Below, piece by piece: positions 1 through 64,000 of a DNA stretch of 64,000 bases. Where the stretch lies: contig JAPULZ010000109.1 in assembly GCA_027294455.1 (NCBI GenBank), forward strand, positions 13,259 through 77,258, written 5' to 3'. The stretch's first letter is position 1, and each line of letters begins with the position of its first letter. The position numbers and the translations under genes are program-made. Origin of the DNA: Gemmatimonadota bacterium (GTDB taxonomy: Bacteria > Gemmatimonadota > Gemmatimonadetes > Gemmatimonadales > GWC2-71-9). The notes beneath the pieces are model-generated. The model was not told the origin of the DNA, made no database searches, and saw nothing but the letters and a program-made list of their open reading frames with translations.

Positions 1-118
1 GAGTACCAACGTGATCGTCGACACGATGGTGCACGTGTCGTCCTGGTACGACAACGAGATGGGGTATTCGACGCGGTGCGTCGACCTCATCGACCATGTC
101 GGACGTCAGCTCGACTAA
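1..118 (+). CDS. gap: glyceraldehyde-3-phosphate dehydrogenase, C-terminal end (5' part lies upstream of the window)
   Basis: Frame starting at nt 2 reads [38 protein letters not shown] then TAA at 116-118. The SWYDNE.GYS block is the conserved GAPDH C-terminus. It is followed by pgk and tpiA (classic gap-pgk-tpi order). Confidence 0.85.
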
Positions 119-1304
119 GCGGATCCTCGAGGCCCTTCCCGCCGAGGCCCTCGAAGGCAAACGCGCCGTCGTCCGCGTCGACTTCAACGTCCCGCTGGCC
201 GACGGTGCCGTGGCGGACTACACGAGGATCCGCGCATCGTTGCCGACCATTCGGTGGCTCCAGCGAGCCGGCTGCCGCGTGATCTTGTTGTCCCACCTGG
301 GCCGGCCCAAGGGCCGCGTCCGTCCGGAGTGTTCCCTGCGCCCCGTGGCCGCCGCCCTGGAGGACGAACTGGGCGTTCCCATCACGTTCATCGACGATCC
401 CCCTTCCGAGGACGCGCGTGCGGCGAGCCGCCACCTCAAGCGCGGGGAAATCGCGCTCGTGGAAAACACACGCTTTCTCGAGGGCGAAGAGACCAACGAC
501 CCGGCGGTCGCCGAGGTCTTCGCCTCGCTGGGGGATTTCTACGTGAACGACGCGTTTGGCACCGCCCACCGCGCCCATGCGTCCACCGTCGGCATTGCCA
601 GCCGGTTGTCGCCGGCCGTCGCCGGTTTCCTCATGGCCAAGGAGTTGGAGTTCCTCGGAAGTGCACTGGCCTCGCCCCGGCGGCCATTCGTGGCCGTGAT
701 AGGCGGAGCAAAGATCTCCGGAAAGATCGACGTGCTCGAGGCACTCCTGCCACAAGTCGATCAGATCCTGGTTGGTGGCGCGATGGCGTGTACGTTCTTT
801 GCGGCACTCGGATGCCAAGTGGGGAATTCCCTCGTCGAACCAGCCAAGGTCGAACTCGCCGGCACGTTGTTCGGCCGCGCCGACGGGAAGATCGTCCTTC
901 CGAGTGGCGCCACGATCGCACGAGAGCTCCGCCCGGACGCCCAGACGCGACAGGTGTCGCGGGACGCCATTCCCGAGGGTTGGGCAGTCTACGACCTGGA
1001 TCGAGCCAGTGCGGAATTGTTCGCCGGGATCATCCGTTCGGCGGCGACGGTGGTGTGGAACGGGCCCATGGGCGTGTTCGAAACGCCGCCCTTCGACGCC
1101 GGAACCCGGGCCATCGCCGCGGCCATGGCCGAAGCTACCTCCCGGGGCGCTACCACCATCGTCGGCGGCGGCGATTCCGCAGCAGCTCTCGCACAGGCCG
1201 GCTTGCAGGACGCGGTCACACACGTCTCCACCGGAGGCGGTGCCTCACTGGAATTCCTGAAGGGCAAACCCCTGCCGGGAGTCGCAGCCCTGGACGACGC
1301 ATGA
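96..1304 (+). CDS. pgk: phosphoglycerate kinase
   Basis: 402-aa ORF with an N-terminal [14 protein letters not shown] block and a C-terminal [19 protein letters not shown] block typical of PGK. Sits between gap and tpiA. Confidence 0.95.
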
Positions 1305-2053
1305 CCTCGACTATCTTCGCCGCCAACTGGAAGATGCACCTGGGCCCCGGCGAGACCCGGGCGTTTCTCGACACATTCCTGTCCGGGTACGCTGCCCGGC
1401 CGGACCGCGAGGTGTGGTTCTTCCCGCCCGCCGTCTCTCTCGAGACGGCGGCGCAGCGGGTGACCGACCGGCCGGACATTCGGGTCGGCGCCCAAAATGT
1501 CCACTGGGAGCCCAAGGGGGCGTATACGGGAGAGTCCAGCGTCGGTATGGTGCACGACACCGGGAGCCGCGCGGTCCTGGTGGGGCACTCCGAGCGCAGG
1601 CACGTGTTCGGCGAAACTGATGAGGAGACTGCGCGGAAAGTGCGCGCCGTCTTGGCCACCGGCATGGTGCCCGTGCTGTGCGTCGGAGAAAAACTCGGGG
1701 AGCGAGAGGCCGATCGCACGCTGGAGGTGGTGCACCGCCAACTCGGCGCGTTGGAGGACATCGACGGCCATGGCCTGGACGGCATAGTCATCGCGTACGA
1801 GCCGGTCTGGGCGATCGGGACCGGCGCGACGGCGACACCCGCCGACGCGGCGACGGTCCACGCCGCGATCCGGTCGTGGATGACGGCGCACGGTGCCACG
1901 GCGGCGGCGGTGCGTGTTCTCTACGGGGGAAGCGTGAAACCGGGAAACGCCGAGGAGCTGTTGGCGGAGCAGGAAATCGACGGCGTGCTGGTCGGTGGCG
2001 CGTCGCTACAACCCGACTCATGGACGCAGATCTGTACGGTACCGGTCGATTGA
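1301..2053 (+). CDS. tpiA: triosephosphate isomerase
   Basis: Internal ATG at 1301 (ATGA overlap with the pgk stop) gives [13 protein letters not shown]...VLVGHSERR...IAYEPVWAIGTG...YGGSVKP, the TIM signature blocks. The ORF-track start at 254 is read-through from an upstream stop. Confidence 0.95.
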   Translation: MTSTIFAANWKMHLGPGETRAFLDTFLSGYAARPDREVWFFPPAVSLETAAQRVTDRPDIRVGAQNVHWEPKGAYTGESSVGMVHDTGSRAVLVGHSERRHVFGETDEETARKVRAVLATGMVPVLCVGEKLGEREADRTLEVVHRQLGALEDIDGHGLDGIVIAYEPVWAIGTGATATPADAATVHAAIRSWMTAHGATAAAVRVLYGGSVKPGNAEELLAEQEIDGVLVGGASLQPDSWTQICTVPVD

Positions 2054-2100
2054 CTAGGCCGTTGCGGACCGATATCTTGCGCCTCGATTGAAGGGGCACT

Positions 2101-2445
2101 GTGATGTTCACGCTTTTGATTCTCATCTTGATTCTCGACTCCCTCGTGCTGGCCACGGTGGTGTTGCTCCAGGCCGGCAAGGGCGGTGGCCTTGCCGCCA
2201 TGGGAGGCGGTGCGTCCACCGAGAGTTTCTTCGGCGGCCGGCAGGCTACGACGATCCTCACCAAGCTGTCGTGGTGGTGTGGTGGAATCTTCCTTTTCAT
2301 CTCCCTCGTGCTCTCAGCCATGAGCGCCAGGACAGGGATACCGCGCTCGGTTCTCGACGGGCAGATCCAAACACCGACACCGATCCAGCTCCCGCTGCCG
2401 GCCAACCCGTCGACGGGAGTGCTACGGGACTCAACCGGGAACTAG
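2101..2445 (+). CDS. secG: preprotein translocase subunit SecG
   Basis: 114 aa with a hydrophobic N-terminus followed by LLQAGKGGGLAAMGGG and a second TM segment, the SecG pattern. secG commonly follows tpiA. Confidence 0.85.
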   Translation: MMFTLLILILILDSLVLATVVLLQAGKGGGLAAMGGGASTESFFGGRQATTILTKLSWWCGGIFLFISLVLSAMSARTGIPRSVLDGQIQTPTPIQLPLPANPSTGVLRDSTGN

Positions 2446-2477
2446 CGGCAAAGAAGCGAACACTGAATCCGGCATAC

Positions 2478-3575
2478 GTGTTACTCGAGGATGGCGCGTG
2501 GTTCCCTGGGACCGCCCGCCATCCTTTTTCGTTGACGACGGGCGAGATCGTATTCACGACGAACCTGACCGGGTATCAGGAAGTCTTTACCGATCCCTCG
2601 TACCTGGGCCAACTCGTGGTCATGACGGCGACCATGATCGGCAACTACGGGATCAACGACAGCGACATCGAGTCGGCGTCGGGAAAGGCGCAGGTCTCGG
2701 GCGTCCTGGTGCGGGAGCTGTCCCGCAACCATTCCAGCTGGCGGGCCTCGGGCGCGCTGGATGCGTGGCTGGCCACCCAGGGCATCCCCGTCATCGAGGA
2801 CCTCGATACGCGGCAGATAGCCCGGCACATCCGTTCCAAGGGGGCGATGCGGGCCATCCTGGCCCTGGGCGACGAGCCGGACTCCGAAGCCCGTGACCGG
2901 CTCGATGCGAGCCCCCGGATGGAGGGGCTGGATCTGGCGTCGGCGGCGACCCTCGAGCGTGAGCGGACCGTGGGAGGGGTGGATGCCACCCGCCACGTCG
3001 TGGCGTATGACTTCGGCATGAAGCAAAACATCCTGCGCCTGTTCGAGGCGATGGACTGTCGTGTGACCGTGGTGCCCGCCCATACCCCGGCTTCACGCAT
3101 TCGGGAGATCGCCCCGGACGGGCTGTTCCTGTCCAACGGTCCGGGCGACCCCGCCGCGGTTTCCTACGCCTTCGATCCCATCCGAGAGCTGGCTCGAGGC
3201 GGACTCCCCATTTTCGGCATCTGTTTGGGGCACCAGCTCCTGGCCCTGGCCTTCGGCGCCGAAACGGAGAAGCTGCCCTACGGGCACCGGGGCGGGAACC
3301 ATCCGGTGCGAGAGCTATCCACGGGGAGGGTCCTCATCACCAGTCAAAACCATGGATTTGCTGTCAGGGCAACGAGTAAGGCCACCTCAGATGCGACAGA
3401 GCTTGAGGTGACCCACCTTAACCTCAATGACGGCACGGTCGAAGGGGTGAAGCACCGAAACCTGCCTGTCTTCGGGGTCCAGTACCATCCAGAGGCCTCT
3501 CCGGGCCCTCATGACGCCCGATCCCACTTCGCCGAATTTCTCCAAACCATTGACAGTAAAGAGGTAAGCTCATAA
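2478..3575 (+). CDS. carA: carbamoyl-phosphate synthase small (glutamine amidotransferase) subunit; start uncertain (GTG 2478 or CTG 2463)
   Basis: In-frame sequence LLEDGAWFPGT...TGYQEVFTDPSY.GQ and the class-I GATase block PIFGICLGHQLL...NHGFAV...VQYHPEASPGPHD. The ORF-track start at 2088 overlaps secG and is not credible. Confidence 0.9.
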   Translation: MLLEDGAWFPGTARHPFSLTTGEIVFTTNLTGYQEVFTDPSYLGQLVVMTATMIGNYGINDSDIESASGKAQVSGVLVRELSRNHSSWRASGALDAWLATQGIPVIEDLDTRQIARHIRSKGAMRAILALGDEPDSEARDRLDASPRMEGLDLASAATLERERTVGGVDATRHVVAYDFGMKQNILRLFEAMDCRVTVVPAHTPASRIREIAPDGLFLSNGPGDPAAVSYAFDPIRELARGGLPIFGICLGHQLLALAFGAETEKLPYGHRGGNHPVRELSTGRVLITSQNHGFAVRATSKATSDATELEVTHLNLNDGTVEGVKHRNLPVFGVQYHPEASPGPHDARSHFAEFLQTIDSKEVSS

Positions 3576-3586
3576 TATGGCTCCCC

Positions 3587-3611
3587 CGGCGGCCTGAGAA
3601 TGGGGCCGCCG
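3587..3611 (+). terminator. GC-rich hairpin after carA (possible terminator, no U-tract)
   Basis: CGGCGGCC (3587-3594) pairs with GGCCGCCG (3604-3611) around a 9-nt loop, 12 nt after the carA stop. No T-run follows. Confidence 0.35.
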
Positions 3612-3642
3612 AAACGCTGTCTGTTTAGCATGCCGAGGGCAG

Positions 3643-3984
3643 ATGACCAAGGCCGATCTCGTCGAGAAGGTAACCGCGACGATAGCCCGCACCGCGGGTC
3701 CCATGATCTCGAAAAAAGACTGTGCTCGAGTCGTCGACGCGTTTCTCGACGCCGTGAAGGGCGCCTTGGCCGAACAACACAACATCGAGATCCGAGGTTT
3801 CGGCACCTTCAAGATCCGCAACCGCAAGACCCGCATGGCCCGGAACCCCCGGACGGGGGAGCCGGTGGAGGTGGCGGCCCGGCCGGTCCCGGTTTTCAAG
3901 CCCTCGAAGGAACTGCGGGCCGTCGTGGCACAGGCCCAAGACGCCCCTGCCGCCCCCTCGGCGGGTACGATCCCAGCTCAGTAA
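3643..3984 (+). CDS. HU/IHF-family DNA-binding protein
   Basis: 113 aa. MTKADLVEKV...IEIRGFGTFKIRNRKTRMARNPRTGEPVEV...VPVFKPSKELR is the bacterial histone-like fold with the RNPRTGE arm motif. Has a Pro/Ala-rich C-terminal tail. Confidence 0.9.
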   Translation: MTKADLVEKVTATIARTAGPMISKKDCARVVDAFLDAVKGALAEQHNIEIRGFGTFKIRNRKTRMARNPRTGEPVEVAARPVPVFKPSKELRAVVAQAQDAPAAPSAGTIPAQ

Positions 3985-4041
3985 CACGCCCCCACACCCA
4001 GCTCGCTTCTCGGAGCCGGTGGGTATCGCCCCCGTGGAGGG

Positions 4042-4362
4042 GTGACACGCCCCGAGACCATCGGTACATTGCTGCCTGGTATGCACTTCCGCGACACGAA
4101 CTCCTCCTCCAGCACGTTGCAAGTCACCGTTCGTCCGTTCGCGCGGTATGCGGAGATCCTCGGTTTCGAAGAAGCGACCCTGGAGCTCGACGAATCCGCG
4201 ACGGTGGCCGACGCGGTGGCATTGCTGCGGAAGAGCGCCTCCAACGGCCAGATGCTTCCGGCGCGGCCGCTCGTGGCCATCCATCTCGAGCAGGTCGGGG
4301 CGGACCGCCCCCTGCGGGACGGAGACGCGTTGGCGCTCCTGCCTCCGCTCGCCGGCGGCTAG
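4042..4362 (+). CDS. moaD: MoaD/ThiS-family sulfur-carrier protein; start uncertain (GTG 4042, ATG 4081 or TTG 4117)
   Basis: The ORF ends in ...DGDALALLPPLAGG (C-terminal Gly-Gly). It lies immediately upstream of moaE. Core reads QVTVRPFARYAEILG... Confidence 0.75.
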   Translation: MTRPETIGTLLPGMHFRDTNSSSSTLQVTVRPFARYAEILGFEEATLELDESATVADAVALLRKSASNGQMLPARPLVAIHLEQVGADRPLRDGDALALLPPLAGG

Positions 4363-4365
4363 TTC

Positions 4366-4773
4366 ATGTCGTTTGTCACCAAGACTCGAATCGACGTGAA
4401 CGCGTTGCTGGCCGACGTCGCGGATTCCTCGTTGGGGGGAACCGTGGTGTTTCTGGGGAGCGTGCGCCAGGGCGAGGAGGACGGACCGGTGGTGCAGATC
4501 GAATACACGGCCTACGAGGCCATGGTGGAGGCGGAATTCGGCCGGATCGTCAGCGAGGCGACGCTCCGGTGGCCCGGTTCGCGGGTGACGGCGAGACATC
4601 GTCTCGGCAGCGTGCCCGTCGGTGAACCGAGCATCGCGGTCGTGGCCAGCGCGCCACATCGGGCGGAGGCGTTCGAGGCATGCCGCCACGTGATCGAGGA
4701 AGCCAAGAAGCGCCTGCCCGTGTGGAAAAAAGAGATCTTCGAAGACGGTGCCCACGCATGGCGTGAGCACTGA
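4366..4773 (+). CDS. moaE: molybdopterin synthase catalytic subunit
   Basis: 135 aa. GGTVVFLGSVR...IEYTAYEAMVEAE...SIAVVASAPHRAEAFEACRHVIEEAKKRLPVWKKE matches the MoaE pattern. Adjacent to moaD. Confidence 0.9.
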   Translation: MSFVTKTRIDVNALLADVADSSLGGTVVFLGSVRQGEEDGPVVQIEYTAYEAMVEAEFGRIVSEATLRWPGSRVTARHRLGSVPVGEPSIAVVASAPHRAEAFEACRHVIEEAKKRLPVWKKEIFEDGAHAWREH

Positions 4774-4775
4774 CC

Positions 4776-5255
4776 GTGGGCCTTTCCGTCGTCCTGATCG
4801 AGCCGAGAATCCCTCCCAACATGGGGAACGTGGCGCGCCTGTGCGCGGCCACCGACACCACCCTGCACGTGGTCGAGCCCCTCGGCTTCTCGCTCGATGA
4901 CGACGAGCTCAAACGCGCCGGCCTCGACTACTGGGACAAGGTGGATCTGTGGATCCACTCGTATTGGCGGGAATTCCGGGAGGCCGTTTCGCGAGAACGG
5001 TGTTTATATTTCTCGGCGCACGGCACGCGGTCGTACGTCGAGGCGCCGTTCTCGGGCAACTCGGTTCTCGTGTTCGGCAACGAGACGCAGGGCATGCCCC
5101 AACGCATACGCGACAAGCATGCGGAACGGCTGTTCCGCATACCGATGAAGCCCACTGTGCGCAATCTCAACCTCGCGACGGCCGTCGGCATCGTGTTGTA
5201 CGAGGGCATTCGGCAGATTGCCCTCGACCTTGAAGGCGACGACACGCAACCTTGA
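4776..5255 (+). CDS. trmL: SpoU/TrmL-type tRNA 2'-O-methyltransferase
   Basis: 159 aa. VVLIEPRIPPNMGNVARLCAATDTTLHVVEPLGF..DDDELKRAGLDYW...LVFGNETQG is the TrmL (YibK) pattern. Confidence 0.85.
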   Translation: MGLSVVLIEPRIPPNMGNVARLCAATDTTLHVVEPLGFSLDDDELKRAGLDYWDKVDLWIHSYWREFREAVSRERCLYFSAHGTRSYVEAPFSGNSVLVFGNETQGMPQRIRDKHAERLFRIPMKPTVRNLNLATAVGIVLYEGIRQIALDLEGDDTQP

Positions 5256-5276
5256 CACCTCATTAGGCACTCATAC

Positions 5277-6203
5277 ATGCACAAGATCACGGTAGTGGGA
5301 GCGGGCCACGTGGGAGCGACGGCGGCTCAGCGCCTGGCCGAGAGAGAGCTCGCCGAAGAGATCGTGTTGATCGACGTCGTCGAAGGCATCCCCCAGGGCA
5401 AAGGCCTGGACATGTGGGAGACGGCCCCCGTGGAGGGTTTCGATTCGCGGGTCATCGGCACCAACGATTACGGACCAGCGGCGGGGTCGGGGATATTCAT
5501 CGTCACGGCCGGCATCGCGCGCAAACCCGGGATGACCCGGGACGATCTGCTGAAGACCAACGCCGGCATCGTCAAGTCGGTGAGCGAAGAGATCAAGCAG
5601 TGCGCGCCGGACGCCATCGTGATCGTGGTGTCGAATCCGCTGGACGTCATGGCCTGGGTCGCCAAAGAAGTCACGGGGTTCCCCCGCGAGCGGGTCATCG
5701 GCATGGCGGGCGTGCTGGACACTGCGCGCTACCGCAGCTTCCTGGCCGAGGCCATCGACGTGTCGGTGGAGGACATTCAGGCAATGGTGCTCGGCGGCCA
5801 CGGCGACACGATGGTGCCCCTCGTTTCCTATACCACGGTGTCCGGCATTCCCATCACCCAGCTGATCGATCGGAAGAAGCTGGACGAGATCATCGAGCGT
5901 ACACGAAAGGGCGGCGCCGAGATCGTGGCACACCTCAAGACCGGCTCGGCCTACTACGCCCCCTCGGCCGCGGCAGTGCAGATGGCGGAATCGATCGTCA
6001 AGAACAAACGTCGCATCTTGCCGTGCGCCGCATGGCTCGAGGGCGAGTTCGGCTTGGAAGGGATATACCTGGGCGTGCCCTGCAAGCTGGGGGCATCCGG
6101 TCTCGAGGCGATCATCGAGGTGGAGCTCAACAGCAAGGAACAGATCGCGTTGAACAAATCGGCGGAGCACGTGCGCGAGACGATGTCCGCCGTGAGCCTG
6201 TAA
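5277..6203 (+). CDS. mdh: malate dehydrogenase (LDH-like type)
   Basis: 308 aa. [17 protein letters not shown]...[13 protein letters not shown]...[16 protein letters not shown]...VVSNPLD...GGHGDTMVP. Adjacent to the sdh operon. Confidence 0.95.
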
Positions 6204-6230
6204 CCACACCGCGCGCGAGCACACCGAGCC

Positions 6231-6905
6231 TTGCGACCCGTCCTACGGTTCTACAGCACGTCCATCGGCAAGAAGGCGGTGATGGCCGTGACCGGCCTGA
6301 TCTTGTTCGGCTTCGTGGCCGGACACCTGGTGGGCAACCTCAAGGTGTTCACCGGCGCTGAGAAATTCAATGCGTATGCCGAATTCCTTCGCGAAGCCGG
6401 CGCGCCGCTGTTCGGCCACGGTGAACTGCTCTGGGTGGCACGTATCGGCTTGCTCATCGCACTCGTCCTCCACGTCGTGGCGGCACTCCAACTAGTGTTG
6501 CTGGCGCGGCGAGCCCGTCCGGCCAGGTATCGGCGGGGTGTCCATCTCGAGGACACGTTCGCCTCGCGCACCATGCGCTCCGGTGGCATCGTGATCTTCG
6601 TTTTCGTCCTCTATCACCTCATGCACCTGACCTGGGGCAATGCCCACCCCGCGTTCGTGGCCGGCGACCCCTATGCGAATCTGGTCCGTGGTTTTCAATC
6701 CGTCGGGGTGTCGATTGGCTATATCGTCGCCGTGAGCGTGGTGGGCCTGCACATCTATCACGGTATTTGGAGCTCGCTGCAGACACTGGGCATCAACCAG
6801 GAGCGGCACACGCGCTGGCGGAAGGCCTCGGCGGTCATTGCGGCGCTCATCGTCCTCGGCAACGTGTCGATTCCCGTCGCCGTCCTCACGGGGATGGTGC
6901 GATGA
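6231..6905 (+). CDS. sdhC: succinate dehydrogenase / fumarate reductase cytochrome b subunit (single-subunit anchor)
   Basis: 224 aa, about 5 hydrophobic helices with conserved His residues ([33 protein letters not shown]). Directly upstream of and overlapping sdhA. No sdhD is present. Confidence 0.8.
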
Positions 6906-8817
6906 ACCCATTGCGATCCAAGGCGCCGTCGGGTCCCATCCAGGACGCCTGGGACAACCACCGCTTCGAGGTGAAGCTGGTGAATCCGGCCAACAAGCGG
7001 AAATACCAGATCATCGTGGTAGGCTCCGGCTTGGCCGGCGCGTCCGCCGCCGCCACGCTGGGCGAGCTCGGCTACAACGTGCGGTGTTTTTGCTTCCAGG
7101 ATAGTCCGCGCCGGGCGCATAGTATCGCCGCGCAGGGCGGGATCAATGCCGCCAAGAACTACCAGAACGACGGCGATTCCGTGTACCGGCTGTTCTACGA
7201 CACGGTCAAGGGAGGCGATTTCCGCTCGCGCGAGGTCAACGTGTACCGGCTCGCGCAGATCAGCGTCGAGATCATCGACCAGTGCGTGGCGCAAGGTGTG
7301 CCGTTCGCCCGGGAATACGGGGGACTCCTCGCGAATCGTTCCTTCGGGGGGGCACAGGTCTCGCGCACGTTCTACGCCCGGGGCCAGACCGGCCAGCAGC
7401 TGTTGTTAGGGGCCTATCAAGCCCTTGAGCGACAGATCGGGGCGGGCAAGGTCGAGATGTTTCCCCGGACCGAGTTGCTCGACGTCGTCGTCATGGAGGG
7501 ACAGGCCCGGGGCATCGTCGTGCGGGATCTCACGACGGGTCGGGTGTATTCGGTGGCCGGCCACGCCGTCGTGCTGGCCACCGGCGGGTACAGCAACGCG
7601 TTCTATCTCTCGACCAACGCCAAGGGATGCAACGTGACCGCCACGTGGCGAGCCCACAAGCGCGGGGCAGCGTTCGCCAACCCCTGCTTCACTCAAATCC
7701 ACCCGACGTGCATACCCCAGTCCGGCGACTATCAGTCGAAGCTGACTCTCATGAGCGAGTCGCTCCGCAACGACGGGCGGATCTGGGTACCGGTGCAGGC
7801 GGGAGACAAGCGGCCGGCCAAGGACATTCCCACGGCAGAGCGGGACTACTATCTCGAGCGATTATACCCCAGCTTCGGCAACTTGACGCCGCGGGACGTG
7901 GCATCCCGCCGTGCGAAGGAAGTCGTGGATGAGGGACGTGGCGTCGGTGAAGGAGGGCAGGGGGTCTACCTCGACTTTCGCGATGCTCTCCAGCGGCTCG
8001 GGCGGCAGGTGATCGCGGAGCGGTACGGCAATCTGCTCGACATGTACAGACAGATCACGGGGGAAGATCCCTATTCCGTGCCGATGCGAATCTATCCGGC
8101 GCCGCACTACACCATGGGCGGTCTCTGGGTGGACTACAACCTGATGAGCACCGTGCCGGGACTCCATGTCATCGGCGAGGCAAACTTTTCGGACCACGGG
8201 GCCAACCGCCTGGGGGCCAGCGCATTGATGCAAGGACTGGCCGACGGGTATTTCATTCTGCCGCATACCATCGGCGATTACCTGGCGCAGGTCGACACCC
8301 AACCCGTCGACACGGATCATCCAGCCTTCGCCGACACCGAGCGCGAAGTGAACGCCCGCATCCAGGCACTCCTCGACGTCGACGGCACCCGGTCGGTGGA
8401 TTCGTTTCACCGCGAGCTGGGACGGTTGATGTGGGATCAGTGCGGCATGTCACGCAACGCCAAGGACCTCACCGATGCGCTCGAGAAGATCCCCGAGCTG
8501 CGTGAGGAGTTTTGGCACGATCTGCGCGTCACGGGGAGCGGTCACGATCTGAATCAGGAACTCGAAAAGGCAGGCCGCGTGACCGATTTCATGGAGTTCA
8601 CGGAATTGATGTGTCGCGACGCCCTCGAACGGGACGAGTCCTGCGGCGGTCACTTTCGCGAGGAACATCAGACCGCCGATGGCGAGGCGATGCGCCGTGA
8701 CGACGAGTTCGCCTACGTGGCGGCGTGGGAATTCCAGGGGGTTGGCAATACACCCACGTTGCATAAGGAGCCGCTGGATTTCGAATACGTGCACCTCGCG
8801 CAGCGGAGCTACAAGTA

Positions 8818-8818
<1 letters not shown>
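6902..8818 (+). CDS. sdhA: succinate dehydrogenase flavoprotein subunit
   Basis: ATG at 6902 (ATGA overlap with sdhC). [19 protein letters not shown]-binding motif, [14 protein letters not shown] (covalent-FAD His region), [10 protein letters not shown]. The ORF-track start at 6767 lies inside sdhC. Confidence 0.95.
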
Positions 8819-9564
<746 letters not shown>

Positions 9565-9655
9565 TCTCCATTCTCTATTCGTAGTTCCCGCTCTTGCCAT
9601 CCTCCGCCCCACCGCTAATTTCCCCCGCCCAAACCCTCTTTCACGGAGTTCTCTC

Positions 9656-10219
9656 ATGGTCACGATCGCTGCATTGTGGCTGCCGATTCTCTTATCTGCC
9701 GTCTTGGTGTGGATCGCTAGCGCCATCGCCTGGACCGCGGCACCGCACCACAAATCAGATTTTCGTGTCATTCCAAACCAGGATGATGTCCTGGACCTCG
9801 TCGGGAGCAAGAACCTGACGCCGGGCCAATATTGGTTTCCCAACTCCAGCGACAGGAAGGACATGGCCAAGCCCGAGATGGTGGCCAAGATGGAAAAAGG
9901 ACCGGTGGGCGTGATGACCATCATGCCAAACGGCAGGCCCAACATGGGCAAGGCCATGGCACTGTCCTTTGTGTTCTACCTGGGCGTCGGCATCATGGTG
10001 GCCTATCTCGCGGGACGCACGATTGCGGCCGGGGCAGAGTATTTGGCCGTGTTCCGGGTAGCCGGCACCGTCGCTTTCGTGGCCCACGTGGGCGCGCTGT
10101 TCCCGGACTCCACATGGTTCGGGACGCCGTGGAAACGAACCTGGAAGAGCGTCGGCGACGGGTTTGTGTATGCGCTGCTGACGGGCGGGGCGTTTGGTGC
10201 GTTTTGGCCGGGGATGTGA
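9656..10219 (+). CDS. hypothetical integral membrane protein (about 4 TM segments)
   Basis: 187 aa. Hydrophobic N-terminal helix, a soluble stretch, then three hydrophobic helices. G/C-rich third codon positions. No family recognised. Confidence 0.6.
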   Translation: MVTIAALWLPILLSAVLVWIASAIAWTAAPHHKSDFRVIPNQDDVLDLVGSKNLTPGQYWFPNSSDRKDMAKPEMVAKMEKGPVGVMTIMPNGRPNMGKAMALSFVFYLGVGIMVAYLAGRTIAAGAEYLAVFRVAGTVAFVAHVGALFPDSTWFGTPWKRTWKSVGDGFVYALLTGGAFGAFWPGM

Positions 10220-10244
10220 CGATTGGTGATTCTAGCAAGAGACC

Positions 10245-10278
10245 GTACGGGCGAGGCACTGCCTCGCCCGTACTTTTT
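10245..10278 (+). terminator. rho-independent terminator between convergent genes
   Basis: GTACGGGCGAGGC (10245-10257) pairs perfectly with GCCTCGCCCGTAC (10261-10273) around a 3-nt loop and is followed by TTTTT. Lies between the 9656 gene (+) and the queD-like gene (-). Confidence 0.75.
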
Positions 10279-10688
10279 CATTCCCCTCGATACTCCACAT
10301 AATTTTGTGGCGTCTCCCACAGCACCAGCTTCTCCAGCTTGGCGGGGAGCCCTCCCTGCAACATCTGCCAGATCACGATCACGATGTTCTCCGCGGTGGG
10401 ATTGAGATCGGCGAATGCGGGAACGTCGAGATTCAGGTTCTTGTGGTCCAGACATGAAATCACCCGCTCCTCGACCAGTCGCTTGATGGTCCCCAAGTCC
10501 GCCACATAGCCCGTCGCGGGATCGACCTCCCCGGTGACCGACACATCCAGCTCATAGTTGTGGCCGTGGTAGTTCGGATTGCTGCACGGCCCGAACACGC
10601 GAAGGTTTTCCTCGTCGGAGAGGGCGGGGTCGTGGAGCCGGTGCGCGGCGCTGAAGTGGACGCGGCGGGTGATGGTCACGATTGGCAT
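10278..10688 (-). CDS. 6-pyruvoyl-tetrahydropterin / 6-carboxy-tetrahydropterin synthase family protein
   Basis: 136 aa. ITRRVHFSAAHRL...GPCSNPNYHGHNY.L.V.V.GEVDP.TGYV.DL..IK...LDHKNLN is the PTPS/QueD signature. PTPS versus QueD cannot be decided from sequence alone. Confidence 0.85.
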   Translation of the reverse strand: MPIVTITRRVHFSAAHRLHDPALSDEENLRVFGPCSNPNYHGHNYELDVSVTGEVDPATGYVADLGTIKRLVEERVISCLDHKNLNLDVPAFADLNPTAENIVIVIWQMLQGGLPAKLEKLVLWETPQNYVEYRGE

Positions 10689-10881
10689 CGTGTGAAGTTA
10701 GGGGACGGCGATGCGAGATTCTAGATTGGGGCGCAGCAGGCCCGGCGCGCCCCTCCGCGCCCCTGTGAATTGCGAGATCGTCGTAACATCCCGGCGGCTC
10801 GTTAACACGCGCTCCGGGGCCATCGGCCTGCGGAGCCCCAATCTGTCTGGAATCGGCACCGCTTGTGCCTCCGGTCACATT

Positions 10882-10910
10882 TGACCACCTCCTATGACGT
10901 TGCTAGATTT
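10882..10910 (+). promoter_or_regulatory. sigma70-like promoter, TTGACC-17 nt-TAGATT
   Basis: -35 TTGACC at 10882-10887 and -10 TAGATT at 10905-10910. The -10 ends 11 nt before the ATG at 10922, implying a leader of only a few nt. Confidence 0.45.
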
Positions 10911-10921
10911 GAACTTACGTC

Positions 10922-11965
10922 ATGATAAGTGTAAGACATACTTTCCGTTTCGGCTGCCTCCTGGCGGCCTTGTTGCATCCGGCCGGCGCCGAGGTTTCGG
11001 CCCAAACCCGTGGGGTGGACTTCTCGTACGGCCGGTGGTGGCGGAACGGGACGGCGGCCGAGCTCTTCTCCCTCACGTATAGCCGTCCCTGGTTCGGTCC
11101 GGTGGGACTGGGCTTCAGCGGGACGTTCCTGGACGACCGGACGGCCCTCGAGGACAGGACGCAAGCCGGTGGCGAGGTGCAGCTCACGGTGGGGCGCCGG
11201 GGCGGGGGACTCTACGGCATCGGAGCGGGTGGTCTCGCCATGCGGACCGACGGCGGCAGCCTCAACGCGGTGTGGAGTGCCGGGGCGGGGTACGAATGGC
11301 GACCCCTCTCGTTTTTCTCCCTTGGGGCCGAAGCCCGGTATCGCGTCGAGAAGGACGAATGGAGCAAGGCGTTCTGGATTCACGACGCCGCCCGAGACCG
11401 GAAGGGATGGCAGTTGCAGGCCCGCATGGCCATCCACTTCGGCAGCCGCGCCCGGGCTCCGAGCCCGCGGACCCCAGGGACCATCACCACGACGCAGCCG
11501 ACGCTCGAATTCACGCCCCCGTCCGAATCCGACGTGAGCGAGATCGCCATGTCCAGCGGGGCTTCGTCATCCACGGCGGCTCTGACGGCGAGCGTCGTCC
11601 GGACGGCCATCGACGTGATGGGCACGCCGTACAAATGGGGCGGCACCAACGAGAACGGATTCGATTGCTCGGGGCTGATTCAATACGCCTACGGGGAGAA
11701 CGACATCATTTTACCCCGGGTGAGCCGGGATCAGGCCCGAACGGGCACCTTCGTCAACCCGCGAGTCGCCGACCTGCAACCGGGAGACATCCTCGGCTTC
11801 TCGGTCGAGCGGAGTTCCCGGATCACCCACGTGGGGCTGTACATCGGCGACGGGCAGTTCATCCACAGCAACTCGCGGGGCGTGTCCATCTCTAGCCTCA
11901 TTGCCACTGACCCCAACAGCCGGTGGTGGCAACACCGCTGGATCGTCGCGCGCCGCGTGCTCTGA
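10922..11965 (+). CDS. NlpC/P60 peptidoglycan endopeptidase with a signal peptide and a beta-rich N-terminal domain
   Basis: The C-terminal block GTPYKWGGTNENGFDCSGLIQYAY...GDILGF......ITHVGLYIGDGQFIHS carries the Cys/His NlpC/P60 catalytic signature. The N-terminus has a signal-like sequence (LLAALLHPAGAEVSAQ). Confidence 0.85.
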   Translation: MISVRHTFRFGCLLAALLHPAGAEVSAQTRGVDFSYGRWWRNGTAAELFSLTYSRPWFGPVGLGFSGTFLDDRTALEDRTQAGGEVQLTVGRRGGGLYGIGAGGLAMRTDGGSLNAVWSAGAGYEWRPLSFFSLGAEARYRVEKDEWSKAFWIHDAARDRKGWQLQARMAIHFGSRARAPSPRTPGTITTTQPTLEFTPPSESDVSEIAMSSGASSSTAALTASVVRTAIDVMGTPYKWGGTNENGFDCSGLIQYAYGENDIILPRVSRDQARTGTFVNPRVADLQPGDILGFSVERSSRITHVGLYIGDGQFIHSNSRGVSISSLIATDPNSRWWQHRWIVARRVL

Positions 11966-11973
11966 GGTGACAC

Positions 11974-12519
11974 TTGCCCTGGATCGAATGGATTGACGAA
12001 GCCGACGCCACCGGCCCCCTGAAAAAGAGCTTCGATCGATTCGCCACCGAACACGGCGTCGATCATATCCTGAAAATTCATTCACTCAATCCGCGATCTC
12101 TGGAGGATCACTACCGGCTGTACGCCCACCTGATGCGCGGCCCCTCGGGACTCTCTCGCGCCGAACGGGAAATGATCGCGGTCGTGGTTTCGAAAACCAA
12201 CGATTGCTTCTATTGACTGAAGCATCACGGGGCGGGACTCCGTGCGCTGCTGCAAGACGACGCCCGCGTCGCCGCCATCGAAGACGACTACACGACGGCC
12301 GACCTCTCCGCCCGCGAGCACGCCATCCTCGACTACGCTGTCAAGCTGACCCAAACGCCCTCGAAGATGCGGGAAGCCGACATCCAGCGGCTCCGGGATG
12401 CCGGTCTCGAAGACCGCGCGATCCTAGACCTATGCCAGGTGACGGGCTATTTCGCCTATGTGAATCGGATGGCGGACGGGCTTGGTGTCGAGCTGGAGAC
12501 CTACTGGAAAGAACCTTGA
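11974..12519 (+). CDS. AhpD/carboxymuconolactone-decarboxylase (CMD) family peroxidase-related protein with in-frame TGA (12214-12216), a candidate selenocysteine codon
   Basis: The ORF-track ORF 11974..12216 ends ...VVSKTNDCFY-TGA. The same frame continues LKHHGAGLRALLQDD...LSAREHAILDYAVKLTQ...DLCQVTGYFAYVNRMADGLGVE to TGA at 12517-12519, with the same G/C-rich third positions. TGA sits at the second Cys of the family C-x-x-C-x-x-x-H motif. Confidence 0.65.
12218..12254 (+). promoter_or_regulatory. SECIS-like stem-loop immediately 3' of the in-frame UGA
   Basis: Upper stem C12226-G12244, A-U, C-G, G-C, G-C, G.U, G12232-C12238 with apical loop CGGGA (12233-12237). Lower stem A12224-U12248, C-G, G-C, A-U, (A x G), G-C, U12218-A12254, with an internal loop U / CGC between the stems. 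Confidence 0.5.
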
Positions 12520-12536
12520 TGCGCACTGCGCATCAA
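12516..12536 (+). terminator. hairpin spanning the stop codon of the CMD-family gene (no U-tract)
   Basis: TTGATGCGC (12516-12524) pairs with GCGCATCAA (12528-12536) around a 3-nt loop and includes the TGA at 12517-12519. Confidence 0.3.
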
Positions 12537-12646
12537 CCAACATCTTGCTGGGGTGCGAGATCACCCGTGCTGCAGTTCGTGTCGGTGGAGCCGCACCGAT
12601 CCTACGTAGCGTCCTGCTATCCTCCAAGCCTGCACGCCCGCGCCAC

Positions 12647-12674
12647 TTGACGATCTCGACCCCCTCGCTATGAT
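12647..12674 (+). promoter_or_regulatory. sigma70-like promoter of groES-groEL, TTGACG-16 nt-TATGAT
   Basis: -35 at 12647-12652 and -10 at 12669-12674, located just upstream of the CIRCE element and about 90 nt upstream of groES. Confidence 0.55.
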
Positions 12675-12683
12675 TCGAGCTAG

Positions 12684-12710
12684 TTAGCACTCACTAACAC
12701 TGAGTGCCAA
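12684..12710 (+). promoter_or_regulatory. CIRCE (HrcA operator) inverted repeat
   Basis: TTAGCACTC-N9-GAGTGCCAA versus consensus TTAGCACTC-N9-GAGTGCTAA (one mismatch), in the groES leader. Confidence 0.85.
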
Positions 12711-12765
12711 CACCATCCAAGTTAGTGCTACCAAACGCTTTCCAGAATCACGGAGGTGCGAAGTC

Positions 12766-13083
12766 ATGGCCACTGGGTCGAAGTCGAAGAAGAAGGTTGC
12801 GGTTCAGCCACTCAGCGATCGAGTCGTGGTTCGGCCGTTGGAAGAGGCCGAGCAAATGCGAGGGGGCCTGTACATCCCCGACACGGCCAAAGAGAAGCCC
12901 CAGGAGGGCGAGATCGTGGCGGTGGGTCCGGGTCGGTTCGAGAAGGGTGAGCGGGTGCCCATGGAGTTGAGCGTGGGGCAGACCGTGCTGTACGGCAAGT
13001 ACAGCGGCACAGAAGTCACGCTCGACAACGAGCCATATCTCATCATCAAGGAATCTGACGTCCTCGCCGTCATGGGCGGGTGA
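12766..13083 (+). CDS. groES: co-chaperonin GroES
   Basis: 105 aa. PLSDRVVVRPLEE.E....GLYIPDTAKEKPQEGEIVAVGPG...LYGKYSGTEV is the canonical Cpn10 pattern. Confidence 0.97.
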   Translation: MATGSKSKKKVAVQPLSDRVVVRPLEEAEQMRGGLYIPDTAKEKPQEGEIVAVGPGRFEKGERVPMELSVGQTVLYGKYSGTEVTLDNEPYLIIKESDVLAVMGG

Positions 13084-13105
13084 ACGCAATTAGGGAGACT
13101 GATCA

Positions 13106-14743
13106 ATGGGAACAGCGAAAGAACTGCATTTCGACGTCGAGGCCCGCGCGCAGCTGCAGAAGGGTGTCGATCAGCTCGCAAATGCCGTGAGGGTGACGCT
13201 CGGGCCCAAGGGCCGGAACGTCGTGATCGACAAGAAGTTCGGTAGCCCGACGATCACCAAGGATGGCGTGACCGTCGCCAAGGAAGTGGAACTGCCCGAC
13301 CCCGTCCAGAACATGGGCGCCCAGATGGTGAAGGAGGTCGCGACCAAGACGTCCGACGTGGCCGGCGACGGCACGACGACGGCGACGGTGCTCGCTCAGG
13401 CCATCTTCCGCGAGGGTCTCAAGAGTGTCACCGCCGGGGTCAATCCGATGGCCATCAAGCGCGGCATCGACAAGGCAGTCGCGGTCGTGGTGGGCGAGCT
13501 GAAGAAGCTGTCCCAGACCACGGCCGGCAAGAAGGAGATCGCTCAGGTTGCGTCGGTCTCGGCCAACAACGACTCGGAAATCGGCGACCTCATCGCCCAG
13601 GCGATGGAACGGGTCGGCAAGGACGGTGTCATCACGGTCGAGGAGGCCAAGGGTCTCGAGACCGAGCTGGAGACGGTCGACGGGATGCAGTTCGACCGCG
13701 GCTACCTCTCGCCCTATTTCGTGACCGACTCCGAGAAGATGGAGGCCGCGTTGGAAGAGGCCTATATCCTCATTCACGATAAGAAAATCTCCGCGATGAA
13801 GGACCTGCTTCCGATCCTGGAGAAGGTCGCGCAGACCGCCAAACCGTTGCTGGTGATCGCGGAAGACGTCGAGGGTGAAGCCCTGGCGACCATCGTCGTG
13901 AACAAGCTGCGCGGGACTCTCAAGATCTGCGCGGTCAAGGCTCCGGGCTTCGGCGATCGGCGGAAGGCCATGTTGCAGGACATCGCGGTCCTGACCGGCG
14001 GCCAGGTGATCAGCGAGGAAGTCGGCTTCAAGCTGGAGAACGCGGTGCTCAGCGACCTGGGCCAAGCCAAGCGCATCGTGGTGGACAAGGACGATACCAC
14101 GATCGTCGATGGCGGCGGCAAGGAGAAAGACATCCAGGGCCGCATCGGCGAGATCAAGGCCGCGGTGGACAAGAGCACGTCCGACTACGACCGCGAGAAG
14201 TTGCAGGAGCGACTGGCCAAGCTGGCAGGTGGCGTGGCGGTGATCAACGTCGGTGCCGCCACGGAAACGGAAATGAAGGAAAAGAAGGCCCGGGTCGAGG
14301 ATGCGTTGCACGCCACACGGGCGGCTGTCGAAGAGGGCATCGTACCCGGCGGTGGTGTCGCGTTCCTTCGGGCGCAAAAGGCTGTGCAGAAGGTCAAGGT
14401 CGACGACCACGATGAGCAGATCGGTTTCAACATCGTGCGGCGTGCCCTCGAGGAGCCCATCCGGGTGATCGCGGACAACGCCGGTGTTGAGGGCTCGATC
14501 GTCGTCGAGCACGTCCGCAACGCGAAGGACCAGAACGAAGGCTACAACGCGCTGACGGATGTGTATGAAGATCTGGTGAAGGCGGGCGTGATCGACCCGA
14601 CCAAGGTGGTCCGGACCGCGCTGCAAAATGCGGCTTCGGTCGCCGGCTTGATTCTCACCACCGAGGTCGTGGTGGTCGAGCAGAAGGAAGATGAGCCAGC
14701 CATGCCTGGGCCAGGCGCGGGTGGCATGCCGGGTATGTACTAG
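13106..14743 (+). CDS. groEL: chaperonin GroEL
   Basis: 545 aa. [41 protein letters not shown], and a C-terminal GGMPGMY tail. Confidence 0.98.
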
Positions 14744-14762
14744 GTCGTACCGGTCAGCGGAA

Positions 14763-14799
14763 GAAAGCCCCGGAGGTTTCCTCCCGGGGCTTTCTTCTT
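14763..14799 (+). terminator. rho-independent terminator after groEL
   Basis: 14-bp stem GAAAGCCCCGGAGG / CCTCCCGGGGCTTTC (one bulged C), UUU loop, trailing TTCTT. Confidence 0.8.
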
Positions 14800-14938
14800 G
14801 CCTTCTCGGGGGAACTGTGGCCTGCGAGCGACGGCACCCTACATGGTGTCAGTCTCAGTGAAAAATAGGATTCTAAATCCAATCGCCAGGACACGATACA
14901 GAGTGGCGCGCTTGCCGGCGAAACGGTAAATTCTGGAC

Positions 14939-15325
14939 ATGCGATGGACAAATCTGGCCACCTGCGTCCTGGTCGGGGCCGTGTTTCCGCTTGCCGGGGC
15001 CGCCCAGTCGAGCATGCCAGACCTGAGCGGCACCTGGCGCGCTGAAACTCCCGATGGCCCGCAAGAAGTGGTCGTTCGCGCCGACTCGTCGGCGTCGTTC
15101 GGTGATGACATCGTGCGGTGGCGGATCGAGGGCGATTCCCTGCATCTGGCCCTCGGGGACGAGTGGATGGTTTACAAGTTCGAACTGCGCCGTAACACCT
15201 TGACGTTGTCGGGGGGCGATCTCGAAGAACCCCTTGCCCTGAAACGCGTCGGCCCGGCAACACCGAGGCCCGCAGGCGTGGAAGTGCCACCAGCGCCGCC
15301 TCCCGACCGTCGCGCAACGCTCTGA
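14939..15325 (+). CDS. hypothetical small secreted protein
   Basis: 128 aa with an N-terminal signal-like sequence (LATCVLVGAVFPLAGAAQS) and a Pro-rich C-terminus. Lies 4 nt upstream of the next ORF. No family recognised. Confidence 0.55.
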   Translation: MRWTNLATCVLVGAVFPLAGAAQSSMPDLSGTWRAETPDGPQEVVVRADSSASFGDDIVRWRIEGDSLHLALGDEWMVYKFELRRNTLTLSGGDLEEPLALKRVGPATPRPAGVEVPPAPPPDRRATL

Positions 15326-15329
15326 CGCC

Positions 15330-17645
15330 TTGGGATCGGCTGACGACGCCAACCCGCCGGGGCCACGACCCGGGAACACCACCCCAGGCAAAGCGGAATC
15401 CGTCCTGTCCCGCGAGCTGGCCGATTTCTTGATCGAACTGTCGATCGCCATTCACAAGCACGCCATGTACCCCGAAGGGCACCCATCGTTGGTGCCTTCC
15501 GCGGTCACCGTGAACGACCGGGCGAACCAGTTACTGGCGCAACACGGGTCACTCTCGCTGGGTGTGGCGCGGGCGCAACTCGTCATCGAGGGGGTCGCCA
15601 CCGACCCGAACAATCCGGTCTTGAGCGACCTGGCGCGCCGCCTCCACCGCCACCATCTGGGCGCCATCACGATCAACGCGGGTGTCACGCCGAGGGAAAT
15701 CCAGGAGTTTCTCTCGCTCGTGGCCGTGGACCCCGAACGCGGGTCCGGGCCACTGGGGTTGGGATCGGCCGAGAAGCGCCAACAGCAGCCGCACATCCAA
15801 CTGTACCCCGTGGCCTACGATCGTCTCCACCTCGTCGGAGACGACTCGGAGGACGACGGGAGTCGCGAGGAGCGGACCCGATTCGCCCAGCTGTGGATCG
15901 GGCTGGCGAGAGCGGCGATCTCTGCCGCCGACGATGGGCAGACCGAGGAAAGCGACAAGCCGGACGATCACGATCCCGCGATGGTCGCCAAGGCCATCTC
16001 CGAACACGGAGCGGAGGGTGGGGCCTACGATCAGGTCATCGTCGGATATCTGTTGCAGATTGCCGACGAGTTGAAGACCGGCGGGGGATCGGATGCCCTC
16101 GCGCTCAAGAGGCGCATCGGCAAGATGGTGTCCGCGTTGGACGGCGCCACACTCGGACGGCTGGTCGAGATGGGAGGAGATGGCCAGCAGCGTCGCCGGT
16201 TTCTCATGAACGCTGCAAACGGCATGGATGTCGATGCGGTGCTCAAGTTGATCGAGGCGGCCACGAGCACGGAGGAAGACTCGATCTCCGACCGCATGCT
16301 GCGCATGCTACGGAAGATGGCGCGCCACGCGCACGGCGGCGGCGGATACGAAAAATTGGCCGAGCAGAGCGTGCGTGAGCAGATGGGTGATTTGATTGCG
16401 GGGTGGACCCTCAAGGATCCCAATCCAGACTCGTACACCAGCGCGCTGGAGGCCATGGCATCCGCGGAGGCGGTCTTCCAAACCTCCCCGGAACAGGTGC
16501 ATCACGCCGAGGCCAAACGCATCATGCAAATGGCCCTGGAGATCGATGTGACCGGCAAGACGGTGGAGAACGCCTTGCACAACCTGCTCGACAGCGACGA
16601 CGCCAAGTGGCTCCTGAATACCGTCGCCACGGCCGGCGCGAGCGCGGTGCTGGATGCCGCCAAGGACCAGATCAAACCGCAAGAACTGATCAACGTACTG
16701 CAGCGCGACAGGCTGAATCCGGAGTTGCTCTACGGCCTCAAGCGACTGATCGGCACCGAGGCGGCCACGCCGATGCTCGAAGCATTGATCTCGTCGGAAT
16801 CGGCGTCGACCCGTGCGGTGCTGCTGGACCACCTCGTCGAGATGGGCGCGGTGGTGGGGCCCGTGGCGATGATGCATTTGAGCGACCCCCGATGGTACGT
16901 CCAGCGGAACATGCTCTGCATCATTGGTGAGTTGCCGGAGATGCCCGACGGGTTCAAACCCGATGACTTCCTCCAGCATGAGGATCCCAGGGTGCGCCGC
17001 GAAACGCTCCGCATCATGTTCAAGTGGCCGATGACGCGTGAGCGAGGCATCGGGCACGCCCTGGCGGACCCCGACGAAGGCCTCGTCCGCCTGGCGTTGG
17101 GAGCCGCGGCCGAGCGTTGCCCCAAGGCCGCGGTGCCCCTGGTGGTCTCCCGGGCATCCTCCGGTGCCATCGACACTCGACTCGCGGCGATCCGTGTCCT
17201 GGGCTCCGTCGACGACAGCAGCGCCTTGCAGGCGTTGCTGCACATGACGGCGCCGATACGCAAGTTGTTCCGCTGGAAGCATCCGAAGAAAACCCGGGTC
17301 TACATCGCGGCCCTCAAGGCGCTCAGCCAGCATGCCGACAAGCCGCCGGTCCGAAACGTCCTCAGGCTGGCGTCGCGTCGCCGTGACCGGCACATCGCCG
17401 CGGCCGTCCAAGGTCTCGTGCTCGAGGAGGAGATCGCACCGGCCCAGCCCAGCGAGAACGGCGACGCTGCAGAGACCGAGACCCCGCCGGCAATGGAAAA
17501 AACCGAGACGGAACCATCCGCGGACGAAGCAGCGAGCGAGCCCATCGCAGCGGAAACCGAGAGCGAACCGACCGCGGCGGGAAGCGAGAGTGCGACGGCC
17601 GCGGAGGATCCGGACGACACCCCAGAGAAAAAAGAACTCGAATGA
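15330..17645 (+). CDS. HEAT-repeat protein with an N-terminal module shared with the downstream HD-GYP protein; start uncertain (TTG 15330)
   Basis: 771 aa. HEAT-like repeats near the C-terminus (DPRWYVQRNMLCIIGEL, HEDPRVRRETLRIM, DPDEGLVRLALGAA, DTRLAAIRVLGSV) and an acidic low-complexity tail. Its stop overlaps the next ATG (ATGA). Confidence 0.7.
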   Translation: MGSADDANPPGPRPGNTTPGKAESVLSRELADFLIELSIAIHKHAMYPEGHPSLVPSAVTVNDRANQLLAQHGSLSLGVARAQLVIEGVATDPNNPVLSDLARRLHRHHLGAITINAGVTPREIQEFLSLVAVDPERGSGPLGLGSAEKRQQQPHIQLYPVAYDRLHLVGDDSEDDGSREERTRFAQLWIGLARAAISAADDGQTEESDKPDDHDPAMVAKAISEHGAEGGAYDQVIVGYLLQIADELKTGGGSDALALKRRIGKMVSALDGATLGRLVEMGGDGQQRRRFLMNAANGMDVDAVLKLIEAATSTEEDSISDRMLRMLRKMARHAHGGGGYEKLAEQSVREQMGDLIAGWTLKDPNPDSYTSALEAMASAEAVFQTSPEQVHHAEAKRIMQMALEIDVTGKTVENALHNLLDSDDAKWLLNTVATAGASAVLDAAKDQIKPQELINVLQRDRLNPELLYGLKRLIGTEAATPMLEALISSESASTRAVLLDHLVEMGAVVGPVAMMHLSDPRWYVQRNMLCIIGELPEMPDGFKPDDFLQHEDPRVRRETLRIMFKWPMTRERGIGHALADPDEGLVRLALGAAAERCPKAAVPLVVSRASSGAIDTRLAAIRVLGSVDDSSALQALLHMTAPIRKLFRWKHPKKTRVYIAALKALSQHADKPPVRNVLRLASRRRDRHIAAAVQGLVLEEEIAPAQPSENGDAAETETPPAMEKTETEPSADEAASEPIAAETESEPTAAGSESATAAEDPDDTPEKKELE

Positions 17646-18874
17646 GTGCGCCCGTCGCGTTTCTGCACACATTCGTCCAGTCCTTGTCGACGCTCGCCTT
17701 GTACCCACCCGGCCACGCATCGCGCGAGCGCTCCCTCGAAGGCCTGCATCTGAGTCTCCACGATCTGCTGGATTCCGACCCGCACCCCTTGTTCTCGTTC
17801 CTGGGCAACGAAGTGGTGTACGGCCGGCGCCCGTTGCACGAGCTGCGCGACTGGGAGTGGGGCAGCCGGCTGTCCGACGTCGGCATCCAGCGCCTCGAAT
17901 TCGACGCCAAGACAGCCATCACCACCGTGGAACTCGAGGCGTTCTTGGAGGAAATGCTCGACCGACTGAACATGCGACCGGCCGATTCCAGTGAAGCGCG
18001 GCAAACCCGGGAGACCGGGATCAAGTACGGTGCGATCGGTGTCGGTGACGAAACAGAAGAACAAGCACAGGTCGTCACCGCTACCATCGCATTCACGCTC
18101 GGCGAGGAAGCCGAGACCATTCGCTGGATGCACGACGAACTGGAGGGCGGCCAATCCTTGCCGCTGAGCGAAGCCGAGGCGGTCGTGCGCTCGCTGGCCA
18201 TGGCGATGCATGGGGGGAGCGTGACGATGGTCCCGCTGCTCAGGCTGCGAGAGTTCGACGAGTACACCACCACGCATTCGTTGAACGTGAGCGTCATGAC
18301 GATGGCGTTGGCCGAATGGGTGGGATTGGGAGCCGAGGACGTCCGGCAGTTCGGCATGGCGGGGCTCATGCACGACCTCGGCAAGGTCAAGATCCCCAAA
18401 GACCTGCTCAACAAGCCCGGCCGCTTCGACGAAGCCGAACGCAAGATCATGAACTCACATCCCGTGGAAGGCGCCCGTATCATCCTCGCCACGGAACACC
18501 ACCTCGACCTCGCCGCGGTGGTGGCGTACGAGCACCACATCCTGATCAACGGGGGCGGGTACCCGACGCTCAAGTACCCGAGGGATTGTCACTATGCCAG
18601 CAAGCTGGTGCACATCTGCGACGTCTACGACGCGCTACGCACGAAGCGCCCGTATCGCGATTCCTGGCCCGCGCCGAAGGTTCTCGCCTACATCGAAGAG
18701 AAGGCCGGGACCGAGTTCGACGGGAAGATCGCGCACGAGTTCACCACGATGATTCGGAAGTGGGAACCGCAGATCGCCGTGATGAATGAAGACGAAGAGT
18801 TGCCGGCCCCGGTGGCTACTCCGCAATCCCCAGCTCCAGTTGGCCCGGCTCCTGCCCAACCTGAATCGGGTTGA
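17642..18874 (+). CDS. HD-GYP domain phosphodiesterase
   Basis: 410 aa. HSLNVSV...GLMHDLGKVKIP...HPVEGARI...YEHHILINGGGYP...ICDVYDALRTKRPYR is a complete HD-GYP signature. Confidence 0.9.
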   Translation: MSAPVAFLHTFVQSLSTLALYPPGHASRERSLEGLHLSLHDLLDSDPHPLFSFLGNEVVYGRRPLHELRDWEWGSRLSDVGIQRLEFDAKTAITTVELEAFLEEMLDRLNMRPADSSEARQTRETGIKYGAIGVGDETEEQAQVVTATIAFTLGEEAETIRWMHDELEGGQSLPLSEAEAVVRSLAMAMHGGSVTMVPLLRLREFDEYTTTHSLNVSVMTMALAEWVGLGAEDVRQFGMAGLMHDLGKVKIPKDLLNKPGRFDEAERKIMNSHPVEGARIILATEHHLDLAAVVAYEHHILINGGGYPTLKYPRDCHYASKLVHICDVYDALRTKRPYRDSWPAPKVLAYIEEKAGTEFDGKIAHEFTTMIRKWEPQIAVMNEDEELPAPVATPQSPAPVGPAPAQPESG

Positions 18875-19622
18875 GCGGAGTGTCCTGAGACGCGACCAAC
18901 AATCTTCCCCGAAAACGGCGGGCGGCGAGTGCCCGTTCCACGAGCGAGCGGGCGAGATCGGCCCGATTGCAGCGGTCGCTGAGATGCACGAGGACGACCA
19001 CTGCCATCTGCCGGTGGCACAGCTCAGAAAGCAGCTCCGCCGCCGCCCGGTTGGAGAGGTGGCCCCCCGCGCCGGCGATGCGATCCCGCACCATCGGCGG
19101 ATACGGGCCGGTGCGCAACATCACCTCGTCATGGTTTGCTTCCAACAGCAGTGTGGTGACGTCGCGCAAGAGATACCGGACCGCGGCGGTGGGCCGCCCC
19201 AGGTCGAGCGCCACCCCCAGCTTCGCTCCGTTGCTGCCGACGACGAACGCCATCGGCTCGGCGGCGTCGTGGCTCGTGCGACATGCGGTGACCGTGAACG
19301 GACCCACCGACACGGTCTTGTGGGCGTACACGCGGTGGCGCACCGTGCCGGCGAGCTCGTGGGCCAGGGCGGTGAGGGTGCCGTGGGACGCGTAGACGGG
19401 ACACCCCATCTTGCGCGCGAGCCGGCCGGCCCCGCGGGCATGGTCGCCGTGCTCGTGGGTCAACACGATGCCGACGAGTTTGGTGAGATCGACCCCGACC
19501 TTGCGCGCCCGCTGCGCCAAGGTTTTGGGCCCGAAGCCGGCGTCGATGAGCATCCAGCACCCGGCCGACGACACGGCGAAGGCATTGCCGCGGCTGCCGG
19601 ATCCCAGCACGACGAGCTTCAT
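18816..19622 (-). CDS. MBL-fold metallo-hydrolase
   Basis: 268 aa. MKLVVLGSGSRGNA....LIDAGFG...VLTHEHGDHARG (HxHxDH motif). Confidence 0.85.
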   Translation of the reverse strand: MKLVVLGSGSRGNAFAVSSAGCWMLIDAGFGPKTLAQRARKVGVDLTKLVGIVLTHEHGDHARGAGRLARKMGCPVYASHGTLTALAHELAGTVRHRVYAHKTVSVGPFTVTACRTSHDAAEPMAFVVGSNGAKLGVALDLGRPTAAVRYLLRDVTTLLLEANHDEVMLRTGPYPPMVRDRIAGAGGHLSNRAAAELLSELCHRQMAVVVLVHLSDRCNRADLARSLVERALAARRFRGRLLVASQDTPLNPIQVGQEPGQLELGIAE

Positions 19623-20788
19623 CGTGGCACGGCCGACCGGTAGAGCTGCTCCAGCATGTGGCGCACCTCGTCGGTCACGGCCACGTCGCGCCGCGGCATC
19701 ACCCGGGTGGCCACCGTGAGGAACCCGTCAGCGTTCATCACCTCGCCGCCCGTGCCCCAGGCAAACGGCGGGATGTACTTTGGCGGGCGGACGGCACCGA
19801 ACACGTTGGCACCCGTCCCGACCACGGTTCCGGTTTCGAACAGGGTGCCAATCGCCGTCTTGGCGTGATCGCCCACCAGGCTGCCGAGATACTGGCGATG
19901 CGTCTCGGTGAACTCGTCGCCGACCTGGAGCCGCACGTGCCCGTAGGTGTTCTTCAGATCGGACGTCACGGTGTTCGCCCCCAGATTGACCCACCGGCCG
20001 ACGGCGGAGTGGCCGACAAAACCTTCATGCGCCTTGTTGCCGTAGCCGAGGAAGACGGAATGCGAAATCTCCCCGTGCACGCGGCAGCGCGGGCCGATGG
20101 AGGACGCATGGATGCGGCCACCCAGCACTTCAGTCCCCGGGCCAACATAGAGCGGTCCCTCGAAGCGCGTGCCGGCCTTGACGTAGACATGCTGCTCCAG
20201 CACGATGGCACCGGCACGGGCATCGAAGGTGACCCCGGGTTCGACGCTGGCCCCCAGCAACACGACATCGAGGGGATCGCCGATCACCACGCACCCGTCG
20301 GGAATCGCGTCACCCCCCTCGTGCACGAAATCCGCGACGTCCGCCACCAGAAAGTGCTCCAAGGCCGTTATCAGGTCGAACGCGCCGTGCAGGAGAAATC
20401 CGTCCAGCTCGACGGCCCCCCACTCCGCACCACCCCCGTCCCACGTGGTACCCGCCGGGACCCACCAGCCCACGGTGTCCTCGCCGTTGGTGAGTCGCGC
20501 GGGGGCGTTGGGAAACTGGGGAGTCACCCCCGTGGGCGCGAAGTCCGACCGCCCCACGATGGCGGGACCGTCCACGGGCTCCACCGGCCCGACCCGGGCC
20601 GTGCTGTCCTCGGTGAAAGCGTGCAGGGACTCGGCCGGACTGAAGATGGCCTGTGTTTCACCGCCGGCGATGGCCTCCCACCGTTCGCGAATCAGCCACG
20701 CTCCCGCCCGCAGTTCGCTGATGGGTCGGGACGCGCCGAAGGGTGACCAGCGTGGACTCGGTTCGGGATCTTTCAGGTACAGGTTCAT
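19619..20788 (-). CDS. putative sugar nucleotidyltransferase with left-handed beta-helix (hexapeptide-repeat) C-terminal domain
   Basis: 389 aa. The C-terminal half shows hexapeptide periodicity (IGPRCRVHGEISHSVFLGYGNKAHEGFVGHSAVGRWVNLGANTVTSDLKN). 4-nt overlaps with manC upstream and the MBL gene downstream. Family assignment is by pattern only. Confidence 0.65.
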   Translation of the reverse strand: MNLYLKDPEPSPRWSPFGASRPISELRAGAWLIRERWEAIAGGETQAIFSPAESLHAFTEDSTARVGPVEPVDGPAIVGRSDFAPTGVTPQFPNAPARLTNGEDTVGWWVPAGTTWDGGGAEWGAVELDGFLLHGAFDLITALEHFLVADVADFVHEGGDAIPDGCVVIGDPLDVVLLGASVEPGVTFDARAGAIVLEQHVYVKAGTRFEGPLYVGPGTEVLGGRIHASSIGPRCRVHGEISHSVFLGYGNKAHEGFVGHSAVGRWVNLGANTVTSDLKNTYGHVRLQVGDEFTETHRQYLGSLVGDHAKTAIGTLFETGTVVGTGANVFGAVRPPKYIPPFAWGTGGEVMNADGFLTVATRVMPRRDVAVTDEVRHMLEQLYRSAVPR

Positions 20789-21822
20789 GGCAACTTGGCT
20801 CGAGGATCGATGGCCAGCGACGCCAGCAATTCTTTCAGGTCGGCGGCGCGATCGCGCGTCGTCACCAATATGACTCCGTTGGCTCGCACGACCACGAGGT
20901 CAGAGACGCCGTCCAGCACCAACATGTCCTCATCGACCCAGGCCACACAACCGGACGAGTCGCGTTGCCGCACGTGCCCCTCGAACGCGTTGCCGCGTTC
21001 GTCGGTAGGCAACACTCGGAGGAGCGCGGCCCACGTCCCCACGTCATCCCACGGGAAGGGCCCCGGAACCACGGCGACGCGTTCGGAACGCTCGAAATGT
21101 GACACATCCACGGCAATTGGCGTCACGTGTGCGAAGTACCCGGCAACATCGTCCCGCTCCAGGAACTGAAGGGCCCCGGCAATCTCCGGTGCCACCGCCT
21201 GCGTTTCGGCCATGAATCGCGTGGCCGTCCACGCGAAGAGACCGCTATTCCAGAGCGCGCCCGACTCCACCAGCGCCTCGGCTTGTTTGCGCTGGGGCTT
21301 TTCGGTGAACCGCGCCACCCGCCGCGCATCGCCGGCCAGCACGTCGCCCGGTTCGATGTAGCCATAGCCGGTCTCGGGCCGGTCAGGCACGATGCCCACG
21401 GTGACGAGCACGTCGTGGTGCTCGGCCGTCTCCAGGGCGCTCAGGGCGGCGTCCCGAAACGCCACGTCGTCACCCACACACCAATCGGCGTGGAGCGACA
21501 GCAGCGTGGCGTCGGGATCGCGGGCGGCGGCGACGGCGGTGGCCCATGCCAGGGCCGGCCCGGTGGAAGCCGGCCGGGGCTCGGCCAGGACGTTGTCGGC
21601 CGGGATGGAGGGCAGCAGCGCCCGGGTGGCCGGCGCCAGATTCGCGGCGGTCACCACGAGGACCCGCTCCGGGGGAATCAGCCCGGCGAGGCGCGCGACG
21701 GCCTGTTGGAGTAACGGCGTGTCCCCGACCAGGGGAAGCATTTGCTTGGGGCGTTCGGGAGTTGAGAGGGGCCAAAACCGCGTGCCCGAGCCACCCGCCA
21801 GCACCGCCGCCCAACGACTCAT
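20785..21822 (-). CDS. manC: mannose-1-phosphate guanylyltransferase
   Basis: 345 aa. AVLAGGSGTRFWPLS....PKQMLPL at the N-terminus and GYGYIE in the nucleotidyltransferase core. Confidence 0.88.
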   Translation of the reverse strand: MSRWAAVLAGGSGTRFWPLSTPERPKQMLPLVGDTPLLQQAVARLAGLIPPERVLVVTAANLAPATRALLPSIPADNVLAEPRPASTGPALAWATAVAAARDPDATLLSLHADWCVGDDVAFRDAALSALETAEHHDVLVTVGIVPDRPETGYGYIEPGDVLAGDARRVARFTEKPQRKQAEALVESGALWNSGLFAWTATRFMAETQAVAPEIAGALQFLERDDVAGYFAHVTPIAVDVSHFERSERVAVVPGPFPWDDVGTWAALLRVLPTDERGNAFEGHVRQRDSSGCVAWVDEDMLVLDGVSDLVVVRANGVILVTTRDRAADLKELLASLAIDPRAKLP

Positions 21823-21837
21823 GGCCGGACCGCGTGC

Positions 21838-22227
21838 TTACAAGAGGGCGGCGATTGCAGAGCGATAGCGTCGGAGTTCGTACAGCAACCCGCCCACGTC
21901 GGCGTGGGATTGGACCACGAGCGCCAATAAGGCTTCGGCACTCACCGCGGAGACGATGATGAACCCGTTGCCGAACTCGACCACCCCGGCGTGGAACTCC
22001 CCCCGGGTCCCCGCCTGGCCCAACTGGGTGCACGCGTCGACCAGCGACGGCACCAAGGCGGCTACGCGCTCGATGTCGAGGCCGTTCCGGGAAGTCGAGT
22101 CGATGGGGAGCCCGTCACGCCCCAGCACCAACACGGTATCGACGCCATCGCGCTGCCCGAAGGCCTGGACGATTTCCCGAATGGTCGCCATCGGCGGCAA
22201 GGTAGAAAGCGCCTCCGGCGAAGTCAA
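21838..22227 (-). CDS. Roadblock/LC7 domain protein
   Basis: 129 aa. GVDTVLVLGRDGLPIDS......ERVAALVPSL......GEFHAGVVEFGNGFIIVSAV fits the Roadblock/LC7 (MglB-like) fold pattern. Assigned by pattern only. Confidence 0.7.
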   Translation of the reverse strand: MTSPEALSTLPPMATIREIVQAFGQRDGVDTVLVLGRDGLPIDSTSRNGLDIERVAALVPSLVDACTQLGQAGTRGEFHAGVVEFGNGFIIVSAVSAEALLALVVQSHADVGGLLYELRRYRSAIAALL

Positions 22228-22239
22228 GCAATCTTCGGG

Positions 22240-22268
22240 TTGACCGCCTTTTGGGAGCCAAGTAATCT
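22240..22268 (+). promoter_or_regulatory. sigma70-like promoter, TTGACC-17 nt-TAATCT
   Basis: -35 at 22240-22245 and -10 at 22263-22268. The -10 ends 12 nt before the ATG at 22281. Confidence 0.45.
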
Positions 22269-22280
22269 TCTGCGATTCAC

Positions 22281-22865
22281 ATGCGTGCTATGTCCTTTTC
22301 CCGATTCATCTTGACGCTCGCAGCGCCGGCGCCGTTTCTCGCCGCCGCCGCGTGCGGTAGCAGCCTCGATCTACCGCCGGCCCTGTTGTCGAACATCGTC
22401 GACACGGCAACGATCCATGCGTTGCAGGGGACCGACATCGGCCTGCCGAGCGGCTTCGACGTCACGACCGGCTCGCTCGCTCGTACCGACCGTGGCTTCG
22501 AACCGTTCGACTTCGCCTACGACATCGATCCCGGGGGCAACTCGGTGATCCTCACCCTGGGCGTGTTGGGCTTGGCGCCCGCATCGGCCATCCAGATGTC
22601 GAATCGCTCGTTTCCCGACATCACGATCGCACCCCTCGACGACTACGAAGACGACAGCACCATGACCGTCGAGTTGGACGACGTGTTCATCGTCCGATCG
22701 CGGGCCACGTCGGCCGGTTGCGCGTTTTTCCTCGGATCCTTGCCGCGTTACGGCAAGTTTCGAGTCCTCGCCATCGACCAGAATCTGCGCCAGATTATGC
22801 TCGAGCACGTCGTCAATCTCAATTGTGGCTATCGCGGTCTCGAACCGGGCGTTCCCACCAACTGA
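22281..22865 (+). CDS. hypothetical lipoprotein
   Basis: 194 aa with a lipobox-like N-terminus (LAAPAPFLAAAACGSS). No family recognised. Confidence 0.6.
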   Translation: MRAMSFSRFILTLAAPAPFLAAAACGSSLDLPPALLSNIVDTATIHALQGTDIGLPSGFDVTTGSLARTDRGFEPFDFAYDIDPGGNSVILTLGVLGLAPASAIQMSNRSFPDITIAPLDDYEDDSTMTVELDDVFIVRSRATSAGCAFFLGSLPRYGKFRVLAIDQNLRQIMLEHVVNLNCGYRGLEPGVPTN

Positions 22866-22871
22866 CAGACC

Positions 22872-24149
22872 GTGATCGATCTCAAACAGCTTCGTGACGC
22901 GCCCGAGGAGTTCAAGGCGGCGGCGGCACGGCGCGACGCCGGCCTCGTGCCGGCCCTCGACGCGATCCTCGAATTGGACGAGCGGCGCCGCCAAGCCCTC
23001 AAACGCGTCGAAAGTCTGAAGGCGGAGCAGAACAAGGCGTCCACCGAAGTCGCCCAGCTGAAGCAGAGCGGCGCCGATGTATCCGAGTTCATCGGCCGGC
23101 TCAAGGTACTGAGCGACACGATCAGGAAATTGGATCAGGAGCTGCGGGACGTGGAAAGGCAGTTGCGGGATCGCCTGCTGAAGATCCCCAACGTCCCGCT
23201 CGCCGGCGTCCCTGAGGGAGATGCCTCCGCCAACCTGGAGCTTCGCACCTGGGGCACACCGCCGGTGTTCGCTTTCGCGCCCAAGCCGCACTGGGAGTTG
23301 GGCGAGACGTTGGGCGTGCTGGATCTGGCGCGGGGCGCGAAGGTCGCCGGCAGCGGCTTTCCGGTCTACACCGGCATGGGCGCCCGCCTGGTGCGGGGCT
23401 TGATCAACTTCATGATGGACCTCCACGCCGAGCAACACGGCTATCACGAGATCTGGCCGCCGGCACTCGTGAACGAGGCCAGCGCGTTGGGGACGGGACA
23501 GCTGCCGGACTTGGAAAACAACATGTACGTCACGGAGGATGGGCTCTATCTGGTTCCCACCGCCGAGGTGCCGGTGACGAACCTCCACCGCGACGAGATT
23601 CTCTCGGCCGACCAGATGCCGCTGGCGTATGTAGCGTATTCTCCTTGCTTTCGCCGCGAGGCCGGTGCCCACGGCAAGGACACGAGGGGCATCATCCGGA
23701 TCCACCAGTTCGACAAGGTGGAACTCGTGCGTTGTTGCACACCGGAGACGTCGGACGACGAGCTGGAGTTGCTGCTCGGGCACGCCGAGACGGTGTTGCA
23801 GTTGCTCGATCTGCCCTATCGGGTGGTGGCGCTGGCCACCGGAGACCTGGGATTCGCGAGCGCCCGCACCTACGACCTCGAGGTCTTTGCCCCGGGCGTG
23901 GACGCGTGGCTCGAGGTGTCGAGCGCGAGCGTGTTCACCGATTTTCAGGCACGCCGTGCAAACATTCGGTACCGTCCGGCGTCCGGCGGGAAGCTGAGGT
24001 TCGTGCACACGCTGAATGCCTCCGGCCTCGCCTTGCCGCGCACGATCATCGCGCTGCTGGAGAACCACCAGCAGGACGACGGCACTGTGCGCCTGCCCGA
24101 CGTGTTGATGCCGTATTTGGGAGTGGATCGCCTCACGCCACATGCTTAG
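22872..24149 (+). CDS. serS: seryl-tRNA synthetase
   Basis: 425 aa. N-terminal coiled-coil (IDLKQLRD.PE......RR) and class-II core (FRREAGAHGKDTRGIIRIHQFDKVE, TLNASGLALPRTIIALLENHQ). Confidence 0.97.
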   Translation: MIDLKQLRDAPEEFKAAAARRDAGLVPALDAILELDERRRQALKRVESLKAEQNKASTEVAQLKQSGADVSEFIGRLKVLSDTIRKLDQELRDVERQLRDRLLKIPNVPLAGVPEGDASANLELRTWGTPPVFAFAPKPHWELGETLGVLDLARGAKVAGSGFPVYTGMGARLVRGLINFMMDLHAEQHGYHEIWPPALVNEASALGTGQLPDLENNMYVTEDGLYLVPTAEVPVTNLHRDEILSADQMPLAYVAYSPCFRREAGAHGKDTRGIIRIHQFDKVELVRCCTPETSDDELELLLGHAETVLQLLDLPYRVVALATGDLGFASARTYDLEVFAPGVDAWLEVSSASVFTDFQARRANIRYRPASGGKLRFVHTLNASGLALPRTIIALLENHQQDDGTVRLPDVLMPYLGVDRLTPHA

Positions 24150-25332
24150 GATCGGGAGGCGTCTGCGCCGTGCGGCCCCTGCCATCGCGTTCGGGTTGGC
24201 ACTGATCGTCGGGGGGATTTCCCTCTGGCAAGCGCTGGGAATCGTGGGCCACTTGCGAGCCGAGGCTCGCGATCAGACGGCGATCTGGGGCCGCATCGTC
24301 GGGGTCCTGAACGACACGACGCCCGAGGTCCAGATGGACCAGCTCATCCAAATCATCGAACAGATCAAGCAGAGCGGGATTCCGCTGGTGGTGACCGACA
24401 GCTCCGGGGGCGTCACGGCCTGTGAGAACCTGCTCCTCGAGCCCGATCCCTGCGCCATCGCTCCCGCGCACAACCTGACGGATCCACGGATCGGCGTGCT
24501 GGCCCGCCAGTTCGCCCAATCGAACCCACCCGTCGAGACCACCGATGGCGGTCGCATCTACTACGGCTCGACCCAAGCGGGCCGACAGCTGACGTTGCTG
24601 GCCGTGCTCCAGCTGCTCGTGCTCGCCCTGGCCCTCTCGGCCGGTGTGTGGGGATACCGCGCGGCCGCCCATCTCCACCGGGATCGTTTGTGGGTCGCCA
24701 TGGCGCGGGAGTCGGCCCATCAGTTGGGCACGCCGCTCATGAGCGCGGCGGCGTGGATCGAACGGCTGCGCGACGCTGGGGCCGACAACAAGAAGATCGC
24801 CAAGCACCTGCGGGCGGACCTCGACCGGCTGGAACGCGTCGCGCAGCGTTTCGAGCGCATAGGGCGTCCGGCGCGACAGGAGCGGGTGGGAATGGGCTCG
24901 CTCACCGCCCGCGTCGCCACCTATTTCCAGCCGCGCCTACCGCGTCACGCCAACAAGATCGCGTTGTCGGTCCACGCGCCGTCGGCCGGCCCCATGGTGT
25001 CGGGCGACCCGGTGCTGCTCGAGTGGGCGGTGGAAGCCCTCATCCGCAACTCCATCGACGCCTTGAGCGGCCGCGGCGGCCGCATCGACGCCAGCGTGCG
25101 CCGCGAGGGTGAGACCGTGATCCTCGTGGTGGAAGACGACGGTCCGGGCATCGGGATCGAAGTACGGGACACCCTGTTCGAACCCGGCATCACCACCAAA
25201 TCGGGGGGGTGGGGCATCGGCCTGGCCCTGGCCAGCCGCATTTTCGAGGACGTGCACGGCGGGCGGTTGCGATTCGAGGCCATCGAGCAGGGCGCCCGGT
25301 TCGTCGCGGAGCTACCGGCCGAGATGAAATGA
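24142..25332 (+). CDS. sensor histidine kinase (two TM segments, extracytoplasmic loop, HisKA + HATPase)
   Basis: 396 aa. H-box ESAHQLGTPL, N-box LIRNSIDA, G-boxes VEDDGPGI and GGWGIGLALA. 8-nt overlap with serS and 4-nt overlap with uvrD. Confidence 0.85.
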   Translation: MLRIGRRLRRAAPAIAFGLALIVGGISLWQALGIVGHLRAEARDQTAIWGRIVGVLNDTTPEVQMDQLIQIIEQIKQSGIPLVVTDSSGGVTACENLLLEPDPCAIAPAHNLTDPRIGVLARQFAQSNPPVETTDGGRIYYGSTQAGRQLTLLAVLQLLVLALALSAGVWGYRAAAHLHRDRLWVAMARESAHQLGTPLMSAAAWIERLRDAGADNKKIAKHLRADLDRLERVAQRFERIGRPARQERVGMGSLTARVATYFQPRLPRHANKIALSVHAPSAGPMVSGDPVLLEWAVEALIRNSIDALSGRGGRIDASVRREGETVILVVEDDGPGIGIEVRDTLFEPGITTKSGGWGIGLALASRIFEDVHGGRLRFEAIEQGARFVAELPAEMK

Positions 25333-27554
25333 CCACGCCGTCTCTACCACTCAACGAGGCGCAGCGGCAAGCGGTCGAGTTGGGCGACGGCCCCACCCTG
25401 GTGCTCGCCGGTGCGGGCTCGGGGAAGACCCGCGTGATTGCCGCGCGCATCGCCCACTTGGTGCGCCACCGGAACGTGCGCCCGGAGCAGATTTTCGCGG
25501 TCACGTTCACGAACAAGGCCGCGGCCGAGATGCGAAACCGCATCGCCGCCTTGCTGGGTCGCGAGCCCACCGGGCTTTGGATCGGCACCTTCCATTCCCT
25601 CTCCGCGCGCCTGCTGAGGCGGGAAGCGGAGCGGTTGGGATTCACGAGCCGGTTTACGATCTACGACGCCGATGACCAGCTCGCGCTCCTCAAACATCTG
25701 CTCGACGACGCGGGATATGCGCCGAAGGCGTTTCCGCCGCGGGTCGTTCGCGCCCTCATCTCGAATGCCAAGAACCGGATGGTGCCGCCCGAGGAGTTGG
25801 CCGCCGAGGCGCGAGAACCCATCGAGCGAGTGGCCGCCGAGATCCATTTGACGTACAACCGGCGGCTGGCGGCACAAAACGCCATGGATTTCGACGATCT
25901 CCTGCTGCATCCGCTGACGCTTTTCCGCGAGCACCCCGAGCGCCTGGCCGTCTACCAGCAACGTTTCCGCTGCGTGTTGGTAGACGAGTTTCAAGACACC
26001 AACCGCGCCCAATACCTGCTGGTCCGCCATCTGAGCGCCGCGCATGAGAATCTCTGCGTGGTTGGGGATGACGACCAATCCATCTACGGGTGGCGCGGCG
26101 CGGAGGTGCGCAACATGCTCGACTTCGAGCGCGACTTCCCGCGTGTGACGGTGGTTCGGCTGGAAGAAAATTACCGGTCGACGCAAATGGTCCTCGACGC
26201 GGCCAACGGCGTCATCGCCGAGAACACCGACCGGCTCGGCAAGACATTGTTCACCTCGCGGGGGGGCGGCGAACCGGTGGTGGTGGTGACCGCCGCCGAC
26301 GAACGGGACGAGGCCGAGTGGGTCGCGCGCGAGTATCGCGAGCGGTCCGCCACCGATCATTATGTCTTCGCCGACATGGCGGTCCTGTATCGGACGAACG
26401 CTCAGTCCCGGGCCTTCGAAGAAGCCTTTCGTCGCGCGGCAGTGCCGTACCGCGTTGTCGGCTCGGTCAGCTTCTTTGCGCGTCGCGAGGTGCGCGACCT
26501 CGTCGCCTATCTCCGCCTGATTTCCAATCCGGCCGACGACCAGGCCTTCCTGCGCGCCGTCCAGGTTCCCAAACGCGGACTGGGGCTAGCCAGCATCCGG
26601 ACGCTGCAAGGGGTGGCAGCCCAGTGGGGGCGGTCCATGCTCGACACGGCGGGCATCGCCGACCGCGTATCGTCGCTGCGCCCACAAGCCAAAAATGCCT
26701 TTCGCGCCTTCGCCAAGCTCATCCAAAGCTCGAGCTCCGGAATCGCCACCGCGGCCCCTGCCGCGATTCTCGAACGCCTCATCGAAGCGACGCACTACGA
26801 CGCGTACCTGGCGGAAGAAGGCGCCGAGGGTGTGGACCGGATGGAAAACGTGCGGGAGCTGCTCGCGAGCGCGGCGGAGTGGTCGGAGGAGATCGACCCC
26901 GACGACCCCGGCACGCCGTTGGAACGGTTTCTCACCTCGGCGGCGCTCACGACGTCGGATGAATCGGTGGACGGCGATCCCGAGGGCGTGCAGTTGATGA
27001 CGGTGCATACGGCCAAGGGACTCGAGTGGCCGGTGGTCACCATCGCGGGCATGGAGGACGGGCTTTTCCCCCTGAGCCGTTCCACGGAAGCACCTGGCGG
27101 CCTCGCAGAAGAACGGCGGCTACTCTACGTGGCCATCACGCGCGCCCGCGACCGCCTATACCTCACGTGGGCCCGCTCGCGGCGGCGCGGTGGACAGTTC
27201 ATGCCTGGGATCGTTTCCCGCTTCATCGAGACCATTCCCCCCGAGGTCGTGGAGGAGCGCCGCACCAGCGGCGTGTTCGGCGGGGATTGGTACCGCAAGG
27301 CGGCAAGGCCGAAACACTTGGTCTACGGCGGGACCTCCCCCGAGGAGCCGCCCGAGATGGAGTCACAGGACGCACCCCGGTACATCAAGGGGGAGCGCGT
27401 GCGGCATCGCTCGTTCGGTTCGGGCGTCATTCGTGGTCTCGACGGCACGGGCCGGGACCTCAAGGTCATCGTGGAGTTCGACGACCAAGAGGTGGCGACC
27501 AAACATCTCCTCATCACCTACGCGGGCCTCGAGCGCGACTGGGATCCGGCATGA
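25329..27554 (+). CDS. UvrD/PcrA/Rep-family ATP-dependent DNA helicase
   Basis: ATG at 25329 gives LNEAQRQAVE...LVLAGAGSGKTRV, FTNKAA.EM, VDEFQDTN, LEENYRS, TVHTAKGLEWPVV, RRLLYVAITRAR. The ORF-track start at 25209 lies inside the kinase gene. Confidence 0.93.
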   Translation: MTTPSLPLNEAQRQAVELGDGPTLVLAGAGSGKTRVIAARIAHLVRHRNVRPEQIFAVTFTNKAAAEMRNRIAALLGREPTGLWIGTFHSLSARLLRREAERLGFTSRFTIYDADDQLALLKHLLDDAGYAPKAFPPRVVRALISNAKNRMVPPEELAAEAREPIERVAAEIHLTYNRRLAAQNAMDFDDLLLHPLTLFREHPERLAVYQQRFRCVLVDEFQDTNRAQYLLVRHLSAAHENLCVVGDDDQSIYGWRGAEVRNMLDFERDFPRVTVVRLEENYRSTQMVLDAANGVIAENTDRLGKTLFTSRGGGEPVVVVTAADERDEAEWVAREYRERSATDHYVFADMAVLYRTNAQSRAFEEAFRRAAVPYRVVGSVSFFARREVRDLVAYLRLISNPADDQAFLRAVQVPKRGLGLASIRTLQGVAAQWGRSMLDTAGIADRVSSLRPQAKNAFRAFAKLIQSSSSGIATAAPAAILERLIEATHYDAYLAEEGAEGVDRMENVRELLASAAEWSEEIDPDDPGTPLERFLTSAALTTSDESVDGDPEGVQLMTVHTAKGLEWPVVTIAGMEDGLFPLSRSTEAPGGLAEERRLLYVAITRARDRLYLTWARSRRRGGQFMPGIVSRFIETIPPEVVEERRTSGVFGGDWYRKAARPKHLVYGGTSPEEPPEMESQDAPRYIKGERVRHRSFGSGVIRGLDGTGRDLKVIVEFDDQEVATKHLLITYAGLERDWDPA

Positions 27555-27847
27555 GCATATCGCGGGAGGAGATCGAACGCCTGGCGGCCCTCGCCCGCGT
27601 CGGCGTCGATGCCGCATCGCTCGAACGACTCACCAAACAAATCGGCGACATCCTCGACTACGCTGCGCAGCTCGAAGCGGTGGACGCGGCCAACGCCGAA
27701 CCTTTCCGGCCGGGGCCGGGCCACACCCCCCTGCGGTCCGACGTCGTGGATCCGCCACCCATGACCTTGCGCCCCGCGCAGATGGCTCCCGAGTTCGCAC
27801 AGGGCTTCTACGTCGTGCCCAAGGTCGGCGAGCTGGGCGACTCCTGA
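27551..27847 (+). CDS. gatC: Asp/Glu-tRNA amidotransferase subunit C
   Basis: 98 aa from ATG 27551. ISREEIERLAALARV.....LERLTKQIGDILDYAAQLE. Precedes gatA and gatB. Confidence 0.9.
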   Translation: MSISREEIERLAALARVGVDAASLERLTKQIGDILDYAAQLEAVDAANAEPFRPGPGHTPLRSDVVDPPPMTLRPAQMAPEFAQGFYVVPKVGELGDS

Positions 27848-29232
27848 TGCCCCAGGCGACCCCCATCCCGAGCGACGTCGTCGCACGCATCGCGCGAGTA
27901 GAGGAGCGAGGCGTGAACGCGACCCTCGCCTTCGAGGCCGACACCGTGTTGCAGCAGGCGCGTGCGTTGGCGGAGCGGCCGGAGACCACGGCACTCGACG
28001 GCTTGGCGCTCGGCATCAAGGACAACATCTGCACGCTGGAGTATCCCACCACCTGTGCGTCGCGCATGCTGGAGGGATACCGATCGCCGTACGAGGCCAC
28101 GGCGGTGTCGCGCCTGAAGGCCGCCGGGGGGATCATCGCGTGCAAGACGAATCTCGACGAGTTCGCCATGGGCTCTTCCACCGAACACTCGGCGTTCGGT
28201 CGGGTGGAGCACCCGTTGGTTCCCGACCGCGTTCCCGGCGGGTCGTCGGGCGGGTCGGCCGCCCTGGTGGCGGCGGGCGCGGTCGAGGCAGCGCTCGGAT
28301 CGGACACCGGGGGATCGGTGCGGCAGCCCGCGGCGTTTTGCGGCGTGGTGGGCTTCAAGCCGAGCTACGGACGCGTGAGTCGCCACGGCTTGGTGGCGTT
28401 CGGCAGTTCGTTGGATCAAATCGGCGTGTTCGCTTCGTCGGTTACACGCGCGGCATCGATCGTCGGGGTCATCTCCGGCCGGGACCCCAGCGACGCGACC
28501 TGTCGCGACCTCGATCCGGTGCAGCCCGCGTTGGAGCGACGCGATCTTCGGGGCTTGGTCGTGGGATTTCCGGAAGAGTACTTTCCCGCCGATCTCGACC
28601 CGGCCATCCGCGCCGCGTGTGACAAGACGATCAGAGCACTGCGGGACGCGGGGGCCGCGGTGAAAGCGGTCTCACTCCCCCATGCGGCCTTGGCCGTGCC
28701 GTGTTACTACGTCATCGCACCGGCGGAAGCCAGCGCCAATCTCGCCCGCTACGACGGGGTGCGATACGGGAACCGGGTTCCGTCCCACGAGTTGTTCGCC
28801 CTCTACCGGGAGACCCGGGGGCGGGGGTTTGGCGACGAAGTCCGGCGGAGGATCATCGTCGGGACCTACGTGCTCTCGTCCGGCTACTATGACGCTTACT
28901 ACGGGAGGGCCCAAATCGCCCGTGGCAAGATCGTCGGCGACTTCGCCGCCGTGTTCGACGATGGCGTCGACGTGCTGTTCACGCCGACCACGCCAACCCT
29001 CGCCTTCAAGGCAGGCGAATGCGTGGAGGACCCGATCGCCATGTGTCGCACGGACGTCTTCGTCTGCTCGGCCAACCTGGCCGGCATTCCCGCCGTCTCG
29101 CTCCCCATCGGCCGCAGCGAGGGGCTTCCCATCGGCGGCCAGTTCATGGGAGCTGCCCTGGCCGACGAGTTGTTGTTGGACGTAGCGCACGTGGTCGAAG
29201 GCCTGATCGATGGCGCGGAGGAAGCGCGGTGA
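27847..29232 (+). CDS. gatA: Asp/Glu-tRNA amidotransferase subunit A
   Basis: ATG at 27847. Amidase signature GIKDNICT...TNLDEFAMGSSTE.S.FG...PGGSSGGSAA.VAAG....LGSDTGGSVRQPAAFCG. Confidence 0.95.
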   Translation: MPQATPIPSDVVARIARVEERGVNATLAFEADTVLQQARALAERPETTALDGLALGIKDNICTLEYPTTCASRMLEGYRSPYEATAVSRLKAAGGIIACKTNLDEFAMGSSTEHSAFGRVEHPLVPDRVPGGSSGGSAALVAAGAVEAALGSDTGGSVRQPAAFCGVVGFKPSYGRVSRHGLVAFGSSLDQIGVFASSVTRAASIVGVISGRDPSDATCRDLDPVQPALERRDLRGLVVGFPEEYFPADLDPAIRAACDKTIRALRDAGAAVKAVSLPHAALAVPCYYVIAPAEASANLARYDGVRYGNRVPSHELFALYRETRGRGFGDEVRRRIIVGTYVLSSGYYDAYYGRAQIARGKIVGDFAAVFDDGVDVLFTPTTPTLAFKAGECVEDPIAMCRTDVFVCSANLAGIPAVSLPIGRSEGLPIGGQFMGAALADELLLDVAHVVEGLIDGAEEAR

Positions 29233-30647
29233 GCTGGGAAACGGTCATCGGGCTCGAAGTCCACGTGCAGCTCGCCACGCGCACGAAGATGTTTTGCGGC
29301 TGTCCCACGTCGTTTGGCGACGATCCCAACACCAACGTCTGTCCAGTGTGCCTCGGCCTGCCGGGCGCCCTTCCCGTCCCGAACCGTACCGCGATACGGC
29401 TGGCCCTGCGCGCAGCCCTCGCCCTCGACTTCACGGTGCACCCCACCAGCATCTTCGCCCGCAAGAACTACTTCTATCCGGACCTCCCAAAGGGATACCA
29501 GATCACGCAGTTCGATCGTCCCCTCGCCACCCAGGGGCGACTGTCCTTCGCGTCGGCGGACGGCGAATCCGTCGTCGTGAGCATCACCCGTCTCCATCTC
29601 GAGGAAGATGCCGGGAAATCGATTCACGATCGCTTGCCGGGCAAGACTGCGGTGGACTGCAACCGCGCCGGCGTGCCGCTCGTGGAGATCGTGACGGAGC
29701 CAGTGATCGATTCGCCTGCGAACGCCCGAGCGTACCTCGTCGAGCTGAAGCGTATTCTTCAGTACCTGGAAGTCTCTGACTGCAACATGGAGGAAGGCCA
29801 CCTGCGCGTGGACGCCAATCTCTCCGTGCGCCCGGCCGGCTCCAGCGGGCTGGGCGTCAAGCAGGAAGTCAAGAACATGAACTCCTTCGCCACGGTGGAG
29901 CGCGCCCTCGAGGAATTGCGAGACCTGCAAGTGCACACCCTGGAACAGAACGCGGCCGTGGAACAGGCCACGTATGGCGCTGCCACGAGCGAGCTGCGTG
30001 TCATGCGCAGCAAAGAGGCCACCCATGACTATCGCTACTTTCCCGAACCCGACCTGCCGCCGCTCGTGCTTCCCGCCGATTGGGTCGATCTCGAGCTGGC
30101 CACAATCCCCGAGTTACCAGCGGCAAAGCGCGACCGCTTCGTCACGCAATATGAGGTGAGCGCGTACGACGCTCAGGTCCTCTCGGCTACACCCGACCTG
30201 GCCGACTACTTCGAAGCCGTGGTGACCGCGCGCGCAGCCGCCAAGACCGCGGCGAACTGGGTCATGGGGGCCGTCCTGCGAGATGCAAAGGAAAGCGACG
30301 GCGCCCTGCGTGTGCCGCCAGAACGCCTCGCCGAGCTCATCCGTCTGGTGGCCGACCGAACGGTCAGCAATCAGGCGGCCAAGCAGATCTTCCGCGCCAT
30401 GACCACCGACGGCGATGCGCCTGCCGTGATCGCGGGACGACTGGGCGTATTACAGGTGCGCGACGACTCCCAGCTCGGCTCGTGGGTAGAGGCGGTGCTC
30501 GCAGCCCACCCCGACCACGTCGGGCGCTTTCGCGGTGGCGAGAAAAAGCTGCTCGGGTTTTTCATGGGACGGGTCATGCAAGAGTCCGGTGGAAAAGCGG
30601 ATCCCAAACGGGTGAACGAGATTCTTCGGGAGAAGCTAGCTCCTTGA
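29229..30647 (+). CDS. gatB: Asp/Glu-tRNA amidotransferase subunit B
   Basis: GTG at 29229. WETVIGLEVHVQL.T.TKMFCGC...DPNTNVCPVCLGLPGALP, YFYPDLPKGYQITQ. Confidence 0.95.
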   Translation: MSWETVIGLEVHVQLATRTKMFCGCPTSFGDDPNTNVCPVCLGLPGALPVPNRTAIRLALRAALALDFTVHPTSIFARKNYFYPDLPKGYQITQFDRPLATQGRLSFASADGESVVVSITRLHLEEDAGKSIHDRLPGKTAVDCNRAGVPLVEIVTEPVIDSPANARAYLVELKRILQYLEVSDCNMEEGHLRVDANLSVRPAGSSGLGVKQEVKNMNSFATVERALEELRDLQVHTLEQNAAVEQATYGAATSELRVMRSKEATHDYRYFPEPDLPPLVLPADWVDLELATIPELPAAKRDRFVTQYEVSAYDAQVLSATPDLADYFEAVVTARAAAKTAANWVMGAVLRDAKESDGALRVPPERLAELIRLVADRTVSNQAAKQIFRAMTTDGDAPAVIAGRLGVLQVRDDSQLGSWVEAVLAAHPDHVGRFRGGEKKLLGFFMGRVMQESGGKADPKRVNEILREKLAP

Positions 30648-30813
30648 TACGCAGCACACCGGCAGCGCCCTCCGACGCGCTGTGGCTTTCATGGTGTCCC
30701 GCTATCCCAATCGCGTCCCGAAGAACCAACGCGCGCTCCGGGGCCTACGTGCATGCGTAGCCGCACGGCCTACGTGTACGCGGAGCCGGGTTCTCCGGCA
30801 AGACGCCGCCCGC

Positions 30814-31734
30814 TCACGCGGTCCACGGACGGTGAGCATTCGACACTTTCCAGTACGGAACCGGCTCATCCGGCACCTTGAAATGCTCATCCGCCATCAG
30901 CACCAGCTCTTCGATGGGCGGTGACACCAATCCCCTCACGACCTTCATGCGCATGCGTTTCGCGAGCCGGAGCGAGGCTTCCCCCGCGGGGTCGAGGCGT
31001 CGCGGCGCCGGATCGTCGTCTCCGCCCAGCAATTCCATGACGTATTGAAACGCGGACCCCATGTATCGCTCGATGTCGTCACCGCCGATGTCCCAGCGGC
31101 TCTTCTTGTCGGCAAGACGCACGATGCGTTGCCAGCTCTGGGTCTCGGTCACGCCGACCATGCCGCGAAAGAGGCGCCGGTTGGTGCGCACCGAGAAGAT
31201 GGTGGGGGCGATGATCTGATCGAGATGGGCGTCGGCGTCCCCATGGCCGAGTCGAATGACGTCCATGGCGGTCTTGGCGTACTCCGGCCCGAGCTGGGTT
31301 TCGAAGCGACTCTCCCAGTAGGAGTGTCCCAGCGCGATCGTCCGCGAGGTGACCACGAGCTGGCGCGGCACGAAGAAGTTGTGGGCCACCGCGTCCGCCG
31401 CTAGATGCGACAAATACCCGAGGCCGAACGCGCGCAACGCCTCGGTTTCGGCCTGATCGTAGATCTCCTGGCCCACATGCCAGGAATGGCAATGGCGCCC
31501 CACGGGCGCGTACTTCTTCGCCATCGACGTATCAGCGGCAATGTTCCCGTAGAGGAAATCGTACGGGAACGCCCGCAGCAGGCCGGCCACGGTCTCCGGC
31601 AATTGCCCGAGGTTGGTGAGGACGGATTCGCCCAGGAAGATGTGGGTGGCCGGGGTCCACGCCCAGGCATCGGTGGGGAAGACGATCAACGCGACGAGCG
31701 CGATGCCGCCGATCGCGATCAGTCGACGCGGCAC
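30814..31734 (-). CDS. zinc-dependent phospholipase C-like family protein (membrane-anchored or secreted)
   Basis: 306 aa. Signal/anchor, then WTPATHIFLGE...YGNIAAD...GYLSHLAADAVAHNFFVP (His-rich metal-site pattern of the Zn-PLC-like superfamily). Assigned by pattern only. Confidence 0.65.
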   Translation of the reverse strand: MPRRLIAIGGIALVALIVFPTDAWAWTPATHIFLGESVLTNLGQLPETVAGLLRAFPYDFLYGNIAADTSMAKKYAPVGRHCHSWHVGQEIYDQAETEALRAFGLGYLSHLAADAVAHNFFVPRQLVVTSRTIALGHSYWESRFETQLGPEYAKTAMDVIRLGHGDADAHLDQIIAPTIFSVRTNRRLFRGMVGVTETQSWQRIVRLADKKSRWDIGGDDIERYMGSAFQYVMELLGGDDDPAPRRLDPAGEASLRLAKRMRMKVVRGLVSPPIEELVLMADEHFKVPDEPVPYWKVSNAHRPWTA

Positions 31735-31737
31735 CGC

Positions 31738-32187
31738 TCAGCGCTTCCGCCGACGTTTCTTCTTGCCCGATCCAAGGAAGACGTTCTTCATGGACTTGAG
31801 AATCGCCGATCCCCGGCGGGTCGTGCGCAATGCCGCCGCGACGTCCAGCACGGTGTCTTCCAATTCTTCGTGCGCAACGTCTATGAGCGATTCGAGGTCG
31901 AGCAAGCGATCTTCGGCGGCGTCGACAGCGCTCGTCACGCGATCCCGAATATCCTCCGACGTCTCGACGATGCCTTCGATTTCCCCGCGAAGCATCTTGA
32001 CCACTTGCTGGGTCTCGCCGACGATGGACTTTGCCGACTCGGAGACCTGTCCCAAGATTTTCTCGAGTGCCTTGACGGTCCGCAAACTGTGGAGCAACAC
32101 CGGTACCATGAACGCTCCGACGCCCATGACGACAATGGCAATCAGAGCCGTCGCGATTGCGGTTATTACCGGGGGCCAGTCCATCAA
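31738..32187 (-). CDS. DUF948/YtxH-like membrane-anchored coiled-coil protein
   Basis: 149 aa. One N-terminal TM helix, a long charged helical region and a Lys/Arg-rich tail. Its stop is 3 nt upstream of the PLC-like gene start. Confidence 0.55.
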   Translation of the reverse strand: MMDWPPVITAIATALIAIVVMGVGAFMVPVLLHSLRTVKALEKILGQVSESAKSIVGETQQVVKMLRGEIEGIVETSEDIRDRVTSAVDAAEDRLLDLESLIDVAHEELEDTVLDVAAALRTTRRGSAILKSMKNVFLGSGKKKRRRKR

Positions 32188-32247
32188 TGCGATCTTTCGT
32201 AACGTTGGTCTATCACATCGCCTCTCAGAACCGCAATCGCTCTTTCC

Positions 32248-32598
32248 TCACTCCTCATCAGTAATCTCCGGTGCGAGCCCAACGACGCGATTGACCGGAA
32301 CCGTGAACACGATGCCACTCGCCGGCTCCTCGAACCCGCCGCACGCCTGCTGTACGAAGTCGATGGCCCTGGCCAACACGGTCGGGGATTCGATCACGGA
32401 AAAAATCGTGGTGTTCTGTGGCCGCGAGCGTGACATGAGGGCTTGGAGACCGGCAAACACAGGAACCTCCTGCGACAGCACACGCCCCATTCCCTCGCTA
32501 TTGATGACGGTGGCACCCGTCACCCCAAGCTTCAGGAAGCCGGACAGGATCTCCTCGAGCTTGTCGTCACGGTTTACTACACACACCAGTAGTTCCAC
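32248..32598 (-). CDS. small PII-like (GlnB/DarA-like pattern) protein
   Basis: 116 aa. MELLVCVV..DDKLEEIL..FLKLGVTGATV..SEG.G (beta-alpha-beta, then a T-loop-like segment) ...NTTIFSVIES...A..F....C......SGIVFTVPV. The resemblance is by eye only. Confidence 0.45.
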   Translation of the reverse strand: MELLVCVVNRDDKLEEILSGFLKLGVTGATVINSEGMGRVLSQEVPVFAGLQALMSRSRPQNTTIFSVIESPTVLARAIDFVQQACGGFEEPASGIVFTVPVNRVVGLAPEITDEE

Positions 32599-32722
32599 GG
32601 AAATCTACAATGTCAGATGGTGAAAGCAAAAGTAAGTTCGCATGACGGGATAATTTAGACCGGGGGAGTCAGCGGTGGCAAATAGGGTCCCGACCGAACC
32701 GTCCGCATCCGGGCCGTGATTT

Positions 32723-32750
32723 TTGCATTCTCGATCCGACATCTTACATT
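32723..32750 (+). promoter_or_regulatory. sigma70-like promoter, TTGCAT-16 nt-TACATT
   Basis: -35 at 32723-32728 and -10 at 32745-32750. The -10 ends 12 nt before the murA ATG at 32763. Confidence 0.4.
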
Positions 32751-32762
32751 GGTCGATCCACC

Positions 32763-34052
32763 ATGGGCCAACACTTTCGCGTCATCGGCGGCACTCCGCT
32801 CAAGGGTTCGATCAGGCCGGCGGGCAACAAGAACGCTGCCCTTCCGATGATCTGTGCGGCGCTCCTCGCCGACGGTCCGTCCGACCTTCACAATGTCCCC
32901 CGCATCGCGGACGTCGAATCCCTGTTGCAACTCGTGGCTGATCTGGGGGCGACCACCGAGTGGACGGGCCAGCACACGGTGCGCATCGACCCCTCCGGAC
33001 TCGAATCCCGCACCATCAACCCGCAGCTTTCCGCGCGGATTCGCGCGTCGATTCTCCTGGCGGGCCCACTGCTCGCCCGATTCGGCCGGGTGACACTCCC
33101 CCCACCCGGCGGCGACGTGATCGGCCGGCGGCGGGTGGACACCCACTTCCTGGCGTTGGAGAAACTGGGAGCCGAGATCTCGGTAGGAGCCGAATACACC
33201 CTCGAAGCGAGTCGCCTCGTGGGAGCGGAGATCTTCCTCGACGAACCCAGCGTCACGGCCACGGAAAACGCGGTCATGGCGGCGGTGACGGCGAAAGGCA
33301 CCACCGTGCTGCGCAACGTCGCCTCCGAGCCCCACGTGCAGGATCTCACCAACGGACTCGTGACGATGGGCGCCCGGATCGAGGGCATCGGTACCAACAT
33401 GCTCACCATCGAGGGCGTCGAAAGCCTGCGGGGTGCGTCTCTGGAGGTGGGTCCGGATCACATCGAAGTGGGCAGCTTCATTGGCCTCGCCGCCGTCACC
33501 AACGGGGAAATCACGATCGAGGGCGTGCGGCCCGATGATCTCCGCAGCATCCTCCTGGTGTTCGATCGACTCGGCGTGAAGCCCGTGATCGACGAGGACC
33601 GCGTCTTCGTGGCGGCGTCACAGGAGCGGCGGGTGCGGCCCGACCTGGGCGGACACATCCCCAAAATCGAGGACGGTCCCTGGCCCGCGTTTCCGGCGGA
33701 CCTCATGTCCATCGCCATCGTCGTGGCGACGCAGTGCGAAGGGCAGGTGCTGGCATTCGAGAAGATGTTCGAGTCCCGCCTCTATTTCGTGGACATGCTC
33801 ATCGACCTGGGCGCCAGAATCGTGCTGTGCGATCCGCACCGGGCCGTGATCGCCGGCCCGGCCGTGCTACAGGGCTCTGTGGTGCGGAGCCCCGATATCC
33901 GGGCCGGGATGGCCATGCTCCTGGCGGCGCTGGCCGCCGACGGCGAAAGCCACATCTACAACATCGGCCAAATCGACCGGGGCTACGAGCGCATCGACGA
34001 GCGCCTGGGCGCCCTGGGCGCGCAGATCGAGCGCGTCAGCTCCGACGAGTGA
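32763..34052 (+). CDS. murA: UDP-N-acetylglucosamine 1-carboxyvinyltransferase
   Basis: 429 aa. G.PLKG.I...GNKNAALP...A.LLA, and the C-terminal [35 protein letters not shown]. Confidence 0.96.
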
Positions 34053-34765
34053 CCGTCGCCATCGAAGAGGAAGTCCCACGCACACGGGGTGCGGGGATCG
34101 CCTGCGCCGAGCTCGAGTCGTGGCATGCGACCTATGGGCTCGTGGCCGGGATCACCACGCGCCGCGCACCGACGGGCCCCGTGGATCTGGGGCCGGCCTT
34201 CGCGCCCGCCTTCCGGAGCACCACGGGGAGCTGCCAACCCCACGGTGCCGCGGTGCGGGTTCACGAGTCGGAACCCGCCGAGTGGATGCTCCTGGAGGGG
34301 TTCGACGGCCACGCCACCCGGCAGGCGGGCCTCCTCCTCACGGTGACGGTGGCCGACTGCGTACCCGTCTACCTGGCCGATCCCGACACCGGGGCCATCG
34401 CCTTGCTCCACGCGGGGTGGCGGGGCATCGCCGCGGGGGTGCTGGAGGAGGGCATCCGCCGGGTCCTGGAGCTCACGGGAGGCGCCGCCGGCACCTTGGT
34501 GATGCATTGCGGGGTGGCCATCGGCGGGGCGCATTATGAGGTGTCCGAGGACGTGCTGGAGCAGCTCGGCGTCGCATCCGAGGGCGGGCCCGAGTCGGTG
34601 GATCTGCGGGAGGTGCTGGCGGCCCGCGCGACGGCGGCGGGTGTGGCCCGCGTCTCGGTGAGCCGCTGGTGCACGTATCGCGACGAGGCGCTGTTCTGGT
34701 CGCATCGCCGGGACGCCGAAACAGCCGGGCGCATGGTCGCATACCTCGGCCGCCCTTTGACTTGA
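34049..34765 (+). CDS. pgeF: YfiH/PgeF (DUF152) laccase-domain purine nucleoside phosphorylase family protein
   Basis: GTG at 34049 (GTGA overlap with murA). [12 protein letters not shown]....ALLHAGWRG...CGV.IG...YEV......W.HRRD pattern (Cys/His metal ligands). Confidence 0.85.
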
Positions 34766-34796
34766 GCAGTCCACGGCCGTAGATTTTGTGGTGTGA

Positions 34797-34827
34797 GCGG
34801 GCAGAAGGTGGGCCCGCGCTTTTTTTT
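34797..34827 (+). terminator. rho-independent terminator between pgeF and rimP
   Basis: GCGGGC (34797-34802) pairs with GCCCGC (34812-34817) around a 9-nt loop, followed by GC then T8 (34820-34827). It lies inside the ORF-track N-terminus of rimP (34793), arguing for the ATG at 34838 as the true start. Confidence 0.8.
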
Positions 34828-34837
34828 ATCGGAAGCC

Positions 34838-35338
34838 ATGTACGACGATCTCGAGGGCCTGTTGGCCGAAGCTCGGCATCGCGTCTCAGAGATCGGGTAC
34901 GAGCTGGTAGATCTCAGGCGCAAGGGCTCACGAGGGCGACCCTTGATTCAGGTGCGCATCGATGTGCCGATGTCGACGCCGCCGGACCGCGGGATCACCC
35001 ACGACGATTGCAAGGCGGTGAGTCGGGCTCTCGAGCGGTGGCTCGATGAGAGCCGGTTGTTCGGCGAACGGTACGTCCTCGAGGTCTCCTCGCCGGGGCT
35101 TGAGCGACCGGTTCGCTGGCTGGAGCACTGGGACCGATTTCGCGGACACGACGTGAATGTGCGGATCCCTGGTCGCGGGCGGATTCGGGCCACGATCGTG
35201 GACGTCGCCGAGGACGGCTCCGCCGTCGTGTTGCGACCCGTCGGAACCGAAGACGATGTGACCGTGGCCGTCAAGGACGCGCGGGATGCCACGCTCGCGA
35301 TCGATTGGGAGAAGATCAACATGAAGGAGTCGAGATGA
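34838..35338 (+). CDS. rimP: ribosome maturation factor RimP
   Basis: MYDDLEGLL......GYELVDL.....G....L.V.ID......I..DDC..VSR.L...LD.......Y.LEVSSPGL.RP. First gene of the rimP-nusA-infB cluster. Confidence 0.85.
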   Translation: MYDDLEGLLAEARHRVSEIGYELVDLRRKGSRGRPLIQVRIDVPMSTPPDRGITHDDCKAVSRALERWLDESRLFGERYVLEVSSPGLERPVRWLEHWDRFRGHDVNVRIPGRGRIRATIVDVAEDGSAVVLRPVGTEDDVTVAVKDARDATLAIDWEKINMKESR

Positions 35339-36810
35339 CGTCACCGGCCGAAGTGCTCGCGGCACTTCGCGAACTCGCCACCGCCAAACAGCTCGATCGG
35401 AAGGAACTGGTCGATCTGCTGCGGGACGGTATCCAAGCCGCCCTCGTGCGACGCTACGGGCCGGACGTGAACTCCGAGATCGAGTTGGACGACATGAAGG
35501 GCACCATGCGCGCCGTGGTGCTGCGCACCGTCGTGGAGACGGTCGATGATCCGTCGACCCAAATCAGCCTTGAAGAAGCCCGCTGGGAAGATCCCGACTT
35601 CCAAGTCGGCGAGGTGCTCGAGGAGGAGGTGCCGTTTGATGCCTTCGGGCGATCGGCGGTGCAGGCGGCAAAGCAGCGCATCATCCAGCGGGTGCGGGAA
35701 GGCGAACGGTCGCGCATTCGGGAAGAGTTCTCCGATCAAATAGGCGATCTGCTGTCGGGGGAGATCCAGCAGATCGATCGCGGCAAGCTGGTGATCATGA
35801 TCAATCAGTTCCGGGAGGCCGAGGCGATCATCCCGTATCGGGAACAGAATCGCCGCGAACATTTTCATCAGGGCGACAGCATTCGCGCCGTCCTCAAGCG
35901 CCTCGAGGAAACGCCGCGGGGTCCGAGGCTCATCCTGTCCCGCGCCGATGGGGCATTCGTGAGCGCGCTGTTCCAGCTCGAGGTGCCCGAAATCCAGCAG
36001 GGCATCGTGTCGATCCGGTTCGCCGCCCGCGAGGTGGGCAACCGGACGAAAATCGCCGTGGTGAGCTCCGACGACTCCGTCGATCCGGTCGGCGCGTGCG
36101 TGGGAATGAAGGGCAGCCGGGTGCAGGCCGTGGTCAACGAACTGGGGGGAGAGCGCATCGACATCGTCCCCTGGTCGCCCGACCCGGAGCGGTTCGCGCG
36201 GATGGCGTTGGCGCCGGCCCGGGTGTCGCGCGTGTTCTTCGATGAGGAGAGCGGTACCATCCAGGCGGTGGTGGACGAAGATCAACTGTCCCTCGCCATC
36301 GGCAAGCACGGCCAGAACGTTCGCCTGGCATCCGAGCTCACCGGGTGGAAGATCGATCTGTACTCCAGCCGCGAGTGGTTGGACCGGGGCGGGGAAGGCC
36401 CGCTGTTCGCACCCATGCCCCCGTCGGAGGATTTGATGGCCGACGTGGAGCTGGCCGAACTGAAGGGATTCCCCGACGACCTGGTCGAGACCCTGAAGGC
36501 CGCAGGGTACAAATCGCTGCGCGACATTCTGGATCTCGAGCGCAGCGACGTGGCGACCATCGAGGGCATGAGTCCCGAGAGTGTCGACGTGTTGCTGGAT
36601 TTTCTCTCGGAAGTGACCGAAGAGAACACGAGCGCAGAGGACGATGACGCCGTGGCCGTGGAAGCCCCGTCGGCCAGCGCCGAAACGGCGGAATCTCCCG
36701 CGGCCGACGCCGAGGTGGACAGCGCAACCGAGACTGAGACCGACGCCGAAAAGACGGCTGAAGTCCCGGTCGCGGAAAGCGAGGAACCGAAGCCGACGCC
36801 CACCACGTAG
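35335..36810 (+). CDS. nusA: transcription termination/antitermination factor NusA (with acidic C-terminal extension)
   Basis: ATG at 35335 (ATGA overlap with rimP). S1 and two KH regions (RTKIAVVS.D.SVDPVGACVGMKGSRVQAVV.ELGGE.IDIV.WS, LSLAIGK.GQNVRLAS.LTGWKIDL). Confidence 0.95.
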   Translation: MTSPAEVLAALRELATAKQLDRKELVDLLRDGIQAALVRRYGPDVNSEIELDDMKGTMRAVVLRTVVETVDDPSTQISLEEARWEDPDFQVGEVLEEEVPFDAFGRSAVQAAKQRIIQRVREGERSRIREEFSDQIGDLLSGEIQQIDRGKLVIMINQFREAEAIIPYREQNRREHFHQGDSIRAVLKRLEETPRGPRLILSRADGAFVSALFQLEVPEIQQGIVSIRFAAREVGNRTKIAVVSSDDSVDPVGACVGMKGSRVQAVVNELGGERIDIVPWSPDPERFARMALAPARVSRVFFDEESGTIQAVVDEDQLSLAIGKHGQNVRLASELTGWKIDLYSSREWLDRGGEGPLFAPMPPSEDLMADVELAELKGFPDDLVETLKAAGYKSLRDILDLERSDVATIEGMSPESVDVLLDFLSEVTEENTSAEDDDAVAVEAPSASAETAESPAADAEVDSATETETDAEKTAEVPVAESEEPKPTPTT

Positions 36811-37127
36811 TGACCCACGGCGCGTTGGGGCTGCTCGGGCTCGGGATGCGGGCAGGATCGGTGGTGGTGGGATCAGCCGGCGTGCGGGCCGCCTTGCGGC
36901 GTGACGAGCTTGCGCTGGTCATCCTGGCCGGCGACCGGAGCCGGCGCACCGAAGAGAAGGTGCTTCGACTGGTGGAAGCCCGCGGCGTGGCGTGGGTGGA
37001 GGGACCGAGTGCCGACGCCCTGGGACGCGCCCTGGGGCGCAGCCCGGTGCAAACGGTCGGAGTACGAGACACACAACTGGCAGCCGGGATCAGAGCCCAG
37101 GCCGCCCACGACGACGGACCGCGGTAG
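36810..37127 (+). CDS. L7Ae/YlxQ-like RNA-binding protein
   Basis: 105 aa. LLGLGMRAGSVVVGS.GV..AL.....LVILA.D.S..T..KV.......GV.......ALG.ALG fits the YlxQ pattern. Positioned between nusA and infB. Confidence 0.7.
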   Translation: MTHGALGLLGLGMRAGSVVVGSAGVRAALRRDELALVILAGDRSRRTEEKVLRLVEARGVAWVEGPSADALGRALGRSPVQTVGVRDTQLAAGIRAQAAHDDGPR

Positions 37128-37140
37128 GAGGATGCTCTAG

Positions 37141-39885
37141 GTGGCCAAAACTCGAATACACGATCTCGCGGCGGAGTTCAACCTGCAGACCGAGCAGCTG
37201 CTCAAGCTGCTGGCCGAGATGGACATTCATGTCCGGAGTCACTTGTCGGGCCTCGATTCGGGGCAGGTGGCGCTCGTCCGTGCACGATGGGAGCGGGAGA
37301 AACGCAAGCGGGCCGAGCCCACGACCACCCGTCGTCGCCGTACCACGAAGAAAAAGACCACCAAGACAACCAAGACCACCAAGGCCAAGCAGTCCAAGAC
37401 GGCCGAAGCGCCTGCACCGCCGGCGCGGCCCAAGCGGCGCCGGCGCACCGCGGCGGAGATCGAGGCCAAGGCCGAGCAAGTGGCGGCCGAGGAGCAGGAG
37501 AAAGAGGAGCAACGAGCCGCCGAACCCGAGCTTCAGACCCCCGAGGTAAGCGAGACCCCGGCATCGTTCGCGGAGCGGGCCGCCGCACTGTTCGGGGAAC
37601 CCGGGGAAGCCGCCGGCAAATCGCCGGCGCTGGAACCGGTAGTGGCCGAGCCCCCGACCGAGACCGAAGCAGTCCCCGCCGCAGCGTCCGCGCCCGAACC
37701 GGAGCGTCCGGCGGCGGTCGAGCCTCCGAGCGAGCCGCTGGACCCGGGCGTCCGTCCGACGCCCGTGGCCAGCGGACTGCGTCCCGTGGCCTCGGCGGCG
37801 CCGAAGAGGACCGGCATGCGCAAGCCGCCGCCGCCCGTGCGGCGGGTGGCCCCGGGGGCCCGTCCCATCGCCTCCGCCACCCCGGGCGGCGAACCCACCG
37901 ACGCCCGCCGGGACCGCAAGAAACGTGGGAAGACCAAACGCACCCAGGTGGACGTGCAGACCGTGCAGGCCAACATCAACCGGACGCTCGCGAGCCTGCG
38001 GGGATCCGGGCAGAAGAAGTCGCCTCGGCGCCGGGGCAACGAGCCGTCGTTCCGCGAGGTACAGCAGCAGCGTGCGGCCGAGGAGCGCGAGCGGGAGAAG
38101 ACGCTGGTTCGCGTCAACGAGTTCGTCACCGTGTCGGAGCTGGCGGGGACGCTGAACGTCCCGCCGACCGAGATCGTCTCGTTCTGCTTCAAGAACCTGG
38201 GGCAGATGGTCACGGTGAATCAGCGACTGGACTTCGATCAGATCGAGCTCATCGCCAACGAGTTCGACTATGAAGCCGTCCGCGAGGAAGAATACAGGTC
38301 CGACGCGGCCATGCCCGTGGACGAAGACAAGCCCGAGGACCTCGTGGCGCGTCCACCCGTGGTCACGGTCATGGGACATGTGGACCACGGCAAGACCTCG
38401 CTGCTCGACCACATCCGCAAGACCAACGTCATCGCCGGCGAAGCGGGCGGCATCACCCAGCACATCGGCGCCTACCACGTGGAGGTCGCCGGCGACCGCG
38501 GGGTGACGTTCCTCGACACGCCGGGGCACGAGGCCTTCACGGCCATGCGGGCCCGCGGCGCCCAGGTCACCGACATCGTGGTGTTGGTGGTGGCCGCGGA
38601 CGATCAGGTCATGCCGCAAACGATCGAAGCCATCAGCCATGCCAAGAACGCCGGCGTGCCGATCATCGTCGCGATCAACAAGATCGACTTGCCGTCCGCG
38701 CAGGTCGACAAGGTGAAGCAGGATCTGCTCCAGCACGAAGTCGTGCTCGAAGAGTTCGGCGGTGAGACCCTGTCCCAACCCATCTCATCCAAGACGGGCG
38801 AAGGCATCGAGGACCTCATCGAGAAGATTCTGCTGCAGGCGGACATGTTGGACAAGACGGCGAACCCCGACCGGGCTGCGAGCGGCATTGTGATCGAGAG
38901 CTCGCTCGACGCGGGCAAGGGACCGATGGCCACCGTGCTCGTGCAGCGCGGGACGCTCAAGTTGGGCGACGACTTCATCTGCGGGAACCTTGCCGGGCGC
39001 GTCCGGGCGCTGTTCGACGAACGCGGCGGCAAGGTCAAGAACGCCGGCCCGGCGATTCCGGTGCAGGTACTCGGTTTCGCAGGGGTGCCGGTGGCGGGTG
39101 ACGGCTTTGCCGTCGTCGCCAACGCCCCCGAAGCGCGGGAAATCGCCCAGAAACGCCAGCGGCTCGATCGCGAGGCGTCGCACCGGCGCACGTCGCGGGG
39201 AGTCACCCTCGACACGCTCTCCCAGCAGCTCGAGGCCGGTAAGGTGCGCTCGCTCAACATCATCATCAAAGCGGATCAGGGCGGCCCGGCCGAAGCCCTC
39301 GCCGACGCGTTCGCCCATCTGTCGACGGACGAAGTACAGGTACAAGTGATTCACCGGGGTATCGGCGCGATCACCGAGAGCGATATCCTGTTCGCCAAGA
39401 CGTCCCAGGCCATCATCATCGGGTTCCATGTCCGGCCCGACGCGAACGCGCGGGCCGCTGTCGAGCGCGAAGGCGTCGACGTACGCATGTACCGGGTGAT
39501 CTACGAAGCGGTCGAGGACGTGCGCCTCGCCCTCGAGGGCCTGCTAGCACCCGAGGAGCGGGAGAACGTGTTCGGCGACGCCGAGATCCTGGAGCTCTTC
39601 AAGATTTCGCGCCTGGGAACGATTGCCGGCTGCGTCGTGCGCAACGGGGTCATCAAACGGAACGCACGGGTTCGCGTCACGCGTGACGGGGTGTCGGTGT
39701 ACGACGGCCAACTCTCCAGCCTGAAGCGTTTCAAGGAAGACGTTCGCGAAGTCAAGGAGGGCCTCGAGTGCGGCCTTGCCGTCGAGAACTTCAACGACGT
39801 GAAAGTGGGGGATATGATAGAGGCATACACGGTGGAGCAGATCGCCCGCAAGCTCGAACCGGCAGGGGCTTCCAAGGAGGGATAG
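37141..39885 (+). CDS. infB: translation initiation factor IF-2
   Basis: 914 aa, GTG start preceded by GGAGG. Basic/Pro-rich N-terminal region, then the G-domain [16 protein letters not shown]...DTPGHEAF...NKID. Confidence 0.97.
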
Positions 39886-39886
39886 G

Positions 39887-40168
39887 GTGGTCATCGGTGT
39901 GATGACTTGGGAGCTACACCTGGACGGGTGTCAGTCGCTCAAGGACAAACGCCATGTGCTCAAGAGCTTGAAGGACCGCCTCCACCAACGATTCAATGTA
40001 TCGGTGGCCGAGACGAATCACCAGGACCGCTGGCAACGAGCCGAAGTGTCGTGCTGCATCGTCGCCACCGACAATCGCCATGCCCAGTCCGTACTCAGCG
40101 CCGCCGACCATTTCGTGGAACAGAATCCGCTCGCCCGGATCATCGATTCCCACATGAGCGTGTTATGA
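39887..40168 (+). CDS. DUF503 (YlxP-like) protein
   Basis: 93 aa. L.L.GC.SLKDKR.VLKSLKDRL...FNVSVAE...QD.WQRAE. Typical position between infB and rbfA. Confidence 0.8.
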   Translation: MVIGVMTWELHLDGCQSLKDKRHVLKSLKDRLHQRFNVSVAETNHQDRWQRAEVSCCIVATDNRHAQSVLSAADHFVEQNPLARIIDSHMSVL

Positions 40169-40530
40169 AATCGCGCGGACATCACCGCCCGGAGCGGGTC
40201 GCCACCATGGTTCAACAGTTGCTGGCCCAAGCCCTGACGACGCGCATCAAGGATCCCCGCGTGGGGTTCGTGACACTCACGGGCGTGACCGTGACATCGG
40301 ACCTGTCTCACGCGACCGTGCGCGTGAGTGTCATGGGCACCGACGAGGAGCAGGCGGAAGCCATGGCCGGTCTCGAACACGCCCGCGGATTTCTCCGCTC
40401 CCTCCTGGCCCGCGCCGTCGACCTGCGCATCACGCCGGAGCTCCACTTCGTGATCGATCGGGGCCTCGAACATGCGAGCCGCATCGATGCCCTCCTCGCC
40501 GACATCAAGCGCGCCGAGTCCGAATCCTGA
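40165..40530 (+). CDS. rbfA: ribosome-binding factor A
   Basis: ATG at 40165 (ATGA overlap). R..RV....Q..LA..L...IKDPRVGFVT.T.V.VT.DL..A.V..S... Confidence 0.9.
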   Translation: MKSRGHHRPERVATMVQQLLAQALTTRIKDPRVGFVTLTGVTVTSDLSHATVRVSVMGTDEEQAEAMAGLEHARGFLRSLLARAVDLRITPELHFVIDRGLEHASRIDALLADIKRAESES

Positions 40531-40541
40531 GCGACGGATTT

Positions 40542-41378
40542 TTGCTGGTCGACAAGCCAGCAGGCCCCACGTCCCACGATGTCGTGGACGTCGTGCGACG
40601 GGCGATCGGTGTGCGCCGCGTGGGACACACAGGCACCCTGGATCCCTTCGCCTCGGGGCTTCTGGTCATGGTGGTGGGACGCGCCACCCGGCTGGCACGC
40701 TACCTCGTGCACCAACGCAAACGCTACACCGGTATCGTCCGGCTCGGCACCACTACCGATTCCGACGACCGGACCGGGGAGGTCACCGCAACTTCCGAGG
40801 CGTGGACTGGGTTGACGCAGGACGACGTCCACCGGGCCATGGCCGCCCTGGTGGGAGCCGGGCGGCAGCGCCCGCCGGCGTTCTCGGCCAAGAAGATCGG
40901 CGGCCGGCGTGCCTATGAGCTGGCCCGGGCCGGCCAAGCCATCCCGCTCGCCGACGTGGAGGTGGAAATCCTCTCCTTTTCCTTCACCTCCATGGACGGA
41001 CCGGACGTGGGATTCGACGTCCTGGTGAGCGGAGGCACGTACATCAGGTCGCTCGCCCGGGACCTGGGGACCCGCCTCGGCTGCGGAGCCCATCTCGCCG
41101 AGCTGCGCCGGACGGAGCTGGGGAGGTTCGCCGTGCGCGACGCATGCCCGGCGGATGCCGTGGTGCCCCGCGCCGTTCGCCCACCCCGGGAGCTGGTGCA
41201 GCATCTGGATGCGGTGGCCGTGGGAGAGGCCGAGCGCGACCTGCTGCGCCACGGGCGCGCCATCACGGTGGAGGCCACCCTGTCGGGCACCGTGGCGATT
41301 ACCAGCGGGGAGGAGCTGCTCGCCATCGCCGAAGCCCACGGTCACGAGCTCACCCCTCGCGTGGTGCTCGCCACATGA
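40542..41378 (+). CDS. truB: tRNA pseudouridine-55 synthase; start uncertain within 40530-40545
   Basis: LLVDKPAGPTSHDVV......(V)GHTGTLDPFASGLLV...G.ATRL is the TruB catalytic-Asp motif. Confidence 0.92.
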   Translation: MLVDKPAGPTSHDVVDVVRRAIGVRRVGHTGTLDPFASGLLVMVVGRATRLARYLVHQRKRYTGIVRLGTTTDSDDRTGEVTATSEAWTGLTQDDVHRAMAALVGAGRQRPPAFSAKKIGGRRAYELARAGQAIPLADVEVEILSFSFTSMDGPDVGFDVLVSGGTYIRSLARDLGTRLGCGAHLAELRRTELGRFAVRDACPADAVVPRAVRPPRELVQHLDAVAVGEAERDLLRHGRAITVEATLSGTVAITSGEELLAIAEAHGHELTPRVVLAT

Positions 41379-42319
41379 GTACTCGCGAGCCCGGTTCAGT
41401 GGTCACCGTGGGCACCTTCGACGGCATCCATCTGGGCCACTGGGCGATCCTGCGGGAGATCGTCTGCCGCGCCCGGCGGGACCACAGGCGCAGCGTGCTG
41501 GTCACGTTCGAGCCCCACCCGCTGGAAGTCGTCAATCCCGAGGCCGCGCCCCGCTTGCTCACGGTGGGCGACGAGCGCCGGGAGATCCTCGCCCAGGCGG
41601 AGGTGGACCTGCTCGTTTTCCTACCTTTTACCAAGGCCCTTTCTCACTACTCGCCCGAGATGTTCGTGCGTTTTCTCATCGATCGGTTCCACATGCAAGA
41701 GCTCGTGATCGGTCACGATCACGGATTCGGCCGGGGCCGATCGGGAGACGAGACGCTGCTGCGTCGACTGGGGAAGGAGCAGGGATTCACGGTCGACGTG
41801 ATCGGTGCGGTGACCGCCAAAGGCCATCCGGCCTCCTCGACCCTGGTGCGCCGCGCCGTGGCCGGCGGCGATCTCGCCACGGCCGCCGAGCTCCTGGGAC
41901 GCCCGTATTCCATCACGGCACCGGTGATCCATGGTGCGAATCGCGGCAAGGAGATCGGCTATCCAACCATCAATCTGTCCCTCGCCAATCCTAGGAAGCT
42001 GCTCCCGCCGGACGGCGTATACGCGGTGAGAGCGGAATGGCGGAACGGGGCGTCCGGGGGGATGATGCATCAAGGCCCGAGGCCCACGTTCGGCGAGGCC
42101 AACCGGAGCCTCGAGGTGCACCTGTTCGGCGTGGACGCCGATCTATATGGCATGCCGGTCAAGATCTCCTGGGACACCCGCCTGCGGGACATCGAGGATT
42201 TTCCCAGCGTGGAGGCCCTGAAGGCGCAGCTAGACCAGGACTTGGCGGCTGCGAAACGCGCGTTGACAGGCCCCAACGGGCCAGCTAGTTATCACAGTTC
42301 TCCAGCTTCTGACTGTTAG
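41375..42319 (+). CDS. ribF: bifunctional riboflavin kinase / FMN adenylyltransferase
   Basis: ATG at 41375 (ATGA overlap). TVGTFDGIHLGH..I........V.TFEPHP; C-terminal G...GR.IGYPT.N.......P.DGVYA... Confidence 0.92.
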   Translation: MSTREPGSVVTVGTFDGIHLGHWAILREIVCRARRDHRRSVLVTFEPHPLEVVNPEAAPRLLTVGDERREILAQAEVDLLVFLPFTKALSHYSPEMFVRFLIDRFHMQELVIGHDHGFGRGRSGDETLLRRLGKEQGFTVDVIGAVTAKGHPASSTLVRRAVAGGDLATAAELLGRPYSITAPVIHGANRGKEIGYPTINLSLANPRKLLPPDGVYAVRAEWRNGASGGMMHQGPRPTFGEANRSLEVHLFGVDADLYGMPVKISWDTRLRDIEDFPSVEALKAQLDQDLAAAKRALTGPNGPASYHSSPASDC

Positions 42320-42321
42320 CC

Positions 42322-43977
42322 ATGACTTCAATACGCAATCGATTGTTCATCATCCTCTTCCTCGTCGTGACCGCGGTGTGGGGCCTGAGGCCGCACCAGG
42401 TCACGGTGGGGACGACGGAGGACGGGGCCGATTCGACCGAGTGGCAGTGGGGATTGAAGCTCGGGCTCGACCTCCAGGGCGGGATGCACCTCGCCGTGGA
42501 GATCGACCAGAGTGGGGGCCCCATTTCCAACCCCGAGGATGCCCTCGACCGAGCGGAAACGGTCATCCGGAGCCGCATCGACGAGTTTGGCGTGGCCGAG
42601 CCCCTGATCCAGAAGGCGGGCAACGACCGGCTCATCATCGAGCTTCCGGGCATCGACGACCCGGCCCGGGCCAAGGAGATCGTGGAGCGGTCGGCATTCC
42701 TCGAGTTTCGGATTACCGACATGCAGGAGCAATTCCGATCGGCGCTCGAGCGGATCGACGCGGCATTGCGCCGCGCCGGCGTGACGGGAATCGACACGGC
42801 CTTCACCGCACCCGCTACCGGTCTGACCGCGCTTCAGCAGCTGATCGGTGCCGCTGATTCGACGGCGCAGGGAACCGATTCCATCGGCGGGGATTCGACG
42901 ACTACCCAAGAAGTCGGACCGGCGGTCTTCAGTCGTTTCCTGAACGCGGGCCCGGGCCAGGTGCCCGGCGAATTCCTGGTTGCCGAGGAGAACTTCGACC
43001 AGGTGGATCGCCTGATACAGCACCCGGAGTTTCAACGGGCGATGCCGAGGGGCTTGGACGTCCTTTGGGGTCTCCAACCCATGTCGATCAACGGACGGCC
43101 GTATCGTGGCCTGTACGCGGTCAACGCCCGTCCCATCATCACCGGTGAGCATCTCTCCGACGCCCAGGCACAACTCGATCCGATTTACAACAGCGCCGTG
43201 GTCAATTTCCAGTTGACCCGCGGCGGCGGCCGCATCTTTGGCCGCGAAACCGCACAGCACGTGGGGGATTACATGGCCATTGTCCTGGACCGGCGGGTCC
43301 AGGGACAGCCGCCGATCATCCGGAGTCAAATCACGCGGCGCGGACAGATCGAGCTCGGGAACACGAGCATCCAGGATGCGCAGGACCTCGCGCTGGTGTT
43401 GCGGGCCGGAGCGTTGCCCGCACCCATCATCATCGTGGAGGAACGCACCGTTGGAGCGAGCCTCGGCGAAGATTCCATTCGTCAGGGACGGCTCGCCGGC
43501 ACGGTCGCCATCTTGCTGGTCGTCCTCATCATCTCCGTGTATTACCGCATGGCCGGTCTCGTGGCAGTTGCCGCGTTGACGTTCTACGTCCTGTTCACCC
43601 TGGGGGGACTGGCGAGCATCGGCGCGACGCTGACACTGCCGGGCATGGCCGGCTTCGTGCTGTCCCTCGGGCTCGCGGTGGATGCCAACGTACTGATCTT
43701 CGAACGAATACGAGAAGAACTTGCGCTGAACCGCTCTCCGCGTATCGCCGTGGAGTCCGGCTTCGACCACGCCATGCCGGCCATCATCGACGGTAACCTG
43801 ACGACCGTGATCACGGCGGCCTTCCTGTTCCAGTTCGGTACCGGACCGGTCAAAGGCTTTGCGATCACGCTCATCATCGGCATCATTGCCTCGCTGCTCA
43901 CGGCGGTGTTCGTGACGAAAACCCTCTTCCTTATCTGGCTGCAGCGCCGATCGGCCACAGCGGAGCTGTCCATCTGA
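42322..43977 (+). CDS. secD: protein translocase subunit SecD
   Basis: 551 aa. LGLDLQGG.H........... and the C-terminal 6-TM block with PG.AGF.LS.G.AVDANVLIFERIREE. Confidence 0.93.
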   Translation: MTSIRNRLFIILFLVVTAVWGLRPHQVTVGTTEDGADSTEWQWGLKLGLDLQGGMHLAVEIDQSGGPISNPEDALDRAETVIRSRIDEFGVAEPLIQKAGNDRLIIELPGIDDPARAKEIVERSAFLEFRITDMQEQFRSALERIDAALRRAGVTGIDTAFTAPATGLTALQQLIGAADSTAQGTDSIGGDSTTTQEVGPAVFSRFLNAGPGQVPGEFLVAEENFDQVDRLIQHPEFQRAMPRGLDVLWGLQPMSINGRPYRGLYAVNARPIITGEHLSDAQAQLDPIYNSAVVNFQLTRGGGRIFGRETAQHVGDYMAIVLDRRVQGQPPIIRSQITRRGQIELGNTSIQDAQDLALVLRAGALPAPIIIVEERTVGASLGEDSIRQGRLAGTVAILLVVLIISVYYRMAGLVAVAALTFYVLFTLGGLASIGATLTLPGMAGFVLSLGLAVDANVLIFERIREELALNRSPRIAVESGFDHAMPAIIDGNLTTVITAAFLFQFGTGPVKGFAITLIIGIIASLLTAVFVTKTLFLIWLQRRSATAELSI

Positions 43978-44966
43978 TGTTGCGTTTCTTCGACAAGGCC
44001 CACTACGACTTTCTCAGCACGCGCAAGAGGTCGATCGCCATCGCGGCGGCGTTCATGTTACCCGGATTGCTCCTGCTGATGGTGCGCGGTGTGAACCAGA
44101 GCATCGAATTCACAGGAGGTACGCTCATCGAATTGCAGGGATTGGCGCCGGAAATCGAAACCGCATCTCTGCGATCCGCCTTGAATGCCGCCGGCATTTC
44201 CAATCCCGAAGTCACCACCTTTGGTTCGCCGAACGAGTTCGTGATCCGTGCGCGCCTCGATCCACGTGCGGAAGTCAACGAAGAATCGACGCAAGCCACC
44301 CGGGCGGCCATCGACAGCGTCTTGCAGAGCAATTTCGGCGCCGATGCCTACACCATCGTGCGCACCGAGGCCATCGGGCCCAAAGTGGGCGGCGAGCTGC
44401 GCCGGAAGGCGGTGTTGGCGATCCTCATGGGCTTCGGCGCCATCTTTCTCTACCTCTCCGTGCGCATGGAGTGGCGGTTCGGCATCGCCGCCGTCGTCGC
44501 CACGATCCACGACATCTTCAGCGCGCTGGCCTTCGTGTCGTATCTGAACCTCGAGGTGACGCTGGCCGTGGCCACGGCGCTACTGTTCATCGTCGGCTAC
44601 TCGGTGAACGATACGATCGTCACGTTCGACCGCGTGCGGGAGAATCTCCGCAAGTACCGGCGCGCCAACCTCTTCGAGATCCTCAACAAGAGCATCAACG
44701 AAACGCTGCCCCGCACGGTGCTCACGTCGGTCACGACCCTCGGCGCCACCATGTCCTGGGTGCTGCTGGGCGGCGAGGTGCTGCGAGGCTTCGCCCTCGT
44801 CATGACGTTCGGCATCTTTACGGGGACCTTTTCGTCGATCTTCATCGCGTCGCCTGTGTTGTTCGCCATCGAGCAGAGGTGGCCCGGCGAGGACGCGCGG
44901 GGCGTCAAGACCCTCCAGGGCGGGCCAACCGTCGTGCGGTCGGAAACGAAAAAGGCCGTCGGCTAA
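43977..44966 (+). CDS. secF: protein translocase subunit SecF
   Basis: 329 aa, 1-nt overlap with secD. G.EFTGGT........ and GYS.NDTIV.FDR.REN. Confidence 0.93.
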   Translation: MLRFFDKAHYDFLSTRKRSIAIAAAFMLPGLLLLMVRGVNQSIEFTGGTLIELQGLAPEIETASLRSALNAAGISNPEVTTFGSPNEFVIRARLDPRAEVNEESTQATRAAIDSVLQSNFGADAYTIVRTEAIGPKVGGELRRKAVLAILMGFGAIFLYLSVRMEWRFGIAAVVATIHDIFSALAFVSYLNLEVTLAVATALLFIVGYSVNDTIVTFDRVRENLRKYRRANLFEILNKSINETLPRTVLTSVTTLGATMSWVLLGGEVLRGFALVMTFGIFTGTFSSIFIASPVLFAIEQRWPGEDARGVKTLQGGPTVVRSETKKAVG

Positions 44967-44976
44967 GCCTGGGCAA

Positions 44977-45750
44977 GTGCTGGTCGACACACACTGCCAC
45001 CTCGGCGCCGAACAATTCGACTCCGACCGCTCCGATGTGGTGCGGCGCGCACGCGAAGCGGCCGTCCGTCACATCGTCGTGGTGGCCGACTCCGAGCCAG
45101 CGACCAGACGAGCCATCGCGCTGGCTCGGGAACTCAACCTCTCGGCCACGGCGGGCGTACATCCTCACGAAGCGTCATCCTGGAACCCACGGGTGGCGGC
45201 GGCCATCGAGGCGGCCCTCGGCGACAGGCAAGTCGTCGCGGTCGGGGAGACTGGACTCGACTATCACTACGACCACTCGCCGCGGAACGCACAACGGTCG
45301 GCGTTTGCCGCGCAGCTCCAACTCGGAGCCCGGTTGGGACTGCCCGTGGTCGTCCATTCACGTTCCGCCGACGACGACATGAGCGCCATGCTGCGCGATA
45401 CCGATGCGATATACATCCTGCATTCGTTCAGCTCGGGCCCCGACGTGCTCGCGGCCGCGCTGGCCGCCAATGCCTACGTCTCCTTCAGCGGTATGGTGAC
45501 GTTCAAATCGTGGAAAGACGACGACGCAGTCCGCGCCGTGCCGGCCGACCGCCTGCTCATCGAGACCGACGCCCCGTACCTTGCTCCAACGCCACACCGG
45601 GGCAAGCGGAATGAACCGGCCTACCTGCGCGAAGTCGCGCTCAAGATCGCGGAGCTCCGCGACGAGGACCCGGACGAGATAACCACCAAAACGACGCGAA
45701 ACGCGGCAGCGTGTTTCGGCAACCGGATCACCGAGCACACCTCACCATGA
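44977..45750 (+). CDS. TatD-family metal-dependent hydrolase
   Basis: 257 aa. LVDTHCHL....F..D......A...GV......GVHPH.....GE.GLDY.Y..S.R..Q...F..Q......LP.V.HSR.A..D......ETD.PYL.P.P.RG.RNEP. Confidence 0.9.
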   Translation: MLVDTHCHLGAEQFDSDRSDVVRRAREAAVRHIVVVADSEPATRRAIALARELNLSATAGVHPHEASSWNPRVAAAIEAALGDRQVVAVGETGLDYHYDHSPRNAQRSAFAAQLQLGARLGLPVVVHSRSADDDMSAMLRDTDAIYILHSFSSGPDVLAAALAANAYVSFSGMVTFKSWKDDDAVRAVPADRLLIETDAPYLAPTPHRGKRNEPAYLREVALKIAELRDEDPDEITTKTTRNAAACFGNRITEHTSP

Positions 45751-47426
45751 CGATGACAACCGTTCCTTCGGACATCGCGATCGCCCAGGCGGCGACGATG
45801 CGGCCCATCACCGATGTCGCCGCGGACTTGGGCCTAGGTCCCGACGAGATCATCACCTATGGGACCACCAAGGCCAAGATCAAGCTGGACGCCCTCACCG
45901 CGCGGAAGCGGCGGGCACGGCTGGTGTTGGTAACCGGCATCAACCCCACGGCTGCCGGCGAAGGGAAGTCGACCGTGACGGTGGGGGTCTCCCAGGCGTT
46001 GCGCAAGATCGGCCAGAACGTCGTCATGTGCATTCGGGAACCGAGCCTCGGGCCGGTGTTCGGCATCAAGGGCGGGGCCGCCGGCGGCGGCTACGCGCAG
46101 GTCGTGCCCATGGATGAAATCAATTTGCACTTCACCGGGGACTTTCACGCGATCTCCAGCGCGCACAACCTGCTCTCGGCCATGCTGGACAATCATCTCC
46201 ACCAAGGCAACGCCCTCGGCCTCGATCAACGACGGATCACCTGGCCTCGCACCATCGACATGAATGACCGGGCGCTTCGGAGCATCACCGTGGGGCTCGG
46301 CGGACCCTTGGGCGGGGTGCCCCGGGAAGAACGGTTCGTGATCACACCAGCCAGCGAGATCATGGCCATCATCGGCCTGTCCCGGAACATGGAAGACCTC
46401 GAGGAACGCCTGGGCAACATCATCGTGGGGCTCACCCGGGCCCGTCAACCGATTCGCGCCAAGGAGCTCATGGCCCACGGCGCCATGACGCTGCTGCTCA
46501 AGGACGCCCTCCAGCCGAACCTCGTCCAGACCCTCGAGGGCGGGCCGGCCCTCGTGCATTGCGGACCGTTCGGCAACATCGCGCACGGGTGCAACTCCGT
46601 GGTCGCCACCGAGATGGCCTTGCGACTCGGCGACATCGTGGTGACCGAGGCGGGCTTCGGCGCCGACCTGGGCGCCGAGAAATTCTTCAACATCAAGTGC
46701 CGCAACGCCAACCTGAACCCCGAAGCGGCCGTCATCGTAGCCACGGTGCGCGCCCTCAAGCTGCACGGTGGCGCGCCGAAAGACGCGCTCACAGAGCCCG
46801 ACGCGCAAGCCGTGCAACGTGGGTTCTCCAACCTCGCTCGCCACATCGAGAACGTGGGGAAGTTCGGCGTGCCGGTCATCGTCGCGATGAACCGTTTCGT
46901 GACCGATTCCGACGAGGAGCTGGCCGTCGTGCGCAGCGGGTGCGAGGCTCTCGGGGCGCGGGTCGCCCCGTGCAACGTGTGGGAGCAGGGTGGGGACGGG
47001 GGCGTGGAACTGGCCGAGGAGATCCTGAGCGTGCTGGAGAACGAGAAGTCCAGCTTCAAACCGCTGTACGACATCACGCGGCCAATCAAGGAGAAGATCG
47101 AAACCGTCGCGCGCGAGATCTATCGTGCGGAAGGCGTCGACTTCACCGCGACAGCCGCCCGCAAGGCCGACCAGCTCACGGGTTTCGGCTTGGGCGAAAC
47201 ACCGGTATGCATCGCGAAGACCCAGTACTCGTTCAGCGACAACCCGACATTGCTGGCGGCACCCGAAGGATTCCGGATCACGATTCGTGACATGTATCCG
47301 GCAGCCGGTGCCGGGTTCGTCGTCGCCATGGCGGGAGACATCATGACGATGCCCGGACTGGGCAAAACGCCGGCGGCGGAGAGGATGCGGGTCAGGAGCG
47401 ATGGCACGATTGAAGGGTTGTTTTAA
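45747..47426 (+). CDS. fhs: formate-tetrahydrofolate ligase
   Basis: ATG at 45747 (ATGA overlap with tatD). PSDI.IAQ......I...A..LG, LVTGINPT.AGEGK.T, PSLGP.FGIKGGAAGGGY.QV.PM..INLHFTGD.HA. Confidence 0.96.
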   Translation: MTMTTVPSDIAIAQAATMRPITDVAADLGLGPDEIITYGTTKAKIKLDALTARKRRARLVLVTGINPTAAGEGKSTVTVGVSQALRKIGQNVVMCIREPSLGPVFGIKGGAAGGGYAQVVPMDEINLHFTGDFHAISSAHNLLSAMLDNHLHQGNALGLDQRRITWPRTIDMNDRALRSITVGLGGPLGGVPREERFVITPASEIMAIIGLSRNMEDLEERLGNIIVGLTRARQPIRAKELMAHGAMTLLLKDALQPNLVQTLEGGPALVHCGPFGNIAHGCNSVVATEMALRLGDIVVTEAGFGADLGAEKFFNIKCRNANLNPEAAVIVATVRALKLHGGAPKDALTEPDAQAVQRGFSNLARHIENVGKFGVPVIVAMNRFVTDSDEELAVVRSGCEALGARVAPCNVWEQGGDGGVELAEEILSVLENEKSSFKPLYDITRPIKEKIETVAREIYRAEGVDFTATAARKADQLTGFGLGETPVCIAKTQYSFSDNPTLLAAPEGFRITIRDMYPAAGAGFVVAMAGDIMTMPGLGKTPAAERMRVRSDGTIEGLF

Positions 47427-47429
47427 ACT

Positions 47430-47452
47430 GCGATTCTAGAGAATCGCTGTTT
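47430..47452 (+). terminator. short hairpin after fhs (weak terminator candidate)
   Basis: GCGATTC (47430-47436) pairs with GAATCGC (47441-47447) around the tetraloop TAGA, followed by TGTTT. Confidence 0.35.
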
Positions 47453-47481
47453 CAGATTCCGACCAGCAGAAAGGACGCCCC

Positions 47482-47859
47482 GTGAAGCCCGTCTCGACAA
47501 AATCCGCACCCGACGCCATCGGCCCCTACAGCCAGGCAATCATTCACGAGAGCCTGGTGTATTGTTCTGGCCAGGTGGCACTCGATCCAGCCACGATGGA
47601 GGTCGTCGACGGCGGCGTGGTGGCACAGACGGCGCGTGTGTTCCAGAACCTGGCGGCGGTGTTGGAGGCCGCCGGAAGCAGTCTGCAGAACGTGGTCAAG
47701 ACCACCGTATACCTCGCCGACATGGGGGAGTTTCCGCAGATGAATGAGGAATACGCGAAACATTTCGGAGCCCACCGGCCGGCACGGGCCACGGTCGAGG
47801 TGTCGCGTTTACCGAAGGACGTGCGGGTGGAGATTGACGCCATCGCCGTCGTCGGCTAG
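47482..47859 (+). CDS. ridA: RidA/YjgF-family reactive-intermediate deaminase
   Basis: 125 aa. AP.AIGPYSQA.......Y.SGQ...DP..........QT..V..NL.AVLEAAGSSL..VVKTTVYL.DM..F..MN..Y...F....PAR..VEV..LP....VEI. Confidence 0.9.
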   Translation: MKPVSTKSAPDAIGPYSQAIIHESLVYCSGQVALDPATMEVVDGGVVAQTARVFQNLAAVLEAAGSSLQNVVKTTVYLADMGEFPQMNEEYAKHFGAHRPARATVEVSRLPKDVRVEIDAIAVVG

Positions 47860-47889
47860 TTAGCTCCACCATGAGGGCTCGGGCAATTC

Positions 47890-47986
47890 GGGGGCGGATT
47901 TGGCCTGGTGGCTTGCACGGTCTTCAAAACCGCTGGGAGGTGCCTTAGGCGGCTCCGGTGGGTTCGATTCCCACACGTCCCCGCCA
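47890..47986 (+). tRNA. selC: candidate tRNA-Sec (anticodon UCA), 97 nt, CCA encoded
   Basis: Acceptor GGGGGCG(G) 47890-47897 pairs with (A)CGUCCCC 47975-47982, then discriminator G and CCA (47984-47986). T-arm is GUGGG-UUCGAUU-CCCAC (47958-47974). Anticodon loop is C-U-UCA-A-A (47922-47928). Long variable arm at 47936-47956 (9 pairs, one G x G mismatch). D-arm has a 4-nt loop UGGU. Weak point: the anticodon stem has only 4 clean pairs plus an A x C. Confidence 0.7.
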
Positions 47987-48051
47987 TGCCTCGCCCGTAG
48001 CCCGGACTTCGGAGAGAACCCTGGACCCGACTCGCCACGATATGGCCAAGC

Positions 48052-48693
48052 GTGAATCGCCGGTGCCCATCACCGAGCAAGTGGGGCGTCCCGCGCTGGT
48101 GCGGTGGTCGCCGTGAGCGTTCCCGTCATCGCCGTTCTCGCAAAAGGGATTCCCGGACACAGGGGGGACGCGACCTGATCCGGCCGGTCCCTCTCCTCAC
48201 ACTCGGGCTCTTGGCGCTGGGCCCGGGGCTCGTCAGCGCCCAGATTCCCATCCCGCAGCGAACCGGCGAACAGGACACGGTTCAGGTCGATCCCTTCCGG
48301 GAAGCGCCTCCCGTCTCACCCATGGGGGCCTTGTGGAGATCGATGTTGGTGCCGGGATGGGGCCAGGCCCGCCTCAACCGACGAGTCACCGGTGCTTTCT
48401 TCGTCGTCTGGGAGGGCGTCACCCTCACCATGACCATCAAATCCATCCACCAGCTGGACTATCTCCAGACCGTCGAGTCGGAGGACGACATCGAGTCCCA
48501 GGACCGCGTCAGATCCAAGCGAAACGAGATCCAGGACTGGGCCGTCCTCCTCGCCTTCAACCACCTCCTGGCCGGCGTCGAAGCCTTCGTGTCGGCGCAA
48601 CTGTGGGATTTTCCGGAGGAACTCGCCGTCCGGGTATTGCCCCGCGGCGGCGTAGGGCTGAGGGTGGGGCTTCCTATCCCGGCGATACGGTAG
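48052..48693 (+). CDS. hypothetical membrane/envelope protein; start uncertain (GTG 48052 to CTG 48175)
   Basis: Hydrophobic segment LLTLGLLALGPGLVSAQ followed by ...SMLVPGWGQARLN... and a second hydrophobic stretch. G/C-rich third positions. No family assigned with confidence. Confidence 0.5.
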   Translation: MNRRCPSPSKWGVPRWCGGRRERSRHRRSRKRDSRTQGGRDLIRPVPLLTLGLLALGPGLVSAQIPIPQRTGEQDTVQVDPFREAPPVSPMGALWRSMLVPGWGQARLNRRVTGAFFVVWEGVTLTMTIKSIHQLDYLQTVESEDDIESQDRVRSKRNEIQDWAVLLAFNHLLAGVEAFVSAQLWDFPEELAVRVLPRGGVGLRVGLPIPAIR

Positions 48694-48797
48694 CCAGTAG
48701 CTGAGGAACTCTACCCGAGGGGACGGTGGAGAAGGCGGCGGGCGGACTGTCAACAAACGCGCCATTTACAAGCTCGTGAGAAACTTCTAAATTCACT

Positions 48798-48827
48798 CAT
48801 AACAACATCTTATCTTGCCATAACAAC
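48798..48827 (+). repeat. direct repeat CATAACAAC x2, 21-nt period, in the AT-rich region upstream of the kdsB promoter
   Basis: CATAACAAC occurs at 48798-48806 and 48819-48827, and the second copy ends 25 nt upstream of the -35 hexamer. The repeat itself is certain; any function is unknown. Confidence 0.5.
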
Positions 48828-48852
48828 CCCCTTTTCCGCCGCGGCACGACTT

Positions 48853-48881
48853 TTGACACGCCCACCAAAGCTGGGTATGTT
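48853..48881 (+). promoter_or_regulatory. sigma70-like promoter, TTGACA-17 nt-TATGTT, abutting the kdsB start codon
   Basis: -35 TTGACA at 48853-48858 and -10 TATGTT at 48876-48881, with only 5 nt (TGACC) before the ATG at 48887. The ORF-track TTG start (48881) begins on the last base of the -10 hexamer. Confidence 0.5.
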
Positions 48882-48886
48882 TGACC

Positions 48887-51278
<2,392 letters not shown>

Positions 51279-51279
51279 G

Positions 51280-52101
51280 ATGACCGTTTCCTGGCTGCCC
51301 CCACCCATACTGGTGGCGGGTCCGTGCGCCCTCGAGGACGATCGACTGAACCTCACCGTCGGCGAAACCTTGGCCGAGCTCCAAGCAAAGCTCGGCCTTC
51401 GCGTCCTGTACAAGGGCAGTTTCGACAAGGCGAATCGATCGAGCCCCGACGCGCCGCGCGGGCCGGGAATGGAGGCCGGGCTCGCGCGACTCGAGCGGGT
51501 GCGGGCGGAAACCGGATTGCCGGTGATCACCGACGTCCACGAGGCACAACAGGTCGAGGCGGCAAGTCAGGTGGTGGACGCGCTGCAAATCCCGGCCTTC
51601 CTCTGCCGCCAGACCGATTTGTTGTCGGCGGCGGGCCAGACCGGCAAGCCGGTAAACATCAAGAAGGGGCAATGGATGTCGCCCGAGGCGATGCGTGGCG
51701 CGGCGCTCAAGGTACGGGCGGCGGGCGGCGGCGCCGTGGCCTTGACCGAACGGGGAACGTTCTTCGGCTACGGCGACCTCGTCGTCGACATGCGGAGCTT
51801 CACGAGTCTCAAAGCCGCGACCGGGTGTCCGGTGCTGTTCGACGCCACTCACGCCGTGCAGCAACCGGGGCAGGGCCCCGGCGGGATCTCCGGGGGCCAG
51901 CGCCAGCACGTGGAGGCGCTCCTCCTGGCCGCCGCCGCGGCCGGCGCGGACGGTTTCTTTCTGGAGACACATCCGCGGCCCGAGGAAGCCCCCAGCGACG
52001 GGGCCACCATGTGGCCCCTGGCCGAGCTGGAGCGCCTGGTGGAGCGGGCCCTCGATGTGTGGCATGCGTCACGGCAGTCCCCCGCACCGAAGTTGATGTA
52101 G
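51280..52101 (+). CDS. kdsA: 2-dehydro-3-deoxyphosphooctonate (Kdo-8-P) aldolase
   Basis: 273 aa. AGPC..E.......A..L..........YKGSFDKANR.S......G.G...GL.....V......PV.TDVHE..Q......V.D.LQIPAFLCRQTDL, FDATH.VQ.PG. Confidence 0.95.
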   Translation: MTVSWLPPPILVAGPCALEDDRLNLTVGETLAELQAKLGLRVLYKGSFDKANRSSPDAPRGPGMEAGLARLERVRAETGLPVITDVHEAQQVEAASQVVDALQIPAFLCRQTDLLSAAGQTGKPVNIKKGQWMSPEAMRGAALKVRAAGGGAVALTERGTFFGYGDLVVDMRSFTSLKAATGCPVLFDATHAVQQPGQGPGGISGGQRQHVEALLLAAAAAGADGFFLETHPRPEEAPSDGATMWPLAELERLVERALDVWHASRQSPAPKLM

Positions 52102-52107
52102 GGAACG

Positions 52108-52677
52108 ATGATAGACCCAGCAATCGCGCGGCGCATCAAGCTGATCGGCCTCGATGTCGACGGCGTCATGACCGATGCCGGGGTCTACCTGGGCACGGTG
52201 GGCGGCGAGACGGTGGAGCTCAAACGCTTCGACATCCAGGACAACGTCGGTGTCCGGCTGCTGCGCGAGGCAAACATGCCGGTGGCCATCGTGAGCGGGC
52301 GCATCTCTCCCGCCACGACGGCTCGGGCGAAGGAACTGGGCATCATCGACGTGTTTCAAGACGACGGCGCCCAGAAGCTCGGCGCGTTTGAGCAGATCCT
52401 GGCCCGACACGAGGTCGGCTGGGACGAGGCCGCCTATCTAGGAGACGACCTGCCCGACCTCACGCTCCTCACCCGAGTGGGACTGCCCGTGTGCGTCGCC
52501 AACGCGACGCCCGACGTGCGCGCCGTGGCGCACCACGTGACCGCGGCTCGCGGTGGGCATGGCGCGATCCGAGAATTCGTCGAGACGTTCCTGCGGGCCC
52601 GCGGCGAGTGGGATGCCGCCGTGGAGCGCTACGTGAACGCCAGAGGCGGCCTGCCCGAGGTGACCCATGTCGCGTAG
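52108..52677 (+). CDS. kdsC: Kdo-8-phosphate phosphatase (HAD-IIIA)
   Basis: 189 aa. IKLIGLDVDGVMTD......G.....K.F...D..G...L.......AI.SGR......RA.ELGI..........K.........G.......Y.GDD.PDL. Confidence 0.85.
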   Translation: MIDPAIARRIKLIGLDVDGVMTDAGVYLGTVGGETVELKRFDIQDNVGVRLLREANMPVAIVSGRISPATTARAKELGIIDVFQDDGAQKLGAFEQILARHEVGWDEAAYLGDDLPDLTLLTRVGLPVCVANATPDVRAVAHHVTAARGGHGAIREFVETFLRARGEWDAAVERYVNARGGLPEVTHVA

Positions 52678-53200
52678 GTGGCTGCCCGGCGCTGGGGCGT
52701 GCGCTTTTGCGGCGGTCGCCATCGGCTGCGGCGGCGTGGAAGGACCGCCCACGACCATCGTCGACGCCGACTCGGCCGATCAGATCGTATTCGGACTCGA
52801 TCACATCGTCACGACCAGCGGTGTGCGGCGTGTGCGGGTGGAGGCGGACACCGCGTTCTACTACGCGTCGACGCAAACGTTCGAGCTGCGGCAGATGAAG
52901 GTTATCTTTTACACGACGGCCGGCACGGAATCCTCGACGCTCACGGCGCGGGAAGGCACCTACCACACGAATAATGGGAACATGGAGGCACGGATCGACG
53001 TGGTCGGGTTGACGCCCGATGGACGGCGACTCACGACGTCGAAACTGACGTACAATCGCCTTTCGGATCAATTGCGCAGTACGGCTCCGTTCGTGTTTGA
53101 CAGCGCTGACGAACACTTGGAGGGCGACGGGTTCACGTCGGATCCGAACTTCAGCGATGTGCAGGCCACGAGTATTCGGGGCGGAGTGCGGAACCAATGA
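52667..53200 (+). CDS. lptC: LptC-like LPS export protein (lipoprotein-type N-terminus)
   Basis: 177 aa with lipobox-like AAVAIGCGG and a beta-rich sequence. Positioned kdsC - this gene - lptA-like - lptB with overlapping stops/starts. The call rests mainly on size and context. Confidence 0.65.
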   Translation: MSRRWLPGAGACAFAAVAIGCGGVEGPPTTIVDADSADQIVFGLDHIVTTSGVRRVRVEADTAFYYASTQTFELRQMKVIFYTTAGTESSTLTAREGTYHTNNGNMEARIDVVGLTPDGRRLTTSKLTYNRLSDQLRSTAPFVFDSADEHLEGDGFTSDPNFSDVQATSIRGGVRNQ

Positions 53201-54462
53201 CTTCCCGAGCGTGGGGGCTTGCGGTGATGTCGATTGGCCTCCTTTCCACTGAAGCGCTCGCGGCACAGGGCACTACTCCCTGTGTGGCGGTGCTCGACCA
53301 CGCGGACACGGGGCGACGCATGCAGGGTGGGGTGCGGCAGTACGCCAGCGGCGACGTGCGGGCGCACTGCGACGGACAGGAAACGTCGATGGCGTCGGAC
53401 AGCATCGCGTGGCTCCGGGCGCAGGGGCGCTTCGAGATGGTGGGGAACGCGCGGTTTCGGGACACGACGGTGACCCTCGATGCCGATCGGGCGGTGTATT
53501 TCCTCGACGACGAGCGGCTCGAGGCGTACGGCAACGTGCGGCTGGTGAACCGGGCGAGTGGGACGGTGTTGACGGGTCCCAACCTCACGTATTACCGCAG
53601 CGTCCCCGCGTTGAGGGATACGACGGAGCTGTACGCCACGCATCGGCCCACGGTGGAGTATCGCGCGGACGGCGAGTCCGCCGACGCCGAGCCCTACATC
53701 ATCCTCGGTGACCGGGTGCGCCTGCGGGGTGCCAATCTCGCCTGGGCGAGCGGCGACGTGCGGATCGATCGGTCGGACTTTCACGCAGAAGCCGACAGCG
53801 CGGAGCTCGACCTCGGAACTGACGCGGGAGAGCTGCTCGGGCGGGCGTCGGTGACCGGGGGTGGCACCGATGGATCGGGGTATCAGTTGAACGGCCGGGA
53901 GATCGGGTTCACGTCGGTGGACAACGCGTTGAACTGGGTGCAGGCCCGGGATTCAGCCGAAGCGGAGAGTACGGAATTCTTCATCCGAGCCGACACCGTC
54001 GAATTCGGCATCGCCGACAACAAGATCCAGGGCGGCTTCGCCTGGGGAGACGTGCTGCGCCCCTATGCCGTCTCCGGCACCAACACCATCGTTGCCGATT
54101 CCATTGCCATCGACGCGCCCAATCAGCAGCTAGAGGAGCTGCGCGGCTTCGGCGCCGCCCGGGCGCTCTCCGTGCGGGATTCCACCGATGATGATCCCGA
54201 CTGGATCGCCGGTGACACGCTGGTAGCCCGATTCGCATCCACCGTGCTGACCGGGCGGTTCCTGGAGCAGATCGTGGCGACCGGCACCGCGGCGGCGCTG
54301 TACCGCGTGTATCGCGAAGGGGGCGGTGACCTCCCGGACATCAACTACTCTCGGGGCGACCAGATCATCGCGACGTTCAGTCCCTTCGGAATCATGCTCG
54401 TGACCGTCCACGGAAACGCCGACGGCGTCCACCTGGAATCGATCCGGGGGAACCGGCCGTGA
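53197..54462 (+). CDS. LptA/OstA-like periplasmic protein, unusually long (421 aa)
   Basis: Signal peptide (LAVMSIGLLSTEALAAQ), then repeated OstA-like segments (e.g. ...SDSIAWLRAQGRFEMVGNARFRDTTVTLDADRAVYF.DDERLEAYGNVRLV...). ATGA overlap with lptC and GTGA overlap with lptB. Confidence 0.6.
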   Translation: MTSRAWGLAVMSIGLLSTEALAAQGTTPCVAVLDHADTGRRMQGGVRQYASGDVRAHCDGQETSMASDSIAWLRAQGRFEMVGNARFRDTTVTLDADRAVYFLDDERLEAYGNVRLVNRASGTVLTGPNLTYYRSVPALRDTTELYATHRPTVEYRADGESADAEPYIILGDRVRLRGANLAWASGDVRIDRSDFHAEADSAELDLGTDAGELLGRASVTGGGTDGSGYQLNGREIGFTSVDNALNWVQARDSAEAESTEFFIRADTVEFGIADNKIQGGFAWGDVLRPYAVSGTNTIVADSIAIDAPNQQLEELRGFGAARALSVRDSTDDDPDWIAGDTLVARFASTVLTGRFLEQIVATGTAAALYRVYREGGGDLPDINYSRGDQIIATFSPFGIMLVTVHGNADGVHLESIRGNRP

Positions 54463-55649
54463 TCGAGCAACTCCGCGCGCGATTCACGGGACGCGATCCG
54501 TCCCTCACTCTGGCCGTGGCCTCGGCGCTTCGGTGCGCCGCCGAGCACGGCGTGGTCACGTTCGGCGCCCTCACGACCATATACCGCGACGATCACCAGA
54601 TGGTCTACCACGGTCAGGGCGCCGAGCTCGCCAAGCTGGGCGGAAACCTCTCGGTGGAGGAAGTCGCCCGCCACCTCGAGGAGTCGGTACTGCCGCGCCT
54701 CGTTACCGACGGCGACCTCGAGGCGCTGGCGGACGAACTGAAAAACGACACGGTCATTCAGTTCGCCGCGTCACTGCGTGATCTCGTCGCTTCAGGACCC
54801 GAGGCCGCGCGTGACGCGCTGATCCAACTGGCCGCCGAGGACCTCCATCGCCTCGAACCCGCCAGGGCCGAGCCGTTCATGGAAACGACGAGCGGCATCG
54901 CGCACCTCGGCGTCCGGGGGCTGACCAAGACCTACAAGAAGCGCACGGTGGTGGACAACGTGGACCTCGACCTGCGACGCGGCGAGATCGTGGGCCTGCT
55001 CGGCCCCAACGGGGCGGGGAAGACCACGGTGTTCTACATGATCGTGGGCCTGATCCGGCCCGACCGCGGCGAAGTGGTGCTCGACGGCGAGAACCTCTCC
55101 CGACTGCCCATGTACCAGCGCGCACGACGGGGGATCGGCTATCTCTCGCAGGAGCCGTCGGTCTTCCGCAAGCTCACCGTAGAGCAAAACGTGATGGCGA
55201 TTCTCGAGACGTTGAAGTTCACCGCGGCGGAGCGACAGGAACGCCTCGAGACACTCCTCGACAGGCTCTCCATCAAGCACTTGCGCGCGGTCCCGGCCTA
55301 CAAGCTGTCGGGGGGCGAGCGACGCCGCCTGGAGATCACGCGGGCCTTGACGACGCAGCCCAAGTTCATGCTGCTGGACGAACCCTTCGCCGGCGTGGAC
55401 CCCATCGCGGTCCACGACATTCAGATCATCGTGGCCGGGTTGCGGCGCCATGGGATCGGAGTATTGATTACCGATCACAACGTCGAGCAGACACTCGACA
55501 TCGTCGATCGGGCGTACATTATGTTCGAAGGCAAAGTGCAGGTATCCGGCACGGTACGAGAGCTGGTGTTCAACGATCGTGTGGCCGATTTGTACCTGGG
55601 CCCGACACTCACCGCGCGCCTGCGTCAGCGACTCGAGTCGGCCGCATGA
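54459..55649 (+). CDS. lptB: LPS export ABC transporter ATPase LptB with a roughly 140-aa N-terminal extension
   Basis: The ABC core starts near 54879 (METTSGIAHLGVRGLTKTYKKRTVV..V.L.L.RGEIVGLLGPNGAGKTT.FYMIVGL..PD.G....DG, LSGGERRRLEI.RAL, LLDEPFAGVDP). The same frame is open back to GTG 54459 with strongly G/C-biased third positions. Confidence 0.85.
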   Translation: MIEQLRARFTGRDPSLTLAVASALRCAAEHGVVTFGALTTIYRDDHQMVYHGQGAELAKLGGNLSVEEVARHLEESVLPRLVTDGDLEALADELKNDTVIQFAASLRDLVASGPEAARDALIQLAAEDLHRLEPARAEPFMETTSGIAHLGVRGLTKTYKKRTVVDNVDLDLRRGEIVGLLGPNGAGKTTVFYMIVGLIRPDRGEVVLDGENLSRLPMYQRARRGIGYLSQEPSVFRKLTVEQNVMAILETLKFTAAERQERLETLLDRLSIKHLRAVPAYKLSGGERRRLEITRALTTQPKFMLLDEPFAGVDPIAVHDIQIIVAGLRRHGIGVLITDHNVEQTLDIVDRAYIMFEGKVQVSGTVRELVFNDRVADLYLGPTLTARLRQRLESAA

Positions 55650-57211
55650 GACTCGGAATGCACCAGCATCTTGCGATGAAGCAAGAGATGCGGATGAATC
55701 CTCGTCTGTATCAGGCGATGGATTTGCTGTACATGCCGATGCTGGACCTGCAACAACACCTCAAATCGGAGTTGCTCGAGAACCCGTTCCTCGAGATGTC
55801 CGAGGAAGACACCGATGAGCCCACCGAACAGACGGCCGAAGAGCAGGAACGGGAAAAAGAAGCCGCCGAGAAGCAAGACGAGATCGACTGGGAGGCCATA
55901 GTCGTCGACGGGTTCGACGTGGGACGATCGCGGGGGGAATTCGAGGTCCGGGAAGTCTTTGAACCCGTCACCGTGGCCACGCGCGACCTCATCGATCACC
56001 TGCGGGATCAGGTGACGTTGCTGGACCTCACCCCGCGGCAGGGCTTGCTGGCGGAGGAGTTCCTGGGCAGCATCGGCGAGGACGGGTATCTGAAGGAGAC
56101 GCTCGAGGAGGTCGTCGCGGGTACCAACCAGATCGTGGCGGACCATCTGGCGCTCGCGCAGCAAACGAACGGACCGGCCGAAGCCACCACCACTGTGACG
56201 TCCACTGAATCCTTCACGCCGGTCACCGAAGACGAACAGGACAACGGCGTCGCCCCGGCCGGAACGGAGGTGGATGACATCGCACGCCCGTTCACCATCG
56301 AGGAGGCCGAAGCAGTCCTGGCGATCCTCCAGCAGCTCGATCCTCCCGGCGTGGCCGCCCGCGAACTTCGCGAGTGCCTCCTCATCCAGCTGCGTGACAG
56401 TGACCAGAGTGACACGCTCACGTATCGGCTGGTCGATGAGGCCTTCGACGATCTCATCACGCACCGCTGGAGCGACCTCGCGAAGCGGTTCGGGCTCGAG
56501 CCCCGGGCCGTGCAGGATGCGGCCGACCTGCTGGCCAAGCTCGACCCCAAGCCCGGCTTGCGCTATTCCAGCGGCGGCGACGCCTACGTGACGCCGGACC
56601 TGGTCGTCGAAAAAATCGAAGGGGACTATCGCGTCTTCCTGAACGACGGGGGCATGCCGCGACTGCGGATCAGCAAGATCTACCGGGAGCTGGCGGGCGA
56701 CAAGAAAAAATTTGTCGGCGAGAACCGGGAGTTCATCACCAACAAGCTCAACAGCGCAGCCTGGCTCATTCAAGCCATCGAGCAGCGTCGGCAGACGATG
56801 CTCAAGGTCATGAACTTCATCGTCGACAAGCAACGGGATTACTTCGAAAAAGGGGTGGAGCACCTGCACCCCCTGACGCTGCGCGAAGTGGCCGACGTCA
56901 TCAGCATGCACGAGTCGACGGTCAGCCGCGTCACCAACCAGAAGTACGTGCAGACGCCGCGTGGGGTGTTGCCGCTCAAGTTCTTCTTCTCGAGCAGCCT
57001 CGGGACCACCGGCGGTGAGGACGCGAGCGCCCGTGCCGTCAAGGCGCAAATCAAAAAAATGGTGGGCGAGGAAGAGACATCCAAACCCATGACCGACTCG
57101 GACATCGTCAAGGCCATGGCCCGGCGCGGCGTCAAGATCGCGCGCCGCACAGTCGCCAAGTACCGAGACCAGCTCAACATTTTGCCGGCCCGCATGCGCA
57201 AGCGCGTATGA
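55646..57211 (+). CDS. rpoN: RNA polymerase sigma-54 factor
   Basis: 521 aa. N-terminal L.Q.L.MKQ......P.L.QA..LL.M....L......E...NP.LE, and C-terminal HTH plus RpoN box (...ARRTVAKYR..L.I). Confidence 0.95.
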   Translation: MRLGMHQHLAMKQEMRMNPRLYQAMDLLYMPMLDLQQHLKSELLENPFLEMSEEDTDEPTEQTAEEQEREKEAAEKQDEIDWEAIVVDGFDVGRSRGEFEVREVFEPVTVATRDLIDHLRDQVTLLDLTPRQGLLAEEFLGSIGEDGYLKETLEEVVAGTNQIVADHLALAQQTNGPAEATTTVTSTESFTPVTEDEQDNGVAPAGTEVDDIARPFTIEEAEAVLAILQQLDPPGVAARELRECLLIQLRDSDQSDTLTYRLVDEAFDDLITHRWSDLAKRFGLEPRAVQDAADLLAKLDPKPGLRYSSGGDAYVTPDLVVEKIEGDYRVFLNDGGMPRLRISKIYRELAGDKKKFVGENREFITNKLNSAAWLIQAIEQRRQTMLKVMNFIVDKQRDYFEKGVEHLHPLTLREVADVISMHESTVSRVTNQKYVQTPRGVLPLKFFFSSSLGTTGGEDASARAVKAQIKKMVGEEETSKPMTDSDIVKAMARRGVKIARRTVAKYRDQLNILPARMRKRV

Positions 57212-58176
57212 GTCTCGCGCTCAAGACCGGCGACGTCGACGTCAGCGTGCTCGTTCCGGCGAAAGACGAAGTCGACAACCTCGCTGAATTCGTGAGTCAG
57301 TGCCAAGCGGCGCTCCAGGAAGCGCCGTTTTCCAGCGAGCTCGTGATCGTAGACGACGGCAGCGTGGACGGAACCGGCGCGCTCCTCGAATCGCTAGCAG
57401 ACGAACACGACTTCTTGCGGGTCGTCACCCACCGCTCCCAGCGGGGTATCGGCGATGCGCTCAAGTCGGCCAGCGAGGTAGCCCGCGGGCGCATCTTCGT
57501 CTTCTATCCCGCCGACTTGCAGTTCCTCCCCTCGGAGATCCCCCGGCTGGTCGAGCCGGTCCGCACCGGCGAGGCCGACATCATCACTGGCACCAAACAG
57601 GGCGATTACGAGAAGGCGTTCGTCTCCGGCATCTACAACCGGCTCTGCCGCTGGCTCTTCGGCGTGCGGGTCACCGACCTGAACGCAGTAAAGGCGTACC
57701 GGCGGGAGGTCATGGACGTCGTCCCCTCGCGGCCCGACTGGCATCGCTTCATGGTGGTGGTGGCGGCGGCCGATGGATTCCGTGTCCAGGAGCGTCCCGT
57801 CACGCTCCACCCTCGGCGGAGCGGCACCTCCAAGTTCGGCCTGGGCCGCATTCCCGTGGGTTTGACCGATCTGCTGTCGGTGTGGTTTCAGCTTCGCTTC
57901 GGACGCAAGCCGATGTTGTTCTTCGGCGTGTCCGGCGCGGTGCTGTTCATCGTGGGATTCCTCGTAGGCGTCGCGGCGATCATCCTGCGGTTCGGCTACA
58001 ACATCGGGCTCCGGCCACTGCTCGATCTGGTCTTGGTGCTCGTGGTCTCGGGGATCGCGTTGTTCGGGTTCGGCTTCGTCGGAGAGATGCTCGCGGGGTC
58101 CCGCGAAGAAATCCGATCGCTCGGCAGGTCGATCGATCGTCTGGCCAACACGCTCGATCACGACCACCGCTCATAA
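57208..58176 (+). CDS. GT2 polyprenyl-phosphate glycosyltransferase (GtrB/ArnC/DPM1-like) with C-terminal TM helices
   Basis: 322 aa. VSVLVPAKDE..NL....VIVDDGS.DGT........(GT-A DxD region), then two hydrophobic helices (MLFFGVSGAVLFIVGFLVGVAAI, LVLVLVVSGIALFGFGFVGEML). ATGA overlap with the rpoN stop. Confidence 0.85.
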   Translation: MSLALKTGDVDVSVLVPAKDEVDNLAEFVSQCQAALQEAPFSSELVIVDDGSVDGTGALLESLADEHDFLRVVTHRSQRGIGDALKSASEVARGRIFVFYPADLQFLPSEIPRLVEPVRTGEADIITGTKQGDYEKAFVSGIYNRLCRWLFGVRVTDLNAVKAYRREVMDVVPSRPDWHRFMVVVAAADGFRVQERPVTLHPRRSGTSKFGLGRIPVGLTDLLSVWFQLRFGRKPMLFFGVSGAVLFIVGFLVGVAAIILRFGYNIGLRPLLDLVLVLVVSGIALFGFGFVGEMLAGSREEIRSLGRSIDRLANTLDHDHRS

Positions 58177-58199
58177 GCACCACGGACCCCGCACATCCC

Positions 58200-59402
58200 G
58201 TGAACATCATCTGTGTCACGCACGCCTATCCCAGAACGGAAGGCGACGTCGCCGGTTCGTTCATCCACCGGCTCATGGTCGCGTTGCTGAACCGGGGACA
58301 TGGCATCGAGGTCATCGCTCCGGCCGACCGGGGCCACGCCACCGACCGGGAGCCCCTCGGGGGCATCCCGGTGACGCGGGTGCGCTACGCTTCGCCGGCT
58401 CGGGAAACGCTGGCATACAGCGGGACGATGCTCGAGGCGACACGCTCGCCGTCGGGGGCCCTTGCCGCGGCGAATCTCATACGCGCCCAGACCTCCCGGA
58501 TGAGAGGCATGGCCCGATCCGGTTCACCGGACGTCATCCACGCTCAATGGTGGGTGCCGGCAGGGGTGAGCGCATGGATGTCCTGGCTGCGCCCTAGCGT
58601 TCCGTACATCGTCACGGTGCACGGCACCGACGTGCGAATGCTCGAGCGTTCCCGCATCGCGCGATCGCTAGCGCGAAGGGTGTTGCGGAGTGCGGCGGCG
58701 ATCACGGCCGTCTCGTCCTATCTCGCCGCCAAGGTTGCCGCCGTCGCCGGGATCGATCCCGGCGACATCGTCGTGCAACCGATGCCTGCGGAGGTGGAGG
58801 GCTTCACGTGCCACAGCGCGGGCGGCGACGGCATCGCCGTGGTCGGCCGGCTCACCAAACAAAAGAACCTGGGGTTGGTGTTCCAGGCCATGGCCCGCCT
58901 TCGGGCCGAGGGCACCGACACCCGTCTCCGGGTGATTGGCGACGGCCCGGAACGGTCAGCGCTTCAAGCGCAGGTTCGCAGCCTCGACATCGGCGATCGC
59001 GTCGAGTTTGTCGGCGCGGTGGAGCCCCGGGAGGTCCCCGCTGCCGTGGGCGATGCCGATGTCACCGTGTTTGCCGCCACGCAAGAAGGGTATGGGCTGG
59101 CCGCCGCCGAGTCGTTCATGCTGGGGATTCCCGTCGTGGCGCTGCAAACCGGGGGTGGCGTCACCGACGTCGTTCCCACATCCGGCCCGGGGCGGTTGAT
59201 ACCCCCTGATGACCCGGTGGCCATGGCGGACGCCATCCGGCAATTTGTCGGCGACGCGAGCGCCCGCGAGCTCGCCGCCGCAGAGGGACGCAGGTTGAAG
59301 GAGCACCTGAACCCGACGAACGTCGCTCAGGTGTTCGAGAGCGTCTATGCACGTGCGAGGCAGGCCTCGCACGCCCACCGGAGTGCCCATGACGACGGCT
59401 GA
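58200..59402 (+). CDS. GT4-family (GT-B) glycosyltransferase
   Basis: GTG at 58200. The N-terminal half reads NIICVTHAYP.....VAGSF.H.L...L..RGH...V.AP. The C-terminal half has VGRLTKQKN......A........L.V.GDGPER..L........VEF.G.V........ADV.V.A...EG.GL...E....G.PVVA. Confidence 0.85.
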   Translation: MNIICVTHAYPRTEGDVAGSFIHRLMVALLNRGHGIEVIAPADRGHATDREPLGGIPVTRVRYASPARETLAYSGTMLEATRSPSGALAAANLIRAQTSRMRGMARSGSPDVIHAQWWVPAGVSAWMSWLRPSVPYIVTVHGTDVRMLERSRIARSLARRVLRSAAAITAVSSYLAAKVAAVAGIDPGDIVVQPMPAEVEGFTCHSAGGDGIAVVGRLTKQKNLGLVFQAMARLRAEGTDTRLRVIGDGPERSALQAQVRSLDIGDRVEFVGAVEPREVPAAVGDADVTVFAATQEGYGLAAAESFMLGIPVVALQTGGGVTDVVPTSGPGRLIPPDDPVAMADAIRQFVGDASARELAAAEGRRLKEHLNPTNVAQVFESVYARARQASHAHRSAHDDG

Positions 59403-60321
59403 GCCGGCCAAGACCACCCACCGGCGGCTCTGGATCTGGGCGGCGCAGGCGGCCCTCGCGGTCGTGGTGCTGTGGTTCGTCTGGCGCTCGGTGGCAGATC
59501 AGCTCGCCGATTTCTCCCTGCTGGACCTCCCCCTCGAGGTCCGCTGGCACCGCATCGCCGCCGCCGCGGGTGTGGTGTGGCTCACCTACCTGATGCTCAT
59601 CTCGGCGTGGCGCGCCATCCTCCTCGGCTGGGAACAACACCTGCCGCTTCCCACAGCCGCACACATCTGGTGCGTCTCCAACCTCGGCCGTTACCTGCCC
59701 GGGAAACTCTGGAGCGTGGCAGGGCTGGCGGTGCTGGCCAAGCGCGCAGGCGTGGAGGGATGGGCTGCCGCCGCGTCGGCGCTCGCGATGCAGGCCCTCT
59801 CCCTCGGCACCGGCGCCGCTGTCGCGGTGGCGTTTCTGCCCCAGGCCCGTTCGCCGCTGGAGTTCATCGCCGCCATCGCGGTGGCGGCGGCCGGCGTCGT
59901 GGCCTTGACGTTGAAGCCCATGGTGCGGCTCCTGGCACGCCTCGCCGACGGGAAGATCCCCCTGCGTCCATTGCCGCCACTGGCGGTCGGCCTCGGGGCG
60001 TCAGCCACGCTTGTCGCCTGGCTGATGTACGGCCTGGCGTTCCGGCTACTCGCGTTGGGGATTTTGCCGGACAGCGCGCCGTCGTTTGGGTTGGCCATGG
60101 GATCGTTTGCGGGCGCTTATATTATTGGCCTGATTGCGATCTTCGCCCCTGGCGGAATCGGCATGCGGGAGGGCATGCTGCTCGCGTTCCTCTCCCCGAC
60201 CATCGGCGCGGGGCCGGCCCTCGCGCTATCCGTGGCATCACGTCTGTTGTTGACCTTCACCGAAGTCGTGGCCGCCCTTGCGGCGCTTCCCTTCGGGCGT
60301 CGCAAAGGAGAAGCGGGTTGA
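59389..60321 (+). CDS. LPG-synthase-TM / flippase-like (UPF0104) polytopic membrane protein
   Basis: About 310 aa from ATG 59389, with about 8 hydrophobic helices and the PGGIGMREG motif near the C-terminus that is characteristic of this family. Assigned by pattern only. Confidence 0.65.
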   Translation: MTTAEPAKTTHRRLWIWAAQAALAVVVLWFVWRSVADQLADFSLLDLPLEVRWHRIAAAAGVVWLTYLMLISAWRAILLGWEQHLPLPTAAHIWCVSNLGRYLPGKLWSVAGLAVLAKRAGVEGWAAAASALAMQALSLGTGAAVAVAFLPQARSPLEFIAAIAVAAAGVVALTLKPMVRLLARLADGKIPLRPLPPLAVGLGASATLVAWLMYGLAFRLLALGILPDSAPSFGLAMGSFAGAYIIGLIAIFAPGGIGMREGMLLAFLSPTIGAGPALALSVASRLLLTFTEVVAALAALPFGRRKGEAG

Positions 60322-62702
60322 ACGCACCGGAAACGCCGAAACACGCCGCGGCGCCGTTCGAGCCGCGCCATCCAACGTGGCTCGCGGCCGGACTCTGCTC
60401 GCTGTGGATCGTGGTGCTGTCGCTTCCCATGCTGGCCGGACGCTTCTTGGGTACCTGGGCCAGCGACCAGTACAAAGCCGGCTACGGGTTTCGTGCGTGG
60501 GCGGCGGAACAGTGGCGCACCACCGGACGGGTCCCATTGTGGAATCCGGAGATTTTCGGCGGCATGCCGTTCGTCGCCGGAATGCACGGCGACATCTTCT
60601 ATCCCACGGCGTGGACCAGACTCTTCTTGCCCACCGACGTCGCCATGAACCTGGGGTTCGCGGTGCACTACGTGCTCTGCGGCTTGTTCGCCTATCTGTT
60701 CCTGCGACGGATCAAGATCTCGTGGACGGGATCGGTGCTGGGAGGTATCGCCTACCAGCTCACCGGCGTCATCGCGTCGTACGTTAATCCGGGACACGAC
60801 GGCAAGCTGTTCGTGAGCGCATTGTTTCCGCTGGCGCTGCTCGCCCTCATCATGGCGCTGCGGGAGAAGAAGTGGGAAGGGCAGGCGCTCCTCGCGTTGA
60901 CCGTTGGCCTGGCATTTCTCGCCCCACATCCCCAGTTGCTGTACTACATGCTGGTCACGTCCGCCCTGTTTGCCCTCTACCTCACGTTCGGCGAGTCGAC
61001 GACCGAGCCGGTGCAACCCCGGATCATGCGGCTCGGCGTTTGCCTCGCCGCCATCTTCGTGGGATTCGGCATCGGCGCGATTCAGATGCTGCCCTTCTAC
61101 TATTACATCCCCTATTCGCCGAGAGCCGAAACCGTCGGGGGATGGGAACACGCCACATCGTACGCCATTCCCTGGGAGCACGTTCCCGAATTTTTCTTCG
61201 CTCGCTTCGTGGGGCAGACGACCATCGACGGGAGCACCTACTGGGGCACGAACGGCCTCAAGCTGCACTCGGAGTACCTGGGCCTACCCGTCGTGGCCCT
61301 GGCCGTCCTCGGCGTCGCGGGGACCGAGCGGAAACGCTTGAAGTGGTGGCTCGGTGGCATCGCCGCGCTGTTCATGCTGGTAGCCCTCGGGGCTGCCACG
61401 CCGTTCTACCGCGTGTGGTATGGAGTCATGCCCTTCATGAAACAAGTGCGGGCGCCCGGCATGGCGTTGTACATCCCGGCGTTCGTCATGGCCGTGTTCG
61501 CGGGACTCGGCGTCGACCGCCTGTTGCGCGGGGAGGGGAAGACCCATGTGCAGGTCTGGCTCGGCCTGGCTGGGACCGTCGCGGTCTTCGCGCTGCTCGG
61601 CGCCTTCGGGGGGCTGGCTCAATCCCTGGCCGTTCCCGCCAGGGCGCAGGTGGTGGCGTCGGCCATCGATTCGGTTCGCTGGGGGGCGTTCGGCAGCGCG
61701 TTGGCCCTGGCAGCCGTCGGCGTGATCGGCCTCAGCGTGCTGCGCCAGAAGATCAAGCTACATGTGGCCGGGCTGTTGCTCATCGGCGTGGTCGGGGCCG
61801 ATCTCTGGTGGAACGCCCGCACGTTTTGGAATTATTCCGACGCGCCGGATACCCTCTTCGCCGGCGACGAGATCACCGAGTACATCCAATCCACCGACCT
61901 GCCCCATCGCTCCCTCAGTTTCGGGCTGTATCCGCCCACCAACGCCGAAGGCTCGGTCTTGATGGCGTACGGCATCCCCGAGTTGCTGGGACACCACGCC
62001 AACGAGCTCGACGCCTTCGACCGCCTGGTGGGCCGTTACGACCCCGCCGGATCGTTCGCCAACAGGACGCACCCCACCGTTCTCGACCTCTACGCCGTCC
62101 GATTCATGATCATTCCCTCAGGGCAGGGGATCGACTCGATCCCGGGCTACGATAAAGTGCTGAGCGGCGTCACGACGGCAGGCGGCGCCGCCGCCGACCT
62201 GTTCGAGCGACAGGGCTACCTCACTTACGCCAGGATCGTCCCAGCTGCAGTCCTTGCCCCCGCCGTCCAGGTGGCTTCGACCGTGCTGGACCCCCTGTTT
62301 CCCCTGAATCGGATCGTGGTCGTCGATTCCAGCGCCGGATTCAGCCCGCCCGACCTCACCGCGATTCCCGACAGTATTCCGGCGTCGGTTGCCGTAACAG
62401 AATGGAATCCGGGCCACATGACGCTGGAAATTTCGCCGCCCGCGCCGCAGGACGCCTATGTCGTGGTCGGCGAAAATTGGTACACTGATTGGTGGGCCAC
62501 CGTCGACGGAGCGGAGACAGCGACGTTCCGCGGCGATGGAGCCGTGATCGCGCTGGCCGTGCCGGCGGGAGCACGACAGGTGGAGTTGCGGTTCGAGAGC
62601 GACGCATACAACACGGGGAAGGGAATCATGCTGGCGTCGGTGGTGATAATCGTAGCCGGATTCGTGGGACCCGCCGTGGCACGGAGGCGTGGCAGTGGCT
62701 GA
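60318..62702 (+). CDS. YfhO-like polytopic membrane protein (GT-C-type glycosyltransferase candidate)
   Basis: About 794 aa from TTG 60318 (TTGA overlap). N-terminal ...ASDQYKAGYGFRAWAAEQWRTTGRVPLWNPEIFGGMPFVAG...IFYP matches the YfhO-family opening motif. More than 10 TM helices, then a soluble C-terminal domain and a final TM helix. Confidence 0.65.
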   Translation: MNAPETPKHAAAPFEPRHPTWLAAGLCSLWIVVLSLPMLAGRFLGTWASDQYKAGYGFRAWAAEQWRTTGRVPLWNPEIFGGMPFVAGMHGDIFYPTAWTRLFLPTDVAMNLGFAVHYVLCGLFAYLFLRRIKISWTGSVLGGIAYQLTGVIASYVNPGHDGKLFVSALFPLALLALIMALREKKWEGQALLALTVGLAFLAPHPQLLYYMLVTSALFALYLTFGESTTEPVQPRIMRLGVCLAAIFVGFGIGAIQMLPFYYYIPYSPRAETVGGWEHATSYAIPWEHVPEFFFARFVGQTTIDGSTYWGTNGLKLHSEYLGLPVVALAVLGVAGTERKRLKWWLGGIAALFMLVALGAATPFYRVWYGVMPFMKQVRAPGMALYIPAFVMAVFAGLGVDRLLRGEGKTHVQVWLGLAGTVAVFALLGAFGGLAQSLAVPARAQVVASAIDSVRWGAFGSALALAAVGVIGLSVLRQKIKLHVAGLLLIGVVGADLWWNARTFWNYSDAPDTLFAGDEITEYIQSTDLPHRSLSFGLYPPTNAEGSVLMAYGIPELLGHHANELDAFDRLVGRYDPAGSFANRTHPTVLDLYAVRFMIIPSGQGIDSIPGYDKVLSGVTTAGGAAADLFERQGYLTYARIVPAAVLAPAVQVASTVLDPLFPLNRIVVVDSSAGFSPPDLTAIPDSIPASVAVTEWNPGHMTLEISPPAPQDAYVVVGENWYTDWWATVDGAETATFRGDGAVIALAVPAGARQVELRFESDAYNTGKGIMLASVVIIVAGFVGPAVARRRGSG

Positions 62703-63423
62703 TCGGGTCCTGGTGATCATTCCCACCTACAACGAGTCGTCCAACATCCCGCACCTCATTCCGGAAGTGCTGGACCAGGACGAGCGCATCGACGTCCTCA
62801 TCGTCGACGACAACTCGCCGGACGGGACCGGGAAGATCGCCAACCAGCTGGCGTCCGTGAACCAGCGCGTCAACGTGCTGCACCGAGCGGAGAAATCCGG
62901 CCTAGGCACGGCGTACGTGACTGGCTTCAAGTGGGCCCTGGAACGCGACTACGCACTTATCTTCGAGATGGACGCCGACTTCTCACACGACCCGCGCCAT
63001 CTGACGGAGTTCCTGGCGACCATGGCGCAGGAGGAGGTCGATCTGGTCCTGGGATCCCGCTACCTGAACCATCGGGTGGCCGTGGTGAACTGGCCCATCA
63101 CGCGGCTGATTCTGAGTATCGGGGCCAACGCCTACGCCCGGTTCGTGACGGGCATGAAGCTGGCGGACGCCACCGGTGGGTTCAAGTGCTTTCGCCGGAA
63201 GGTGCTGGAGGCCATCGATCTTTCGTCGATCAAGTCGAACGGTTATGCCTTTCAGATCGAGATGAGCTTTCGGGCCCTTCGGAAGGGTTTTCGCATCAAG
63301 GAGATTCCCATCGTGTTCGTGGATCGGGCCGATGGAACCAGCAAGATGTCGGGTGCGATCGTGCGGGAGGCCGTCTGGATGGTGTGGCGGCTGCGATTTC
63401 AGGCTCTCTTCAGGAAGATCTGA
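62689..63423 (+). CDS. polyprenol-phosphate mannosyl/glycosyl-transferase (DPM1-like GT2, no TM domain)
   Basis: 244 aa. VLVIIPTYNE..NI......V........DVLIVDDNSPDGTG..A..L.......V.VL.R..K.GLG.AY..GF..AL...Y....EMDADFSH.P is the DPM1/Ppm1 pattern. Confidence 0.88.
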   Translation: MAVADRVLVIIPTYNESSNIPHLIPEVLDQDERIDVLIVDDNSPDGTGKIANQLASVNQRVNVLHRAEKSGLGTAYVTGFKWALERDYALIFEMDADFSHDPRHLTEFLATMAQEEVDLVLGSRYLNHRVAVVNWPITRLILSIGANAYARFVTGMKLADATGGFKCFRRKVLEAIDLSSIKSNGYAFQIEMSFRALRKGFRIKEIPIVFVDRADGTSKMSGAIVREAVWMVWRLRFQALFRKI

Positions 63424-64000
63424 TGCGCGGAACCGTCGTGTACAAGATGTCCGGATCGGGCAACGACTTCGTCATGGTCGACGGTCGCACGAGCCCGGTG
63501 TCGGTGTGGACACCGGAGCGGGTCCGGGAAGTCTGCGCCAGGCATACCGGGGTCGGCGCCGACGGGCTGGCCGTGCTGGAGCCCGGGTCGCCTGACCGGG
63601 TCCGGTTCCACTACTTCAACGCCGACGGAAACCGGACCGCGATGTGCGGCAATGCCTCTCTCTGCGCGGCCCGGCTGGCCTCGCGGCTGGAGCTCGCCCC
63701 AGACGACATGATCCTCGAGACGGACATCGGTCCCATCCCGGCCAGGATCCTCCCGGGACCCGGCGAGAGAGCCGAGATTGCCTTTCCCAGCATCTCGGAC
63801 CTGAGCGTGCCGGACATCGAGACCGCTGCGGGAGAGCGCTCCATCCATTTCGTGACGGTGGGCGTCCCCCATCTGGTGGTGGTCGTGGACGAAGTGGACG
63901 GGCTGCCGGCCACCCTGCTCGAGAGCCGGGGGAGGGACCTCCGGTCTCACCCGGTCCTCGGGGAGGCCGGCGCGAACGTCAATTTCCTGGGCTGCAAGGA
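63423..64000 (+). CDS. dapF: diaminopimelate epimerase, N-terminal part (runs off the window end)
   Basis: ATG at 63423 (overlaps the upstream TGA). MRGTVVYKMSGSGNDFVMVDGR...GVGADGL.VLEP.........YFNADG....MCGNA..C.ARL. The frame is open to nt 64000 and is not in the ORF track because no stop is reached. Confidence 0.88.
   Translation, partial: MRGTVVYKMSGSGNDFVMVDGRTSPVSVWTPERVREVCARHTGVGADGLAVLEPGSPDRVRFHYFNADGNRTAMCGNASLCAARLASRLELAPDDMILETDIGPIPARILPGPGERAEIAFPSISDLSVPDIETAAGERSIHFVTVGVPHLVVVVDEVDGLPATLLESRGRDLRSHPVLGEAGANVNFLGCK

Follow-up and report, generated by a model that had tools for sequence, protein, structure and literature searches.

Positions 11974 to 12519 on the + strand of the window (the whole stretch of DNA analysed, 64,000 nucleotides) very probably hold an intact gene for an AhpD-like selenoprotein, in which the in-frame UGA at codon 81 would be read as selenocysteine (Sec) and a hairpin directly 3' of it would act as the SECIS element, a reading which is based on the comparison of sequences. 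Translation of this region gives one frame of 181 codons, interrupted only by a TGA (12214-12216) and closed by the TGA at 12517-12519, as had been described in an earlier reading made from the letters of this DNA (hereafter the sequence-only reading), and its call of a candidate selenoprotein appears to be right, though the family has been known since 2005. The gene and its borders are made up as follows:

11964..11969, + strand: Shine-Dalgarno-like GAGGTG, 4 nt 5' of the TTG start, assigned from its position only
11974..12519, + strand: predicted coding sequence, complete, for an AhpD-like selenoprotein of the peroxidase-related family TIGR01926; 181 residues, of which residue 81 is Sec
12214..12216, + strand: in-frame UGA, predicted Sec residue U81, where the CxxC motif has its second Cys (Cys133 in Mycobacterium tuberculosis AhpD, MtAhpD)
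12516..12536, no strand assigned: perfect 9-bp palindromic hairpin over the AhpD-like stop codon, terminator-like by scan on the minus strand only

The TTG start (11974) lines up with the starts of the orthologues, which are ATG or GTG, and the GAGGTG sequence in front of it shares bases with the TGA (11963-11965) that ends the NlpC/P60 gene upstream. There is no further stop or frameshift 3' of the TGA at 12214-12216, and the third-position G+C in this part is 0.78, as in the other window genes (the G+C of the window is 65%), which bears out the strong G/C bias past the TGA remarked on in the sequence-only reading. The palindromic hairpin at 12516-12536, for which shuffled sequences yield 0.6 such sites by chance (weak evidence), may represent the end of the transcript.

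The ORF lister gives only the 80-aa piece 11974-12216, the truncation which had been pointed out before, and also lists, in this frame, an ATG ORF of 50 aa at 12367-12519, a pattern that would suit two small genes, i.e. an N-terminal protein of 80 aa and a C-terminal protein of ~100 aa which restarts past the TGA. However, the 84 nt that follow the TGA contain no ATG, GTG or TTG in frame, which excludes a split gene, and the first ATG (12367) would delete conserved helices. Furthermore, a single domain extends across the junction both in TIGR01926 and in the solved structures, and the catalytic set of E66, C78, U81 and H85 straddles it, which leaves two separate genes with practically no probability. 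Two other same-frame ORF pairs in the window, split by TGA at 5253 and 22863, were also considered as Sec candidates, but were rejected as merely adjacent genes: the first is an ORF followed by mdh and the second an ORF followed by serS (22866-24149), with Pfam domains which begin at the start of the second ORF.

For the assignment of the family, profile searches were run on the product with a Cys at codon 81. Its match to the NCBIfam model TIGR01926 ('peroxidase-related enzyme') scores 167.4 bits (cutoff 81.8, E = 2.6e-49), with residues 2-172 of the protein aligned on positions 1-173 of the 178 of the model and hence spanning the TGA, and the product is also matched by Pfam CMD (PF02627) at 3.2e-11. 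The alignment of the full product to CMD models, which the sequence-only reading had proposed as a check, thus runs across the TGA, and full-length Cys homologues exist. The active site is formed by the redox motif C78-F-Y-[TGA]81-L-K-H84-H85 and an upstream glutamate:

12169..12171, + strand: codon of Glu66, counterpart of Glu118 in the proton relay of M. tuberculosis AhpD
12205..12213, + strand: codons of Cys78-Phe79-Tyr80, the first half of the CxxU motif, with Cys78 and Tyr80 invariant in the alignment

An alignment with 17 database homologues shows that E66, C78, Y80, H84 and H85 are invariant, and the TGA aligns with Cys both in homologues and in solved structures, in agreement with the earlier claim that it falls on the second Cys of a C-x-x-C-x-x-x-H motif. 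The closest solved structures are 3C1L (Mlr4105), 2PFX, 6K40 (AhpD), 2OYO and 2PRR, which match over nearly the full length with E values of 3e-31 to 1e-22; the C-x-Y-C of 3C1L and 2PFX aligns to C-F-Y-[TGA], and all solved-structure matches are Cys forms, with no Sec form among them. With regard to AhpD proper (TIGR00777), the product scores 16.5 bits against a cutoff of 191.95 and only the active-site helix pair aligns, and it is hence not an AhpD orthologue; no ahpC gene adjoins it. The match to TIGR00777 is ungapped (residues 57-94 on model positions 109-146) and places E66, C78, Y80, U81 and H85 on positions 118, 130, 132, 133 and 137. The proton relay consists of Glu118, Cys130, His132, Cys133 and His137 in MtAhpD, and of Glu36, Cys48, Tyr50, Cys51 and His55 in Pseudomonas aeruginosa PA0269 (PMC3141380), and the spacing of 12, 2, 1 and 4 residues is identical in these two proteins and in the AhpD-like gene.

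A scan of one genome per species recovered four Gemmatimonadales loci (L001-L004) with 72-74% identity, which share the gene order sdhB, ORF, PTPS, NlpC/P60, AhpD-like, groES and groEL with the window and encode GroEL proteins 88-90% identical to that of the window, which indicates a Gemmatimonadales-like organism as the source of the window. All four syntenic loci have a TGA at the equivalent of codon 81, after which the frame continues and is conserved. A metagenome scan added 80 loci, and the codon class was assigned by motif searches, which left 6 loci unclassified at the Sec position. Among the 81 classifiable loci, the codon at the Sec position is TGA in 66, TGC or TGT (Cys) in 13, AGA (Arg) in L006 and GGC (Gly) in L082, with TAA or TAG found in none of the 81. 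The same TGA is therefore present in many independent assemblies, comprising those of the four relatives and dozens of metagenomic contigs, which makes a read error implausible. An error of sequencing or assembly would need to affect only one base of a true TGC or TGT codon, in what would then be an ordinary CxxC AhpD-like protein, but the SECIS-specific codon choices described below also go with the TGA forms and not with the Cys forms, and the chance of such an error is negligible.

The part of the gene downstream of the TGA is also under purifying selection. In comparisons of the window and L001-L004 the dN/dS ratio 3' of the TGA is 0.09-0.18, and 0.12-0.18 for the window against each of the four, with dS near saturation, and the differences fall mostly on third codon positions (about 20-28, 16-17 and 48-55 for the first, second and third position, respectively), whereas pairs among the window and L001-L004 give a dN/dS of 0.05-0.07 for the part 5' of the TGA. 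A low downstream dN/dS with dS near saturation indicates that the part 3' of the TGA is translated. These results also bear on the possibility of a pseudogene, i.e. a nonsense change of the TGC or TGT codon of the second Cys, with either an 80-residue fragment or nothing being made. Such a change requires only a single base, ORF callers see 80 aa only, and selA, selB and selD are absent from the scan of the window (see below), but the TGA is found in loci from very different organisms and is retained in the syntenic relatives at synonymous saturation, without a later stop or frameshift and without replacement by TAA or TAG. A pseudogene thus appears to be effectively refuted by the comparative data, and we consider it extremely improbable. 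The sequence-only reading had itself named a lack of in-frame conservation past 12216, and a true stop or frameshift in orthologues, as outcomes that would speak against a selenoprotein, and neither of these was seen.

A different question is whether the UGA is read through without Sec, either by reassignment (to Trp or Gly, codes 4 and 25) or by leaky termination, with near-cognate decoding as Trp, Cys or Arg. Several 'full-length' public protein entries do show a Trp at the Sec position, and L006 and L082 carry real Arg and Gly codons there. The Trp in the database entries is however a gene-caller artefact, since the matching loci carry TGA: the DNA of P0002 (locus L005) reads TGA and the stored protein is not obtained under code 11, the peptide around the site is identical between P0025 and the loci L024 and L026 and nearly so between P0022 and L028, with TGA in each of these loci. 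Moreover, 34/57 genes in the window genuinely end in TGA, more than in any other stop, including well-conserved genes which end at the ends of their families, and this excludes a genome-wide reassignment. In addition, homologues with another residue at this position have Cys in the great majority of cases, the pattern typical of Sec, the window carries a gene for a dedicated tRNA-Sec, and the UGA is followed by a SECIS-type element under synonymous constraint. Taken with these points, read-through without Sec is very unlikely, and decoding as Sec is the reading that we retain.

The hairpin following the UGA was reproduced by folding, with the stem-loop and the distance from the UGA to the CGGGA loop as given in the sequence-only reading:

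12218..12254, + strand: predicted bacterial SECIS (bSECIS), intragenic, from its fold, its agreement with four bSECIS criteria, its wobble constraint and its enrichment in Sec forms

It consists of a lower stem (12218-12224 with 12248-12254), an upper stem (12226-12232 with 12238-12244) and an apical loop CGGGA (12233-12237), and covers the codons of the peptide H-H-G-A-G-L-R, which includes His85. The bSECIS model asks for an upper stem of 4-16 bp that carries a loop of 3-9 nt with a G among its first two bases, a distance of 16-37 nt from UGA to loop and an MFE of at most -7.5 kcal/mol (PMC13188914). The window hairpin has a loop of 5 nt on an upper stem of 7 bp (one G-U pair), a G as the second loop base followed by GG, in line with an NGGGN loop conserved across the main Sec subgroup, and a distance of 16 nt (12217-12232), and hence has the SECIS likeness claimed for it. 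It folds at -15.0 kcal/mol, which lies below the energy limit but is a weak criterion, as half of the synonymous recodings pass the whole model.

The stability of the hairpin was also considered as evidence for a SECIS element, but this was discarded: its z-score is -1.24 versus dinucleotide shuffles, not unusual for this G+C-rich coding sequence, 16% of the synonymous recodings fold at least as well, and Sec and Cys forms show the same MFE shift against synonymous recodings (z = -0.64 and -0.71, respectively), with no separation by total energy. As the stability is within chance, the evidence for a SECIS element lies in the constraint on the stem wobble positions and in the enrichment in Sec forms rather than in the fold energy. 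The wobble analysis covers 31 Sec loci that encode HHG(A/E)GLR, with the same genes as background. The codons in the stem are nearly fixed, with GGR for the first Gly in 31/31 (background 45%), CTY for Leu in 31/31 (background 40%), CGT for Arg in 26/31 (background 20%) and CAC for the second His in 31/31, whereas the wobble position of the second Gly, located in the loop, is free and takes all four bases (A 15, T 10, G 4, C 2).

The bSECIS model was tested by constrained folding, as a perfect-stem version (the stem alone reaching -7.5 kcal/mol) was too strict and missed L001-L004. The Sec forms fit the model in 57/66 cases and have the loop at 16-19 nt from the UGA in 50/66, compared with 50% and 22% of their synonymous recodings, whereas only 3/13 and 2/13 of the Cys forms do so, against 32% and 17% of their recodings. 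The structure of the hairpin is thus kept by selection beyond the needs of the protein code, as seen from the wobble constraint and from an enrichment confined to the Sec forms.

Searches for a common structure gave less clear results. RNAalifold did not find a consensus structure for 61 Sec sequences; with pairing in a fixed register, a 4-bp core is paired in >90% of these 61 sequences, and the covariation is weak and no better than in shuffles, which is likely due to the location of the element within a conserved peptide and to subgroups with shifted registers. The latter have a GGAGC/GCUCC stem with a GGUC-type loop, the outermost pair (13:31) is essentially confined to the window sequence, and nine Sec loci, mostly on low-G+C marine-type contigs, fit no register of the bSECIS implementation used. 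A permissive Rfam scan of 12150-12330 gave no family at the hairpin even at E <= 10, with a lone snoRNA match that is spurious.

The tRNA-Sec which the sequence-only reading had placed at 47890-47986 was recovered with Rfam at 47890-47982, the extra positions at its end being the encoded discriminator and CCA:

47890..47986, + strand: selC, tRNA-Sec (Rfam RF01852 at 47890-47982), anticodon UCA, with the discriminator G and CCA at 47983-47986

The RF01852 match is full length at 69.8 bits (gathering score 47), with the anticodon loop CUUCAAA, and selC is located between fhs and an unknown ORF which precedes pyrG. ARAGORN reported no tRNA at all in the window and thus missed the tRNA-Sec. The genes selA, selB and selD were not found in a scan of 43 ORFs that took in the larger reading frames of the 64-kb window, in which the Sec machinery is attested by selC only.

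From these elements a route for the decoding can be proposed. The tRNA-Sec would be charged with serine by SerRS and converted to Sec-tRNA(Sec) by SelA and SelD (as described in PMC13188914), and SelB carrying the Sec-tRNA(Sec) would bind the G-rich apical loop of the hairpin and deliver the selC-encoded tRNA to UGA81 during translation. In the protein, Sec81 would replace the second, relay-activated Cys, following the enzymology of AhpD (PMC3141380), and together with Cys78 could cycle between the selenol/thiol and selenenylsulfide states, with reducing equivalents passed to a peroxiredoxin-type partner or used for the direct reduction of hydroperoxides. By analogy, the AhpD-like protein is most likely a thiol/selenol oxidoreductase with a selenenylsulfide cycle.

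The family itself has a published history, and its listing as a bacterial selenoprotein family, as stated in the sequence-only reading, is correct. The AhpD-like protein (COG2128, CxxU) was described as a selenoprotein family from the Sargasso Sea in 2005 by Zhang and Gladyshev, with 27 sequences and a predicted SECIS (PMC1088965), followed in 2008 by 'AhpD-like 1' as the fourth most abundant family in the GOS data, with 299 Sec forms and 902 Cys homologues (PMC2398784); a 2026 review has the entry 'AhpD-like protein', TIGR01926, CxxU (PMC13188914), and the family serves as a browsing example in a database paper. As family, motif and SECIS type have all been documented since 2005, the biology of the window gene is ordinary and not new. 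We found no mention in the literature of the AhpD-like family or the Sec trait in Gemmatimonadetes, which may reflect limited literature coverage.

The main value of the analysis is therefore in the annotation, where a coding sequence at 11974-12519 with Sec at codon 81 would restore a complete antioxidant enzyme. Standard gene callers split or truncate the AhpD-like gene, and some public catalogues store a Trp at the Sec position. Together with selC, the gene would mark its Gemmatimonadales-like host as a user of selenocysteine, which bears on the selenium requirement and the oxidative-stress physiology of this host. The fixed slot of the gene in Gemmatimonadales, next to the CIRCE-controlled groESL operon, might indicate a link with the stress response. 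More tentatively, and on balance rather doubtful, the codons of the catalytic helix (H-H-G-A/E-G-L-R/L) may encode the SECIS element with RNA and peptide mutually constrained, in at least two hairpin registers depending on the lineage (CACGGRG/CUCCGU(G) with an NGGGN loop, and GGAGC/GCUCC with a GGUC-type loop), and the low-G+C marine subgroup could represent a distinct bSECIS class.

Finally, we compared the window gene with related systems. M. tuberculosis AhpD and PA0269 share the all-helical fold family of CMD/AhpD with it, and PA0269 also has a Tyr at the third relay position, like Y80; both are Cys enzymes, whereas the second Cys would be replaced by Sec in the AhpD-like gene. The 'alkylhydroperoxidase-related (seleno)protein' NF041238 (AhpD_rel_CFYUT, the 'hypothetical protein 1' of the Sargasso Sea) has an AhpD-related domain and a near-identical local motif (C-F-Y-U), but is a two-domain family of 357 residues compared with the 181 aa of the window protein, and membership was rejected, as the match reaches 61.7 bits (cutoff 175) and covers only model positions 152-338, i.e. 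the C-terminal half. The SECIS elements of Escherichia coli fdhF and fdnG are, like the window hairpin, intragenic hairpins just 3' of the UGA with G residues exposed in a small loop at the tip, placed at the consensus distance; the sequences are not similar, and the loop is NGGGN here versus GGUC-type in fdhF and fdnG, although a subgroup of the AhpD-like family has loops of GGUC or GGU when a shifted register is used. With the AhpD-like selenoprotein family (COG2128/TIGR01926) the window gene shares the HMM family, the CxxU motif with Sec predicted at the second Cys, a SECIS directly 3' of the UGA with conserved apical-loop G residues, widespread Cys homologues and one Sec per protein. Every character of membership that can be judged from sequence (TIGR01926, CxxU) is present in the window gene, and nothing essential separates it from the known AhpD-like selenoproteins, the window copy lying in a conserved NlpC/P60 - AhpD-like - groES/groEL neighbourhood.

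The AhpD-like selenoprotein gene is found in a stretch (window 8767-14743) with the order sdhB, an ORF, PTPS (minus strand), NlpC/P60, the selenoprotein gene, groES and groEL, and this sdhB-to-groEL order is common to four Gemmatimonadales MAGs (L001-L004). Because its GroEL is 88-90% identical to those of these four syntenic loci, the window is placed by sequence comparison in or near the Gemmatimonadales. The selenoprotein gene is directly upstream of groESL. Since groESL is preceded by a sigma-70-like promoter and CIRCE element of its own, together spanning window 12647-12710, its transcription and regulation are separate from those of the selenoprotein gene. The elements identified in this region were:

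window 12516-12536, perfect 9-bp palindromic hairpin (TTGATGCGCA-CTG-TGCGCATCAA)
window 12647-12674, sigma-70-like promoter belonging to the groES-groEL operon (TTGACG, 16 nt, TATGAT)
window 12684-12710, near-perfect CIRCE (HrcA operator) inverted repeat following the promoter (TTAGCACTC-N9-GAGTGCCAA)

The selenoprotein gene's stop codon falls within the 12516-12536 hairpin, which in a terminator scan obtained a terminator-like score on the minus strand only.

With regard to the tRNA-Sec gene (selC), ARAGORN reported no tRNAs in the whole 64-kb window; the Rfam search identified a full-length tRNA-Sec with anticodon UCA (69.8 bits) within window 47890-47986, and selC would thus escape a pipeline with ARAGORN as its sole tRNA finder. 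It is flanked by fhs (45711-47426) on one side and by an ORF (48052-48693) followed by pyrG on the other, and is not adjoined by selA or selB. This directly downstream ORF is one of several sizeable ORFs with coding-like composition which had no match in Pfam or NCBIfam:

window 9542-10219, ORF
window 22266-22865, ORF
window 40308-41402, minus strand, ORF
window 48052-48693, ORF downstream of tRNA-Sec
window 51324-52391, ORF
window 53197-54462, ORF

Two further same-frame ORF pairs with high third-position G+C are split by a single TGA (window 5253 and 22863). These were rejected as recoded genes: each is simply two neighbouring genes, malate dehydrogenase coming after an ORF in one case and serS after an ORF in the other, and in each pair the Pfam domains begin where the second ORF does. 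No second selenoprotein candidate was seen in the 64-kb window.

Among the homologues, locus L006 has AGA (Arg) instead of TGA at 342-344, yet its SECIS-type hairpin is still intact (CAC GGA GCG GGT CTC CGT), suggesting either a recent TGA to AGA change or a base-call error. Locus L082 has GGC (Gly) at 1761-1763 and lacks the hairpin; neither Arg nor Gly could perform Cys/Sec redox chemistry. Six homologues in public protein catalogues (P0002, P0005, P0008, P0009, P0022 and P0025) are listed with Trp at the Sec codon, and the DNA encoding P0002 reads TGA there (L005, 601-603). Gene callers evidently applied an alternative genetic code to short contigs, and these entries are systematic mis-translations of AhpD-like selenoproteins.

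Finally, when the 54 nt after each TGA were compared with the standard bacterial SECIS model, nine TGA homologues (L024, L026, L027, L028, L031, L042, L043, L044 and L055) did not fit in any tested register. In several of these the contig is low in G+C and the peptide reads HHGEGLLKL; the SECIS used by the nine may be weaker than, or different from, the standard bacterial one.

Follow-up and report, generated by a model that had tools for sequence, protein, structure and literature searches.

The region analyzed in this work, hereafter the window, is a stretch of 64,000 nucleotides from a Gemmatimonadota contig, in which a tRNA gene is flanked by the following protein-coding genes:

47482..47859, + strand: ridA, the upstream neighbour (Pfam Ribonuc_L-PSP, E 3e-43)
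47890..47986, + strand: tRNA-Sec gene (selC), 97 nt including the discriminator and the encoded CCA
48052..48693, + strand: membrane-protein ORF downstream of selC (borderline DUF5683, 26.8 bits against a cut-off of 26.7)

The initial annotation had placed the tRNA between ridA and a membrane-protein gene; the first of these assignments holds, and the second has only the borderline DUF5683 match, yet the gene is conserved beside selC in relatives. Residues 61-191 of its product are found next to selC in 11 Gemmatimonadota loci, and the true start of this gene is probably later than 48052. The first ~60 codons of ORF 48052-48693 look non-coding. The gene order secF-tatD-fhs-ridA-selC-membrane gene is kept in several Gemmatimonadota assemblies, with 50-73% amino-acid identity as determined by tblastn, and the fhs product of the window is 100% identical to an NCBI protein labelled 'MAG: Gemmatimonadetes bacterium'. 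The window also carries housekeeping genes, among them pgk, tpiA, carA, sdhAB, groES/EL, serS, uvrD, gatAB, nusA-infB-truB-ribF, secDF, kdsB, pyrG, kdsA, the lpt genes and rpoN.

A scan around selC found neither a sigma-70-like promoter nor an intrinsic terminator, and the stop codon of ridA is separated from the tRNA by 30 nt. Because the gene follows ridA so closely, the simplest inference is that selC would be co-transcribed with fhs-ridA and then processed.

Related genes were collected with a pattern scan that used one genome per species and returned at least 120 tRNA-Sec loci (L001-L120); among the matches listed, the tRNA-Sec sequences nearest to that of the window all come from Gemmatimonadota assemblies. 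In two of these loci, L105 (2362-3348) and L054 (5072-7800), selC is separated from the conserved membrane gene by an additional 1-2.7 kb of DNA. Judging from ORF translations alone, this DNA includes a diacylglycerol-kinase-like gene in one case and repeat-rich ORFs in the other, with no obvious sel genes in either, and it may represent insertions at the tRNA gene. A further locus (L041, 638-732), on a contig binned as 'Gemmatimonadota bacterium MAG274', carries an actinobacterial-type tRNA-Sec (GGAGGCGU...), unlike all other Gemmatimonadota copies, and may be a binning error.

When the window was searched against Rfam, a single RNA family match was obtained, tRNA-Sec (RF01852) at 47890-47982, with 69.8 bits against a gathering score of 47 and an E value of 3.2e-12. 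The match spans the full length of the model (1-91), and at 47890-47986 RF01852 outscored the general tRNA model of the same clan. The proposal of a 97-nt tRNA with tRNA-Sec architecture was thus borne out, and the score lies well above the threshold below which the initial annotation would have abandoned it. The comparison with selC of related genomes that had been suggested there points in the same direction: the score falls inside the range of 68-79 bits observed in 13 relatives (69.1-69.9 in its own subclade), and the covariation in 17 sequences described below supports a tRNA-Sec.

The sequence of the gene reads GGGGGCGG-AU-UUGGCC-UGGU-GGCUUG-CACGGU-CUUCAAA-ACCGCUG and continues after ACCGCUG as GGAGGUGCC-UUA-GGCGGCUCC-G-GUGGG-UUCGAUU-CCCAC-ACGUCCCC-G-CCA. 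Its parts are:

47890..47897, + strand: 5' strand of the acceptor, GGGGGCGG, whose partner is 47975-47982 (ACGUCCCC)
47900..47915, + strand: D arm UUGGCC / UGGU / GGCUUG, 6-position stem and 4-nt loop
47916..47935, + strand: anticodon arm CACGGU CUUCAAA ACCGCUG, 6 pairs and one bulged nucleotide on the 3' strand
47922-47928, + strand: anticodon loop CUUCAAA, 7 nt, read directly from the sequence
47924..47926, + strand: anticodon UCA, decoding UGA, read directly from the sequence
47936..47956, + strand: variable arm GGAGGUGCC UUA GGCGGCUCC, 21 nt, from the fold and covariation
47958..47974, + strand: T arm GUGGG UUCGAUU CCCAC, 5-pair stem, from the sequence and the relatives
47983..47986, + strand: discriminator G73 (47983) and encoded CCA, read directly from the sequence

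Most of the arms had been described correctly from the letters alone: the T arm, the loop CUUCAAA with its UCA anticodon, the discriminator G followed by CCA, the 4-nt D loop, the U x U in the D stem, and an acceptor with seven standard pairs, one of them G.U, plus an eighth G x A position. Two descriptions had to be modified. The variable arm has the proposed length of 21 nt, but its stem is formed by 8 pairs (7 Watson-Crick and 1 G.U) around a central G x G and not by 9 pairs. The anticodon stem, considered weak with 4 clean pairs plus an A x C, has 6 pairs in the minimum-energy fold, in which C27-G46 and A28-U45 are paired and C44 is bulged; the stem is therefore not truly weak, since the bulge shifts to C44 and A28 pairs with U45.

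The acceptor includes 6 G-C or C-G pairs, one G.U, and the G x A at position 8. Eight residues separate the T stem from G73, and the acceptor/T branch has 13 positions (8+5); this geometry is present even though the eighth acceptor position is not Watson-Crick. In the D stem, whose positions are U.G, U x U, G.U, G-C, C-G and C-G, 5 of the 6 are standard pairs. Both the long variable arm and G73, which are identity elements for SerRS, are present. In these respects the sequence at 47890-47986 carries all the testable defining features of a bacterial tRNA-Sec.

A long variable arm and G73 are also found in tRNA-Ser, and a degenerate tRNA-Ser pseudogene had been named as the alternative in the initial annotation. 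This explanation, or a chance match, has a practically negligible probability: an E value of 3.2e-12 over the full length of the tRNA-Sec model, ahead of the general tRNA model, is not what chance would give, the D loop has 4 nt instead of the 8-11 of tRNA-Ser (PMC7609411), and orthologues occupy the same locus in many genomes. The model score, the covariation and the conserved locus together refute the pseudogene of tRNA-Ser. An intact tRNA-Ser, with its 7/5 branch, 4-bp D stem, loop of 8-11 nt and Ser anticodon, was also considered and discarded, given that the window gene has a D loop of 4 nt, an acceptor of 8 positions and a UCA anticodon.

The conservation of the structure was evaluated in two sets of sequences, an alignment of the window gene with 13 relatives (14 sequences) and a larger set of 17 sequences. 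In the first, 89-91% of the cells are occupied by standard pairs, as compared with ~50% after sliding of the partners; two-sided changes are seen at 16-17 pairs, and none of 500 shuffles reached the observed score. In the second, 93% of the cells are paired if the bulged anticodon stem is assumed. The cloverleaf is thus kept, with compensatory changes, across 17 relatives, and the anticodon was reported by ARAGORN as tca at the same position in 17 relatives.

The individual arms contribute to this pattern in different ways. Changes on both sides are observed at acceptor pairs 3, 5 and 6, and at pair 4 the variation is confined to one side (GU/AU/GC). In E. coli tRNA-Sec the eighth acceptor pair is a Watson-Crick C-G; here the G x A occupies this position in all 15 relatives that cover the site, which makes it a conserved feature of the clade and not damage to the window copy. 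The D stem is paired in 97% of the cells; U12 x U25 is common to the window and its closest relative (L128), and the others have G.U or G-C. All nine positions of the variable stem show changes on both sides, and the T stem is paired in 100% of the cells, with one compensatory pair (G-C to A-U).

For the anticodon stem three registers were compared. In the unbulged register, no sequence has a standard pair at 27:45; a bulged C44 gives 87% of paired cells, and a bulged column 45 gives 90%, the best value for the whole family. In this last register columns 27:46 (C-G, A-U or U.G) and columns 28:44 (C-G, G.U, G-C or A-U) are each paired in 12 of the 17 sequences and covary, whereas in the window itself A28 faces C44. 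A single-nucleotide bulge on the 3' strand of the anticodon stem is thus the family-wide pattern, for which the C44 and column-45 forms are indistinguishable here.

The gene escapes ARAGORN, which called 0 tRNAs in the 64 kb window. The same program calls tRNA-SeC in 17/17 relatives tested, and 6 of 7 single substitutions introduced in the window sequence restore the call, U11C being the one that does not; among the mismatches whose repair restores it are U x U, A x C and G x A as well as the G x G of the variable arm. The window gene sits just under the threshold of the program, and the miss is a threshold effect due to a single additional U x U of the D stem, a mismatch also present in a close relative. 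Pipelines that rely on ARAGORN would annotate no tRNA-Sec in this genome.

These results could also be read as the first signs of decay, i.e. a selC inactivated recently, as its lineage loses the Sec trait, with the U x U and the A x C as the first disabling mutations. The program fails on the window copy only and six of the seven single changes rescue it; in addition, SelA activity is reportedly aided by the fifth and sixth pairs of the D stem (PMC7609411), which in the window gene are U x U and U.G. Closer relatives, gathered through fhs homologues (L128, L129 and L130), reveal the origin of the two mismatches. L129 and L130, the two more distant (fhs 85% and 82% identical, respectively), carry G12.U25 and G28-C44; the corresponding positions are U12 x U25 and A28 x C44 in the window, and U12 x U25 and A28-U44 in L128, the relative with an fhs product 91% identical. 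Compared with L130, the window gene has therefore two destabilising substitutions, G12 to U, which creates the U x U, and G28 to A. The series G-C (L129, L130), A x C (window) and A-U (L128) at 28:44 is the usual compensatory path under continued selection, in which L128 carries the compensating change C44 to U, and in the window a shift of the bulge lets A28 pair with U45. Since L128 has the same U x U, this mismatch has persisted through speciation. The compensatory path, the shared U x U and an Rfam score equal to that of the sister sequences make a pseudogene unlikely, and the AhpD-like gene described below, which this tRNA probably serves, has retained an uninterrupted frame, the UGA and the hairpin; for these reasons we consider recent inactivation very unlikely, and we favor a functional gene that is still under selection.

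The client gene lies upstream, and had been noticed in the initial annotation as a CMD-family gene containing a UGA codon, a description that was confirmed here:

11974..12519, + strand: AhpD-like (CMD family) selenoprotein gene, CxxU (Pfam CMD 43.5 bits against a cut-off of 23)
12214..12216, + strand: in-frame UGA, the Sec codon, at the place of the second Cys of CxxC
12226..12244, + strand: SECIS-like hairpin CACGGGG-CGGGA-CUCCGUG, fold of -9.5 kcal/mol

The sequence around the UGA is ...TNDCFY*LKHHG..., which gives the motif C-F-Y-U. For the family and homologue searches a Cys was put at the stop codon. Residues 13-172 of the product align with PDB entries 3c1l, 2pfx and 6k40 (E 3e-31 to 1e-27) across the stop codon, and the UGA falls on the second Cys of the CxxC of these proteins. 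In 7/7 metagenomic orthologues (L121-L127), which are 53-75% identical, the TGA is kept and the frame is read on; five of them are syntenic, with the order nlpC/P60-CMD-groES, and in the two whose contigs reach groEL (L121 and L124) GroEL is 89-91% identical to that of the window. The AhpD-like gene is located directly upstream of groES-groEL, an order kept in L121-L125.

The hairpin begins 12 nt downstream of the first UGA base. All 8 sequences retain the stem ACGGRG/CUCCGU, while at the last base of the loop, which corresponds to a synonymous codon position, A, U, C and G are all seen among them; a kept stem together with a free loop base is the pattern expected of a SECIS. The fold of the 71 nt after the UGA is not more stable than that of shuffled sequence (z -0.69), so the case for a SECIS rests on the short conserved hairpin and the synonymous changes. 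The AhpD-like gene is a likely client of the tRNA-Sec, and we propose that 11974-12519 should be annotated as one read-through selenoprotein and not as a truncated ORF; ordinary gene callers would split or truncate it.

The window thus holds both the tRNA and a gene that needs it, because the AhpD-like gene has a conserved UGA and hairpin. The earlier claim that the organism decodes selenocysteine is therefore supported from inside the window, by the UGA kept in 7/7 orthologues and by the conserved hairpin. Pfam scans of 40 ORFs of the window revealed no selA, selB or selD, in agreement with what had been stated before, and we infer that these three genes are probably present elsewhere in the genome. 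The gene for seryl-tRNA synthetase, serS, is a housekeeping gene that lies 24 kb upstream of selC (22866-24146, + strand), and nothing suggests a functional link between it and the selC locus. In the literature we found no dedicated study of Sec use in Gemmatimonadota.

From these data, and from the established Sec pathway, the following sequence of events can be proposed. The selC transcript would arise by co-transcription with the upstream fhs-ridA, or from a promoter within these genes, and then be processed, with the CCA already encoded. It folds into a 13-position acceptor/T branch (8+5, with the conserved G.A as the eighth), a D stem of 6 positions with a 4-nt loop, a 6-pair anticodon stem with a one-nucleotide bulge, and a long variable arm. 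SerRS would charge this tRNA with serine through the long variable arm and G73; SelA would recognise the D arm, with its 6-position stem and 4-nt loop, and convert Ser to Sec, using selenophosphate that SelD would supply; and SelB, which needs the long acceptor branch, would deliver the Sec-tRNA-Sec to a UGA followed by a SECIS (PMC7609411, PMC9312934). At least one such UGA site is present in the window, at 12214 in the AhpD-like, peroxidase-related gene.

A tRNA with a UCA anticodon and a long variable arm, in a window where no Sec machinery is seen, could instead be a tRNA-Sec-like suppressor of UGA that inserts another amino acid, either an allo-tRNA (8/4 or 9/3) or a Cys-recoding selC-like tRNA. 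We regard this as extremely unlikely. Every relative has a T stem of 5 pairs, in which a compensatory change is seen, and the branch is 8+5, outside the definition of allo-tRNAs (PMC5389517); the discriminator is G, as in Ser and Sec tRNAs; the 6-position stem and 4-nt loop of the D arm are those of tRNA-Sec; and after the UGA comes a conserved SECIS-like hairpin, the signal for SelB. The allo-tRNA class as such, with a 12-bp branch and a T stem of 4 or 3 bp, was rejected for a gene whose 5 T-stem pairs are paired in 100% of the cells among relatives and include a compensatory pair.

Taking all the evidence together, we conclude that 47890-47986 is, with a probability of roughly 93%, the functional selC of a Gemmatimonadota bacterium; a chance match is not a reasonable explanation, because RF01852 is recovered with an E value of 3.2e-12 over the full model length. 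The gene would mark this Gemmatimonadota genome as a selenocysteine user. It is a known kind of gene, an ordinary selC with little that is new, and beyond its correct annotation it adds nothing new on the Sec system.

The eighth acceptor position was also surveyed in 118 tRNA-Sec genes among the matches listed, in a sample biased by the search pattern and parsed with a simple script. Within the matches listed of this pattern-biased sample, a standard eighth pair is present in 23/118; in 69/118 of those listed the 3' nucleotide could instead find its partner in the G immediately preceding the T stem, which would make the branch 7/6-like; and 26/118 of them, including all the Gemmatimonadota sequences, show a purine-purine juxtaposition. 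Among the same matches, the discriminator is G in 103/118 and the CCA is encoded in 63/118. The constant purine-purine G.A at the thirteenth position of the branch in Gemmatimonadota might be a lineage signal for EF-Tu rejection or SelB acceptance, which would define a distinct variant of tRNA-Sec identity; we consider this idea doubtful. It also takes in the bulge of the anticodon stem, which is able to shift position. If it were true, it could extend to other phyla, considering that 23/118 genes have the standard pair among the matches listed in the biased sample.

The window gene can be compared with several known systems. It shares with bacterial tRNA-Sec (RF01852; E. coli, Aquifex aeolicus) the UCA anticodon, G73, the 8+5 branch of 13 positions, the 6-position D stem, the 4-nt D loop and the long variable arm, and its 97 nt fall inside the range of 90-101 nt reported for these molecules (PMC5330540, PMC7609411). 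It differs from them in the G x A at the eighth acceptor position, which is invariant in the clade, in the one-nucleotide bulge on the 3' side of the anticodon stem, in the U x U of the D stem, and in that selC does not adjoin selA or selB. Unusual bacterial tRNA-Sec were described with Secmarker, among them 7/5 forms with a bulged position 43a (PMC5330540); the window gene resembles these in having a bulged nucleotide on the 3' anticodon strand and seven standard acceptor pairs, but its T stem is separated from G73 by 8 residues instead of 7, and the 13-position geometry is therefore kept, with G73 at the expected place. The allo-tRNAs, which have 8/4 or 9/3 branches of 12 bp and in some cases a UCA anticodon, were found in searches for tRNA-Sec (PMC5389517); they have in common with the window gene a long variable arm, whereas this gene has a T stem of 5 pairs, a branch of 13 positions and a putative SECIS-dependent client gene. 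Regarding this client, AhpD-like CxxU proteins (COG2128) are a known family of bacterial selenoproteins (PMC9312934), with which the gene of the window shares the CMD domain, U at the position of the second Cys and a hairpin after the UGA; it shows no notable difference from them and adds a Gemmatimonadota member to the family. The small peculiarities of the tRNA gene, i.e. the G.A at acceptor position eight, a bulge in the anticodon stem, the D-stem U x U and the absence of clustering with other sel genes, are lineage-level variations of kinds that have been reported before for bacterial tRNA-Sec.
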